A DNA stretch of 64,000 bases from Lepidodermella squamata. Taxonomy: Eukaryota; Animalia; Gastrotricha. The position numbers and the translations under genes are program-made. Under the pieces are notes generated by a model. That model was not told where the DNA came from, did not search any database, and was given only the letters and a program-made list of their open reading frames with translations. Positions 1 to 64,000 of the stretch are shown in pieces. The stretch lies in NCBI GenBank assembly GCA_047495785.1, contig JBLDXI010000030.1, positions 186,001 through 250,000 on the forward strand. Direction: 5' to 3'. Positions within the stretch are counted from its first letter, which is position 1, and each line of letters begins with the position of its first letter.

Positions 1-6433
<6,433 letters not shown>

Positions 6434-6969
6434 TCTTTCGTCCAGGAAGATTTTTTCGTACGCAGTCGAAGCTGTTTAATGAAAGAAATTGTTGACTGGA
6501 AAATCCTCCAGGCGGGTCTCAGGATCAATTAGCAGTTTTTTCTCACGTGGCCGCCGTAGACGGCGCTCGAACCGGCGGCGCCTATCTCGTCTGCAATCGG
6601 AGAGTGAATCTGCCATCTTTGTCTAAGCCCGTAATATTCGTGTAAGAAGCTCTTTATCAACAAGACCCCGGCGCACGCAACTTGAGCACAGGTTTTGTCT
6701 TCGTCCTACGCTTGGACTTGGCCAGACATGTGGGTTGTGGGTGTTAATGAGTTTTGATGACTCGACTACCTTATATTTTTTGTGTCTATACATGTTGATG
6801 TTTACGCAACCACAAAAAATACAAGGTCAGGCAAAATAATGCAAATATTCTATTCTTTATTCTAAATGTGTATAGTGTATCCCTTGAATCCTGGAAACTA
6901 TTTCCTGTTACTCGTATATATTCACCAATGTTCACAGCTCAAAGTGATTGGACAGATCCGACTCGGCGC

Positions 6970-7956
6970 TCAACCGGATAACATTTGGACAAGTTGACCG
7001 GAGATGTTGCGCTGATATTGAGCCAAACTCATGGCTGTGTTGCCGTAGCTATCTCGACCTTTCACATCAGCGCCCTTCGACAGCAAATACCGAACAGTCG
7101 CCAGTTTGTCCGCATCTCTCGCCATCGAATTATCGATAGAATACATCAAAGCCGTTTTTCCATTGCTGCTTTTGCTGTTCGCACTCAGTCCACCCTGTTC
7201 TACGGCCAGCTTGACGTAAGGCAGCATGTTGACGCTGAATTCGCACGTTTTCGTCAGAACATTATGCCCATCTCGGAGCGATGACCGGAAAGAGTCGCCA
7301 TTCTTCAACAACAGGCTGATAATCGCTAGACCATTCGCAGCATCGGCCTGGCCTAGAGAGGCTCGCAACAGGGGAGTCCAGCCGTTGTTATCAGCAGTGA
7401 CTTTAGCCCCACTGTCAATCAGCAGCTTGACAATGGCCAAAGTTTGATTCTCAGCAGCTGCTTGAAGCGGCGTCTCCCCGCTGCTGGTTTTGCCGTTCAC
7501 ATCCGCGCCTTTGTCGATGAACGCTTTAAGAGTCGAAGTCGAAATACGCTCATTTCCAGTGCGTTTCAGCATGGCGTGGAGGAAGGGGAAATAGCCACAG
7601 TCTCCATTGATAACAGCCCCTTTATCGAGGAAAAGCTTCGTGATCTCGTCACTCTGCGGGCAAAGGCAGATGGGCCGTTCCTGCAGCATGTTTTTCGTAT
7701 TGACATTCAGGCCTTTGCCGATGTAAAACTCGACCAGGTCTTTTCTGCACGATTTCGCAGCCGGGAACAGAAGGTTTGAACCTCTGTCATCTTTCGCCGT
7801 TACATTAGCTCCTTTACTCAGCAGACTGTCGATCGCGGCCTTGTTTCCAGCCCTCGTTGCTTCGAACAACGCAGCATCATTCGCCGACAACCAGAATACC
7901 TCGATACCGCTGAGGGACAGCAAAGTGACAATCAAAGACTGTGAGAAAGTTGACAT
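6970..7956 (-). CDS. Intronless ankyrin-repeat protein with an N-terminal signal-peptide-like segment
   Basis: 328-aa ORF with ankyrin motifs (GETPLQAAA...IVKLLIDSGA, GWTPLLRAS, GKTALMYS, GNTAMSLA) and a hydrophobic N-terminus (SLIVTLLSLSGIEVFWLSA). Confidence 0.88.
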   Translation of the reverse strand: MSTFSQSLIVTLLSLSGIEVFWLSANDAALFEATRAGNKAAIDSLLSKGANVTAKDDRGSNLLFPAAKSCRKDLVEFYIGKGLNVNTKNMLQERPICLCPQSDEITKLFLDKGAVINGDCGYFPFLHAMLKRTGNERISTSTLKAFIDKGADVNGKTSSGETPLQAAAENQTLAIVKLLIDSGAKVTADNNGWTPLLRASLGQADAANGLAIISLLLKNGDSFRSSLRDGHNVLTKTCEFSVNMLPYVKLAVEQGGLSANSKSSNGKTALMYSIDNSMARDADKLATVRYLLSKGADVKGRDSYGNTAMSLAQYQRNISGQLVQMLSG

Positions 7957-8226
7957 TTTGATTGATACTCGGGAAAACCATTGACTATGCCTAGCTATAA
8001 CGTAGCTTTATATACTAGAGAGCCGTACGTGGTGTTTGCTCAAGTCACATGGTAACATTGCCTATAATGGCTAATTTCACGGATGGTTTACTTCAAAACG
8101 GACAACGGGAAACGGAATATAAACAACAGATGTTTACACATAGGTCGAAAACGGATCTTGACCCACTGAAAACAAATCAATTCGCGGTCTGCTTCACAAA
8201 GATTCTATATGAAGCGCGTTATCATG

Positions 8227-10485
8227 TCACTTCTTGTTGATTCGAAATCTTTTGAACGATATAAGCACAGCTGTTATCAAAGAAATCGCCCAGGTCATGA
8301 ATGAAATGAGTATCTGTTGGTTTATTCTATCAGCTATCATAGGCAGCAACAGCATTGCCGCACAGAGCAAGACCAATGAATTGCCAGCTGCTAGAAGCGA
8401 TCTCTTGACTTCAAATGGCCATTCGATAGCGAGCCATGATCTATTCCGAGCTTTTAGATTTCGTTGGAAAAGCAGGCATCTGCTAATTGCGAAGATTAGC
8501 CAGATAACTTGAAGAATCGCTTGGCAGATAATCCAGGCGTAGAAAGCGTGCTGAGAGTCGCATTCTTTGATTAGACACTGTTTCGCGTAGTCGTCACTCC
8601 AGTATTCGTAAAACGATAGCTTGTAGCTGCAAACCAATGGATCGCTCGTCAACCAGGCGACTAAAACCGCTGTAGCAAGAAGAACGTAGACGGCGAAAAG
8701 TTTGACGGTATTGACCTGAATTTTACGCGTGACTTTTGCTGTGAAAATATCCATAGGGGCTTGAGGCGATTTCTTGCTGAAAGTTTGTTTCGCAACTGAT
8801 TTCTTTCGCTTGAATTTCTTTTTTGATACTCTCACCCGCGAAATTGCTAATAGAAAAGCTCCGAGTATGCCATTAGAGAGACTTAGACCAATAACGAGGA
8901 AAATGCACCTCAAAATCGCAGTAATCCACGAATTTGTCCAAACGAATAGGATTGCCGCTATATCGAGAATTAGACATCCGATTACAGTGATAAATCCCAC
9001 AAATCCGAACTTGAAGAAGAAACCTCGCTTAGCATTGACTGCTAGAGCAATGACTTTGTAGAGAGCTGAAATTCCAACTTCGACGATCAGCGTAACAAAT
9101 GCATGGAAGGAGACGTTGTAAATCTTTGTCAGAAGAATACGCTGGTCAGCCGGCGATCTATTATTTCGCCAAGCCGGCCAGTTGAAAGGCCTAAACTGAA
9201 TCAAGTTGAATGAGGAATCAGCCTTGAAGAAAACCTCTTGCTCATTCGTAGTCGCATTGTGATAGCCAACAGTAATGGTCTCTGAACTTTCGCGAGTCTC
9301 ATGGTCAAAATACAGCCGACCGATCCTTAAACCCATGAAATTCGACTCGAACAAGGTCGTGTTGACGAGGATCATAATCTCCTCATCTCGCCCCGCAATC
9401 ATCAGGTCAAGAAGGGACGTGTTCCTTGCCCTTAGAGATTTGTCCGCCGAATCCAGAGCATGCACAGCTCTTTGAGCAGCGTCGTTGCACAAAAAGCGAA
9501 CCTGATAATCATCCGGTCTCCCATTCCGCGATATGTTCAATTTTTCATCGAGAACTGCATCCAGCTCATTGGCTGAATAGCCGTAGTATGACTGTCTGTT
9601 CGGATAGAATGGCGTGATCTGAGGCCCGATCCAGAACACGATTTTGTACTGCTCCAAGATGACCTCCTTACTACACGGCGATCCGTCATTCATGATGAAT
9701 TGCGCTGGCAAAGTGGAACTGTGGACGTAAACAGATGCGTAGGTTATGAAAACATATCTCGGCCCTGTCATGCCCATTCGATGAGTCAAACAGAAAAAAT
9801 TCCATATCATGTTCAAGTTGGAGAACACTACCGATACAATTCGAATGTCGCGTTGTAGCAAACTCTCGATTACTGCCTCATTGAAATCTATCACTACATT
9901 GAAGTAAGTTGCGTTCGTTTTCTTAGCATTATTTCTCGCTAAAATGTAGTCTGCGATGTTGCCAACATTCCCGAGTACTCCGATTCGTTGCCATTTCCCA
10001 ACTTTGCTTATGAATAATGCCAAGGTGTAGCTGATAGCCTCTGAGGTAGCATAACCGAGGTACAGATTTTTGAATAGGAATTTGTCCTTCAATATCGGAG
10101 CTGTGCACCCAGTACACAACTGAACTTTGTTGATATGGTGCAAGAAAGTCGCACTTCTCTGAGCCCCAGCTGACAGCATGGGTCCCACTATTATGGGCGA
10201 AGCGAATGACGAAGGTGTTGATTCGAACTCGGCGATTGCTCCGGCCACTCTCTGCCCTAACCGTTCGTCTTCGAATTTCGTTATCAGGTTGAAGTCTGGC
10301 AGGATCGAAGAATTTGCATTCACAAGGTCGTACAAGTATTGCGTAACAGCTCGACACGCCTCGCCATATCTCGGTCCCATGTCAGTTAGCGGTAGAAGGT
10401 GGAGGGAAGTTAGGTTGAACGGCTTGGAATTCTGACCAAAAGCTGTTCCTGTTAGAATCAGGAGAGTTGCAATAACTAGAAGCAT
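8227..10485 (-). CDS. Class C GPCR, GABA-B-receptor-like (Venus flytrap domain plus divergent 7TM), single exon
   Basis: 752-aa ORF with signal peptide, VFT motifs (ILPDFNL, IIVGP, WQRIGVL, GMTGPRYVFI) and multiple C-terminal hydrophobic helices including the GABA-B-like LVAWLTSDPL...CDS segment. Confidence 0.82.
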   Translation of the reverse strand: MLLVIATLLILTGTAFGQNSKPFNLTSLHLLPLTDMGPRYGEACRAVTQYLYDLVNANSSILPDFNLITKFEDERLGQRVAGAIAEFESTPSSFASPIIVGPMLSAGAQRSATFLHHINKVQLCTGCTAPILKDKFLFKNLYLGYATSEAISYTLALFISKVGKWQRIGVLGNVGNIADYILARNNAKKTNATYFNVVIDFNEAVIESLLQRDIRIVSVVFSNLNMIWNFFCLTHRMGMTGPRYVFITYASVYVHSSTLPAQFIMNDGSPCSKEVILEQYKIVFWIGPQITPFYPNRQSYYGYSANELDAVLDEKLNISRNGRPDDYQVRFLCNDAAQRAVHALDSADKSLRARNTSLLDLMIAGRDEEIMILVNTTLFESNFMGLRIGRLYFDHETRESSETITVGYHNATTNEQEVFFKADSSFNLIQFRPFNWPAWRNNRSPADQRILLTKIYNVSFHAFVTLIVEVGISALYKVIALAVNAKRGFFFKFGFVGFITVIGCLILDIAAILFVWTNSWITAILRCIFLVIGLSLSNGILGAFLLAISRVRVSKKKFKRKKSVAKQTFSKKSPQAPMDIFTAKVTRKIQVNTVKLFAVYVLLATAVLVAWLTSDPLVCSYKLSFYEYWSDDYAKQCLIKECDSQHAFYAWIICQAILQVIWLIFAISRCLLFQRNLKARNRSWLAIEWPFEVKRSLLAAGNSLVLLCAAMLLLPMIADRINQQILISFMTWAISLITAVLISFKRFRINKK

Positions 10486-10706
10486 TTTTCGAAAATGAAA
10501 CAGGTCGAAATAGCCAAAACCATTCTCGACACTACGAGCAGACCAGCCTTTAGAAAGGATCGATACAAATTGGCCTGGATGAAAGTAGTACGGCTAATTA
10601 ATCCAATTAGAGAAGCTCTCTAGACAGCGTAAACACCTTGGTCTCTCGGATCATAATGGACAAGTCGGGGATGTAGAATTTCCCCTTGATACTTGATATA
10701 ATCATT

Positions 10707-11905
10707 TCACCGGTTTATTTTATTTTTGAATCGTTTAATGACCCTGAAAGCCTCGTCGAATAGCCCGGGCCGAAGGCTATTTATCAGAGGACGAACAATC
10801 ATTTCGATCATCATCAGCAATGAACTGGTCAGTTGAAGTTCAAAGCTAGCTACATACGGCCCTATGCTGTCTCGAAACATCAACATGATGAATGAGATTG
10901 TGAGCGGTGTATAAAACGCGACGAACAAGAGAAAAGAACCGAGAGATTGTTTGACGAAAAATAGCTCCCGCTTTCGCCAGTCCTCGAGAAGAGCATTGCT
11001 TGATATAATGCCATACATTCCCGGCTGATTAAATTGCTGTTTGATTTCGCGAATTTTCGCAAAAATCAGCCTAAAAATATTCAGATTAGACTTATTGGAA
11101 GAATTGATGAAAATCATACCAATAGTTGTAAGAAAGAAGGACATTTACTATCGTGAAGCTAGCCATTGGGAAAATCGTGAAGAAAATGGAGCTATCGGCA
11201 TTCGCCCCGATGTAGAAGTCAAAAGTCCCACAGTACGGCTTAACCGTTCCATTTTCAATCGATGGTATGCTGATTAGCCTCACATCAATTACAGGATTTG
11301 GGTAAAAGATGATGAAAAACCATATGAGACCAATCAGGGTGAAAGTTCCTATTGTTAGGAGAATCATCTGTCAAAAAGGTCCTAATATTAGGCTTAAGGC
11401 TTAACATGGAGAAAACACTCACCCTTGTTGTATGCGAGGGTGAGTTAGGGCTATTTGACAGTATACATAGACGTCGTTCGTAACTAATTAGCAACATGTC
11501 GTAGAAACTGAAATTTCCGAACGAGCAACAGAACCAGAACACGCATGAGCATAGTCTTTTATCCGCCTCCCAGAATCCAGTCGGCAACAGAACGAGAAAG
11601 GGTACGCTGTGGGCTATGCAGAAAATGACGTTTCCGACTCCCAAAACAGCGTGAAGTAGCAAGAAATCGCGCTTAACTTTGCGCTTTATGTAGACTACAA
11701 GATTGAAAACTGTAGCTATCATGACGAGAAACGTCATTATAGGAGATGCTAGGGCGATAGGTAACCTGTCGTTCACAGTTTTCCAACTCAGGTCCTGGTA
11801 CCAGCCGACGTAGTAGGGCACTGCACGACCGAAACCTCGATCTGGTAAATCGGCAACAATCCAATCACCAATGTACCCTGTTCCGTTGTAAGTTGTGATG
11901 CTCAT
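10707..11905 (-). CDS. Divergent rhodopsin-like (class A) GPCR, 3 exons
   Basis: Exons joined by GT-AG introns at ~11368-11422 and ~11071-11119 give seven hydrophobic segments, with W-x-x-x-x-x-x-C before TM3, ISYERR (DRY-like) and TM6 FYTP. Confidence 0.78.
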
Positions 11906-12246
11906 TCTTCTTTCGTCTATACAGAGCAAATTTGTATTTTTCAGTGAGTTGTGCGAGAGGAATAGTGAATAGAAGCTAATTACTAATCCTCTATCATCTA
12001 TCATATTTCACCGATGCCAAATAAGCTGGAACTGCTGCATGTTGCGCACTGCATCTTTGCTTTTAGGTTGTGATCTTGTCCCGAGAATGAGGTCGAAAGA
12101 CCATTGTAGCAGACTAGCGCCTTTTTCAAGGGGCGCCATCTCAAAGGTCAAAAGTACAACTTAACATTTACAAGGAATCATTTTCTCTTGCATTAGCAAT
12201 GGCCAATGTATTTATCTATCTGGCCGCCTGAATTTTGATAAGAATT

Positions 12247-13203
12247 TCAGCGTCGCCCACATTTTCTAAAAAAGCAGTTTGCTATCACAGCATTTGCATA
12301 ATTGCAGGCTCTTTCACTGAGAGAAATATTGTTAGATGAGCTTAAATTGAAATCGTGGACTAGAATTATCAGAACCTTCTCGCATCCGTAATACGACGCG
12401 AGGTTCAGTGGAGTCATTCCCTCTCTATTGACCGCATAAGGATCAGCTCCAAACTCGGCGATCAAAAGCCTAACGACCTCAGCGTGTCCATTCTTCGCTG
12501 CCAAATGCAAGGGCGTGTAGCCATTCACATCAGCCGCCATCACAGTGTCGTGACTCCTCGAAGCCAGTAGCCTAACAACGTCGACATGGCCATTAGCTGC
12601 AGCAATATGAATTGGCATACAGCCAAAACTTCTATCAGCTTTCAGATCTACCCCGAATTTATCCACAAGCATTTCTACAACTTCTGAATGGCCGAAGAGA
12701 GATGCGCAGAATAGAGGAGTGCAGTTGCCTTCATCTAATGCCTCGACATCAGCATTGAATTCCCTTATCAGCACCTCGACTGTCGATAAATGGCCGTAAG
12801 AAGCCGCGAGATGGAGGGGTGTGCATCCATACTTGTTTCTAGCTTCAACACAAGATTTGAACTTTCGAATAAGAAGTCGCGTTAGGTGGGTATTCCCGAC
12901 CTTTGCAGCGTTGTGTAGAGTTGAGTTCTCTTCATCGCCTGTCGGAAATACCGGATCTGCTCCTGCTTCGAGCAGGAACTCGGCCACAACTGTCTCGTTC
13001 TGAGATATTGCGATAGACAGGGCATTTTCGTTGTTTTCATCACGTTCCTTCAGTAATGAAGCAATTTCGTAATTTCTCAGGTCATTTGATGATTGCAGGA
13101 CACCTATCGGTTCATTGTACATAAGAAATTATTGCGAAATTCGCGGAATTCACTCACCGCTAAGAAAGGTTACTTTTGACGATAAGCCTTTTTCATTAAT
13201 CAT
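12247..13203 (-). CDS. Ankyrin-repeat protein (about 7 repeats)
   Basis: Canonical repeats GCTPLHLAASYGHLSTVEVLI and GYTPLHLAAKNGHAEVVRLLI. A probable short first exon (ATG 13203, intron ~13104-13157) is tentative. Confidence 0.85.
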
Positions 13204-13476
13204 AATAGTAATAATAACGAAAAAGCATTGGCATAACGTGCACACCTCAGGCATATGAATGCATTCGTTTTACGCTATACCAAGCGTATATTGTGAGCAT
13301 GAATAATTTATGAGGCATTACTGCGGGTATGAATGAATAAACCATATAGCGTGTGTTTTACTATATTTTGGATCGATCACTACTCAAGCCTAATACTTTT
13401 ATTTTGAATTGGCGTTGGTGTCATTTTAGAATTAAGACATTTCCGGAGGGCATTTTAAATGTCTGATTTTTTCGAC

Positions 13477-14711
13477 CTATGAATGCGTGACTGAAGCTCT
13501 CGAAGATCTGGGTGTCAGCATTTCTGCGGAAACGGGTAAAACGACCTGACTCAAGGAAAGCCGCATCTTCTGCCGCTGGAGAAAGGCGGTAATTTGCTGG
13601 CTAAAATTAGGCTTCAAGCTCAGCATCAAAGGAGTGATCGCCATCTGAGCCATCATGCTAATGCAGGCAAATTTGTGCAGCCAGGGCTGCTGAAGTTCCG
13701 GCCCAGCACCGTCATACATCAGCAGAGTGATGAACGAAAATGTCAGCGGTAGGTGAAATAGGACAAAAACGATGAATGACGCAATTGATTGCTTGACAAT
13801 GAACATCTCACGCTTCCGCCACTCTAGCCTTATTTTCGAGATCTGCTGGGTGGAGCCTGTAAAGCCGCTCCCGTCATTCAACGTCCGAAATTTTGAAAAT
13901 ATCATCCTTCAAAAAGATTGTTAAAGACGCATGCCAAAAAAGTCTAAAATTACCAATAATTGTACGTGAGGCCGAAATCGATGAGAATCAAGCTTCCGCC
14001 AATGTAAATGACCACGAAAGATGAGGTGTCCATACTCCCAGATAGTCGGTAGTCGAACAGGGAGCAATAAGCTTTTGCAGTTCCGTTTTCGATATCCGGT
14101 TTGCTGATGTACTGCATACTGAAGCTTTGAAATGGATACACCGTTAGAGTGAACCACATCATGGCACAAATCAGCCAAACAGCAGCTGTCATTATCAGAA
14201 TCTAAAGCAAAAACACTAGAACGAAAGGTTAAAAGATGAAACCTGCTCTCACTCTTGACGTATTTGGCTTCGAAGTCGGATTGTTAGACATAATGCACAG
14301 CCGCCTTTCGTAGCTTATCAATAGCATGTCGAAGAAACTGAATGTCCCAAAGGTGAAAGCGATCCAAAAAGCTCCAGCACATGAGTAGTAATCAGCCTCC
14401 CAAAATCCTGTTCTCAGTGTTGCCAGGAGGCCCAAGAAAAATGGCAGACAGAAGAAGACATTACTAAATCCAAGGATAGCAGTTACAATCAGGAAATCTC
14501 TCTTGACTTTCCGTCGATAATAGACATAAACGTTGAATGCTGCTGTCAGCGCCATCAATGCAGTGAATGTCCCGAGGGTTATGGCATAGTGAAGCCTTTC
14601 GGAGTAAGAAGCGTTCAGATCGTGTAGGAAGCCGATGAAATACGGCCTGGGGCTGTCGTAGCCTCTTCCAGGAATCAGCACATCTATCCATACAGCTGAA
14701 ACGTTCGCCAT
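13477..14711 (-). CDS. Divergent class A GPCR, paralog of 10707-11905
   Basis: Shares KVKRDFL, TGFWEAD, DMLLISYERRLCI, IENGT-K-YC, YNYW and WRKRE-F-VKQS, and the same two intron positions. Confidence 0.78.
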
Positions 14712-15149
14712 CGTTTAAAAAACTTTTATGCTATAAAGAGCTATGTCTAATCCACAATTTTCGGGCTAAATATAGTTCAGGCAGGCTATCAGTCGTAGCG
14801 GACAAACTTTTTCGGTTGCATTCCACATTATTCGCCGACTTTATTGATGGGAAGGTTAGAGAAATTTCAGGAAGACGTTAATTGGGCAATATTTTATAGC
14901 TATGACCCACAATTTCGGAATTTCAAGCATCCTTTCGCACACAGAAAAACGATGAAATAATGTGACAATTTTCTAAGGCTGCTAAGAATTTTAATTTCAT
15001 GTCTCCAGGGGTTGGGAGCTGAGAAACCCTGAGATTACTACTGAGAAACCCTACTACTTTTTCCAGGCTGAAGCGAGATAGGGAACGTTTTATTAAGTTG
15101 AGTAGAGAGTTTAGAGTAGTCTTGGCTCTAATTCCTCTTAACTTAAATC

Positions 15150-15245
15150 ATAAATCGATGCAGCCCGGCACTTCCGTTTCCTGTATGTGCAACTTGGCTT
15201 TTGTACGTTCGACACTTTGCCATATAGGAGAACGGATTTCGTAAT
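15150..15245 (+). promoter_or_regulatory. Conserved upstream block shared by LGIC paralogs 1 and 2 (second copy ~16905-16995)
   Basis: GCAACTTGGCT...CGACACTTTGCCATAT...GAGAACGGATT occurs upstream of both start codons. Confidence 0.5.
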
Positions 15246-15284
15246 ATTTATGTAAGTCTATAGTCAGACTTTGGAAATTCGGAA

Positions 15285-16511
15285 ATGCGATTAGTTGGCG
15301 TGTATTTTGTCATTCTTTCCGTGGAATCCCTAGCGTTTGATAGTGAGCTTTCGATAGCTGAACAGCTGGAAGTAAGCTTTAAGAAATTCTGCCCTGCCGT
15401 AAGATCTCGCTGCCTGCCATCTGACCAAGCTGTGTTCTCCAAAAACAGCCAGCCTATCCAAGTAAATGTCTCCCTTACTCTGTATCGATTCATCGGAATA
15501 GACGATGGTCAGCCAAAAGTTGTCCCTTCTTGGTACACTGGCTCTGAATTGGCAACTACCGTGTTCAGTACCAAGATGCACTGATCTTCTCCCGCCGGAA
15601 TATTGCGCAATTCCTTACCCGGACAATCTAAATTTCTACGTTTCGCAGGCAAATATTTGGACACCCGAATTGTGCCACAATACAGCTTTTGGTTCGCCCA
15701 GCATCAATTACAGGTGCATTTAGAGACATTCTGTTCTATTCCACTTTTAATGTCTGCCCTTAGAGCCCGAGAACACGTCTGGATCTATCCGCTATCATCA
15801 ACCAATGTTCTATACGCCACTTTTGATCGCTTCGACGTGTCTTGCACATCGTTTAGTTATCGCCGTTTCCCATTCGATACCCAGCAGTGCTCGATGATTT
15901 TTGAAAGTCTTGAAGTCAGCTCTGAGGTTTTGTACAATGTAACGAATTTCGAAATCGACATGTCAACGCGAGACAGCTTTATCACTGATACTGACATATG
16001 GACTCTAGTCGAACCTCTTACGTCAGCATCATCGATTTCCAATCAATCTGAAGGCACTCTGAAGGTCAGTCATCTGGTTTTTACCCTCAAATTTCGACGA
16101 AAGAGCAGCTACTATGCTTACAATGTACTCGTGCCTACTATAGCGCTTTTCGCCCTGCAAATCGTCTGTTTGATCGCCGAGCCGTTGAAAAGTGACCGAC
16201 CCTCGTTTTGCGTGACGGTAGTTCTGTCCTTCACGGTGATTTTGACTCTGATATACGACATGATACCAAAAACGTCGGAAACAATCTACTTGGTATACAT
16301 TGTAGCAGCTAAATTCCTTGCGGCTGTTGTCATCACCGCATATGTGAGTGTCAGCCTTAGTTATTCCAAGATGATGAGAGGTCTTGCGATCAAATTTCGG
16401 TCAAATATGATCATGCCTTTGCATAGATTTCTTGACATTTGTGTTGCCTTTGGAGTTACTTTGGCTGTGATTATTCTTGATGTAACACTTTTCTCGCTAA
16501 TGCTATCTTAG
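15285..16511 (+). pseudogene. Atypical Cys-loop ligand-gated ion channel subunit 1, frameshifted
   Basis: Signal peptide, Cys-loop CTSFSYRRFPFDTQQC, 4 TM, intron 15714-15763. An extra G at 15507/15508 (GATGGTC versus GATGTC in the paralog) shifts the frame. This could also be an assembly error. Confidence 0.75.
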
Positions 16512-17072
16512 CAGGATCTATACGCGTCTATGTTAGCGGTTATCTTGTATAATAATGTTGACTTTCTGCATAAAAGCCGGGCTCTTTTGCTGTATTCCTT
16601 CATTTTTTGGTAGTTTATCAGTTTTTTTGCGAATTACGGAGCGAAATGACGAAGGAAACGAAGAAGACACCACCTTAAAAGCTGGCTATTTTTCAGGTTA
16701 TGTTGGCGTGCTCCGATCCTGCAAAACCGAAGTAGAATGAGGACACGTATATTTTAAGTGAACTATTTGTTAGTGACGGAAATTGAGACATTACCAGGGA
16801 CTAGAGACGGCTACTGTTCCATGCTCCTTAATTTTATGGCAATACAAGGTAAAGAGCAATTTATTAAGTTGCGTAAAGTCTTGGCTCGAATTCCTCTTTA
16901 ATGAGATCGATGAAGCTCGGAAACAGCACATCCGCTTCCTGTGCGCGCAACTTGGCTATTGTTAGTCCGACACTTTGCCATATGAGAACGGATTCTCTAC
17001 GCTGATTTCCTAAATATATAATGTATAGGTATGCAACTTGGTCTTTATTATCAGAATTTGATAGCTTTAGAA

Positions 17073-18301
17073 ATGCTACTACTAGGCTTATTTTTTGCCT
17101 CTCCGTTCACGATATCGTTAGCATCTGTTGGCGAACTTTCGATAGCTGACCAGCTAGAGTTGAATTTTTCGAAACTCTGTCCAGCGTTGAGGTCCCGCTG
17201 CCTGCCAGCCGATCAAGCAGTGTTCTCCAAAAATAGCCAGCCCATTCAAGTTAATGTCTCCCTTGTATTGTACCGATTCATCGGAATAGATGATGTCAGT
17301 CAGCGATTATCCATACTTGGTGCCCTTACTTTAAACTGGCAACTGCCGTGTTCACGTCCGCGCTGTACTGATCTTCTGTCACAGAAAAGCTGCGCTCTTC
17401 CCTACCCGGAACGTCTAAATTTTTACGTTTTGTCAACTAATATCTGGACGCCCGAATTGTGCCACAATACAGCTATCGGATCGCCAAACCTTAGTTACAG
17501 GTGAATTAAGCGACATTATTGTCGGTTTCACGTGATGAAAATGCTTTCCTTAGAATCCGAGAGCACGTCAAGATATATCCGCTGTCATCGACCACTGTTT
17601 TATTCTCAACTTTCGACCGTTTCGACGTATCTTGCACATCGTTCAGTTTTCGCCGATTCCCGTTCGACATCCAGCAGTGTTCGATGATTTTCGAAAGTCT
17701 GGAAGTCAGCTCTGAAGTTTTGTACAATGTAACCAACTTCGAAATCGACATTTCCACCCGTGAAAACTTCATCACTGACACTGATGTATGGACACTTGTC
17801 GAGCCTCTGACATCGAACACGTCAGTTTCAAATCAAACGGATGGAACACAAACTTTCAGTCATCTAGTTTTTACCCTCAAATTTCGTCGTAAAAGCAGCT
17901 ATTACGCCTATAACGTTCTCGTGCCTACAATGGCTTTATTTGCCCTGCCAATCGTCTGTTTGGTTGCTGAGCCGTTGAAAAGCGACCGACCAGCTTTCTG
18001 TGTGAGCGTAGTGCTGTCTTTCACGGTGATATTGACTCTGATATACGACATGATACCGAAAACATCAGAAACGATCTATTTAGTTTACATAGTCGCCGTC
18101 AAATTCTTGGCTGCCGTTGTCATTACGGCGTACGTGAGTGTCAGCCTTAGCTACTCCAAGATGATGAGAGGCCTTACGATCAAATTTCGCAATTTTGCCA
18201 CAGTGCCGTTGCATAGATTTCTCGATATTTGTGTTGCGTTGGGAGTTACCTTGGCTGTGTTTCTTGTTGATTTTTCACTTTTCTCGCTAATGTTATCATA
18301 G
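17073..18301 (+). CDS. Atypical Cys-loop ligand-gated ion channel subunit 2
   Basis: Two exons (intron 17501-17553); WTPEL, CTSFSFRRFPFDIQQC, FRRKSSYY, M2 DRPAFCVSVVLSFTVIL, IPKTS, M3 and M4. Confidence 0.9.
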
Positions 18302-18617
18302 TAGGCTCGCTTCTATTAACTCTGCCAACTCGAGAATTGGTATGGCTAAAGACATTAAAATGAACCGTGTTCTATCGATCACTCGAAAACAACTATCAGA
18401 GGTTTTTCCGGAAAAGCAGGTTGCCGAAAGTAAGTAAAAACTGTTGGTATAAAGTCACCGTTTACCTCTTGCCATAATATGGATGCGTACATTAAAAGCG
18501 TATCACAACACGATACATATGTCCAATAACTCACAAAGGGCTTACAAATATATGACATAGTCCTCTAAGTCTGTGAAATCATACAATACGAGATACGGGC
18601 TTGGACAATTGAAAGCT

Positions 18618-19843
18618 TTAAGGACCGAGCATCAAAGAGAAAAGCGTAATGTCGCAAATGATCACGAACACAACAGCGATAGTTGCTAAGGAATAGTCCA
18701 AAAATCGATGGAATGGCACGTTAAGTCGCTCGACGAAGCGATGTCTGAAACTTTTCGAGAATCCTGAACTGACGCAGGCGTAGCTCGTTATGAAAACAGC
18801 AATTACAAATTTCGTCGCAACCATGTAAACCAGATACACGGAATCAGAAGTTTTCGGCATCATTCCGAAAATCATAGTGAGAAAAACAGCGTATGATAGA
18901 ACAACAGTCACGCAGAACGCTGCTCTGTCACTTTTCAGAGGCTCGGCAATCAAACAGACGATTTGAAGAGCGAATAACGCTACTGTTGGGACGAAAATAT
19001 TGCAGATGTAATAGCTGCTCTTCCTTCGAAATCGCATGGTGAAATTAAGGTGGCTGTAAGGCCCTGAGGACTGCCGCAATACCGTTGTGTTGTAGATCAG
19101 CGGCTGCTCCAACGTCCAAATATCGGTGTCTGATATGAACAAATCGCGAACTGTTATATCGAGGCTGAAATCAGCTATTCGATACGTAACAGCCGTCGCG
19201 TACTCGTTCGGTTCAAAAATCATCGAACACTGCTGCACATCGAATGGGAATCGTCGATAAGCAAATGATGTGCACGAAACGTCGATACGATCGAAAATGT
19301 ATCGCATCACATTATTGCTTACAAATGGGAACACCCAGACTTTGTCATCAGGCCTGAAAGGTAAAAACCGTCGTAAATTAATACATCGTATTGCACAGAT
19401 CACCTCGGGGCTGGTCGCGGGGATTGATACGCTGTCATGTGGCACAGCTCAGGAGTCCAAATATCGCGAACTGGGACTAAAAACCCAATACTCCCGATGT
19501 CGTTGATTGAGCAAGCTTCCACTGGTAGCAGGTCGGTACAGCGAGGTATTTGGCAGGGTAGCGGCCATGCTTGAGTTTGCAGGACAACTAACGAAAGCCG
19601 CTGTTCTACGTCGTCGATCTCAACAAAGCGGTAAAGAGTGATCGAGATATCGACAGTTACTGGGGTCGTATTGTTAGTAGCAACTGCGAGCTCCGTCGGG
19701 AGGAAGCTCGACTTGATGGCTGGGCAGTAACGGCTAAAGTTGCTTTCCAACTGCTCGGAGTATGACATGTACACACCCTGACCTAGTGTCCCCCTCAAAA
19801 CGCTGACAAGCAACAGAAAAGCCGCTAGATCTGTAGCTTTCAT
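18618..19843 (-). CDS. Atypical Cys-loop ligand-gated ion channel subunit 3
   Basis: Two exons (intron 19354-19403); signal peptide, CTSFAYRRFPFDVQQC, 4 TM. Confidence 0.9.
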
Positions 19844-20049
19844 CTTTCAGTTATGCCTTGATTCGTGAATTGGCTATGGGTCTGCTGCCAGCCCCATCAA
19901 TAATTCAACTTTCGTTGAAATTCATTTTCATTTTAAAGAGACTGCTAGTGTTTCGGCCCGCCTCTTCACACTTAAAAAGGTAAATCAATATCACTTCACC
20001 GATGTTCCTATTTCTCGACATTTGTTTTGGCAAAATGACACAGTTCTCA

Positions 20050-21274
20050 TTAAGACAGCATAAGAGTGAAGAATGCTATGTCGCAGCAGGCAATCAAAGT
20101 GAAAGCGCTGCCAGCGATTAAAAAGTCCATAAAGCGGTGCAAATGCATCCTCCAGCGTTTTAGTATTCGCTGTTTGAAGGTTTTAGAAAAGCCTGATGCG
20201 ATGCAAACGTAACTAGTCATAATTACAGCTGCGATGAACTTAGCCACGACCATGTAGACCAGATATACTGTATCGGACGTTTTGGGCATCATTCCGAAAA
20301 TCAGGGTGAGAAACACTGCATAGGCTAGTACGACCGTTACGCAAAATGCTGAGCGGTCGATTTTCAGCGGCTCAGTGATGATGCATATGATTTGGAGGAT
20401 GAAGAGAGCGATGGTCGGGACGAAAATATTGCAGACGTAGTAGCTGCTTTTGCGTCGAAATCTCATGGTAAAATTAAGGTGGCTGAAAGCTCCCTCGCCC
20501 TGTTCGGATAGCGAAGCGTTGGATATGAGGGGCTCGACGAGTTTCCAAATGTCTGTCTCGGATATGAAGGAATCCCGAGCAGATATGTCGACTTCGAAGC
20601 CGGCGATTCGGTAGATGATCAGATTTGCATATTCATTCGGCTCTATGATCATCGAACATTGTTGTACATCAAATGGAAAATAGCGATACGAAAATGATGT
20701 GCAGGAAATGTCGAAGCGATCGAAAATAGAGCGGCTGGCGTCAGTGCTTTGTAACGGTTTGATCCAGACGTAATCCTCTGGTCTGAGAAAGCTGAGAAAT
20801 AGTCGATAGGTAATAGTAAACCCCGCATGCATACCTCTGTTTTGCAACTGGCGATCCGTAGGCAGTCATATGGACGATGTCTGGCGACCAGATTTCATTG
20901 ACTGGGATGCGGATGAGAATCTTACTTGCATCTTGAATAGCACAGGTTTCCCCCGGCAGCAAATCAGTGCACTGAGGGACAGGGCAGTTTAGGGGCCATG
21001 ACATGCCAAGAAGGAACACCAGTGAAAGCCGCTGTTGGATGTCGTCGATCTCCACGAATCGGTATAGAGATACTGAGATGTCAACAATGACTGGTTTCGA
21101 CTTATTCGTCGCCATAGCTTGTTCTGTTGGGAGGAAACTCGATCTAACTGCTGGGCAATATCGATAAAATTGAGTCTTGAGCTGTTCATAGTTTGAGGTC
21201 ATGTCAGCAGCTGCTTCTTCAACGAAGACGCATCTCAATATCAAAAGAACGCACAGCAAATATACTCGTAACAT
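20050..21274 (-). CDS. Atypical Cys-loop ligand-gated ion channel subunit 4
   Basis: Two exons (intron 20783-20834); signal peptide MLRVYLLCVLL, CTSFSYRYFPFDVQQC, 4 TM. Confidence 0.9.
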
Positions 21275-21580
21275 TTTCGAAGCTGTTTCCTTCAATCCAT
21301 AAGATAGAAATGACGGAGCCGAGAATTCCACACCAAAAGCTCGGTGCTAATAAAATGTCGATAACAAAGTGTGAACCATCTGTCAAATCTGTTTACCTTC
21401 TCGTCCAAAGTAACTAGGCAGCGTGCCTCGACCAAAAACAGTGTATGGGAGTGATTTTATTCGCTTGCGAAATCGAACAGCTTTGCTAGGAATGACTTAA
21501 CGTCGAACCATTTTACAATGTATCTAATCGTCTAATTGGCAAAGTATTCCCAACAAACTTTTAAAACGATATATCAGATT

Positions 21581-22802
21581 CTAAGGTGTCAGCATGAGAG
21601 TGAATAGAATCAAATCACAGATGGTAATAAAAGTCACAGCGATCGCAGCAATTACATAGTCTAAAAACCTGTGTAAAGGCATCTTCAAACGTGCCACCAT
21701 GCGATCCCTCATTCCCTGAGAAAAGCCCGAGCTTATACAGGCATAGGCTGTAATTACAACCGCCGTGACAAATTTGGCCGCTACCATGACAACCAGGTAA
21801 ACTATATCTGAAGTTTTAGGAATCATACCGAAAACAAGGGTCAGAATCACAGCGTAGGACAGAACAACCGTCACTCAAAATGCAGCTCTGTCATTTTTCA
21901 ATGGCTCAGCTATCAAACAGATTATTTGAAGTAGGAAAAGAGCGATCGTTGGCACGAAGACATTGCAAATGTAATAGCCGCTCTTCCGGCGGAATCTCAT
22001 GGTGAAATTAAGGTGGCTGAAAATCAAGGAACCGTCTAATTGTGCTGACAAGGATGTGTTATGAAGTAGGGGCTCGACTAGTGTCCATATATCAGCATCA
22101 GATATAAAGGTGTCTCTAACTGAAGAATCGACTGTAAAGCTGGCGATACGGTAGGTGACCTCCTTCGACTCTTCATTCGGCTCGAAAGTCATAGAACACT
22201 TTTGCGTATCGAATGGGAATCGGCGGTAGCTGAATTCAGTGCATGATATGTCGAAGCGGTCGAAAACGTATCGTGCGACGTTTAAATTCGATAACGGGTA
22301 CAACCAGGCGTTATCGGTAGACCTGGAAGTAAAAAGTTCACTTACAATTCGTAATTTAAACAACATTTTACCGAAGAGGGAGTATCGGGTGTGCGTATGC
22401 TGTCATATGAGAAAGTTCAGGGACCCAGACATCCTTCAGTGGAATATGGAACCCAATACCATTCGAGTTATTTACCGAGCATGCTTCCTCAGGCAACAAA
22501 TCACTGCATTTTGGGGTTGAGCAAGGAAGCTCCCATACCATTTTGATGACAAATACTAGCGACAGTCGCTGTTGCACGTCGTCGATCTCGACAAATCGGT
22601 ACATGATGATAGACACATTAACGATCAGTGGCTCAAAATAATTTGAGGCAATCGCTTTTTCGGTAGGCAGGTAATTCGATTTTATTGCTGGGCAGAACTG
22701 GTAGAAATTTCGTTTCATTTGGCCTGCGTAGGGTTCGGAAATGTCTGCACTTGTTGGAATTATCGCGAGCAAAGCACTGGCAACAATGATTGCTAGGAAC
22801 AT
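21581..22802 (-). pseudogene. Atypical Cys-loop channel subunit 5 with an in-frame TGA in M2
   Basis: Otherwise intact two-exon paralog. TGA at 21875-21877 replaces the Cys of DRAAFCVTVVLS that all six paralogs have. Confidence 0.75.
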
Positions 22803-23404
22803 TGCAGCAGGAAAATCCTTTAATATGTTATTCAAAGTGAATTTGATATTGGATAAAATGTTCAGCTTAGCCTTTGAGGGTGATGGACAGACAGCATGTG
22901 AGCATTGTGTTTTTTCTTACTGTGATATAGAGTTTTTAGAGCAGACTATTCGATCGCATGTATGTAATGAGAAGAAATGAAAGGAAATCGTTAAGACAGA
23001 ACATTGGAGATTGGAGCCGTCAGTTTTGAGACGATTGGTCCAGATGTTGGAACGACACATACCAAATCTCGGCTATTTAGCTGTACTTGTACTACATACT
23101 AGTACAATTACAGCAAGTATGTAGTATTATGTATGTAGTAGCTAGTATTATTGCCACTGCAAATGGCTGGCCATCAATACTGGGGGCCGGGTGAAACCCT
23201 TGTGTTGTCCGGTCACGTCGTTCACAAATCCGTCGAAACAGGGGCGTAACAAAGGGGGGCCAATGGGGCATCGGGTCCATTGCCTCTATTCACAAGTTAG
23301 CAAGTTGGTTGAAAGATCGTCAAGTTTTCGAACAAACCAAGGAAAAAATCGACTAAAAGCGTCACCAATAATTTAACCGTTGAAAATTTTCGGAAATTCG
23401 ACCG

Positions 23405-23884
23405 GCTGAGTTTGAAAGCTGGTCTCATTGTCTTCATTGTCAGTCTGATTTATATGGTGATATGGGCTTTAGTCAACACTCTCAAGTGCGAAAATGGCGC
23501 GCTGCAACAGGAACCGATCTACATTGAAAAGGAGGACGTTGACTGACGTTGGCTGAATACGCTTTGAAATGCTCGTCGCTTCATCAAAAAGAGTGGATGG
23601 CCGCTATTCTCGTAGCAAACCTCGTTGCTTCGGCTTGTGGATGCTATTTCGCCATTTTGTGTCACACTGCAAGTTTCATTAATCGCCATCCTAACAGCAA
23701 GTTTATTCTGAAAGCTGAGTTGAATTTCATCGCGATTTCTGTGGCGACTTGCCTCATAATTATCGCGGTTCCGGAGTCTCCCGTCACTGAACGTATTGTT
23801 ATTTCTGTGGCAGCTGTCTTCGTATCGATCTCCTCGACTGCGATTTTATACTTTTCGCATTGGAAAACGAAAACTCCGTCCTGA
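23405..23884 (+). pseudogene. 3' fragment of a class C GPCR (TM region)
   Basis: IYMVIWALVNTLKC...IYIEKED / YALKCSS...W...ATCLIII...ERIVISVAAVF aligns with the C-terminus of the 43224-44858 receptor. Frame is broken near 23540. Confidence 0.65.
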
Positions 23885-24034
23885 AAAAAACATATCCGAA
23901 TAGCCACTTGGATATATAGGCTAGGGTCGAGGTAGCTAACAGGAATTAATACTTTCACACCATTTTTTCATTTTCCGAGTTTTTTCCAAGAAATGTGTAG
24001 ATTTATTCAAATCTGCTCTCAAAGGATTAAAAAA

Positions 24035-25256
24035 CTAGCCTAAGGTCAGCATTAGAGTGAATAGAATTGAGTCACAGATGGTAATAACAATCACAGCGAT
24101 CGCAGCTACAACGTAGTCCAAAAATCTGTGTAACGGCATCTTCAAAGGAGACACCATGCGATCCCTCATTTTATCAGAAAAACCAGAACTTATACAGGCA
24201 TACGCTGTAATAACAACCGCCGTGACAAATTTAGCCGCTACCATGACAACCAAGTAAACAATATCTGAAGTTTTAGGAATCATACCGAAAACTAAGGTTA
24301 GAATCACCGCGTGAGAGAGTACAACTGTTACGCAAAACGCGGCTCTGTCATTTTTTAAAGGCTCGGCTATTAAGCAGATTATTTGAAGTAAGAACAGAGC
24401 GACAGTAGGCACAAAGACATTGCAAACGTAATAGCTGCTTTTCCGGCGAAATTTCATTTTGAAAGTTAAGCGACTGATAAGCAACGAACCCTCTTCTTCC
24501 GCGGATAGAGATGTATTGGAAATGAGAGGCTCGACTAGTGTCCATATATCCGTATCTGACATGAAGGTGTCTCTAACCGAGGAGTCGACCGTGAAGCGGG
24601 AAATTCGATAAGTGACATCCATCGACTGTTCATTGGCTTCGAAAGTCATCGAGCATTTTTGCGTATCGAATGGGAATCGGCGGTAGCTGAATTCAGTGCA
24701 CGATATGTCGAAGCGGTCGAAAACGTATCTTACGACGTTCAAATTCCAGAATGGGTAAAACCAGGCGTGATCAGTGGTCCTAATAATACATAATCCTGTA
24801 AAAATTGTTCAGCCTCGAGAAAATTCACCTTAAATGAAGGATTGGGTCTGTGTATGCTGTCATGTGATTAAGTTCAGGGTTCCAGACCTCATTCAGAGGG
24901 ATTAAAAATCCAATATTATCAATGCCTTTCATGGAGCAAGCTTCCACAGGCAGCAAATCACTGCATTTTGGGGGTAAGCAAGGCAGTTCCCATTCCATTT
25001 TGATTGCCATTACTAGCGACAGTCGTTGTTGCACGTCGTCTATCTCAACGAATCGGTACATTAAAATCGATACATTGACAATAAGTGGCTCAGAGTAATT
25101 TGAGGCTATCGCTTTTTCGGTAGGCAGGTAATTGGATTTTATAGCCGGGCAGAACTGGTAGAAATTTCGTTTCATTTGCCCGGCGTAAGGTTCGGAAATT
25201 TCTGCATTTGCTTGAAATCTCGCGAGCAAACCAACAGTTATGATAAAATGAAACAT
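24035..25256 (-). CDS. Atypical Cys-loop ligand-gated ion channel subunit 6
   Basis: Two exons (intron ~24780-24828); CTEFSYRRFPFDTQKC, 4 TM; close to subunits 5 and 7. Confidence 0.9.
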
Positions 25257-26026
25257 GGAGTAAAAAATTTAGTTCAATAGAGAACCATTGCGAGAAATCT
25301 GGGCCGTTGAGTCTGATTGCGATATCCACCTTCATTTCAGCTTAACTCAGCCGTGGCTAGGTATATGCCTAATCTTTTCTTTCTTGCATTGTTCTTATTG
25401 TTTGCGTTTGCTTCCATATCCCAATGACGGTACCAGAGCGTACTGAAACGAAAGAAATGGGTCTAAATAAATGGGCGGTTCCCGTCTGCGCCACTCATTT
25501 TGCGCGACACGCGAAACATGTAAATATATGTGTATTTTGCGCGACGCGTTCGCACGTGCACTACCTGCTACTGGTTAAGCGTTAAGCTGTCGCACTTGGT
25601 GGTGATGAGAAGTCTTAATCAGTTTAGTCACCCTAGTCATTGCTCAGCAAACACTTCATTTCTCTCAACAATCTTTAGAGTTTAGAATTTAGTAAATCTC
25701 CAGACCAGCCGCCAGCTGAAAGGGGCCGGCCGCCTAAGGCTAAGCATAGCTTGCTTCCGGTTCCGGTCGCTGAACGCCTGCTTAGTCCACCGCAAAGGAA
25801 GCCCGGAAGGCCGCCTGAGAAGATGCAGGAAGGAGTCACCCATGGCTTCTAATCGACAGGCGACAAGGAGAGGCCGAAGGTCAATACGATGAACCAATCG
25901 ATTCGAATCCCGGCCTTGCCAGGAAACAAATCAGAGTGCCGCTAATGCAGCAGGTACACCCGAAATCGTAATAACACCAAGTGAATCATCATAGTTTTCT
26001 TATAAATCAAACACTACAATTAATTT

Positions 26027-26278
26027 GTGTTTAGTCACCTCAACGGCGATCAGAGTTGTTCGGACCTCGCCTGCCAATTGTCGTGCGATATATCGAAACG
26101 GTTACGGCGGCATCATACCCTGTACCAAGGCCTCAAGTTTCTCGGGTCAAAACACCCCAAAACCGGCAAAATCTATCACCGCTGTTGGTGTAATAAAAGC
26201 AAGAGCTGCAGGGTCAAATTAGACGGTGTTTCTGAGTTGCCGCCAGACTTCGTCGACGGAGTAGTTGGAAAGCAGTGA
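26027..26278 (+). mobile_element. Probable FLYWCH-type zinc-finger fragment (Mutator-like element relic)
   Basis: LYQGLKF...KTGKIYHRCWCNKSKSCRVKL resembles the FLYWCH pattern L-x-x-G-Y-x-F...Y-W-R-C-x(n)-C-x-A-R-L. The distal His ligands are missing. Confidence 0.4.
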
Positions 26279-26463
26279 AAGCTGGAGTATCACTCGGTAT
26301 CACTCTGATTTATATGGTAATATGGGCTTTTAGTCGACTCTCTCAGTCGCGGAAATGTCGCTCTTCAACGAGGACCGATATAACTTGAAAAGGAGGCTTC
26401 GTATCGATCACCTCGACTGCGATTTTATACTTCTTGAATTTGAAAACGAAACCTCTGCCATGA
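26275..26463 (+). pseudogene. Internally deleted second copy of the class C GPCR 3' fragment
   Basis: Nucleotide similarity to 23413-23535 joined directly to 23819-23883 (CTGATTTATATGGT..., CTTCGTATCGATC-CCTCGACTGCGATTTTATACTT). Confidence 0.65.
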
Positions 26464-27023
26464 ATAAATAGAGAGGCAATGCTGAGAAACTGTCATTCCG
26501 CCCAATTCCATATAATTCCATTACGAGCCAACATGGGCCGATTGCGCAGAGCGCAGGGTAAATCCCATAGGCAGTGCATTGCTATTGCTCGGCAGCGTCG
26601 TTTTTTCTCAAGGAGTATTTACCCCTCTCATTTACCCCATTTACGACTACAAAATGAGTGTGGGTAAATACCCTGGGTAATCACGCCCTTTTCCGAGTAG
26701 AATAGCCGCAATTAACGCTAGTGATCCGGTGCCTCGTGTCTATCTATAGACACTTCACGGTCTGTCGTGTCTATCTATCAATAGATACTACTTCATACGT
26801 GCTAAGAGTGGCGCAGCAGCCTAGAGATGACGAAACCGCCCCGTCCCCGTTTCTAGTTTAACTTGCAAGCAATTGTCATGCTGCTAGTGAGAGGTTATAA
26901 GAATAATAAACTGGGCGATGGTGAGATTTAAAGCTTTTTCATTCTTTTTTCAACTTGGATTCAATATTCACCGAAATTCGCGATTTATACAAATCTGTTC
27001 TCATTGGATTCTAAAAAAGCAGA

Positions 27024-28240
27024 CTATGGGTACAGCATTAGAGTGAATAGGATCACGTCACAGCAGAAAATAACAATCACAGCGATTGCAGCTATAAGAT
27101 AGTCTAGAAATCTGTGTAAAGGCATTCTCAAGCATGGCACCATGCGAATCCTCATTTTATCAGAAAAACCAGAACTGATACAGGCATACGCTGTAATAAC
27201 AACCGCCGCGAGAAATTTAGCTGCTACCATGACAACCAAGTAAACGATATCTGAGGTTTTGGGAATCATACCGAAAACAAGGGTCAGAATCACAGCGTAG
27301 GATAGAACAACTGTCACACAAAACGCGGCCCTATCATTCTTCAAAGGCTCAGCTATCAAACAGATTATTTGAAGCAAGAACAGTGCGATCGTTGGCACGA
27401 AAACATTGCAAATGTAATACCCGCTCTTCCGGCGGAATCTCATAGTAAACGTAAGGCGGCTGAACACCAACCCGTCCGATTCTGCTGACAGAGATGTGTT
27501 TTGAATGAGAGGCTCGACTAATGTCCATTTATCAGTATCAGATATGAAGGTGTCTCGAACTGACGCGTCGACCGTGAAGCTAGCGATTCGATATATAACA
27601 TCCATGGATTGTTCATTCGGTTCGAAAATCATCGAGCATTTTTGCGTATCGAATGGGAATCGGCGGTAGCTGAATTCAGTGCAGGATATGTCGAAGCGAT
27701 CGAAAACGAATCGTATAACGTTTAAATTTGCAAATGGGTACAACCACGCGTGATCAGTAATATAACAAAATAATTCCTGTAAACAATCGTTAGTCCCAAT
27801 GAAATTAACCGTAAATGCAGTATTGGGTCTGTATAAGCTGTCAAATGATTAAGTTCGGGGTTCCAGATCTCGTTAATAAAAGGGATCAAGAATCCGAGTT
27901 TATCTTGGTCTTTTATCGAGCATGCTTCCACAGGTAACAAATCACTGCATTTCGGGACTTTGCAAGGCAGTTCCCATTCTATTTTCATGAGCAATACTAG
28001 GGACAGTCGCTGTTGCACGTCGTCTATCTCAACGAATCGGTACATGACGATAGATACATTGACAAGCAGTGGCTCAGAGTAATTGGAGGCGATCGCCTTT
28101 TCCGTAGGGAGGTAATTCGATTTTATGGCTGGGCAGAACTGATTGAAATTTCGTTTCATTTGGCCAGCATAGGATTCGGAAATTTCTGCACGTGACGAAA
28201 CCGTAGCAAGCAAAGCAACTGTTACGATAAAGTTAAACAT
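27024..28240 (-). CDS. Atypical Cys-loop ligand-gated ion channel subunit 7
   Basis: Two exons with an intron near 27760-27809 (acceptor uncertain); CTEFSYRRFPFDTQKC, 4 TM. Confidence 0.85.
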
Positions 28241-30058
28241 TGCGGAAGACAAAATCGTGCACCTGAGCCGTTGAAGAGTCCAATTGCGATATCCAGCTTC
28301 ATTTCAACTGAACTCAGACGTTGCCAGGTATTTGCGTGTTTATTTTTTTCTTTATTGTTCTTTTTATTTGCTTTCGCTCCTATATCATGATGACGGTGCC
28401 AGAACGTACTGAAACGATAAGCAATAGAAGGTAATGTCTAAATACATAAATGAGGTTCTATCACTAAATTTGAGAGCGCGCCCACCTAATTAAATGCAAA
28501 CAGGCGTTGCTAAATCTTCGCGCCACCTAAATAAGGAAATAATGAAATAATGAATAATGAAGAGCTTTCATGGCGACAGTACATGTATACAATTAAAAGC
28601 CCATTCATCTTCTTACTTCTAGTGGTTTGTCAGAAAGTCTCATACCAAGCTAACAAAAAAGTATTCAATAGCCACTGAAAAAGGAACGTGCTACTGAGTG
28701 GATAGAAACAAATTAGGTATGTATACTTGGTCTTCAGTCTGTATACGCTACCTTGTGAGCTGAACATTCGAAGAGCGGGGTTCGTCAGGGCGATACAGTT
28801 TATTTCTTAGAGGACCGCCATTCTATTGCTACCGCATTTGGGCGACATTTCGCCCTTCATAGGAGAGCTCTTTGTTGTTCAGGACTGAACAAATATCGGA
28901 AAATGAAAAATGATGACCCCTTGATGATAATCCCAGAGCATAAATAGAGTAGAACTGGTGCTAGACTGGTGCCATTTACCGTTTTTCTCATGATAAATAC
29001 CAACTACCAACTAGGGTAATTCGTCGCGTTGTGTTTGAAAGGGTCGAAATGATCTATCCAAATAATGATGGGCTGAGCGAAAGCCATGAGATCAATAAAA
29101 ACGGAGGTTATTTGCTAATTGCCATTGGATGCAACGGTTTCCGAGAGGGAAGTAATAATAGACATACTGCCACTTGGCGTGGCGATAATACAACACTGTG
29201 TCAATATTTTTCACATTGAAACACAAATATGTATTTTTTCATATTTAAAATATCCATCAAAAAAGGTTTGAATGGCTACAAAAGTAATCATGTGCATACC
29301 ACATGCATAATTAGATAGATCATCTCGAGAGGAATAAACCTATGTTGGGCCATCTTCGGTTTTCATATTAAATTTCAGCAACAATAAAATCTTGGCGACC
29401 ATTTCAAACGTAACGCGACGAATTATTTCAGCATGAAATTAAAAGGAAAATTTTCAGTATTTTTGGAGAATCTTTCACTAAAAGTTGCGAATTCTTTTTT
29501 CCATTAAAAGGAACGCCTACTCTTCGCAACGGACTTGAGGCGTTTGAAAGCCGAATGAAAATAAGATTTCATTCTAATAATTGACTGAGTTTATATCTCC
29601 AGTTAAGCCCTTCACTTTCGCTGCGGGCGATTCTCCGCGGAATTTTCCCCTGTTTTCCTAGGAGTATTTCAAGTCACCTCCGCGGAAAATAGGTCTCACG
29701 TGCGCACTTGCGCTTAAAACCGCTGTTTCTGTTTTGAGCGCGGCTGCCATTGTTTACCGATTACGCAACCAACGTATTGTCAAATCTTCGCGTCACGTGT
29801 CCATGTCACGACAAAATTACGCAAAATAAAGTGATAAAAGTAAAGAAAAACAGTTTTATTCTAGATTTTCTTCGCCGAGTTTACTGATTCAAAATCAACA
29901 ATTGTTCACAATTTATCGGTGCCATCAATCATGATTGGGAATTGAAACAGATAGTGATCAAAGATCAAAGAGAAATATATAAAGGTTTTGGTTACCAAAC
30001 AATAACAAATGAAAACAGTAATATGGCGATATCAGCGAGCATTTCGCTTGCAAAACGA

Positions 30059-31043
30059 TTAGTAGTTGCCGGCGCTTTTTTTTGCAGCCGCAGCTCTCTT
30101 GCGTTTACAATCGCGTACATTCGTACAAATGCCGGCGCGGACAATGCGAAATAAATCACAATTTTTGATAACTAGGCGAACAATTTCATTGATCAACTCG
30201 TCATCCTCGAGCGCGGACGAGAACCCGAGTGCCGCCGCTTTCTTTTCCAACATTTCAATCAAATTTCTAGAAAATCCGTACGCATCTCGCTTTTCAGCGT
30301 GCAATAAATCGCACAGTTTTTTCTTCTCAACAGAATAGGCACCAGCGAGTAAAACAACCTGCGTTTGGTTCCGGCGAACAGCATTTTGATGATCCGCGCT
30401 TGAGCTCGTTTCCGTCAACGTGCGCGCGCTCTGTTGGCGAGTCTTCGCGCCAGCTGGTGAAATTGCGCGACGTGAACGCAGGTGCGCGCCGCGCCCTGCG
30501 ATTGGCGAGGCGGGTGTGGGCGGAGCGGAGGGCAGCGATGTGGCGTGCTGGCGCGGCGTAGAAGCCACCGGTCGTGCTGGCTTTGAAACTCGGCGGCGGC
30601 GGCATGTTGACTGAAGTCGTACGTGTCATGAGCCGACAACGTAGCCGTAGACGTCGAAGGTGCATTCTTAGCAGTTTTAGCCGTTTTTCCAGGGACAAAC
30701 TTCGGAGCCTTGTGGATATAGTCGTGGTAATCCACTACTCGTTGGGCGCTGCAAGACACGGCAGCAAGAACCTATTCAAAGACAGAATTGAAAAAATATG
30801 AGATTAAAAAGATAAAATATTGAAAAGGAAAAAAATCCAGATCACAAGCTAGATAAAAAATGCAGAAAAACAAACCTTATTGTTTGGTGGTGATTCGCTT
30901 TGATCCGATTCGCTTTCTTCCGAAACGCTTTCTTCTGATTCCGATACCGATTTAGTGCGCTGTTTCGCCAGCTCGAGAGCTCTGCGGTGAAATTCGCCAA
31001 CTTTCGAGCCGAGGAATTTATGAAATATATTATTTGAAGCCAT
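30059..31043 (-). CDS. Cargo gene A: acidic/low-complexity protein with a probable C-terminal BEN-like domain, one apparent frameshift
   Basis: Exon 31043-30876, GT-AG intron 30875-30772, then exon 2. A one-base shift near 30583 (EFQ/KPARPV) joins the C-terminal frame FSRNLIEML...ALEDDELINEIVRLV...FRIVRAGICTNVRDCKRK. Confidence 0.5.
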
Positions 31044-31361
31044 TTCTAAAATAAAAAAAGCAAAATTCTCAATATTTTGTAAATTTATTGATGGAAAAAC
31101 AAATGAGAGCTAGTTTGATCAGCGTTGATATTTGGGTGAATCAACTCAGCTTTTTGAGAAGAATTCAGGCCGAATTTATAAAAATGCGAAATTTTCATTT
31201 TAGCATCAATCATTCTCAAGTATGCTGGTTTAATTTTCCCATCGAACGCTGGTTTTTGCAATTACAAGAGTTTTAGCGATTTGAAACGTGAAACGCACGA
31301 CCATAACAGAACAACATAACATCGAGATGGCATAAAAAAAATTCAAACGCCGCAAATGTAA

Positions 31362-32393
31362 CTAGTTTTTTTTGCCGCGGCGTGTGGGTTTCGGTGTTGC
31401 TTTAGCTACGACATCTCCAATCGCAGCTAAATATGCCCACCAAAATTTCAGTACTTTCCATAAGCTTTTCAGAATGTTCCAAGCCGGAAAAATAATGCGC
31501 CCGAAATAGGCTAATTGTGTCATAAAAATCCACCTCAAAAAAATGGCGATCATGTACTCGCCAAAGAAATATTTCGCAGCGATTCCTTGTTTCGACCGGA
31601 TAAATAGATGAGACGAGCATTCACTCAGAAATAATAATGCAAGAGAAATCAGATGAATTTTCCTGCGGAAAATCAGCAGAAAAGCGAGGAAAAAAAGATA
31701 AAAAGAACCTCGATACCGGTAAAACCCAGCTTCCAATTCAGAGCTATAGATCGTTTGAGAAGACAGAACAGTACAAAATGTTGATTGCTTCAAAAATGAG
31801 ATTAAATCCAGCCAGATTCCATCCAACGGAACAAAATCGGCCAATGATTTCAAGGCAAAACTACTAAGTTCAAGAAAAGGATTGTTTTCATCCTTGAAGT
31901 AAGTAACGAAACTACAAATGTCTCTAGCGTCTGAAAGCAAAAGTGCCCATTGCATGAGCTCGTGAGGCTCCAAAGATTTCGTGATACAAGATATCTGATT
32001 AGAAACGTTGGCGCCTAATGCAATCGGACATGATAATTCTTTGGAAGAATTTCTGTCCTTCAACCAGCATTTTAGCATGGTCTCGGCAAAATTGCCCCAA
32101 GAAACGATATTATTTGCACAATACGACTTCGCTTTTTCCAACCAGCTCTTGTAACAAGGCGTGTTTTTTGATTGGATGCGCTCGAAGGCATCGCGACCCG
32201 CGATAACTTGAACCGGGGGTACTTCGGTTATTTCCAGGGCGCAACTCATTGCCCACAGAACAGAGAAGCAAACAACAAACGACAACTTTTCTGACTTTCC
32301 CTTGAGCATGTTGAGCATGAGCATGAGCGGGTTGACTCGAAATAATATCGCCAAGCGTTTTCGATGGCGCCCGATGCCAACATTATATACCAT
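31362..32393 (-). CDS. Cargo gene B: GEX1/Brambleberry/Kar5-like membrane protein
   Basis: Signal-like segment (LSFVVCFSVLWAMSCA), six-Cys domain C-x11-C-x16-C-x12-C-x13-C-x23-C (FAETMLKCWLKD, SDARDICSF), about 3 C-terminal TM helices and a basic tail. The true start may be a downstream Met near 32310. Confidence 0.68.
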   Translation of the reverse strand: MVYNVGIGRHRKRLAILFRVNPLMLMLNMLKGKSEKLSFVVCFSVLWAMSCALEITEVPPVQVIAGRDAFERIQSKNTPCYKSWLEKAKSYCANNIVSWGNFAETMLKCWLKDRNSSKELSCPIALGANVSNQISCITKSLEPHELMQWALLLSDARDICSFVTYFKDENNPFLELSSFALKSLADFVPLDGIWLDLISFLKQSTFCTVLSSQTIYSSELEAGFYRYRGSFYLFFLAFLLIFRRKIHLISLALLFLSECSSHLFIRSKQGIAAKYFFGEYMIAIFLRWIFMTQLAYFGRIIFPAWNILKSLWKVLKFWWAYLAAIGDVVAKATPKPTRRGKKN

Positions 32394-32713
32394 CCATTTC
32401 TGCGGCTCCTTGAAACGCCCTGGTGATCGTCACGCATACAATTTTTCAATTGCTTTCAATGCTTTTATTTCTTTCAATTGTTACCTTCAATTCAACCACT
32501 CGCGCAGCAGTTCGAGCGCAACGAGCACGAGTGTGTGCAATCCTGGCGCGCATGGGGCTGTGAAGTGTGACTAAATTATTTCGCGCGCGCGCGCGCACCT
32601 GCGGAAATTTTGCGCGCGTCAACGGTAAACGGTAATTACAGGGCGTCCTGTGCGACATTGGCGCGGCCGAGAGGAAGTAGCCTTCAGCCGAGGCATTCGC
32701 AGTTTTATTTTAG

Positions 32714-32991
32714 ATGAAAAATGAGAAATGCCGCCGCGACTTGGTGTTATGCAGTTTTAGCCGAGACTGCCAAACCGCAAATGCGGCAACAACAAGAAGA
32801 ATCGAGCTTGAAAAAGGAAGTAAAAGATTATAAATCGTACTCATTCAATTTTGCTTTTATCATTTCGATCATGTTTTCTCTCGAAACTTCAGATTATGAG
32901 ATGAGCTACGAAGAGGGCGTGGGTGTTGTTACTCGCGGCGCCGTTCGTTTTTTCATCTCATCAACGTTGCCGCCGACACCGCCGGCTACGT

Positions 32992-33032
<41 letters not shown>

Positions 33033-33677
33033 GCCACGACCACGGCTGCGACTGCGACTACGACTACGACAGCGACCTCACCACCGGCAAGCAGGCCGAC
33101 AATTACGCGAGCACCGTCGAGTTTCTGGCCAACATCGCCATCAACTCCGGTCTCAACGATCGCCGATGTTAACAGTCTGATCGCGCTTGCCGCCAGTATT
33201 TCAGCTCTGGCTGTCTACATTCTCGTCGCTGCTGTAGCATTGTTCTGCCTCTGGCTGTGGTGCTTCAAGAGGCCTCGGGCGTCAGCAGTCAACATTGAGG
33301 CGCCACCTCCAAGGCCGCCGCCGCCGCCCCCACCGTGTCCGCCGTGCCGCGAGCAAGTCGAACCGTGTCGGGTAGAAGCCGTCGTCGAGCAGCAACAACG
33401 CGAGGCTCAGCCGCAAGTTCAAGTGGCTGCTGCGGCCGCAGCTCCGCCTCAAGAAGCAGCAGCTCCGCCTCAAGAAGCAGCCGGCCCTGCGCCTGTGGTA
33501 CCGAATGCCGCTGTTGCTGTTGCTGTCCCTCAAGTTGAAGTCGCACCGCCGCCTCCGCCACCGCCTTTTCACCCCGCGGCCCCTGCACCGCCGTTGTTTG
33601 TTTTTCAAGGCGCTAACGCGCCGCCGGAAAATCAGCAGCGCCCCAGAAGGGGGCGGCCAAAGAAGACGCAAGCGTGA
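32714..33677 (+). CDS. Cargo gene C: single-pass membrane protein with Thr-rich stalk, Pro/Ala/Gln-rich tail and C-terminal AT-hook
   Basis: (ACCACG)n Thr run, TM ALAVYILVAAVALFCLWLWCF followed by KRPR, and terminal RPRRGRPKK. An alternative 5' model (ATG 32714, intron 32820-32892) is in frame with the ORF-track frame. Confidence 0.7.
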
Positions 33678-36600
33678 ACACCAGTGTTCCAGCATGAACC
33701 GGCCCTTTTCAGGGCCACAAGTCCTTGCAACAGTGTTTCCCTAGTTTTTTCCAGTCATTTACGGAGATATTTTGAAATAAACATCTTGGCATTTTTCTCG
33801 TTGCTGTTTTATATTTCTAGCTGTTTTGCAGACTTGCCGCTGCTGGCTCCGCCGTTTTGTGTGTGTGCTGGGTGACAATGCCGGGGGGAACCCCCATACT
33901 GTCACCGTTTGTGAGTTGACAAGTTGTTTGTTTGTTTGTATGCCGCCAATGTGTTCACAATCTATGCACGCCTTTCGCGCACGCTGTTTATTATATCAAA
34001 TAGTTTTGGCTTTTGGGTCTAAATGCGATTGCTGATATTCTTGCGTGGTTATATGACAATTGAGCAACGGCAATTCGGAATTCGGCAAAAAAAGAAATGA
34101 AAGTTCTTTGTGATTTTTGAGACGTCCCGTTCGTTGAAGGCCATGGGTCCGGAATGAGCACTCTTAGGGTCGCTCGTTGGGGTCTCTTGAGGACAGCTCG
34201 GTAGCGATTGGTGCAGTCTTGCTGACATTCCCAATCTACCACTTTTGGCTTTTGTAACACGATGAAGTCGTCGGCCACCGTTGGGGCAGGGCGTCATTGA
34301 TAAATCGTGGTCGACCCGAGTGGAGATCTAACTCATGCCCATCGATCTTGACGCTCAATGCCCAGCAGACAGCTATCCACTGAACTACTGTGTGCCCAAT
34401 TCCACAATATTTGTTTTATTCGATCGAAAACGACAACTCGGCCAACGGCAGTGAAAATCCAACATACCCTTGAGCGACAATTTGGCAGAAGACACCACCC
34501 GTGCCGCCAGCCGCCAGTGTGCGCACAGTCTATGCACGCCTGTCGTCTACTCCACTAATTATTCTGTTTTGGCTTTTTGATCTAAAACTAGTTAACCACC
34601 CTTTACATTACAGCCGTATCGTACTGGGAGCAAGCTACGTAACGAAGTTGGTGGTAGATTGGAGACCGTCTCACGAGCGGTCATTTCATTACCTCGATCC
34701 TGGCGCCCCATTTTGAGATGCGATATTACTAACCTTTTTTTTATAGAAGGTAGACGCTCTAACAGCCAAACATGAAGCGTGGCAAGTGGCAACTACTCAG
34801 GAGTCTTAAAAGGTACTGGCCGAAGCGTTCGGCCGGCCCTATGAAGCTCGGGAATGGCGGCGTCCTTGCGCTGTCTGTCGATGTTGCTCATAGGTTACTC
34901 GATCAGTTGTTGAAACTCATTACGCCGTTGACCGAATCTGTTGCTCTTAGGCTCTTGGGCTGCTGCAGCCTGCAGTAGGATGCGTCCGAACTTGATCTGC
35001 GACGAACTGAGTCTCTACAACTGCCAGTACCGCTGAGTTTTCCGTTAGCCAGCGCTTGGTTCAATTTAGCATACACTTTGACTCGCCTATGGCTTTCTAC
35101 AACTCCCGGGTTCGATGGTTGTAGAAACTTTCTAACCGTAGCACCACCGTAGTTCTTACCGTAGTACCGTAGTGAACACGTTGCCGTTTAGTACGGTACC
35201 GTAGGTGGACAAAATGATAAGTGACAGTAGCAGATGAGATTTGAAACTACCGCGCCGCAGTGCTTTACCGTAGTTTCTACCGTAGTCGTGACTTAGAACT
35301 AAGATACATATGTACGGTATGCATGGTGCTAGGGGTGTCACCTCTTTTGTACATAATGTGCACAACTGGTCTCCTCCGTTTACCCAGCACCTTTGGCACG
35401 GCGCAGGACGCCATCTTGAGAGTCCGTCCTACAACTACTACGCCCCCGAGCACTGCTGTCGCTTGCCAGGCGAGTTTGTGTGGCGCATTCAACGCCGCTA
35501 TGAGGTAACCTTGGGAGGTAACGCCGTTCGCTAAGTGGTGCCGTTGCGTGAGGTTATGGAAAGGTTGCTGTGAATCTTGGTCGTGGCATGCATAGAGATT
35601 ACAGCAGGCTCGATTCAGGCCTACCCCGATAGTTTACAGGTAGAACTACCATCATTGTTCTCGTCAGTCTCAAAGGTTCCCCCCGGCGCTACTGCGGCAG
35701 CTTTGCTGCTGCTGTTGCCAATTATCTGATATTTATCGCTTGTTTAGCCAGGTGTAGTCAAGTGCAGTCAAGTGCCAACATAACGCGCGCTCCATTGTTG
35801 CGCATATTTTGAAATAATAGCTGAGTGGTTCACAATAACGGGCGAGATCGAAACGCGCGAGCAGCGTTGCGCGTCTCATTCTTCGAGTTGCGCGCGCCAA
35901 TTTTCAACAGCCTCTGATTTTCGTAACAACATAAAGCTTTTTCAACCCATGAAAATCACGACGACCAGCGGAACCTAAATTCTACTCTACCGCTGATTCG
36001 ATTTCCTCAAGTACTAGGTTTGATTAGGTCTTAGAACTGTTTTCGAAATTAGAATTATATTATGTCCAACCGCAATATCTTAGAAATAGTTATTTTCCAA
36101 GACATTTGGTATGTAAAGGTGAGCCCCGAAAGCCAACATAGTCCGGTATTTCCAGCAGGATAAGTGAAAAAATACGGTATTTAATTTCGTCTTCAGATTT
36201 TTTGGCGCGGCAGCTGAGAAAAATTTTACGTTTTTTGTATCGACAGCCTCATCCTAGTTGATTCGACCCTTGAAGGAATAGAATTTGCAAAGAAACCAAC
36301 CAGATTTGTGCTTGGAAAGAACCTGCATTGTAGGCCGGGTTTCGTATGGTCAAAGTCCAAAGCATGATTCACGCTACTGAAATAATGCAGCTAGTTTTTA
36401 GAATAATTTTTCAAATTCTCCAGATTCTCCAGATTATTGAAGAGTATCTTGAGAATGCTGGGTTATTTTTTACAGTGGAATTTCTAAAATAGTTTGAAAA
36501 ATCTGAAAAATTTGAAAAATAAGGCTACGTATATAACGTTACAGAGTAGTGCTATTTTTAACCGTCACGCGCTATTTTTAGACTTGTACTTTGACCCTGC

Positions 36601-36706
36601 AAACCCGGCCTACAATGTGTATCAAATTATAGAGGGGATTCCGTCGGGGAAAAATCAAAACTTGAAGATAAATTTGGCATTTTTTTATTGACAGAAATAG
36701 AAAAAT

Positions 36707-39138
36707 ATGCCTCATCACATAATTTATCATCCTTTAGCTACCAAATTATTTGTAATGTCTGACGTCGTCGTCGACGACGACTGGATCGATCAGTTATTAG
36801 AGCCGCCGTTGGTATTCGACTTTCTTGGTACGCGGCGGCTTCTCGTTCAACCTGATTCTCAACTGGACCCGTATGGCGTATTCAAGCTCATTTTCGACGA
36901 AGTGATGGTGAAAATGATTTGCGAAGAAACCAACGACCAGGCCGAAAAGAAGATAGAAGCAAACACTCTGCCCAATGCTCGAATTTTGGCTTGGAAAAAT
37001 CTGGTTCCAGAGGAATTCAGAGTTTGGACTGGAATTTGTCTGCTGATGACATTAGTCCAAAAGTCAACGTTCAACAAATATTGGTCAACGGAGCCGCTAA
37101 CCGCAACTCCATCGTTCGCCACGCTCATGTCTCGTGATCGATTTTTGCTGATTTTATCCTGCCTTCATTTTGTTAATAACGACTTGAAAGAGCAGCTCGA
37201 ACCCAACGACAGGCTCTGGAAGGTAGGTTATAAAAATATATTCTCGATTTTTTTTACTCGTTGAACATTTTTTGAAGACTTTTCGTTTTTTTTTAATTTA
37301 ATCTATTTTTTTCTAATCAACAGATCCGGCCTATTCTCAACCACTTTCAAGATCGCATGCGATCGATCTATTCGCCGCACAGATACCTCTCAATCGATGA
37401 GCAAAACCTGTTGTTCCGCGGGCGCCTCGGGTTCAAAGTTTACATAAAAAACAAGCGCCATAAATTTGGAATCAAGGTAAATAATTTGCTTAGAAATGTC
37501 GTAAAATGAAAAAAATGATTTCGCCAGAAAACGAAATTCGCGAATTTTATTTTCGACTTGGAAATCCTAGCTAATTTGCCAAAAATACCAAAAGCGATTT
37601 TGACTCGCTGGAATTTTTTTCGCCGATTATTTCTTTTTTTTCATCGCAGATCTACATGTTGTGTGAATCTGAAACCGGTATCGCGTTACGCTTTCATGTT
37701 TACACAGCGTCTTCGTGCGAGCAAGACGGAATCATAGCCGGCCCTGGTCACACCAGATCGGTTGTTGAGGGCCTCATGAGAGATTTTCTTGATCAGGGAT
37801 TTTCCTTGTTCATGGACAATTTCTACAACTGTGTCGAATTAGCGAAGTTCCTCTTCAACCGTCTAACTTATCTAACAGGTAAACAAAAATTTTCCTTTTG
37901 CGTCCATAAAAATCTCAACCCATCACACAAATTTACGTCAACATTTTATATTGAATAGGCACTCTGAATCCCAAGCGAAAGGGAAATCCTGAACTTGTTG
38001 TACAACATAAACTCCAGCGCAATGAAATGGTGTGGCTGAGAAGCGGCCCTGTTTATGTTTCCAAATGGAAGGACAAGCGCGATGTTTTGATGCTATCAAC
38101 TGAATTTCCGCCAGTATGGGCCAACCCACCCACCAGTCGCAAAACAGCTTCTATCGAGAAGTACCTGTCGACCAACGCCGACGAGTCGCATATCAACGTT
38201 GCGGGCGACGAAAATTCAGCGAACGCCAGCTTCGAACCGCTGCAAGAAGAGGCGGTTGTCGAACCGAATTTTGCGGGTCACCAGGCCGACGAAAGCTCAT
38301 CTTCGTTTGAAGCGGGTGCAGACTCATCTGATGACGAGATTGTGGAAGACGATAAGAGCAGCGATGAGGATGGGTCATCTTCAGGCTCGGAATGCGGCGA
38401 GGAAGAGGCGCCTAGCCGAGTTGATTCAAGGAAAAAGCCGGGCCCGGCCGCTGCCGCGCGCAAACGCAAGTTGCCGGATCAGACCGGGAAAGGCGCGTCT
38501 AAAAACGGGCCGAAAGCGAAAAACACGCGCCAAGCACGTCGCCCTCCCCAAGATCGGCTTCCTAAGCCGCTGCACGTCCTCATCTACAACATTCTGATGA
38601 ATGGAGTGGATAAAAATGACCAAAAGGTTTGTTGAATTTCCATTGGTTTCGTTTTGATGCTGTCATTATCCATCGATTCATTCGATTCAGTTTTTTTCGG
38701 TTTTAATTTTTATTACGTCATTTGCAGGTATCTTATTACGAATTTCTGAGGAAGTCGCTGAAATGGTACCGAAAGGTGTACTTTCGCACTCTCGAGTACA
38801 TCTTGTTGAACGCTTACGAGATCTACAAGTTCAACACCGGCATCAAAATAACGCTTGAAGATTTTCGACTCGCCGTGATCAAAGGCCTCATTGGCGAGAA
38901 ATGGGATGTGATCGCTGATCAATTCAAGCCAAAACCGGCGACTCGAACTGAAGAAAAGCCGTACCACGAGCTGACCGCTATCGCGCCAAAGTCAACTCGC
39001 GTGTGCCTACAGTGCGGGAGCAAAGCCTCGAAGGAATGCAGATTCTGCCCCAAGGGCAAAAATGGCTTTTACCCTGCCTTTCACGACAGTTGCACCGGCA
39101 AATGGCATCATGTCCACTATTACGGCTATTCCCTATAG
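36707..39138 (+). CDS. piggyBac transposase (PGBD4-like DDD), 5 exons, apparently intact
   Basis: Exons 36707(or 36755)-37222, 37324-37476, 37650-37878, 37959-38626 and 38728-39138 splice in frame. Motifs: MSRDRF, catalytic SIDE, FMDNFY and GVDKNDQ, plus WKDKRDVLMLST, KWYRK and a C-terminal CxxC...CxxC...H..C domain. Confidence 0.93.
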
Positions 39139-39869
39139 GTAAGAGTCACAAGGTACAACATTTTCGTAAATTCGCGCTATAGCTAAATCTCATAGGTTGT
39201 GGTACGTGTGGGCTAATTATCGCGCACACATACTTAGGTGTGCGTAAAAAATGGCCCGCGCGGTGCCATTACGACAAGAAGTTACACGTCTATTTTTGAA
39301 AGAAATGTCATTTTAGCTATAACGATTATTTCGAAAGCCGGAGGGGCGGCTGCGCGGCGCCGTGCGTGATGAAAATGTTGGATTTTTTGCCATCGTTTTT
39401 TATTGAGGCGTGTCTTGAACGCCTCCGTTCTTGATAAGCGTTCTACTTCCAACTGTTAAATAACATCTATTTTTCAGCTTGTGTCTGCAGATCATAGCGT
39501 CAATTCTTTACTACAATTTCCCGTTGTCGACTTCCCTCTCGAGAAAGTTGGCTCAGTGCTTACGAGAAGAAAAATGAATAAATTATTTCGTTTTTCGGAA
39601 ATTATTTTCAACTGCTCATGTTTTTGTTGATGTTTTTACTTCGAAAAACCACTGCAAGAGAATAAAAGGCGTTTTTTTATGTGTTGAAACATGCGTTAAT
39701 TAAATGCGCGAGAATTCCGCGGAGTGTGCGTGCCGCGCGGTGAAAATCCTCCGCGGAGAGCAGTAATTACTGCCCGCCGCAGTGAAAGTGTTAATGTATA
39801 TCATCCTGTTTTGGCAAAACTAGATGATTCTCCTGCTGTTGGCAGCTTCAACCTTACTTCAAACCTCTT

Positions 39870-40460
39870 CACCTGGGGGAAAACGACGACGCTTGTTGTG
39901 CCTGTTTTGTTCCAATTCACTTACATTCCATTAAACTAATGAAGACGTGCCGAGCAGTAACAGAGCTGGTTTTCTGCATGGCGAATCAACGCGATGATTA
40001 AAAAATCAGGCATGACTGGCTCGAGATATGTCTTCATACTCCCAGCTAGTTCCTTCGCAGATCCCACGACCTTGCCCCCTGTTATCTACTCTGGCTGCAA
40101 TAGGGAGATGATAACCGCGCAGTATCTATCAGCTTTCCTGGTGTCGTCACAGCTCAACACGGACGAGCCTCATGCTAGAGTTCCTCTTGGCTATAATATG
40201 CTAATATAATATGTTAGCTGGCAGTGTGAAAGCGCGTCGCGTCTCGTGCGATTCGAGCTTGGCTGATCATGTTGACGAGTTCAAATTGTGGCTTCATGCT
40301 ATGGTGAATGGCATAGCACTTCACGTGGCGACGTGCTTGGTAGTATAGTCGGCACTAATCCCATCGCCATGCGCTCGTCATTTCATGCGCTGCTGTTTTA
40401 TTCTATTTGGCTGTGACACTTACTTTGTTTAGGTCTTTGCGTGGTAAAGCAACAATAACA
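39870..40460 (+). pseudogene. Multiply deleted class C GPCR pseudogene
   Basis: Collinear fragments VPVLFQFT / KTCRAVTELVF / GMTGSRYVF...FADP / AMVNG...ATCLV match the start, middle and end of the neighbouring receptor. Confidence 0.75.
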
Positions 40461-41006
40461 TCTTCCATTCAAAAGTAGTCAGTAAACGAATTATTGATGA
40501 TTGAAAAAATGACTTTGAAATCCCGAAGTTTGCCTCGATGAATATCATTTTCTTCACAGTATCGCATTAATAGAAATCCGACTTTGGACCTCGAAACTTC
40601 ATCTATTAATGCTGTAAAGTTGAATGTTGAAATAAATTCTTCCCAATGATTGGCACCTTTGCCCTTAGCCAAATTATACTTGAGCTTATAAGTGTAACAA
40701 TATCACTGTCTGTAATTGGTACGAACTCGAAAAATCTGACAGCTTGATTAGCGTAGGCCTTCTGGTGAATTCAATCTTAGCAAGCAATATCTCATTCCAC
40801 AGGACGGTAATAATCATTCGACCCAGGTCTCCGAAGGCTTCTGTGCTGATACAGTTACGCGAAAATCCGTTATGATACGTGACATTAGCAGTGTTCTGCA
40901 TGCAAAAACTTTGCTCCAAATTAGCTTCGTCACGCCCACATTAAAAAATAATTGCTCCTCTGGCCCAATAATTTATTGCTGCTATTCCTCAGCATCGCAA
41001 ACTTCA

Positions 41007-44000
41007 ATGCAACAGAAGGCAATGTTTTTACTTTTGCTGGCTTTCGGCGTTCCCGTTGTAGTATCTGAAATGACGATTCAAGTTCCAGTATTCTTGCCAT
41101 TCACTGGTCTCCAGCCAAATCAATACAGAACATGCCGAGCTGTTACTGAGCTGGTTTTCAACAAGTTTAATGAAGACCCAGCTCTGTTACCTGGCTATCG
41201 AGTCGAACCCGAGTTCATGGACGACAACAACGGGCCGTTGTTGGTTCAACGACTTGTCGAATTTGACTCGCGATATAAACTAGATAACACCTCAACAATT
41301 CGTGCGCCAGTTATCATAGGCCCAGTCAATAACTGCCAGTTGACAGCTAGTTTTGTCCATGTGCTGGGGTATATTCAAATCGCTATGTGTGCAGGCGATT
41401 TCCTACTCAACAAGGCATTGTACCCGAACCTTTTCCTCATCAGACCGCTTGCTTACCACGCTTGGAATGCAAGGGTTCGTTTCATGCTCGACATCGGTAA
41501 CTGGAAACGGGTTGCTCTCATTGCTACTTCCAACATCCAAGAGACAGCGAACGCTCGGGTCTTCAACGATCTCGCTCTCAAAGCTGGGATGCAAGTCTAC
41601 GTTGATATCGTGAATGATTTCACAGACGAGTCAACGATAGCCTTGAGGCAGTCCGATGCCAGAATAATCGTTTTAGCTGTACCCTGAGCAGCAAGTGCAC
41701 GTTTTTTGCAAAATACTGCGAAGTTCCAGTGGGAATTGCAGGAAACTGCCTGAAAACGCCGTTTACTGTCATTTTTCACATTTTTTCAAAACTTACTGCA
41801 GTTTTTGGAAAAAACTGGAAGTTAAAGCAGGAATCCGTAGTCATTTCGCGAAATTGACACAGTTTTTTCATGAAACTCGGGAAATTCGCGGCATTTTATT
41901 TGCGACCCGAAGTTAACTTCCATGTCAAATATTTCTTCGTCGCGCAGTTGAAAAACTTTCGATTTTTATTCATTTTCACTGCGAAGTGAGAAGTATAGTG
42001 AACGAAAGTGAACGAAATTCGATGGCTCGACGTCTAGTTTTCATTGCGGAAAATTCCCTTGTTCGAAAATCTGCCTTCTACCTTTCGGGATCAAACTGTT
42101 TTTATTTATCATAAAATGTCCCGTTTTTCCCGGATTTTTCCTAATTTTTCCTAATTATTTACCTGGATCCTGAAAATAACCGAATTTTTATCGTTTTCAG
42201 CCTGAACCATCAAGAATATAAGAATGCCAGCAAAATTCGATAATTTAGATATTTCGTAAAAGCCAAATTTTCAATGGCTGAAAATTGTCGTTCTAAATAA
42301 AAGCTGAAATAGGGCAAAATCATTGTTATTGGGGCGCTCGATTGTTGTGCACACAAGCCTCAGGGTGTTGCGTAATCACGCCATGCTTCAAAAATGTGGC
42401 TTTTTGCTTCATTCCAATCATATTATTTTTGTTTTAAATTTCAAAACATCAGTTCCTATGTCATATTTAGTAAGAATTTTTCGTCCGGCCTCAATTTCGC
42501 ATTTTGAGCTTCATCAATCCCCGCCGCCTTGCTACCAGGTGTGTCGACCATGCAATTTGAACAAGTCAGATAATTATCGAATTTTCAAGGTAATTTTGAT
42601 ATTAATTCGATTTTCTTTAATTTACCCGCAATTTTCAAAGGTTTGTCCCGCGAATCGATTTAGCTGTCAAACCAGTCTTAACGAGCCGGTCAACAATTCG
42701 TAACGGTATCGATGAATAATTAAGGTATTTTAGTGTTCAATTAATTTCAATTATTAATTTCAATTAATTTCTACAGGTTATCGGGCCTGCTCCAGTGGCG
42801 GATTTCTGAATCGATCACAGCCGTTGTTCGAGGATGGCGTCTCGTGAAACAGCATCTACTATTAACTTGACAATTTTTCATTTTTTTTTGATCAGTTTTG
42901 ATGAATAAAATGATACTTGCATCGACGGATTTGCGTGAAGGGTAAAACTGTCTTTTTTGAAACAGAGAGTGAAAGCCGCATTTTTAATAGTGAATGCGAA
43001 GTACAAATGGCCCTGAGTGAAAGTTCTAGTGAAATTAGCAACGAGCAAGTGACTGCGCAGTAGAAACCATCTCTCACCACAAAAACTCTCACCGCAGAAA
43101 ACCACCCAGAAAACTGTCCAGCTCGGCAAAAAACTAGACTTTTGACAGAATACTGCCAACAGAAAAACTCTCGCTAATTTGCATATTTAGTTTTTTTGAT
43201 TTAGGCAGTTAAAAGGCCCGAAATTGTCGCTCAGGGTATCGTCGAATATTTCCCTGACATACACTATTCTATGTCAATGCTTCAAATTCGGGATAACTGG
43301 GCCGAGGTATGTTTTCTTTCTGGGTGGGAGCACTTTCGCAGATCCCAAGTCTCTGCCGAATGAAACCTACCCTGGTTGTACGAGAGAAATCATAGCGATT
43401 CAATACAAATTTTCATTTATGGCGTCAAGCCAGCTCATCTCAGAAGACACGGTGGGGAAGAGCCAACTAGGCTACTCTCTAGTTGAATTCGACAGAATGC
43501 TCGATAACTACACCGGTTCGCTGCGCCATCCTGATTATTCAAGCCGATTCATCTGCCATGATGCGGCTCTTCAAGGTCTTCTAATTCTCGGCGAAGGTCA
43601 AAAGGTTCTGATTAAAAGAGGCCTGAGCCTCTCAAACATCTCCACCCATCCATTCGAAATATCCCAAGTGATGAATGAAACAGGTATGAAACTGAAATTC
43701 GCTGGTCTGAAGAGTGAGGGCCTCACTTCATATAACGACCGAGGAGAGGTTACCGGCAGCAAGTGGCCGATAACTCAATGGACACCAGCTAGCGGTCTGA
43801 AGGTTGTCTATTACATAACTAAGCCTCCAAATGACAGCAACACTGACCCCAACTCTTATAGATCGGTACCTGTTTCAAAAATTGAGTGGTACACAGCTTT
43901 CAAAAAGCCTATGAAGGACAGGGCGACATACGTTACAATCAACGAAGATGTACCTCTTGAGGCTAGAATTTCAATTTGGATTTTGGCCGCAATATCTTTC

Positions 44001-44858
44001 GCAGCTAAAGTTCTAGTTTCAGTTCAGATATTCGTGAAGGTGAGGCCTAAGCTGCCTGTTTGGATTCAGATCATCAGCTTCTGTTTATTGGACCCTAGTG
44101 CAGTTCTATTTATGGTCGAAGTTGGCTTTGATAGTATGGCGAGCCTTTTCAAGGCCCGCGTCGCTCTCCTTGCGCTGGGGATTTCATTTTCAAATGGAGC
44201 CATGGCTTTTCTAGCCTTGTTCACGACATCCGGAATTAAATCACGCACCAAACCTTCGAAGCTCAACTTGCTAGCGAAAACACTGTCTAATCCTGTTACC
44301 GTCACGCCGACTGAGAAATTTCATTCGCGAAAGTATTCATTGGGGACGCTGATTTTCTGCTGCGCCGTAGCTACGTACGTGACAGCCTGGACCGTGGTTG
44401 AGCCAGCAATGTGTTACCGCCAGTTGAAATTCGATACTGCCTATTACGATGAGAGTGAAGACAAGATAACCGAGATTTTTGGCGTCGCGTGTCAGTCACG
44501 TAACGAAATCGCGTGGATCTTCGTGCTGCTCAGCATCAACGCCGCAATTTTATTAGCCGGCGCAACATCAGCTCGCAAACACGCTAGGAATTTGCGATTG
44601 ACGGAAAAGTATCGTCAATTCAATATGCTGCTCTACGCTATGGTGAACGGACTGATTTTGATGCTCGCAACTTGTCTGGTTTTACTCATCGTGCCGCAGT
44701 ATCCTATTCCTCAGCGTATTGTACTGTCGATTGCAGCTCTGATTTATTCAGCTATTTCAAGTGTGATGTGCCTAACCCCGGTTTTGCACAAATCAATTCC
44801 CGCTCAGATAACTCCTCTTCTCGACCTGCTACTGAAGCAGCAGACGAGTGCTTTGTAA
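41007..44858 (+). pseudogene. GABA-B-like class C GPCR interrupted by a TIR element
   Basis: 5' half ends at ARIIVLAV and 3' half resumes at SSNISLTY...GITGPRYVF. Removing 41682-43238 restores one open frame that aligns with the 8227-10485 paralog. Confidence 0.8.
41682..43236. mobile_element. Non-autonomous TIR DNA transposon, 1555 bp, CCC...GGG ends, TA duplication (CMC/EnSpm-like)
   Basis: TA|CCCTGAGCAGCAAGT ... AATTGTCGCTCAGGG|TA; precise insertion in a coding exon; AT-rich interior with no recognisable transposase. The superfamily call is tentative. Confidence 0.85.
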
Positions 44859-45688
44859 ATATGGGCAAAGTACGTGAAAAAAAACTTGTTGTCTAACTAC
44901 TACAAAGCCACTATAAAGATGCATTTGAATGAAATTCAACAACACTTTTTTCTTCGGACAATCACAAATACATATAACAGTAAAATATGTTTGTTTCTTA
45001 GCTGGCTTGAAAATTTGAAAGAGATTTATTTATTTATTATTTAATGAGCATGATATCCAGGAAGAAAGCTCGATAGTGAAAAAAGAAAGTGCAGCCGCAG
45101 TAGAGTAGTCAGAGTGCCATGACAGTATCAGTTCCGTTTCAGATTTCCGGTGAATTACTTAATGATTTCTGAATTATTAGAAAAAGCGAATGGTTTTTTC
45201 AGGAGTTCCAGGTAAGGATCAAAGTCTGAACGTGTTTTTTGTAGATTCCGTAGCATCTTACATAGTTGCATTTAAGTTCGAGCTCAGAAACCCAAACACG
45301 AAATATTCCGAACATTTTGATTAAAAATCGACAATAACTGAAGCGAATGCAAATGTTGCTGTTGGAGATCTGATATGCGATTGTTCATATCCTCGAGAAT
45401 ATTTGAATTTCAGGATCTGAGCAGTATCATGCCAACAACGGCACCAAGGATTTTTAATATTAAATTATCATATTATGCATTGCGAAGCCTCCAGTAACGA
45501 ATCGACAACGCTTTTGGCTGAGCGATCTAGCATCAAAAACTACTTTATTATTTCACTGTGGTTTGTTGAAACATCGGCTGGATTATTTGCTTTTTAGGAA
45601 TATCCTGCTTCTGCGGTAATATTTTTTTATCATATTGATGGGTATAGACTTTTGCGATACTGTTCAGACGCTCAGCAGTAGAACAAAA

Positions 45689-48600
45689 ATGCTTTTGCGC
45701 TTGCTTCTGCCCGTTTTGGCTGTGCTTTGCATCTTCGAGAAAGGTTTGTCTATTTTGATAAGTTTTCGTGCGCGATTTCAAATTTCTCATTTCCAAGCCG
45801 AGTCTGCCTGTCCAGCATTTCGAACTTACAACATGCAGTACCAGTACATGAATGGCTCTGAAGCTCTCAATCAAACAAGCTGGCAAACCATAACAGAGGC
45901 TGATGTAGCCAAGCACACTAACACTGGTGATGTCATTCAACTTCTGAGCAGAGATGGGAAGATATCGAGACAACACCGTTGCCAAAGCAACGGCGCTTGG
46001 GATCCCACAACAACAGAATGCATTAATGGATGTAAGCTTGCTTCAAATCAAAGTGATTTACTTAATAAACGGGATTGTTCAGACCAATGTCCCAATGGAG
46101 GCACATGCGATAAAGAAGTGTGCACGTGTCGCTATGGTTTCCAAGGCCGCTATTGCGAGCAACGTGAGTTCGGAAGGAAATAGTGCCAAAGTCATTTTAA
46201 AATTTATTTCTCAGCATTGAAGTCGTGCGTCCCGTCATGTGGAAACGGAACGTGCTTGAATTCATATACTTGCAAATGCCCCGACAATGCATTCGGTCCG
46301 CAATGCAGCTATACGACGGACAAGAAAATAACAAGTGGCAGTGCGTTCATCTCGCCGTCTACTACAATCCGAGGTGTCAAAAGCGGCGTTATCGATGGGT
46401 ACTACGTTTCTGGGCAGGGAGCAGTTCAGTGGAGAATTTTCGCAGACACGGGCTACGTCATACAATTCTCCCGTATGTCTCTAACTGTTGTTAACTCGAA
46501 CCCAGCCGTAGCATTAGATGACGTGGCGCGGTTGGAAATGTACGATTTCGCGATTTCTGGACCTGCTATCCGTTTTTCACAACTGGGGCCGAAAGACTTG
46601 CAATCCGGAAAAATCGTTACCGCCACCAGTCAAACTTCCGCGGTCTTGATATGGCTAACATCAACATTCGAACAGTTTTTCATTCGATACGAGATTTATT
46701 TCGAACAAGTAGCAAGGAGCCCAACACAGACAGGGTCGCAGACTTTGCCAGCAATATCAAATTGGTGCGAGACCCTGACAACTATCAACTGGGCCTTTGA
46801 CGAAATCCTGATCGGTAGCTCGCCGGTGGACATAACTGATTCCTTTCCGGGCAGGTGCACTTGGCGAATCATGATTCCACCAGACAGCGTGTTACAATAC
46901 GCGTTTCTCAACTACACGATCATAGGCGATACTGGCATGTACCTTGCTATGCAGGCAATCAATTACGACACGGGCGACATTTTTTCAAACCCTTTTCTGT
47001 TGGATAAATCGACATCGAATACAACTGTTGTATTGGATGGAAAGCTAGTCCCTCTACCTTATTCGAGCTCGAACCGTGAAATTCAGGTGGTTTATATGCC
47101 TCGCGGCAGTAGCAAGGTTAGAAATTATGGTTTCTACGCTAAATTCAAACTGGGTAAGGTTATATTCGGGGCAAAACGCGTGATTTTCAACTTATTTTAG
47201 TAAAAACATGCCAGAGTCCGTGTCAAAATGACGGCTACTGTATCTACAGCAACAATTGCTTATGCAAGTCGCCTTTTCACAACCCGATATGCCAGTGGAA
47301 CATGGTGGGAAACGGTGAGTTATTGGCTTGGCGAAATAAAAATTATTCAGTATATTTTTATCCAAGGGTTTTCGATAAATAACGAAGTCTGTCAGCCATT
47401 TTTCCAAGCTGGTCGAAATAACTTGACGGGAGTTACCACGCGAGGCATGATAGCCGTGAAAACAACTCCGACCAGTGGTTTCTGTCAATGGTTGATTTCA
47501 ACTACCCCTGGCAATGCTATCCAGTGACGCCTTAAATCTTCTTTAATTTCCACCTTGAACATCTCTTTTTATTCAGGCTAGAATACATCAGCCTCAAAGC
47601 TATCGACGTCCTCGGAAATCTACAGAAAGACGGTAACTAACCTTTGTTGTATAATGCGTGGAGTCTATTTGAGTTAATTCACAGCTGTACTAACTGCGCA
47701 TGAAATACCGGATGGTCAATCATCAACTGAGAGGTTACTATGGATAAATCCAACAACGAATACCACATCGCTGAAAATTGTTAATGCTACAACGAATACG
47801 CTGCTTCTAGTGCTGAGGTACAAAGTCGGGCTTATCATTCAGTTCAGCACTGATTTCTACCCTGGTAAGGCTTGTGTCTAAATCTTCCAATCCCTCATAA
47901 ACACATTTATTCCAGCGCGAATTCCGAGCCGGTCGAAGCGTGCGGTGCCTGATCTACTGCCGGTTACATCTAGCTGTAAGGTTCTGACCATAGTTGACTG
48001 GCCAATGGAATCTGGTCTCATCGGCAAGTGGCCTCCTCAGAAGACCAATTTAGAATTATGCCAATGGCTGATTCGCTACCCGTTCGCCAACAGTTTTTCG
48101 TATGAAACCCTGAATCTTTCTTTGAATCGTTTCGGGAGCTTGACCATGCTACGTCGCGATGCGAACTACAGCTGGACGTCTGTCGTGAGCTCTGCTACGA
48201 ACGACGTCAACATGACTACGGCTCAGCCTGTTCAACAACTAATCCCTTCGTTGGATACTGACAACACCGAAGTGATGATTGTATTGAGCGCGAGTTATTC
48301 AGACCTTGCTGATGCAGAGACGGGGTTCCAGATGAAAATGTATCTCCCGACTACAACCACGTCTACCACAACAACAACAACAACAACTACTACTACTACT
48401 ACTGCTAGTACTCCTTCTACAAGTACTGTAACTACTACAACAACAAAGCAAAATTCGACAACGAAATCGAACTCAACGGCTGTTGCAAGATCTTCGATTC
48501 AGAACTCTACTACTGGTGCCTCAACGGAGGGATCATCCACCGCTATCAATACGACTCCGATTCCGACCACTCAGCCGGAACCCACGGACCCGCCTTCGAC

Positions 48601-49750
48601 CCAGCCCATGACTGTAGCTGAGAAGGCGGCCGCTGCTTTACCCAAACTGCCGACGGAAACTGCTACGCCCAAAATTCGAGACTCAGACATTGCGAAGAGC
48701 TCTTGCAGGGACTTTACCGCTGATCGCAGTGCCCCGCCTAACAACGGCAAACCGACAGAAGTCGGAGCTATCCTAGTCATCGATCAATTCTTCGGAATTC
48801 ACGAGGTTGAACAGACCATTGATATATCCGGAATTCTTCAACTCCGCTGGAGCATTACTACCTGCAAACGCGAGGATGTGCCTGTCGATATCGCTGGACC
48901 CGAGCGCGTTTTCGTTGGTCGAAAGGAGGACTACTGGCTGCCTCCACTCACATTCCGATCAAGCCCTGACAACGTTTACTTGGTCGACAGCATTCTAGGC
49001 GATGATTTTGTCTTTGTGATCAAACCGCTGGATTCAGTATACCTGAATATGCAGTTCTATTGGTCTCGAGTTGGGGTATACAAGTCAACCTGCGAAATGA
49101 ACCTTCGAAAGTTTCCATTTGATACCCAGATTTGCGAAATCATTTTCGGTATCCATCGCTCAGTTAATCTGACAACATTCTCCCAGCTGAAAATCATAAC
49201 CCCTGATGCTTTATCGTCCATTGCCCAATGGGAGATTTTGACCGATAAAACGACTGAGACGATAGAAATGCTACCCGCCCCTACCATAGGAAGCCGAGTT
49301 AGCGTGGCTGTTTTTTCGCTGACCTTCAAGCGGAGGCCAAACTACTACCTTCTCAACATCATCGGGCCGTGCCTTGTGTTGACTTTCCTAGAACTGGCTG
49401 CATTTCTCATGCAAGCTAGTAAGCCAGATCGCGTTATGTTCGTCATCACGATCCTGCTATCGCTGACAGTTGCCCAAAATCAGGTTTTGCAGGACGTTCC
49501 GAAAAGTGCTGAACTCATCCTACTTACCGAGTATATCTTCTACATGGCTATTTATACTGGCCTGGTCACGTTGTACAGCCTGTTTCTTGGCTATATCGCG
49601 ACTGAAATGCCTAAAACTGCTAAAAAGAAGCTGAAGCTTTGCTGCTGTCAGACCACAGTCCTCAATTTTCTAAATGCTATCGGATTTTTACTGGCTGTTG
49701 CTTTCTTCGCTGGAATCAATCTTTACGCCATACACATCATCAATGAATGA
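45689..49750 (+). CDS. Chimeric Cys-loop channel: signal, Sushi-like, EGF x3, CUB-like repeats, Thr-rich stalk, pLGIC ligand-binding domain and 4 TM
   Basis: Short GT-AG introns link the exons. EGF motifs (CPNGGTC, CGNGTC, CQNDGYC), CUB-like C-x-W-x-I motifs (CTWRI, CQWLI twice). The last exon has the Thr run, CEMNLRKFPFDTQIC and KRRPNYY plus 4 TM. Confidence 0.8.
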
Positions 49751-50689
49751 GCTTTGGAAGATGGACAAAATCGAATTTTTTCTCGTGTTGTTATCCTTTC
49801 TCAAATGTATTCACAAAAATTAAAAGTGTAACGCCTTGAAAGGACAATGGCGTGCCTATATCGAATTATCTAACAAATAAAATTGCTATTTTAAATATTG
49901 ACAGAACTTCATTTCCTTGCATACAAGCCGGGTTGCCATTATTTGATTTTTCACTTATAGGGAAAGTTTGAAAGTTGAAACCGTATTTATGTTTTTCGTT
50001 TTCTAAGAGAAAGGGATGAGGTAAGAGGCTTGAATAGCTAATCCTGAATTTGAAATATAAATGCGAGTGACGGCTGAGTGTGAAAGTTTTTTATTGATAC
50101 CCTCAAATCTCCATCTCTAAGTTGGGGAGAGCTACCAGCCCCGCATCCATTTTCATGTGAATCGATACAGAACTTTCATACATTCGTTTTGATGCCTTCT
50201 TCCCTCCTCTGGGGATGGGGAAAAAGCAAAGTATCGTTGGTGCGCAATTGTATTGAGGGGGATGAAGATGCGTGCTGATAACCGGGTCATGACTCATTGT
50301 GCTCGCTTTACTTGCACTTCAGAGATCAATTAAAAGTAATTCATAAAGAAGTCAGCAGTGGTGTCTGGAGATTGGAGTACTTTGGAGTACCAAGTAGATG
50401 AAGAGCTTGTTTTGGCGCTTCGCTTCTGATTTTTCCTTATCTGTCATTGGGGAACTTTTACAGGGCACACAGGCATCCTACCCCGGAAAACTACCACGAC
50501 TTACTTTAGCATATCCATCAGAATGACTATGAAAAGCAGGTTCGAAGGATGAATAACTCAGATTTGTCAAGTCTGCTAAATGCCGTAAAGAAATCAATAG
50601 ATACGTGAACTTGTGCCGTGCATTCAAGGAACGAAAATGGAGAATCGAACGTTACACTTTTGAAGTTCGCCCAAACCTTTACTATAGTG

Positions 50690-50870
50690 CTAGCTTGCCT
50701 CGACACTAATAGCCTTGACGCTTTCAAAACACACAAATGTGAGACCTGGACATAACAAACGAACTCTCTTAACAAAAATAATGCATTACGAAAACTGTAA
50801 GATATTAATTATTAATCACCCCGGCGGGGAAGTACGCACCCAGGATATAAACAGCGTCCCTTTTTGGAAC
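50690..50870 (+). promoter_or_regulatory. Conserved upstream block of the two lectin-like LGIC paralogs (second copy ~57420-57555)
   Basis: GAGACCT-GAC...AATGCATTACGA...TTAATTATT...ACCCAGGA..AAACAGCGTCCCTTTT in both copies; TATAAA in the first copy. Confidence 0.5.
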
Positions 50871-50941
50871 ATCGAACATCGCCTGAGTGGTTCACGGTGT
50901 ATCCACTGATTTTTAATCGAATCGAATTGCAAAGACTAATT

Positions 50942-53900
50942 ATGACTCTGTTGGTTGTTTGCATTGCGTCGCTTTCCTTTGAGTTCTGCCAGGCTGTAAC
51001 ACCTCGTTACGATTTGCTGCAACTTCCTATTGCATATTCAAACTTTTCACAATATCCATCGCTCTCTTTCGATTACGTAACAATCTCTGGGAATCTAAAT
51101 GACTGGAACATCTTGTTACCTGGTCGGAACACGTCGAATGGCTACATATTAACCTCGCCAAATTTCACTTCGAGTCAAACTTGGTTGCAAGCGGTTTGCT
51201 TAAAACTGTGATGACCCACAAAATATTAAGCTTTGTAACCTAACAGGAATTCCCTGAAACTTCAAACCTGCGAATCGAAGCTTTGTTCGAAATCGGGAAC
51301 GTGTCGAACGTGACTACTGCATCAAAATGCGTAACTCTTGGGTTCATGCTGACAAACCCTTCGCCAGCTTTTTCTCTTTCTCGTAAGTTTAAGCCAGGCA
51401 TTACTAAGTAAGACTAACTGAATCATGTTTTCAAAAACAGCAAGCGACGACACAGTCGACAAACTGAAGGGATTCTACCTCTGGAGTCAATTCTGCCCTA
51501 ACGCCAGTGGGTTTAGGTTATCTGGAGATTTCTCGAATTCAGTTTACAAAGGAGTTTTCCCACCTACGGCAGCCAGCAGTTGGACAACTTGCTCGAGCTG
51601 TGACAAGGCTATACCATCGAGTGGCACCTACCAGTATCAGATAGTCATTCAGTTACTCAACGATCAAATTTCGGTAAGAATGTAGAGAGAATCTTTCATA
51701 GCGGCATGGTTTTCTAGTTCGTAGGGTTTTATACTTTGTTATTTTTTGACTATTTTTTGTTTTGACTATTGTTATGCACCTGTTTTGCACCTTGGAACTT
51801 TCAATGATCATCATTTTCATCGCCCAATAACAACATATAAACAAGTTCAACTCAAACGCTAACTGTGAGGAAATTAAATAACCCATGGAAAATAAGTGGA
51901 AAACTGATATCGTTGACATTGCCCCTCAAATATAGAAAACCCGAAGCACGGGAGAGAGTGAAACCCGCAGTGGTATCTTACCCGAAGTTCACAAGGCAAA
52001 GGTGGAAACCCCAAACAGACCACAGGAGGGGCCCTCTGGTCATAAAACTCGGATCCTACTCCGCGCACTGCGGAGACACTAATTCTACATGTTTCTAAAG
52101 GTTGCCATCGCCACAACCGATATCGTAGGCAAAACAACGGTCTCGATCTGCTTATCGAATGAGGCTGTAACAGGGCTGACAACGCTTGTCGCTTCTGGGC
52201 AAGCACCTTTGATGAACCTAGCTGCTTTGCGGAATAATCTCGCCAGCATAAAAATACTGAAACTCAACGTCTTCAGCTTGAATGCAGTCGCGAGCTTGCC
52301 TGCTACGCCACCAGATAAGCCTAACTACTACGTTGCGGGATTGGCAGACCTGCAGACACGATATGTAGATTATTCCAGCAATCTATCCTTCTCGCAAAAC
52401 ACCAGCCTTTGCCAGGCCTCGCGGTGGACATCTATAGGGGACGTTAATTGGCTGAACTCATCCGGTCCCGGTTTCGGCTATGGTAACGCTAGCTATATTG
52501 AGAGTCGGGCTGTTTATCTTGGCGCACAGTTCAGTTCCCCGAATTTGAGAATTGAAGTCGCACTCAAGTGGGCAAGCATTACGACAACTAACAGCTCTGC
52601 GGCCGAGGGATCAAGATTCGCAATAGGGATAACACCTCGAAATTCGCCAGCCACTTTTCGTTAGTCCGATGTATTATAATTAATTCGAGTAAAATTTTAT
52701 TTTTCTGTATCAGTTGGACCTGTGTATTCTGATTCGATGAATGGATCCGGCTTCTTCTTAGTCTTGGCGGCTAGTGGTCTTTCATCGGTCAGCATCTACC
52801 CAGTTTACTCTCGGAACGTATCAACAACTTCATTGAACCCTGCGCCCAGCCTAAAATCCTGCTCCAAGTGTATCGTAACACCAACGCAGCTTCGAGCCGG
52901 AGTTTTACTCACGATTCAAATCCTCGACGATGAATTGCTAGTAGCATTGGCACCCTTGAACAGCGTTTTGCCGGTAGTATGCTATAGTAACTGGCCTGTT
53001 GCTGGGCTTGGAAATGCGTTGGTCTCAGGAATCGATTTCCAGCTGAGTCATGCCAGTAGGCGATTCAACAACTACGCAGTCACTGTGTCGCAATTCTCAG
53101 TATTCCAAATCGATGCCTCATCAATTAATTCAACCGCAGAGACATGCTTCATCACGTCCACATCCTCAACCACAACTTCTTCGACAAGTTCATCGACAGT
53201 CTCATCAACAACTACCGCGACCAGTCAAGGTTCCAGTACTACCAGCTCATCTACATCGATTGCGACTAGCCAAGGTGTTAGCTCTACTAGCTCTTCGACA
53301 ACAACTAGCCCTGCTACAAGCTCATCTACTACTAGTGGGACATCAAGTGCTGTCACAAGTTCATCGACCTCTCCTGTGACTAGCCAAGCTTTCAGTTCTA
53401 CCAGCTTTTCGCCAACTAACAGCGCTTCTACAAGTTCGACTCTCCAATCTACTATGGAGACTTCGACGGGGTCAAGTTCATCAACGCCCGCTCTGACCAG
53501 CCAAGCTGCGACTTCAACCACTTCAGCGACCTCCACTTCGACCATTCAAGGTGTTAGTTCTTTCAGCTCCATTGGCTCGGCATCGATCGGGACTAGCCAA
53601 GGCATTATATCTACTATTTCAACACCAAATATTTCTACGCCTAGCTCTTCTACACTAACTGCGGCAGGTACAAGTTCAATGACACCCACTGCGACTAGCC
53701 AAGCTGTGATTTCCTCCAGTTCTTCGACAAGCTCACCGACCAGCCAATTTGTTAGTCCTAGCAGCTCATCGACAGCAATTTCGAGCAGCTACGCGTTTAG
53801 CTCAACCAGTTTTGCGGCAAGCTCAGCGACCAACCAAGGTTTCAGTTCTACCGGTGCAACATCAATAGGGTCGAGTTCATACCAAAGCTCGTCAGCACCT

Positions 53901-55342
53901 AATTCGACGACAAATTCTTCAACAACTAGTTCGGCTACTTCAGCACCAAATAAACCCTCCGCAAGCTCATCTTATCAACCTAGCAGTCCAACCAGTCTTA
54001 CTTCGCTTGCTACATCACGAAGCTCGTCGACTGTCCGAACTACTTTGGGAATTGAAAATGACGATGACATTTTGTCATCTGTGATACGCCAATTGCAGCT
54101 AAATGAAAGCTACACCTCGGTCTTACAGCAAGGCAGCGCCATTCCCACTGTAGTTCTCAGCGACCTATTGGATTGCCCATACATACAGCCGGGATCTCGA
54201 TCATCGCAAGGCACAGAGACGGCGCATATCGTTTTCACCTTCGGCATTGACAGAGTCCTGGATATTGACGACTTGAAGCAAACGATTTTGATAACTGGCT
54301 CAACGAATTTGCTGTGGAAGAGTACGGTATGCCCGAGCGACACCACGGCTCCGGGTGCATTGCAGGCGGAGAGAGTTATTGTGACTGATGCTTCTTTGGT
54401 TTGGCATCCTGATGTAAGTATTTAACGTGTTTTTCGCTTCGACTTTGTCGACCTTAGTTCCTTGATCATCATAGTCTCAACCTAAGCACATGTCCACACT
54501 CACTATCCGGTATCAATCTCTATTTTCAGATGATAATGATGAACAGCACGAATGACATGTACATGAGCAACAAGTCGCAGCAGATTGGCAGTGATATTCA
54601 AATTCAATACTACCCTCACACGCCAAATCGAACGATGTACTTCTACTGGAATCGGCTGCATGTTTTGCATTCAAAATGTACCATTGATCTGACAAATTTT
54701 CCGTACGACCGCCAGTGGTGCGATTTCCACTTTGCGATTCGCGACCCTGCCGCGTTCGTAACGTTCCAATTTGCCACCCTCCTTCAGGCGAGTACTATGG
54801 ACGACAGCGGCATTTGGACGCTAGTTGGGTCTTACAATGAATCAGGAATTATGGACTCGCCTACCTTCAAAAACGGCAAGTCTAGCTACGCGCTGTTCCG
54901 GCTGGAATTCGAACGAAGCCCGACTTTTTATATCCTATCCATTCTGGCTCCGTGCCAAATTTTGATGGTTATGGTAATCGGCAGTTTTATGATACCTCCT
55001 GACCAGAAGGAAAGGCCCGGCTACACAGCAACGATTCTACTAGGCTTCGTTTTCGCCCAGGCCCAGGTCGCTCGGCGAGTGCCTCACACCCCGCAACGGA
55101 TCAATTTTGTGGATTTGCTCCTGCTTAAAAGCTCTTTAACAGCCATAGTGACAGTTTACTACCTTGTTGTAGCGTGCCTTTTGAAGGTTAAAACAAACGA
55201 CCAGCGTCTGAAAAAACGGACGTGCTTGTTTGGAAAGATTTTGAGTGTATCTGTACTCCGCCTAGCTGACCTGGTGATGTGCGCGTTGTCATTAACCGTC
55301 TATATTTGTCTTGCTACCCACTATTTGGCAGCTTTGAACTGA
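50942..55342 (+). CDS. Chimeric Cys-loop channel with two tandem L-type-lectin-like domains and a long Ser/Thr mucin stalk (paralog 1)
   Basis: Signal MTLLVVCIASLSFEFCQA; internally duplicated beta-rich domain; ~300-aa S/T stalk; FGIDRVLDIDDLKQ, WHPD, CTIDLTNFPYDRQWC, ERSPTFY and 4 TM; multi-exon. Confidence 0.82.
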
Positions 55343-55659
55343 AAAGCAAAATATAGTGAGACGCCAAAACTGAATAAAATATCATTGCAATCAAAAAGTT
55401 TTAGATCTGAAAATAGCCGTATTTAGATTCCAGATCAGATTCCCAGATCTCCTATTGACTAAGTTAACCAATTGTCCGACAACGTCGACAGCTTGTCAAG
55501 CCGGAACAAAAGCGGGCCTGATAATGTGCTCCGACAAATGAAAGGTGCTAAGATAGCTGATAGGATTTGCGTAAGTTTGTTTGCCAGCCTTCAAAGCATC
55601 AGAATCATGAAATTATCACATACCTTTTGACTACTCACATATCGATGGCACTAAGCTAG

Positions 55660-57130
55660 AATCTGTCAATTCCGTGCGCGATTTGGGAATGAAGTTAGCA
55701 AGCTTTCGTTTAAGACACGCTGAAATGACACACCAAACGTGAAATTTTCAAAAACCAAAAAGAGCAAAATTTGGCCGGAATCACAAGAGAAACGGTCTTC
55801 AACTGGGCGCTGGGGTGCCGGCGACACCCCCAGCTGCGAGACTCCAACCAAAGGAAGGCTGAAAAAACCATAAGGGGACCCTTTGGTTTATTTTTCTGGG
55901 AGCCGGAAAACACCTCAGCTCCCTGAACCTACTTCGCACTCGGCTTTATACCGTATTTCATCAAATTATAGACATGGCTATTATTTTTTCCTAAACACAT
56001 AGCGAAAACATCGGGCATCTGGCCACTCGAACCACCTCTTGCAACTTTCCTTATTTATCATCATAATTCAACATTGATGGCGTCAGTGTGCGAAGTAGGA
56101 TTTTCGAGCTGGTGTGTTCCTAATATTGAGCAACACAAAAATTGGGCTCGCTCGCTACGCTCGCTCGCGAAATCAGTAACGTCGACTCGGCATGGCGGAA
56201 AATGATTTTAACCCGTGTAACGAGCGAAGCGAGAGATTTTTCGATTTTTTCGGTAAAAAAGGGTTCCAAACCCTCCTAACATTGACTATTTACAGTCGTT
56301 ACTTTTATTTTAGTTCGCTAGTTAGTTTTTAGTTTAGTTTTCTTCCTATTGTCACATTGTTATTTGGCTCAAATAAGCGCTCTTTACTCACGCCACGTCT
56401 CAAATTCTCGAAACTAAGAAACATCTCAAATTTGCCATTTTTAGAACCATATTTGAAAAGTTGGCTAGACGCGGCAACGTTCTTAGTCATAGATTGCGCC
56501 AGATCTAATTAGAAATGCTGGATTTCTAAAACACACGTTTTTTTCCTCCGGCCATTTTGACGGCTGGCAAGCAACTGCTCCGGCGGCAGATAAAATCCGA
56601 CCTTTATATGGTCACGCCATGTTATTACGTCCTTTTATCGGCCTTCGGCCCTGAAAATTATCTGCTATCTTACAAGCTCGATAACCAAAAATTGAGAAAT
56701 TCAATTTGGATTTCGAGCTTGTTCAAATTCAAAAAATTCCATTTCGGTATCAATCAATTCAAGATGCTAATAAGCAATGCTGGAACTGACAGGATTGAGA
56801 AAAAAGTGCTACATATCTGGCCATTACCAGTATTTTAGGCCACACATACTAGCGAAGCGGGCAATTTTTTTAAAGTTCACCCCGAAGGAGGGTCTGAAAT
56901 CTCAAAAAAATGGCAAGGCAATTATATAAATGAGATGATGCATTGTTCAAAAAATGGTTTCAATGCAACTACCAGTAGGGTCGACGTCGAACCTTGAATT
57001 AGCCACCGTTGCATAATCTCCTATAAAACCTTAAACACGGAGGCGAGCGCAGCGAGCTTTAGCTTACGATATTTTTGGCGATTTCAGTGTCAGGAATAGC
57101 CTGAAAATGCTTAAAAACTTCCATCGTCCT
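55660..57130. repeat. Probable degenerate repeat/MITE-derived intergenic sequence
   Basis: Recurrent GCTCGCTCGCTACGCTCGCTCGC, CGAGCGAAGCGAG and GCGAGCGCAGCGAGC motifs. No termini or TSD identified. Confidence 0.3.
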
Positions 57131-57648
57131 CACAATGGGTGTTCTCTAATTACTTTGGTTCTATAATGGATTTCACAACTCCAAATAAATTTTGAAATTT
57201 TCTCCTGCCAGACCGAGCACCCCTGTACTTCGCACCCTGGATGGCGTAAAATACTTTGCAAAAAGCAGAAACCAGGAAAAAGAGTAAACGAAATGGTTCA
57301 TTTAATGGGAGAAATGCTGCGAGTATAAAAAAAGCGATCATCAATAACGGCGTTACACTTTTGAAAGTAAGCCAGACCTTCCCGTCTAAAACTAATGGAT
57401 TTTGTGTTTTTTCACGTGCAGATCTGAGACCTAGACTCAACACCCGACTTTTTCAAAAGGGGAAAATGCATTACGACAACTTCATGATAAGTTAATTATT
57501 CATTTCTTTAGCGGGGCAAATCGAACCCAGGAAAAAACAGCGTCCCTTTTAAGAACAATACTCTACCTCTACCAGAGTAGTTTATTGGAAGCTTTGCGCT
57601 ATGAATCAAATTTTAGTGTCAAATAGGTCGAAAAGTTGTTCAATAGCA

Positions 57649-60600
57649 ATGAAAGAGTTGTTGTTTTCGATTGCCTCTCTATCACTGTGGTTCGAGTTAT
57701 GTCTGGCTGCAACACCTCGCTATGATTTGCTACCACTTCCCATTACAAACGCAAACTTTGCCCAGGTTTCGTCTCTGTTTTTCGACTACACTACGTCCTC
57801 TGGAAGTTTAGGCAACTGGAGTCAGTTGTTGCCCGGGCGGAACACATCAACTGGCTACATATTATCCTCGTCTGCTTCCAATTCGAGTAACACTTGGTTA
57901 CAAACGGTTTGTTTCTTACCCTTTCTCCTTGAATCTTCGCCGAAGACTTACAGTGACAATTGTTATCCCATAGGAATTCCCGGCATTTCCAAGTCTGAGA
58001 ATCGAAGTGATTATCGAAGTCAGTAATGTAACAAGCGCATCTGCGTCAACATGCGCAACTCTGGCGTTCATTATGAACAATCCCTCTCCAGCGCTCTCTC
58101 TATCTTGTAGGTTTCAAGTGGATAAAACGGTTATGCCTCCTAATTTGTTATGTTTTAAAATTAGCAACCGATAACACCGTTGATAAACTAAAGGGATTTT
58201 ACCTCTGGAATCAATTCTGCCCGAATAACAGCGCGTTGAAATTATCTGGAGATTTCCAACAATCAGCGTACAAGGGAGTGTTCCCGCCTACTGCATCGAC
58301 TAACTGGAAGACTTGTTCGGCCTGTGACAAGGCTTTACCATTGAATGGAAGCTACCAATATCAGCTTATCATGCAGGTTTTCCAAGATCTGCTTACGGTA
58401 AGAAACAACTAAAATTGAAGCTCTATCTGGCATAGATTTCGATTTTCTCCTTTTTTAATTTTCATGTTTTTTTAGGTTACTATATCTACAACCGATGCTA
58501 GTGGCAAAACAACGGTCTCTTATTGTTTATCAAATGAGCCTGTTACTGGGCTCGCAGCGCTCCTTAGTTCATCTCCCACCCGTAATCCTTTGATGAACAT
58601 AGCGGCCTTTCGGAATAATCAAACCAGCCTCAACATTCTGCAATTCAATTTCTTCGGCCTGAATGAAAGCTTCAACTCTACGCCGCCAGATCAGCCTAAC
58701 TTGTTCATTGTTGGATTGCCAGACCTGCAAACAAGAAGCATTGATTTTTCGAGCAATTTATCGTTCACTGGAAACAACAGCATTTGCCAGGGTTCGCAGT
58801 GGTCGTCGGTGGGCGAAGTTGATTGGCTAAACTCAAACGGTCCCAAATTCGGCTCAAGTGGTGCCGGCTTTATTGAAAGTCGCTCTGTTATTCCGGGTGT
58901 TCTGATTAGATCGCCAAATGTGAGAATTGAAATTGCCCTCCAGTGGGCAAGTGTTACGGCAGTTAACAACACCGTAACCGACGGATCAAGATTCGCAATA
59001 GGAATAACGCCTCGAAATTCGCCTGCCACTTTTCGTTAGTCAAATATTATACTTTTTAATTCAGGGAAAAATTTTGTTTTCCAATAACAGTTGGACCCGC
59101 TTATTCTGATGTAATGACTGGATCCGGCTTATTCCTAGTCTTTGCAGTGAACGGTCTACAGACATCAGTCGATATGTATCCAGTATACGCTCGGAACACA
59201 TCAACAACCACGCTGTACCCTCCGCCGAGCTTAACTACATGCTCCAAGTGTGTAGTAACAATATCTCAGCTTCGAAATGGGGCAAATTTCATCATTCAAA
59301 TCGTCAATGATCAGCTACTTGTCGCATTCGCACCTCTTGACAGCACTCTGCCGGTTGTTTGTTATAGCAACTGGCCTGTTGCCGGGCTTGGAAATGCGCT
59401 GGTCTCAGGGATCGATTTTCAGCTGAGTCATGCCAGTAGGCGATTCAACAACTACGCAGTCACTGTGTCGCAATTCTCAGTATTTCAAATCGATGTTTCA
59501 TCGACGAATTCAACGTCTGCGGCATGTTTTGTTTATGCGTCAGCAGCAGCAACTACCTCTAGTTCTGTTACAACTCAAATGACAAATTCTGTGACAGCTT
59601 CATTGGCACCTTTCACAGTTGCTAATCCTGGCAGTTTAGCGACGAATAACCCATCCGCTACCAGTGAAACATCGTCCATTGACAGCTCATCTACAAATAC
59701 AACTGGTTCGACAAATGGCCCTCCCACAAGCTCATCTCCTCAAATTGCCAGCACCACATCATTAGGGTCGACTGAAAGCTCATCGACTGAAAAGCCCAGC
59801 TCAGCAAATGACCCTTCTACTAGCTCATCTCCACAAATGTACAGTGAAGCTTCATCAGGGTCGACTGAAAGCTCATCGACTGTAAAGCCCAGCTCAACAA
59901 ATGACCCTTATACTAGCTCATCTCCACGAATGTCCAGTGAAACTTCATCAGGGTCAACGGACAGCTCATTGGCTTCAAAATCTAGCTCGACAACAGGCCC
60001 TTCCACTAGCCCATCTTCTCAACTGGCCAGGGAAACGTCATTAGGGTCTACGACTATCAAGGCCAACTTGAAAGCAAATGTGGAAGAAGTTGATGTAATG
60101 TCTTCTGTGATAGATCTGCTGAAGCAGAATGATGGATTCGCTTCAATCTTTGAGCAAGGAAGTGCCGTTCCCACGGTTGTTCTCAGCGAACTGCTGGATT
60201 GTCCGTACATTCAGCCGGAATCTCGATCATCACAAGGTACAGAGACGTCGAAAGTCATTTTCACGTTCGGCATTGACAGAGTCCTAGCGATAGATGATTT
60301 GAAGCAAACGATTGCGATAACTGGCTCAACGAATTTGCTATGGAAGAGCACGGTTTGCCCTGGCGAATCAACAGCTCCCGGTGCGATGCAGTCGGAAAGG
60401 GTCATTGTGACTGATGCTGCATTGGTTTGGCACCCGGAAGTAAGCGTTCCATCATATCCTACCAAGTCCAGCTCCAAATTTAGCTTAACCCTAACCCTAA
60501 TCCTAGCCCTAATGGTCCTTTATACATTAGAGGGGGCTTTAACCAAACCGTAACCCAACCTTAACTGTTAACCATACTCTGAACCCGAACCGAATTTCAA

Positions 60601-61548
60601 CCTTTTGACTAACCCAAGCTCTAGCGAAATCCTATCTAAAAGCTCCACAAGCCCCCCATGAAAAGCTCAGAGCTCATAGTTTCTTTAGTGCTTGATTGGC
60701 TTAGCTGTTTTATTTACAAATATATTCCTTTTCAGATGATAATGATGAACAGTACGAATGACCTGTACATGAACAACAAATCTCTGCAGATTGGTAGTAA
60801 CATTCAAATTCAATATTATCCGCACACGCCAAATCGAACAATGTATTTCTACTGGAACAGGCTGCATATTTTGCATTCAAAATGCACCATCGATTTATCT
60901 AATTTCCCTTATGATCGCCAATGGTGCGATTTCCACTTTGCAATACGTGACCCAGCCGCGTTCGTCACTTTTCTCTTCGCGACAATGACTCAAGAAGATA
61001 CTGTTGACGAAAGAGGCATTTGGACGCTAGTCGGGGCTTACAACGAATCCGGTATTATGGACTCGCCAACCTTCAAAAATGGCAAATCTAGCTATGCAAT
61101 GTTTAGGTTGGAATTTGAACGAAGTCCGACATTTTATATCCTGTCGATTCTCGCTCCATGCCAAATTTTGATGATCATGGTAATCGGCAGTTTTATGATA
61201 CCTCCCGCTAGCAAGGAAAGGCCTGGCTATACAGCAACGATTCTGTTAGCTTTTGTTTTCGCCCAGGCCCAGGTTGCGCGGCGAGTGCCTCACACCCCGC
61301 AGCGGATCAATTTTGTCGATTTGCTCCTGCTTAAAAGCCTTTTAACCGCAATTGTGACAATTTACTACCTTGTTGTGGCGTGCCTTTTGAAGGTTAAACT
61401 GAACGACCAGCCTTTGAGAAGGCGGACGTGTTTGTTTGGGAAGAGTGCAAGCATATCCGTACTTCGCTTAGCTGATTTGATAATGTGCACTCTCTCGTTA
61501 GTAATCTACATATGTCTAACCGCCCGTTATATGACGGTTGTGATGTGA
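57649..61548 (+). CDS. Chimeric lectin-like/mucin Cys-loop channel (paralog 2)
   Basis: Same exon structure and motifs as 50942-55342; CTIDLSNFPYDRQWC; shorter, repeat-built stalk. Confidence 0.82.
59672..60050 (+). repeat. 93-bp coding minisatellite (31 aa, about 4 copies) in the mucin stalk
   Basis: GGGTC anchor recurs at 59765, 59858, 59951 and 60044, encoding GSTESSSTxKPSSxNDPxTSSSPxM. Confidence 0.8.
60484..60620 (+). repeat. Degenerate (TAACCC)n telomere-like tract in an intron
   Basis: CTTAACCCTAACCCTAATCCTAGCCCTAA followed by decayed hexamers (AACCAA, AACCGT, AACCCG). Confidence 0.6.
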
Positions 61549-62287
61549 AAAATTGAAAAATACTGGAAATGTGAATAAAATATCACTGAGATACATTTGC
61601 GACTGTACACAAGAAAGAGACTAGAAAAGTCGCGCTAAGTTGAGATGAGTCACAATCGGAAAAATAATGCTAACATTCGGCAAACCATGATAAATCTTTT
61701 CCTGCGGACGGTCTCATTATTTCGCAAGTCCAGATGCAGCAACCGGCAGCAAATGTTGACCTTTATTTAGAGAGACATTTCGGCTTGTATGGTTGGAAAC
61801 TGCATTTTTGTTTGTAATACCGATAAGTAAGAGATTAATATGAACTATGTCATTTCATGCGTAGCAAACTGTGTCTCCGTTTATTTGTGAAATGAACTCT
61901 TTATGCGCTCTCCTTGTCGGTATTTATAAATGTTATCAGTGCTTAAAATAGTCAGAACATTGTTTCGCAATTTCTTTTCTTTGGTTATTCATGATTCTTG
62001 AGCTTTGCAAAAGTCGGAGCGAGTCCTCTATCATTCTATCTAATTCGAAACTATCGATTCAGATGCTCAAACATGATGTTATGTCGGATACTCGGCGGCG
62101 ATATGACGTCGTTTCTATGACCTATGAAAGATTCCAAGCACAAAGAATTGCTGATAAAACATTGTGCAGACTAAGTATAGAGCAGTGTTGAACAATTTTA
62201 ATATCCGCACAAATAAACTGGCAATTTTGTACGTCAAACATTTTTGAATTATGTTCACGATAATCATAACATGAGCATTGATGAAAA

Positions 62288-64000
62288 ATGAAAATGGATA
62301 TCCTAGCTTTTATGACCATTCTTTTGGGTGTTTACATAGTTTCCGCGCAAGTTTGTACGAACAAAAACGGCTGTCCAACTGTACAGTCGGAAGGTAACTT
62401 GACTTTTCAATCTTGAGTTCAGTTTTATGCTTTCGGTTCCAATAGATCCACCACCGACGTCCTCAAGCGCTACAACAGTAGAAAATGCAACCACTGTGCT
62501 GTCGTCAATACAAAATGAATCTTCAGCTCAAGACGCTACCACTCAGTCATCGACAAGTGGTAACGTTACAGATACCGGAGGATACACTACCCAGCAGATG
62601 ACTACGATGGACGAATCTACCGCTGTTGAATGGACAACAGGACCGGAATCTTCGACCGAAGGATACACCACTCAGCGTATGACCACAACAGACGCACCCA
62701 TCACATTAGAACCGACAACTGAAACTACAACAACGCAGCAGCCACCGACACAGAAACCCGCATCTTGTGAGCCTATCAGAACATTCGGTGGCAATCATAG
62801 TGTGCTAACAGATGCTGATCGAATTTATATCAAGCCATACTACGCAGATGCCAATTTGACTCACGGCTCAGTCATCATTGTTGAATGTCCCTGGTATGCC
62901 GGACCTACGACTAATCACACGTGTAATGCAGGAGTTTGGCAACCGCCACCTAGACCAACATGCTATCCCGGTCAATGTGCGAATAAGGGCAACTACGACG
63001 GTAGCAAATGTTCCTGCGCGTGGGGCTTCATCGGATTCTACTGCGACATTCGTTAGTTTGAAAATTCTGGCTTTCTATTAACTGATTTTCCCGCATTATA
63101 GCTTCCCCGGGCGATTATTCTTGCTTGAACGGCGGCATTCGTAACGTCAACGGTCTATGCATTTGCCCACAGAGTGTTCACGGCCCGAACTGTCAGTTCA
63201 GAGGAGGGGTACGCGTTGATACCAGTTTTGGAGAAACCTGCGGAACAGAAGTTGTCGATCTGAGGCCGAAAAATATAGGCTCACCGTCTTATATTGAGAT
63301 CTATAATACAGTCAATACGACAAATTTGCAACCTGATGGTTTGCTGTGTCAGTGGATGGTTGAAACAGCATTTGGAAACTACCTTCAATTTTCGAACATA
63401 AGTCTTCAAGTTTTCTATTACTCGCTACCTGTCAATAACGGTAACTTTAGCCTGTAGTTCTACGGCCCGTACATATAGCCGGGCTATATATTTTTCTTAT
63501 AGCCACTGTGAGCATTCACGATACTGGCTATAGACCAACAGCACTTGAGATCGGAAGCTGGAATTCATGGCAATTAGTGCAGGACAACAGTTATTCTGCC
63601 TCCTCGAAAATGAACTCCTCACTTCTAGTTCTTCGATTACCGGATGGCTTCACGTGGGACTATGCGATTTCCTTTCACTTTCACGTTAACATCGAGGCCA
63701 GTTAGTTCATTCGATTTCTTTTGAATGAGAGTGAAGTCTTGCGAATTTCTTTTATCAGAGCCTACATCGGCAACTGGCATGCTGAATAATGGAGAAATAA
63801 AAGATTGCTCGGCGCTGACAGTCATCGATCAAAAAATTGATAACGAAATTATGTTGGAACAAGCATCTACGGCTTACAAGCCCTTAACGTTCTGTCAATG
63901 GAGAATTAAAGTTCCCTCCGACCGATTATTCGAGTATGTTACATTTCTCCGCTCAGAAATTGTAAATCATCTGGATGCAATTTGTTAGGTTCCGAATGAG
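62288..64000 (+). CDS. Secreted/membrane protein with Thr-rich region, Sushi, EGF x2 and CUB-like domains; relative of 45689-49750, truncated by the window end
   Basis: Signal MKMDILAFMTILLGVYIVSA; Sushi (CEPI...HGS..IVEC...C.AGVWQPPP.PTC); EGF (CANKGNY...CSCAWGFIGFYC); CUB-like CQWMV and CQWRI. Confidence 0.75.

Follow-up and report, generated by a model that had tools for sequence, protein, structure and literature searches.

The Locus

The 64-kb window, that is, the whole stretch of DNA that was analyzed, contains a real and unusually large piggyBac-type copy of 10.2 kb, with a distance of 10,178 bp between its matched ends at 29613 and 39790. It is flanked by tandem receptor-gene arrays, which take up the remainder of the window, and its interior shows no similarity to them. 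The following features are found, from left to right:

29603..29606, TTAA near the left tip, with GCCCTT (29607-29612, 6 bp) in between
29613..29626, + strand, left TIR CACTTTCGCTGCGG; tip positions 11-16 read GCGGGC
29633..29686, + strand, left subterminal region with two copies of CTCCGCGGA (29633-29641 and 29678-29686)
30059..31042, - strand, cargo gene 1, exon structure uncertain
31362..32393, - strand, cargo gene 2, a 343-aa ORF (ORF343) with a positive coding score
32721..33677, + strand, cargo gene 3, a 318-aa ORF (ORF318), divergent from gene 2
33696..33740, + strand, histone-type 3' stem-loop (Rfam RF00032)
33741..36325, non-coding stretch (about 2.6 kb) devoid of credible ORFs and domains
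36326..36617, nested MITE-like insert, 292 bp long and bounded by perfect 17-bp TIRs CATTGTAGGCCGGGTTT
36707..39138, + strand, piggyBac transposase gene, five exons with GT-AG splicing, 658 aa
39716..39773, - strand, right subterminal region with CTCCGCGGA (39716-39724) and the palindrome CTCCGCGGAG (39749-39758)
39760-39773, within the right subterminal region, perfect 14-bp palindrome GCAGTAATTACTGC at tip positions 18-31
39777..39790, - strand, right TIR CACTTTCACTGCGG, identical to the left TIR at 13 of 14 positions
39791..39794, TTAA adjoining the right tip directly

Element Ends

The initial annotation had placed matching TIRs and subterminal repeats at 29613-39790. These coordinates are exact, and both motifs are confined to the two ends. 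The 14-nt TIR motif CACTTTCRCTGCGG has its sole matches in the window at 29613-29626 (+) and 39777-39790 (-), with 0.05 expected by chance, and CTCCGCGGA occurs five times (0.28 expected), each time within 75 nt of one of the two tips. GCGG at tip positions 11-14 is common to both ends. The palindromic core TCCGCGGA is located at tip positions 22-29 and 67-74 in the left end and at 34-41 and 68-75 in the right end, so that its distances from the tips match between the two.

The junctions are less regular. A TTAA adjoins the right tip, while the one at the left lies 6 bp outside its tip and is no clean target-site duplication. A search of the interior returned no further tip or CTCCGCGGA motif, and the left end therefore does not belong to a small element of its own. 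The annotation had also named the observation that would speak against it, namely a left TIR just upstream of the transposase in other copies; in the present copy, the one examined, there is no second left end upstream of the transposase.

An alternative reading of the same ends is that they were never one unit: a lone left end, the remnant of a degraded copy, would by chance lie 7 kb from an autonomous copy that is truncated on its 5' side, with ordinary lineage-specific host genes in between. A rearrangement at the left end would give the disrupted TTAA junction observed there, the codon usage of the cargo genes is indistinguishable from that of host genes, and the non-coding stretch with its nested MITE looks like ordinary intergenic DNA. 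However, in this scenario two truncations must have occurred independently and happened to preserve one left and one right end, correctly oriented to each other, while no other trace of the family is present nearby. In addition, the subterminal motifs are intact at both ends, the TIRs still match as above, and the interior is unrelated to the receptor arrays around it. We consider it unlikely.

Transposase

The five exons of the transposase gene (36707-37222, 37324-37476, 37650-37878, 37959-38626, and 38728-39138) join into a single open frame. The Pfam match to PF13843 (DDE_Tnp_1_7) spans exons 1-4. The individual matches of exons 1-3 are all above the Pfam cut-off, with E-values of 2.5e-24, 4.6e-11, and 4.4e-06, and jointly cover profile positions 1-231, while exon 4 stretches the match weakly to position 279 (E 0.057, 13.1 bits, cut-off 22.4). 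The closest solved relative is piggyBat (PDB 9c0f, E 1.1e-16 for exon 1), and the transposase is collinear with its residues 79-500.

D197, in SIDEQ, is aligned to D268 in the IDEQ of T. ni piggyBac, and D279, in FMDNFY, to the MDNYY motif of piggyBat (YMDNYY). D517 lies within GVDKNDQ and is assigned from the motif alone; with this assignment the DDD triad is intact, in agreement with the intact spliced DDD transposase proposed in the initial annotation. A low-complexity acidic/basic stretch of ~150 aa is present between D279 and D517. The C-terminal region from aa 613 is rich in Cys and His (C-x2-C-x7-C-x2-C ... H-x2-C ... HH-x-H); against Pfam it gives weak zinc-ribbon matches only, and it does not align to the Cys/His-rich domain (CRD) of piggyBat.

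Active piggyBacs do not typically have a multi-intron transposase gene, here with four introns, or so large an insertion ahead of the third catalytic Asp. Together with the left junction, where no TTAA adjoins the tip, these features would fit a fixed, immobilized locus whose transposase is domesticated or being domesticated, the neighboring genes being merely co-resident. Domesticated PGBD genes have usually lost the TIRs and subterminal palindromes around them, whereas both TIRs and all of the subterminal palindromes are kept here and the DDD residues are intact, which makes this explanation decidedly improbable.

Cargo Genes

The ~7 kb from the left end to the transposase contain no transposon machinery. 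The three ORFs found there, 30059-30568 (-), 31362-32393 (-), and 32721-33677 (+), resemble host genes in their coding signal and are free of transposon domains, and their coding scores are positive in the stated frames only, which upholds the earlier proposal that three non-transposase genes are enclosed by the ends. The genes are compact, apparently intact, and lineage-specific. No homologues of their products were found in two large searches, one of them by phmmer among 1.84 billion representative proteins; a control search with host genes was equally empty, and the result is therefore uninformative on their origin.

The coding signal of gene 1 is clear for the last ~100 codons only (30062-30361), the score being 0.19 for the C-terminal part versus 0.02 for the N-terminal part. 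The C-terminal part consists of a helical domain and a basic, NLS-like KRKRAAAAKK tail. In the 169-codon open frame there is no in-frame ATG ahead of the helical domain, and a candidate first exon would start with the ATG at 31042 and end at a GT donor located near 30876. The suggestion of a BEN-like DNA binder was not borne out: there is no Pfam match to the BEN domain (PF10523) even at E<=10, and a Foldseek search of the predicted model (pLDDT 65) against the PDB returned no BEN entry, the best E being 2.

Gene 2 encodes a predicted multi-pass membrane protein of the secreted pathway with a six-cysteine lumenal domain. By hydropathy, ORF343 has a signal-peptide-like hydrophobic segment that follows basic residues and spans aa 37-53, and three to four hydrophobic C-terminal helices (233-249, 249-265, 281-297, and a weaker one at 314-330). 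The cysteines are at positions 80, 92, 109, 122, 136, and 160, and the protein has two N-glycosylation sequons and a basic tail, TRRGKKN.

This layout, with a signal peptide, a six-cysteine N-terminal lumenal region, and at least two to three C-terminal membrane helices, resembles that of Kar5/Tht1/GEX1/Brambleberry proteins, and the GEX1/Brambleberry-like assignment made earlier reduces to this architecture. ORF343 differs from the family in having no sequence or profile similarity to it. No match was obtained in Pfam, the PDB, or protein databases, and none to Tht1/KAR5 (PF04163) even at E<=10; the latter model derives for the most part from fungal sequences, so that a distant member of the Kar5/Tht1 family could escape it. 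ORF343 is also shorter than Kar5 (343 versus 504 aa), and, unlike in Kar5/GEX1, where one to three coiled-coil regions follow the cysteine-rich domain, no coiled coil is evident before the membrane helices: the 67 aa from the last cysteine to the first helix form short helices only in the AF2 model, which is of low confidence there (pLDDT <50).

ORF318, the product of gene 3, contains a poly-Thr mucin-like stretch, with a 12-nt periodic repeat in the DNA, a single membrane span at about aa 150-182, and a Pro/Ala-rich tail. The tail ends in an AT-hook core, RPRRGRPKK (aa 310-318, a motif match only), which is the C-terminus of the protein and is predicted to lie on the cytoplasm/nucleoplasm side. 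Both parts of the membrane-anchored AT-hook of the initial annotation, the span and the C-terminal core PRRGRPKK, are thus confirmed as sequence features.

A histone-type stem-loop of 16 nt starts 23 nt past the ORF318 stop codon. It reads GGCCCTTTTCAGGGCC (33701-33716), has ACAA as its 3' flank, and is the sole match to GGCYCTTTTCAGRGCC within the 64-kb window. Against RF00032 it reaches 26.1 bits, short of the gathering score (34), with an E-value of 6.6e-4 for the 10.4 kb scanned. In animals, this stem-loop is known from the 3' ends of replication-dependent histone mRNAs. The exact consensus stem-loop, the ACAA 3' flank, and the short distance to the stop codon are shared with the genes for these mRNAs, which have been described as ending in the stem-loop, but the ORF upstream of it has no histone fold according to Pfam. 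No U7 gene is present within the 64-kb window. It is probable that ORF318 is expressed like a replication-dependent histone gene, in an SLBP-dependent manner coupled to S phase or to the early embryo.

Taken together, the three products might be read as a coherent nuclear-envelope/chromatin module (Kar5/GEX1/Brambleberry-type, AT-hook, and BEN-type) that tethers element DNA or biases its transmission. The signal peptide, six lumenal cysteines, and C-terminal membrane helices of ORF343 are the features that define Kar5/GEX1, the membrane span, predicted inward-facing AT-hook tail, and histone-type 3' end of ORF318 would suit such a role, and gene 1 has its NLS-like tail. On the other side are the missing Tht1/KAR5 and BEN matches in Pfam, the absence of a BEN fold by Foldseek, the empty homologue searches, and the shorter length of ORF343 relative to Kar5 and its lack of an evident coiled coil. 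We find this reading very doubtful, and the tethering of the element to the nuclear envelope by its cargo is speculation. A more specific version is likewise a long shot. In it, an autonomous piggyBac family would faithfully mobilize the three genes, and a membrane-anchored AT-hook protein, translated from an SLBP-dependent mRNA of the histone type, would cooperate at the nuclear envelope with a Kar5-like six-cysteine membrane protein in S phase or at early cleavage and thereby benefit the element.

Between the stem-loop and the transposase, the non-coding stretch contains a duplicated segment of ~80 bp (33942-34023 and 34510-34586). It is followed by the nested MITE-like insert, which lies 90 bp ahead of the start codon (ATG) of the transposase. 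The insert and the 2.6 kb of non-coding DNA suggest that the element copy is not young.

Proposed Explanation

The explanation that we favor, with some reserve, is that the locus is one cargo-carrying copy of a piggyBac-superfamily element related to piggyBat, which extends over 10,178 bp from its left end at 29613 to its right end at 39790. It is based on the unique, correctly oriented ends with their common tip, GCGG, and palindrome spacing, on the interior, which has no further tip or CTCCGCGGA motif and is unrelated to the flanking receptor-gene arrays, and on the PF13843 transposase with its piggyBat-collinear 658-aa open frame; the end architecture, by analogy with piggyBat, points the same way. 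For the cargo, the host-like codon scores in the stated frames only, the AT-hook core with its membrane span, and the histone stem-loop were counted in favor.

In such an element, the Cys/His-rich domains would bind the TCCGCGGA palindromes, as in piggyBac and piggyBat, and the catalytic core would engage the CAC tips, the element being cut and pasted at TTAA. We infer that extra DNA was acquired inside the element, and it is for this reason that the copy would carry cargo.

Counted against this explanation are the single copy seen in the 64-kb window, transposition of the whole 10-kb unit being putative, and the left junction, which reads TTAA + GCCCTT + tip instead of TTAA + tip and likewise makes mobility putative. 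The uncertain model of gene 1, the stem-loop score below the Rfam gathering threshold, and the signs of age given by the nested MITE and the non-coding DNA were weighed on the same side. Whole-gene cargo this large is unusual in natural cut-and-paste elements.

Implications

Whole genes are rarely carried by natural eukaryotic cut-and-paste transposons, and in Teratorn, the large relative of piggyBac that is known, the cargo is a virus. If cellular-type genes are moved intact by a piggyBac here, cargo mobilization would reach a new class of animal transposons, and the locus would represent a natural example of large-cargo piggyBac transposition and the first piggyBac cargo module to consist of whole genes of non-viral kind. 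ORF318 would, if its reading is correct, be a metazoan gene that is not a histone gene but relies on the 3' end pathway of histones, and a membrane/AT-hook gene with a histone stem-loop inside a transposon would reach expression in S phase or in the embryo by an unexpected route.

Comparison with Known Systems

A close parallel is piggyBat of Myotis lucifugus, the ends of which have GCGGGA at bp 11-16 and then a palindrome bound by CRD dimers. The present element shares with it the CAC tips, GCGG(G) from bp 11, the palindromes that follow, and putatively a C-terminal Cys/His-rich domain. It differs in having TCCGCGGA palindromes in place of piggyBat's own and a low-complexity stretch of ~150 aa that separates the second Asp from the third. 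piggyBat is about 2.6 kb long with a single ORF, whereas the 10.2-kb copy has four transposase introns and three extra genes.

Teratorn of teleosts, a piggyBac-like transposon fused to an alloherpesvirus (41-182 kb), is a precedent for a piggyBac-type transposase and TIRs that mobilize a large block of non-transposon genes. Its cargo is a recognizable herpesvirus genome, while here it amounts to about 4 kb with three orphan genes, in which Pfam and ORF inspection revealed no viral hallmark. Gene capture by Pack-MULEs and Helitrons is similar in that a DNA transposon carries sequence not needed for transposition. Their cargo, however, consists mostly of gene fragments, usually in non-autonomous elements, whereas the element described here has three apparently full-length ORFs together with its own transposase.

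Element Ends

The locus at 29613-39790 is probably one piggyBat-like element, 10,178 bp long, into which ~7 kb of non-transposon DNA with three intact genes (the cargo) has been incorporated; this single-element reading is the most economical one. The components of the element are the following:

29613-29626 (+), left tip, 14-mer CACTTTCRCTGCGG
30059-31042 (-), cargo gene 1, tentative exon structure
31362-32393 (-), cargo gene 2, 343 aa
32721-33677 (+), cargo gene 3, 318 aa
33696-33740 (+), histone-type stem-loop region
33741-36325, stretch with no credible ORF or domain
36326-36617, nested MITE-like insert of 292 bp, terminal inverted repeats perfect over 17 bp (CATTGTAGGCCGGGTTT)
36707-39138 (+), transposase gene
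39777-39790 (-), right tip, 14-mer CACTTTCRCTGCGG

The two tip sites are the only matches of the 14-mer in the 64 kb, where 0.05 would be expected by chance. Five matches to CTCCGCGGA are found in the window (0.28 expected by chance), each of them at most 75 nt from one of the two tips. The two motifs together bear out the matching terminal inverted repeats and subterminal repeats of the initial annotation. Counted inward, GCGG occupies tip positions 11-14 at both ends. At the left end the palindromic core TCCGCGGA is found at positions 22-29 and 67-74, and at the right end at positions 34-41 and 68-75; the latter end has an additional perfect 14-bp palindrome at positions 18-31.

Neither the tip nor the CTCCGCGGA motif is present in the interior of the element, and the search for degenerate internal ends yielded 3-mismatch matches only, at chance level. 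Given the lack of both motifs in the interior, the region near 36.7 kb contains no second left end, and the left end does not belong to a separate small element. The alternative in which a solo left end and a truncated autonomous copy bracket host genes would need two truncations, and these in the right orientation; we regard it as unlikely.

The right tip is directly adjoined by TTAA. At the left tip the nearest TTAA lies 6 bp outward, with GCCCTT between, and the target-site duplication is therefore imperfect. The GCCCTT could have arisen from an aborted excision followed by end-joining repair, or from a small insertion. No paralogous empty site or interrupted feature was found within the 64-kb window. 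A second, unrelated MITE-like unit (29017-29425), with 37-nt inverted repeats that are 84% complementary and 335 nt apart, is located ~190 bp beyond the left end.

Transposase

The ORF pieces of the transposase match PF13843 in Pfam, and its five exons, separated by GT-AG introns of 101, 173, 80, and 101 nt, give one open frame of 658 aa. The nearest solved relative is piggyBat (9c0f), which is collinear over residues 79-500 across exons 1, 2, 3, and 5. In the alignments, D197 corresponds to D268 of T. ni piggyBac and D279 to the MDNYY motif of piggyBat, while D517, inside GVDKNDQ, is assigned by motif. The element thus has the intact, spliced DDD transposase that had been proposed for it. Between the second and third Asp lies a low-complexity stretch of ~150 aa, acidic and then basic (38061-38510, exon 4), and the spacing of these two residues is 238, as compared to 101 in T. 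ni piggyBac. A Cys/His-rich region extends from residue 613 on. For exon 1, a length-limited protein search returned no matches, and no relatives were found among the GTDB genomes and IMG/VR.

The introns and the insertion of the transposase, together with the damage at the left junction, are consistent with a locus that has been immobilised or domesticated, a scenario to which we assign a rather low probability.

Cargo Genes

In the single-element reading, the cargo consists of the three coding regions at 30.06-33.68 kb, which score positive against the host codon table only in their assigned frames (0.11-0.19 bits per codon), with similar scores for the transposase exons and host genes. Neither GC3 nor codon usage sets cargo, transposase, and host genes apart, and sequence searches of the cargo against the PDB gave no matches.

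In gene 1 the coding signal is confined to the last ~100 codons, and the C-terminus is predicted to form a five-helix domain with a basic tail. The earlier description of this protein as BEN-like found no support, as Pfam reports no BEN domain and a Foldseek comparison of the C-terminal domain with the PDB gave nothing significant (best E 2, on a model with pLDDT 65).

Gene 2 encodes a signal-peptide-like segment, six cysteines at residues 80-160, two glycosylation sequons, and three or four hydrophobic helices at the C-terminus. In the Kar5/GEX1/Brambleberry architecture, a signal peptide and a six-cysteine domain are combined with coiled coils and two or three membrane helices, and the outline of gene 2 is similar in its signal-peptide-like segment, cysteines, and C-terminal helices. 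However, no coiled coil is evident, the AF2 model computed without an alignment (pLDDT 51) being too poor for a fold search. There is also no Tht1 match in Pfam, even at E<=10, and no homologue was retrieved either by a word-indexed search or by full phmmer against 1.84 billion representatives. The resemblance to GEX1/Brambleberry suggested in the initial annotation is accordingly limited to this outline.

Gene 3, which is oriented divergently to gene 2, encodes a poly-Thr stretch, a single membrane span flanked C-terminally by basic residues, and a Pro/Ala-rich tail that ends in an RPRRGRPKK AT-hook core. The membrane-anchored AT-hook protein put forward earlier thus agrees with the predicted features of its sequence.

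The stem-loop downstream of gene 3 is a new observation with respect to the initial annotation. GGCCCTTTTCAGGGCC, followed by ACAA, is found 23 nt past the stop codon and matches the histone 3′ stem-loop consensus exactly; its match to Rfam RF00032 scores 26.1 bits (E 6.6e-4 over 10.4 kb), short of the gathering score of 34. No other site of this kind occurs in the 64 kb, and the ORF upstream of the stem-loop is non-histone and has no histone fold. Metazoan replication-dependent histone mRNAs are described as ending in this stem-loop, and we infer that gene 3 is probably processed and regulated in the manner of a histone gene.

This 3′ end and the AT-hook tail fit, to a small extent, the idea that the cargo constitutes a coherent nuclear-envelope and chromatin module, two of whose three annotations failed the available tests; we consider such a module very improbable.

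Noncoding Interior

The small ORFs of the 33.7-36.7 kb region have no credible Pfam domain. The MITE-like insert ends upstream of the transposase, whose ATG is 90 bp downstream of it, and its nested position suggests that this copy of the element is not very young. A segment of ~80 bp occurs twice in the noncoding part (33942-34023 and 34510-34586, 74% identity, 568 bp apart), with no extended similarity around the copies. The region 34300-34400 has a tRNA-like look only and was rejected as a tRNA, with no support from ARAGORN or Rfam.

Genomic Context and Database Searches

The window derives from an animal genome and also contains ANF-receptor and ankyrin genes. Tandem arrays of Cys-loop receptor genes occupy 15-28 and 47-61 kb, and the element sits between them, sharing sequence with neither. 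The first array (15282-28425, minus strand) consists of five units of diverged paralogues at spacings of 1.4-3.0 kb, and the second (47945-61548, plus strand) of a duplicated unit of ~6.2-6.7 kb. Long Ser/Thr-rich repeat ORFs lie upstream of some of the paralogues (53195-53864).

Ten ORFs of the window and one flanking ORF have no exact match in the protein collection. As a host control, the 752-aa ANF-receptor ORF (8227-10485, minus strand) gave no relatives at E<=1e-5 in a search of 5.8 billion proteins. Public protein data seem to cover the host lineage very poorly, and it is effectively absent from the searched database; the missing homologues of the cargo are therefore uninformative as to a host-derived or element-specific origin. 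The end signature has no match among viral sequences and one among metagenomes (locus L001, 1167-1201, Ga0214921_10026157), which reads as a bacterial protein-coding region and was judged to be a chance match.

Comparison with Known Elements

No precedent was found in the literature for a piggyBac with whole-gene, non-viral cargo, Teratorn being the known large relative. In piggyBat, the tip is followed near bp 11 by GCGG(G) and then by palindromes that are bound by dimers of the C-terminal Cys-rich domain, and the ends of the present element have this same layout.

Follow-up and report, generated by a model that had tools for sequence, protein, structure and literature searches.

Gene content of the window

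The window, that is, the whole 64-kb stretch of DNA analysed here, is gene-dense and consists of tandemly expanded, very divergent receptor genes. Its genes comprise nAChR-like Cys-loop channels, GABA-B-like and other ANF_receptor open reading frames (ORFs), ankyrin-repeat genes and EGF-bearing ORFs, and their introns are about 50 nt long with GT...AG ends. Gene strands are mostly minus left of 32.4 kb and plus right of 32.7 kb, and the ORF that is the subject of this analysis (hereafter, the target) lies at this switch. Gene content and intron length point to a compact genome of animal type. No Rfam families or tRNAs were found in the window. We considered and rejected the idea that the window is virus-like or a giant element, since the content is one of tandem host-type receptor, ankyrin and EGF genes. 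The main features at and beside the strand switch are the following:

31362–32393, minus strand: target ORF, one exon of 343 codons plus stop
32394–32720, no strand assigned: intergenic stretch of 327 bp between the head-to-head target and mucin-like gene, containing a GC-rich run
32721–33677, plus strand: mucin-like neighbour, an ORF of 318 aa, head-to-head with the target and located between it and the transposase gene
36707–39138, plus strand: gene of a piggyBac-type transposase, divided by four junctions into five ORF pieces

The mucin-like ORF encodes a Thr run derived from a 12-nt-periodic ACG/ACC repeat, one membrane segment and a Pro/Ala/Gln-rich tail; its G+C content is 0.58 versus 0.43 for the window, and it is an orphan except for a weak compositional match to Pfam Mucin. 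Downstream of the target, the gene at 30059–31043 (minus strand) appears to be spliced, with an intron of about 105 nt and an ATG directly after a T-rich, ...TAG acceptor-like site; its product is Ser/Glu-rich, then Ala/Pro/Arg-rich, and has no family match.

Further from the switch, in the region 15200–28300, nAChR-like Cys-loop channel genes form a tandem array with at least seven members, of which two lie on the plus strand and five on the minus strand. The units of this array are 1.4–3.0 kb long and 62–86% alike in DNA, with two or three exons each and introns of about 50 nt, and their matches to Pfam models (E 1e-6 to 1e-9) indicate that they are far more divergent than ordinary animal subunits. 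A segmental duplication links 51400–55350 and 58150–61550 (offset about 6.2–6.7 kb, 72–84% identity); in each copy, a Ser/Thr-rich ORF containing internal repeats of 45–51 nt precedes an ORF that matches a ligand-binding domain, and a third gene, at 47945–49750, carries a 260-residue N-terminal extension ahead of its channel domains. The GABA-B-like ORF is a single exon of 752 aa at 8227–10485 (minus strand), with matches to ANF_receptor at 1.1e-9 and, in the PDB, to GABA-B subtype 1 at 1.7e-6, and no close relative of it was found in a set of 5.8 billion proteins. A second ANF_receptor ORF (40872–41687, plus strand) is located beyond the strand switch. At 100–4250, two interleaved families of 115–123-nt direct repeats (4–7 copies each, 60–83% alike) are irregularly spaced and overlap a 147-aa ORF without a family match.

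A single-exon gene at the strand switch

The reading frame of the target is uninterrupted over its whole length. Analysis of codon log-likelihood, with the family-assigned genes of the same window as reference, revealed a score of +0.10 for the target's own frame, within the range of those reference genes, and scores of −0.15 to −0.35 for the other five; thus only one of the six frames scored positive. The claim of a preliminary description of this DNA that the gene is intronless was borne out, as there is one uninterrupted frame and the codon score is positive there only.

It is highly improbable, and the least probable of the readings weighed here, that the target is not a gene but either an open frame that arose by chance or a decayed remnant. 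Such a reading would fit the lack of any homologue and the probably untranslated first 23–28 codons, but a frame of 343 codons with a positive codon score in that frame only argues against it, as does the coherent order of the encoded parts (signal peptide, sequons in predicted loops, Cys domain, membrane helices and basic tail). By our own estimate, random sequence of this base composition would yield a 343-codon open frame much less often than once in 64 kb. The target is a genuine, host-like gene with a single exon.

As read from the sequence, a TATATAA motif overlaps the first ATG of the ORF (32384–32393). Because of this overlap, translation more likely starts not at the first ATG but at a group of methionine codons further in:

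32307–32324, minus strand: three in-frame Met codons (residues 24, 26 and 29), candidate start

A start at Met24/26/29 would give the product a standard predicted signal peptide. The intergenic stretch between the target and its head-to-head neighbour (32394–32720) is a probable bidirectional promoter.

Segments and structure model of the product

From its N-terminus, the product comprises a signal peptide, a luminal domain with six Cys, a short linker, three to four membrane helices and a basic tail, encoded as follows:

32229–32285, minus strand: signal-type hydrophobic segment, residues 37–55, after Met24/26/29 and a short basic stretch
31914–32156, minus strand: six-cysteine domain, residues 80–160, predicted helical
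31716–31913, minus strand: linker, residues 161–226, 66 aa with 2 Pro and 2 Gly, model helices of at most 16 residues
31395–31715, minus strand: membrane region, residues 227–333, hydrophobic segments
31362–31394, minus strand: basic C-terminal tail of 10 residues (5 K/R), plus stop codon

Residues 80–160, straight after the signal segment, contain exactly six cysteines, at residues 80, 92, 109, 122, 136 and 160, with 11/16/12/13/23 residues between them. The peptides quoted in the preliminary description, its six cysteines with this spacing and its signal segment were all present in the 343-aa minus-strand ORF. Four further cysteines are located in the signal segment (42 and 51) and at residues 207 and 259. 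The Cys domain carries two N-x-S/T sequons, at residues 115 and 129, which are predicted to lie in a loop or at the edge of a helix. Membrane segments lie at about residues 228–245, 247–265 and 276–297, which are clear, and at 312–332, which is weaker and amphipathic; taken together, these hydrophobic segments, all within residues 228–332, agree with the about three transmembrane helices described earlier.

In the region that separates the Cys domain from the membrane helices, linker length and composition together with the structure model revealed no coiled coil. The linker is only 66 residues long, contains 2 Pro and 2 Gly, and forms short helices only in the model, and there is therefore no room for a coiled-coil hairpin. 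The "much shortened" coiled coil of the preliminary description is accordingly to be replaced by an absent one.

The single-sequence structure model of the full-length protein was poor (pLDDT 51). Among five models of the luminal domain (residues 54–226), the best had a pLDDT of 64 and a pTM of 0.60, and the other four had pLDDT values of 44–48. This best luminal-domain model is all-helical and compact, with pLDDT 67–86 across most of the Cys domain.

Searches for relatives

Searches with the target revealed no relative in any library. An exhaustive phmmer search against 1.84 billion representative proteins gave no match, a blank of limited weight, since an E-value of 0.001 in a library of this size demands a high bit score. 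Word-indexed searches of 5.8 billion proteins were likewise empty, both for the whole target and, at E ≤ 10, for residues 72–168, and no match was found among PDB sequences at E ≤ 10. In Pfam, neither the whole target nor residues 51–217 matched any family at E ≤ 10, including Tht1 (PF04163), the fungal Kar5 model, which is cited as built on Kar5 orthologues (PMC4291462) and was the profile of this kind among those searched, a GEX1/Brambleberry profile lying outside that set. In this the target differs from the Kar5 orthologues on which the Tht1 model rests. Scans of viral, prokaryotic and metagenome contigs yielded no relative, look-ups of the exact products of the target and of two neighbours returned nothing, and no second copy or paralogue of the target was found within the 64-kb window.

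Foldseek with the luminal model, run against PDB and BFVD, libraries without GEX1 or Kar5 models, gave no fold match; the best E-values were 0.74 (PDB) and 0.68 (BFVD, viral), for generic helical bundles. No other disulfide-rich family was matched by the Cys domain in Pfam or Foldseek, and our searches turned up no solved structure of the GEX1/Kar5/Brambleberry family.

These blank searches carry limited weight, because sequence conservation in the GEX1/Kar5/Brambleberry family is confined to the Cys-rich domain, and Kar5 itself escaped ordinary searches even among fungi. The preliminary description had proposed a GEX1/Kar5/Brambleberry-like protein and had named profile and fold comparisons as checks, with a better match to another disulfide-rich family as an outcome that would count against the proposal. 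Pfam and Foldseek gave no match, and no better disulfide-rich family was found. By that description's own test the GEX1/Kar5-like claim is thus not confirmed, yet it is not refuted either, because the tests used here could not have detected a family member this divergent.

The same results bear on a quite different reading, namely that the target is an unrelated, lineage-specific orphan: a small membrane glycoprotein of the secretory pathway, whose GEX1/Kar5-like Cys spacing arose by chance or by convergence, in the sense of helical, disulfide-stapled bundles. It could be, for example, a surface or ER accessory protein near receptor genes. The absence of a homologue at any threshold in any library and of a fold match favours an orphan, and so does the nature of the neighbouring genes, which are themselves highly divergent lineage-specific expansions. 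On the other hand, no alternative disulfide-rich family was matched.

Cysteine framework and comparison with GEX1, Kar5 and Brambleberry

Described members of the GEX1/Kar5/Brambleberry family begin with a signal peptide and an N-terminal Cys-rich domain, continue with one to three coiled coils and carry two to three membrane helices at the C-terminus, and they are located at the nuclear envelope. The six cysteines of the Cys-rich domain are kept in every orthologue, and a coiled coil is found in every described member. In yeast Kar5p, which is 504 aa long, the cysteines are C56, C68, C91, C105, C116 and C141, giving gaps of 11/22/13/10/24, and both coiled coils are essential (PMC4291462). In land-plant GEX1 of nine species, the gaps are 11/19/12/8/22 (supplements of PMC9324357 and PMC7586128), as taken from machine-read alignments whose rows were cross-checked against each other; gap 3 is one residue shorter in one moss sequence.

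Comparison of the target with these proteins revealed that gaps 1, 3 and 5 are inside the range spanned by Kar5p and plant GEX1, and that gaps 2 and 4 are each outside it by 3 residues, so that the summed distance of the target to the family ranges is 6; these ranges represent two clades only, yeast Kar5p and the nine land-plant GEX1 sequences. The chance that an unrelated six-Cys run comes this close was 2.1e-3 to 6.9e-3 with gaps uniform over 5–30, 8–26 or 10–25, and 1.3e-4 to 1.8e-4 with geometric gaps, the five null models together spanning 1.3e-4 to 6.9e-3. A layout and Cys framework this GEX1/Kar5-like would arise by chance about once per few hundred to few thousand six-Cys runs. In a six-frame translation of the window, the target ORF was the sole fit to the family framework at ±3 residues.

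Relative to land-plant GEX1 alone, gaps 1, 3 and 5 of the target are identical or within 1 residue, whereas gap 2 is shorter by 3 and gap 4 longer by 5. At the residue level, we used 26 columns that hold one residue class in all nine plant domains, each addressed by its offset from the nearest Cys, which dispenses with any placing of gaps. The target matched the class in 13 of the 26 columns, compared with a mean of 8.2 in shuffles (P = 0.027); the columns were chosen after seeing the data, and the null, made by shuffling the target's own non-Cys residues, ignores helical periodicity and is therefore optimistic, which makes the test a weak one. Columns common to plant GEX1 and the target include a hydrophobic-small pair ahead of Cys3, aromatic residues following both Cys1 and Cys3, an acidic position five residues ahead of Cys6 and, immediately before Cys6, an aliphatic one. 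The residue comparison of the target with GEX1/Kar5 consists of these column classes and of two alignments read side by side.

Likenesses extend to the overall architecture. As in GEX1, the Cys-rich domain is predicted to be helical and globular, and three membrane helices at the C-terminus of GEX1 compare with three to four in the target. However, plant GEX1 (591–639 aa in three plant sequences) has two features that the target lacks, an acidic region at the C-terminus and a long coiled coil between the Cys-rich domain and the membrane helices; in models of plant GEX1, this coiled coil is an antiparallel hairpin that brings the Cys-rich domain back beside the membrane helices. Kar5p/Tht1, like the target, begins with a signal peptide followed by six cysteines in a luminal N-terminal domain, and Kar5p and the target both exhibit a membrane-helix hairpin near the C-terminus. 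In contrast, Kar5p has two coiled coils essential for fusion within its 504 aa, where the 343-aa target has a 66-residue linker, and it has two membrane helices, compared with probably three to four in the target. Zebrafish Brambleberry and its paralogue zeat1, which we likened to the target by description only, have an N-terminal Cys-rich domain, a coiled coil, two membrane helices and a nuclear-envelope location.

The proposed likeness to GEX1/Kar5/Brambleberry therefore stands in part: six cysteines follow the signal peptide, three of the five gaps are in range and membrane helices are present at the C-terminus, but family membership found no significant profile, sequence or fold match. An unrelated orphan would account for the missing coiled coil, for the two Cys gaps that are off by 3, and for a residue-level support that is marginal (P = 0.027 with an optimistic null). 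Against it stand the low probability of an unrelated six-Cys run this close to the family framework, about 1e-4 to 7e-3, and the fact that the target keeps the family order of signal peptide, N-terminal Cys domain and C-terminal membrane-helix cluster. Taken together, we regard the orphan as a serious alternative, with a chance somewhat short of even.

The piggyBac-type gene and the question of transposon capture

The preliminary description had placed the target within a transposon, as a gene captured by a mobile element. The one sign of a mobile element is a piggyBac-type transposase gene (36707–39138, plus strand): matches of its pieces to the Pfam family DDE_Tnp_1_7 reach 1.7e-24, and the piggyBat transposase is matched by the first piece at 1.1e-16. 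As far as can be read from the DNA, the junctions between its pieces may be short introns like those of neighbouring genes, or frame breaks, and the gene could be a domesticated, intron-bearing or decayed copy. Its codon usage is host-like, and one piece contains a long acidic/basic low-complexity stretch.

Compared with piggyBac/PGBD elements, the gene has the transposase domain and the piggyBat match, but searches for inverted terminal repeats and TTAA ends came up empty. In particular, no pair of 13-nt inverted ends flanked by TTAA, with up to 3 mismatches allowed, was found to span it, and no long inverted repeats enclose it or the target. When the left (28.2–36.7 kb) and right (39.1–43.2 kb) flanks were compared, inverted matches did not exceed chance expectation, whether a small or a large element was assumed. 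The transposase gene is separated from the target by 4.3 kb, which include the mucin-like gene and 3 kb of ORF-poor DNA, and no other transposon-type domain was found from 29.0 to 36.7 kb.

Several repeats were observed in this part of the window. The ORF-poor stretch at 33700–36700 has a G+C content of about 0.5 and contains direct repeats about 568 nt apart (33942–34023 and 34510–34586). Nested palindromic repeats flank the transposase gene, one just upstream (36326–36617) and a similar one after it (39147–39389). At 29017–29425, a 37-nt inverted repeat pair, 84% complementary and 335 nt apart, resembles a miniature inverted-repeat element.

Capture of the target by a transposon is unsupported, because no ends enclose the target, the transposase gene lies beyond another gene, and there is no second copy in the window; a decayed element is nevertheless conceivable. 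The corresponding claim was thus not sustained, neither inverted repeats nor TTAA ends being found around the transposase or the target. A reading in which a piggyBac-type transposon carries the target as cargo along with the mucin-like and transposase genes draws on the presence of the transposase gene itself and on the fact that the region from about 28.3 to 40.8 kb interrupts the receptor-gene arrays and is partly richer in G+C. We consider it very unlikely, since TTAA-flanked or flank-to-flank inverted ends were not found, another gene and 3 kb of ORF-poor DNA separate target and transposase, the region between 29.0 and 36.7 kb holds no other transposon-type domain, the target has no second copy in the window, and its codon usage is like that of surrounding genes. 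Yet more unlikely is that a minimal, coiled-coil-less GEX1/Kar5/Brambleberry member travels as such piggyBac-type cargo; if that were true, a karyogamy-type gene would be mobile. The target is a resident of a receptor-gene-rich chromosomal region and not demonstrably transposon cargo.

Interpretation

Judged on its predicted protein, the target may be a very divergent, cut-down GEX1/Kar5-like variant without a coiled coil, a reading to which we assign a probability of about 0.4–0.45. We infer its homology to GEX1/Kar5/Brambleberry, and likewise its cell location and function. The target is not filed as a member of the family, because homology is unproven and the defining coiled coil was tested for and found absent.

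If the target is such a variant, its product would enter the ER via a cleaved signal peptide, and its Cys domain of ~80 residues, glycosylated, disulfide-bonded and all-helical, would face the lumen. A C-terminal bundle of three to four membrane helices would serve as the anchor, and the short basic tail would probably be cytosolic. The Cys-rich domain would be set directly on this membrane anchor, with no coiled-coil hairpin between. Since the plant coiled-coil hairpin returns the Cys-rich domain to the membrane helices, its loss would keep the geometry. The protein would reside in the ER and nuclear envelope, where luminal contacts of its Cys domain would hold or bridge nuclear membranes.

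If the target is instead an unrelated orphan, it would be an ordinary lineage-specific membrane glycoprotein, and it would show how far Cys spacing alone misleads. Nuclear-envelope fusion in sexual reproduction has one known conserved factor, the family to which the preferred reading links the target. A true GEX1/Kar5-like variant would mean that the Cys-rich domain can sit directly on its membrane anchor even when the coiled coil, essential in yeast, is missing, that the roles of the Cys-rich domain and the coiled coil are separable, and that the Cys framework provides a search rule for members that escape sequence searches. The distribution of GEX1/Kar5/Brambleberry is patchy, with no homologue found in, for example, C. 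elegans; if a minimal variant is resident in this compact, animal-type genome, this would suggest that the patchiness stems in part from members too divergent to detect.
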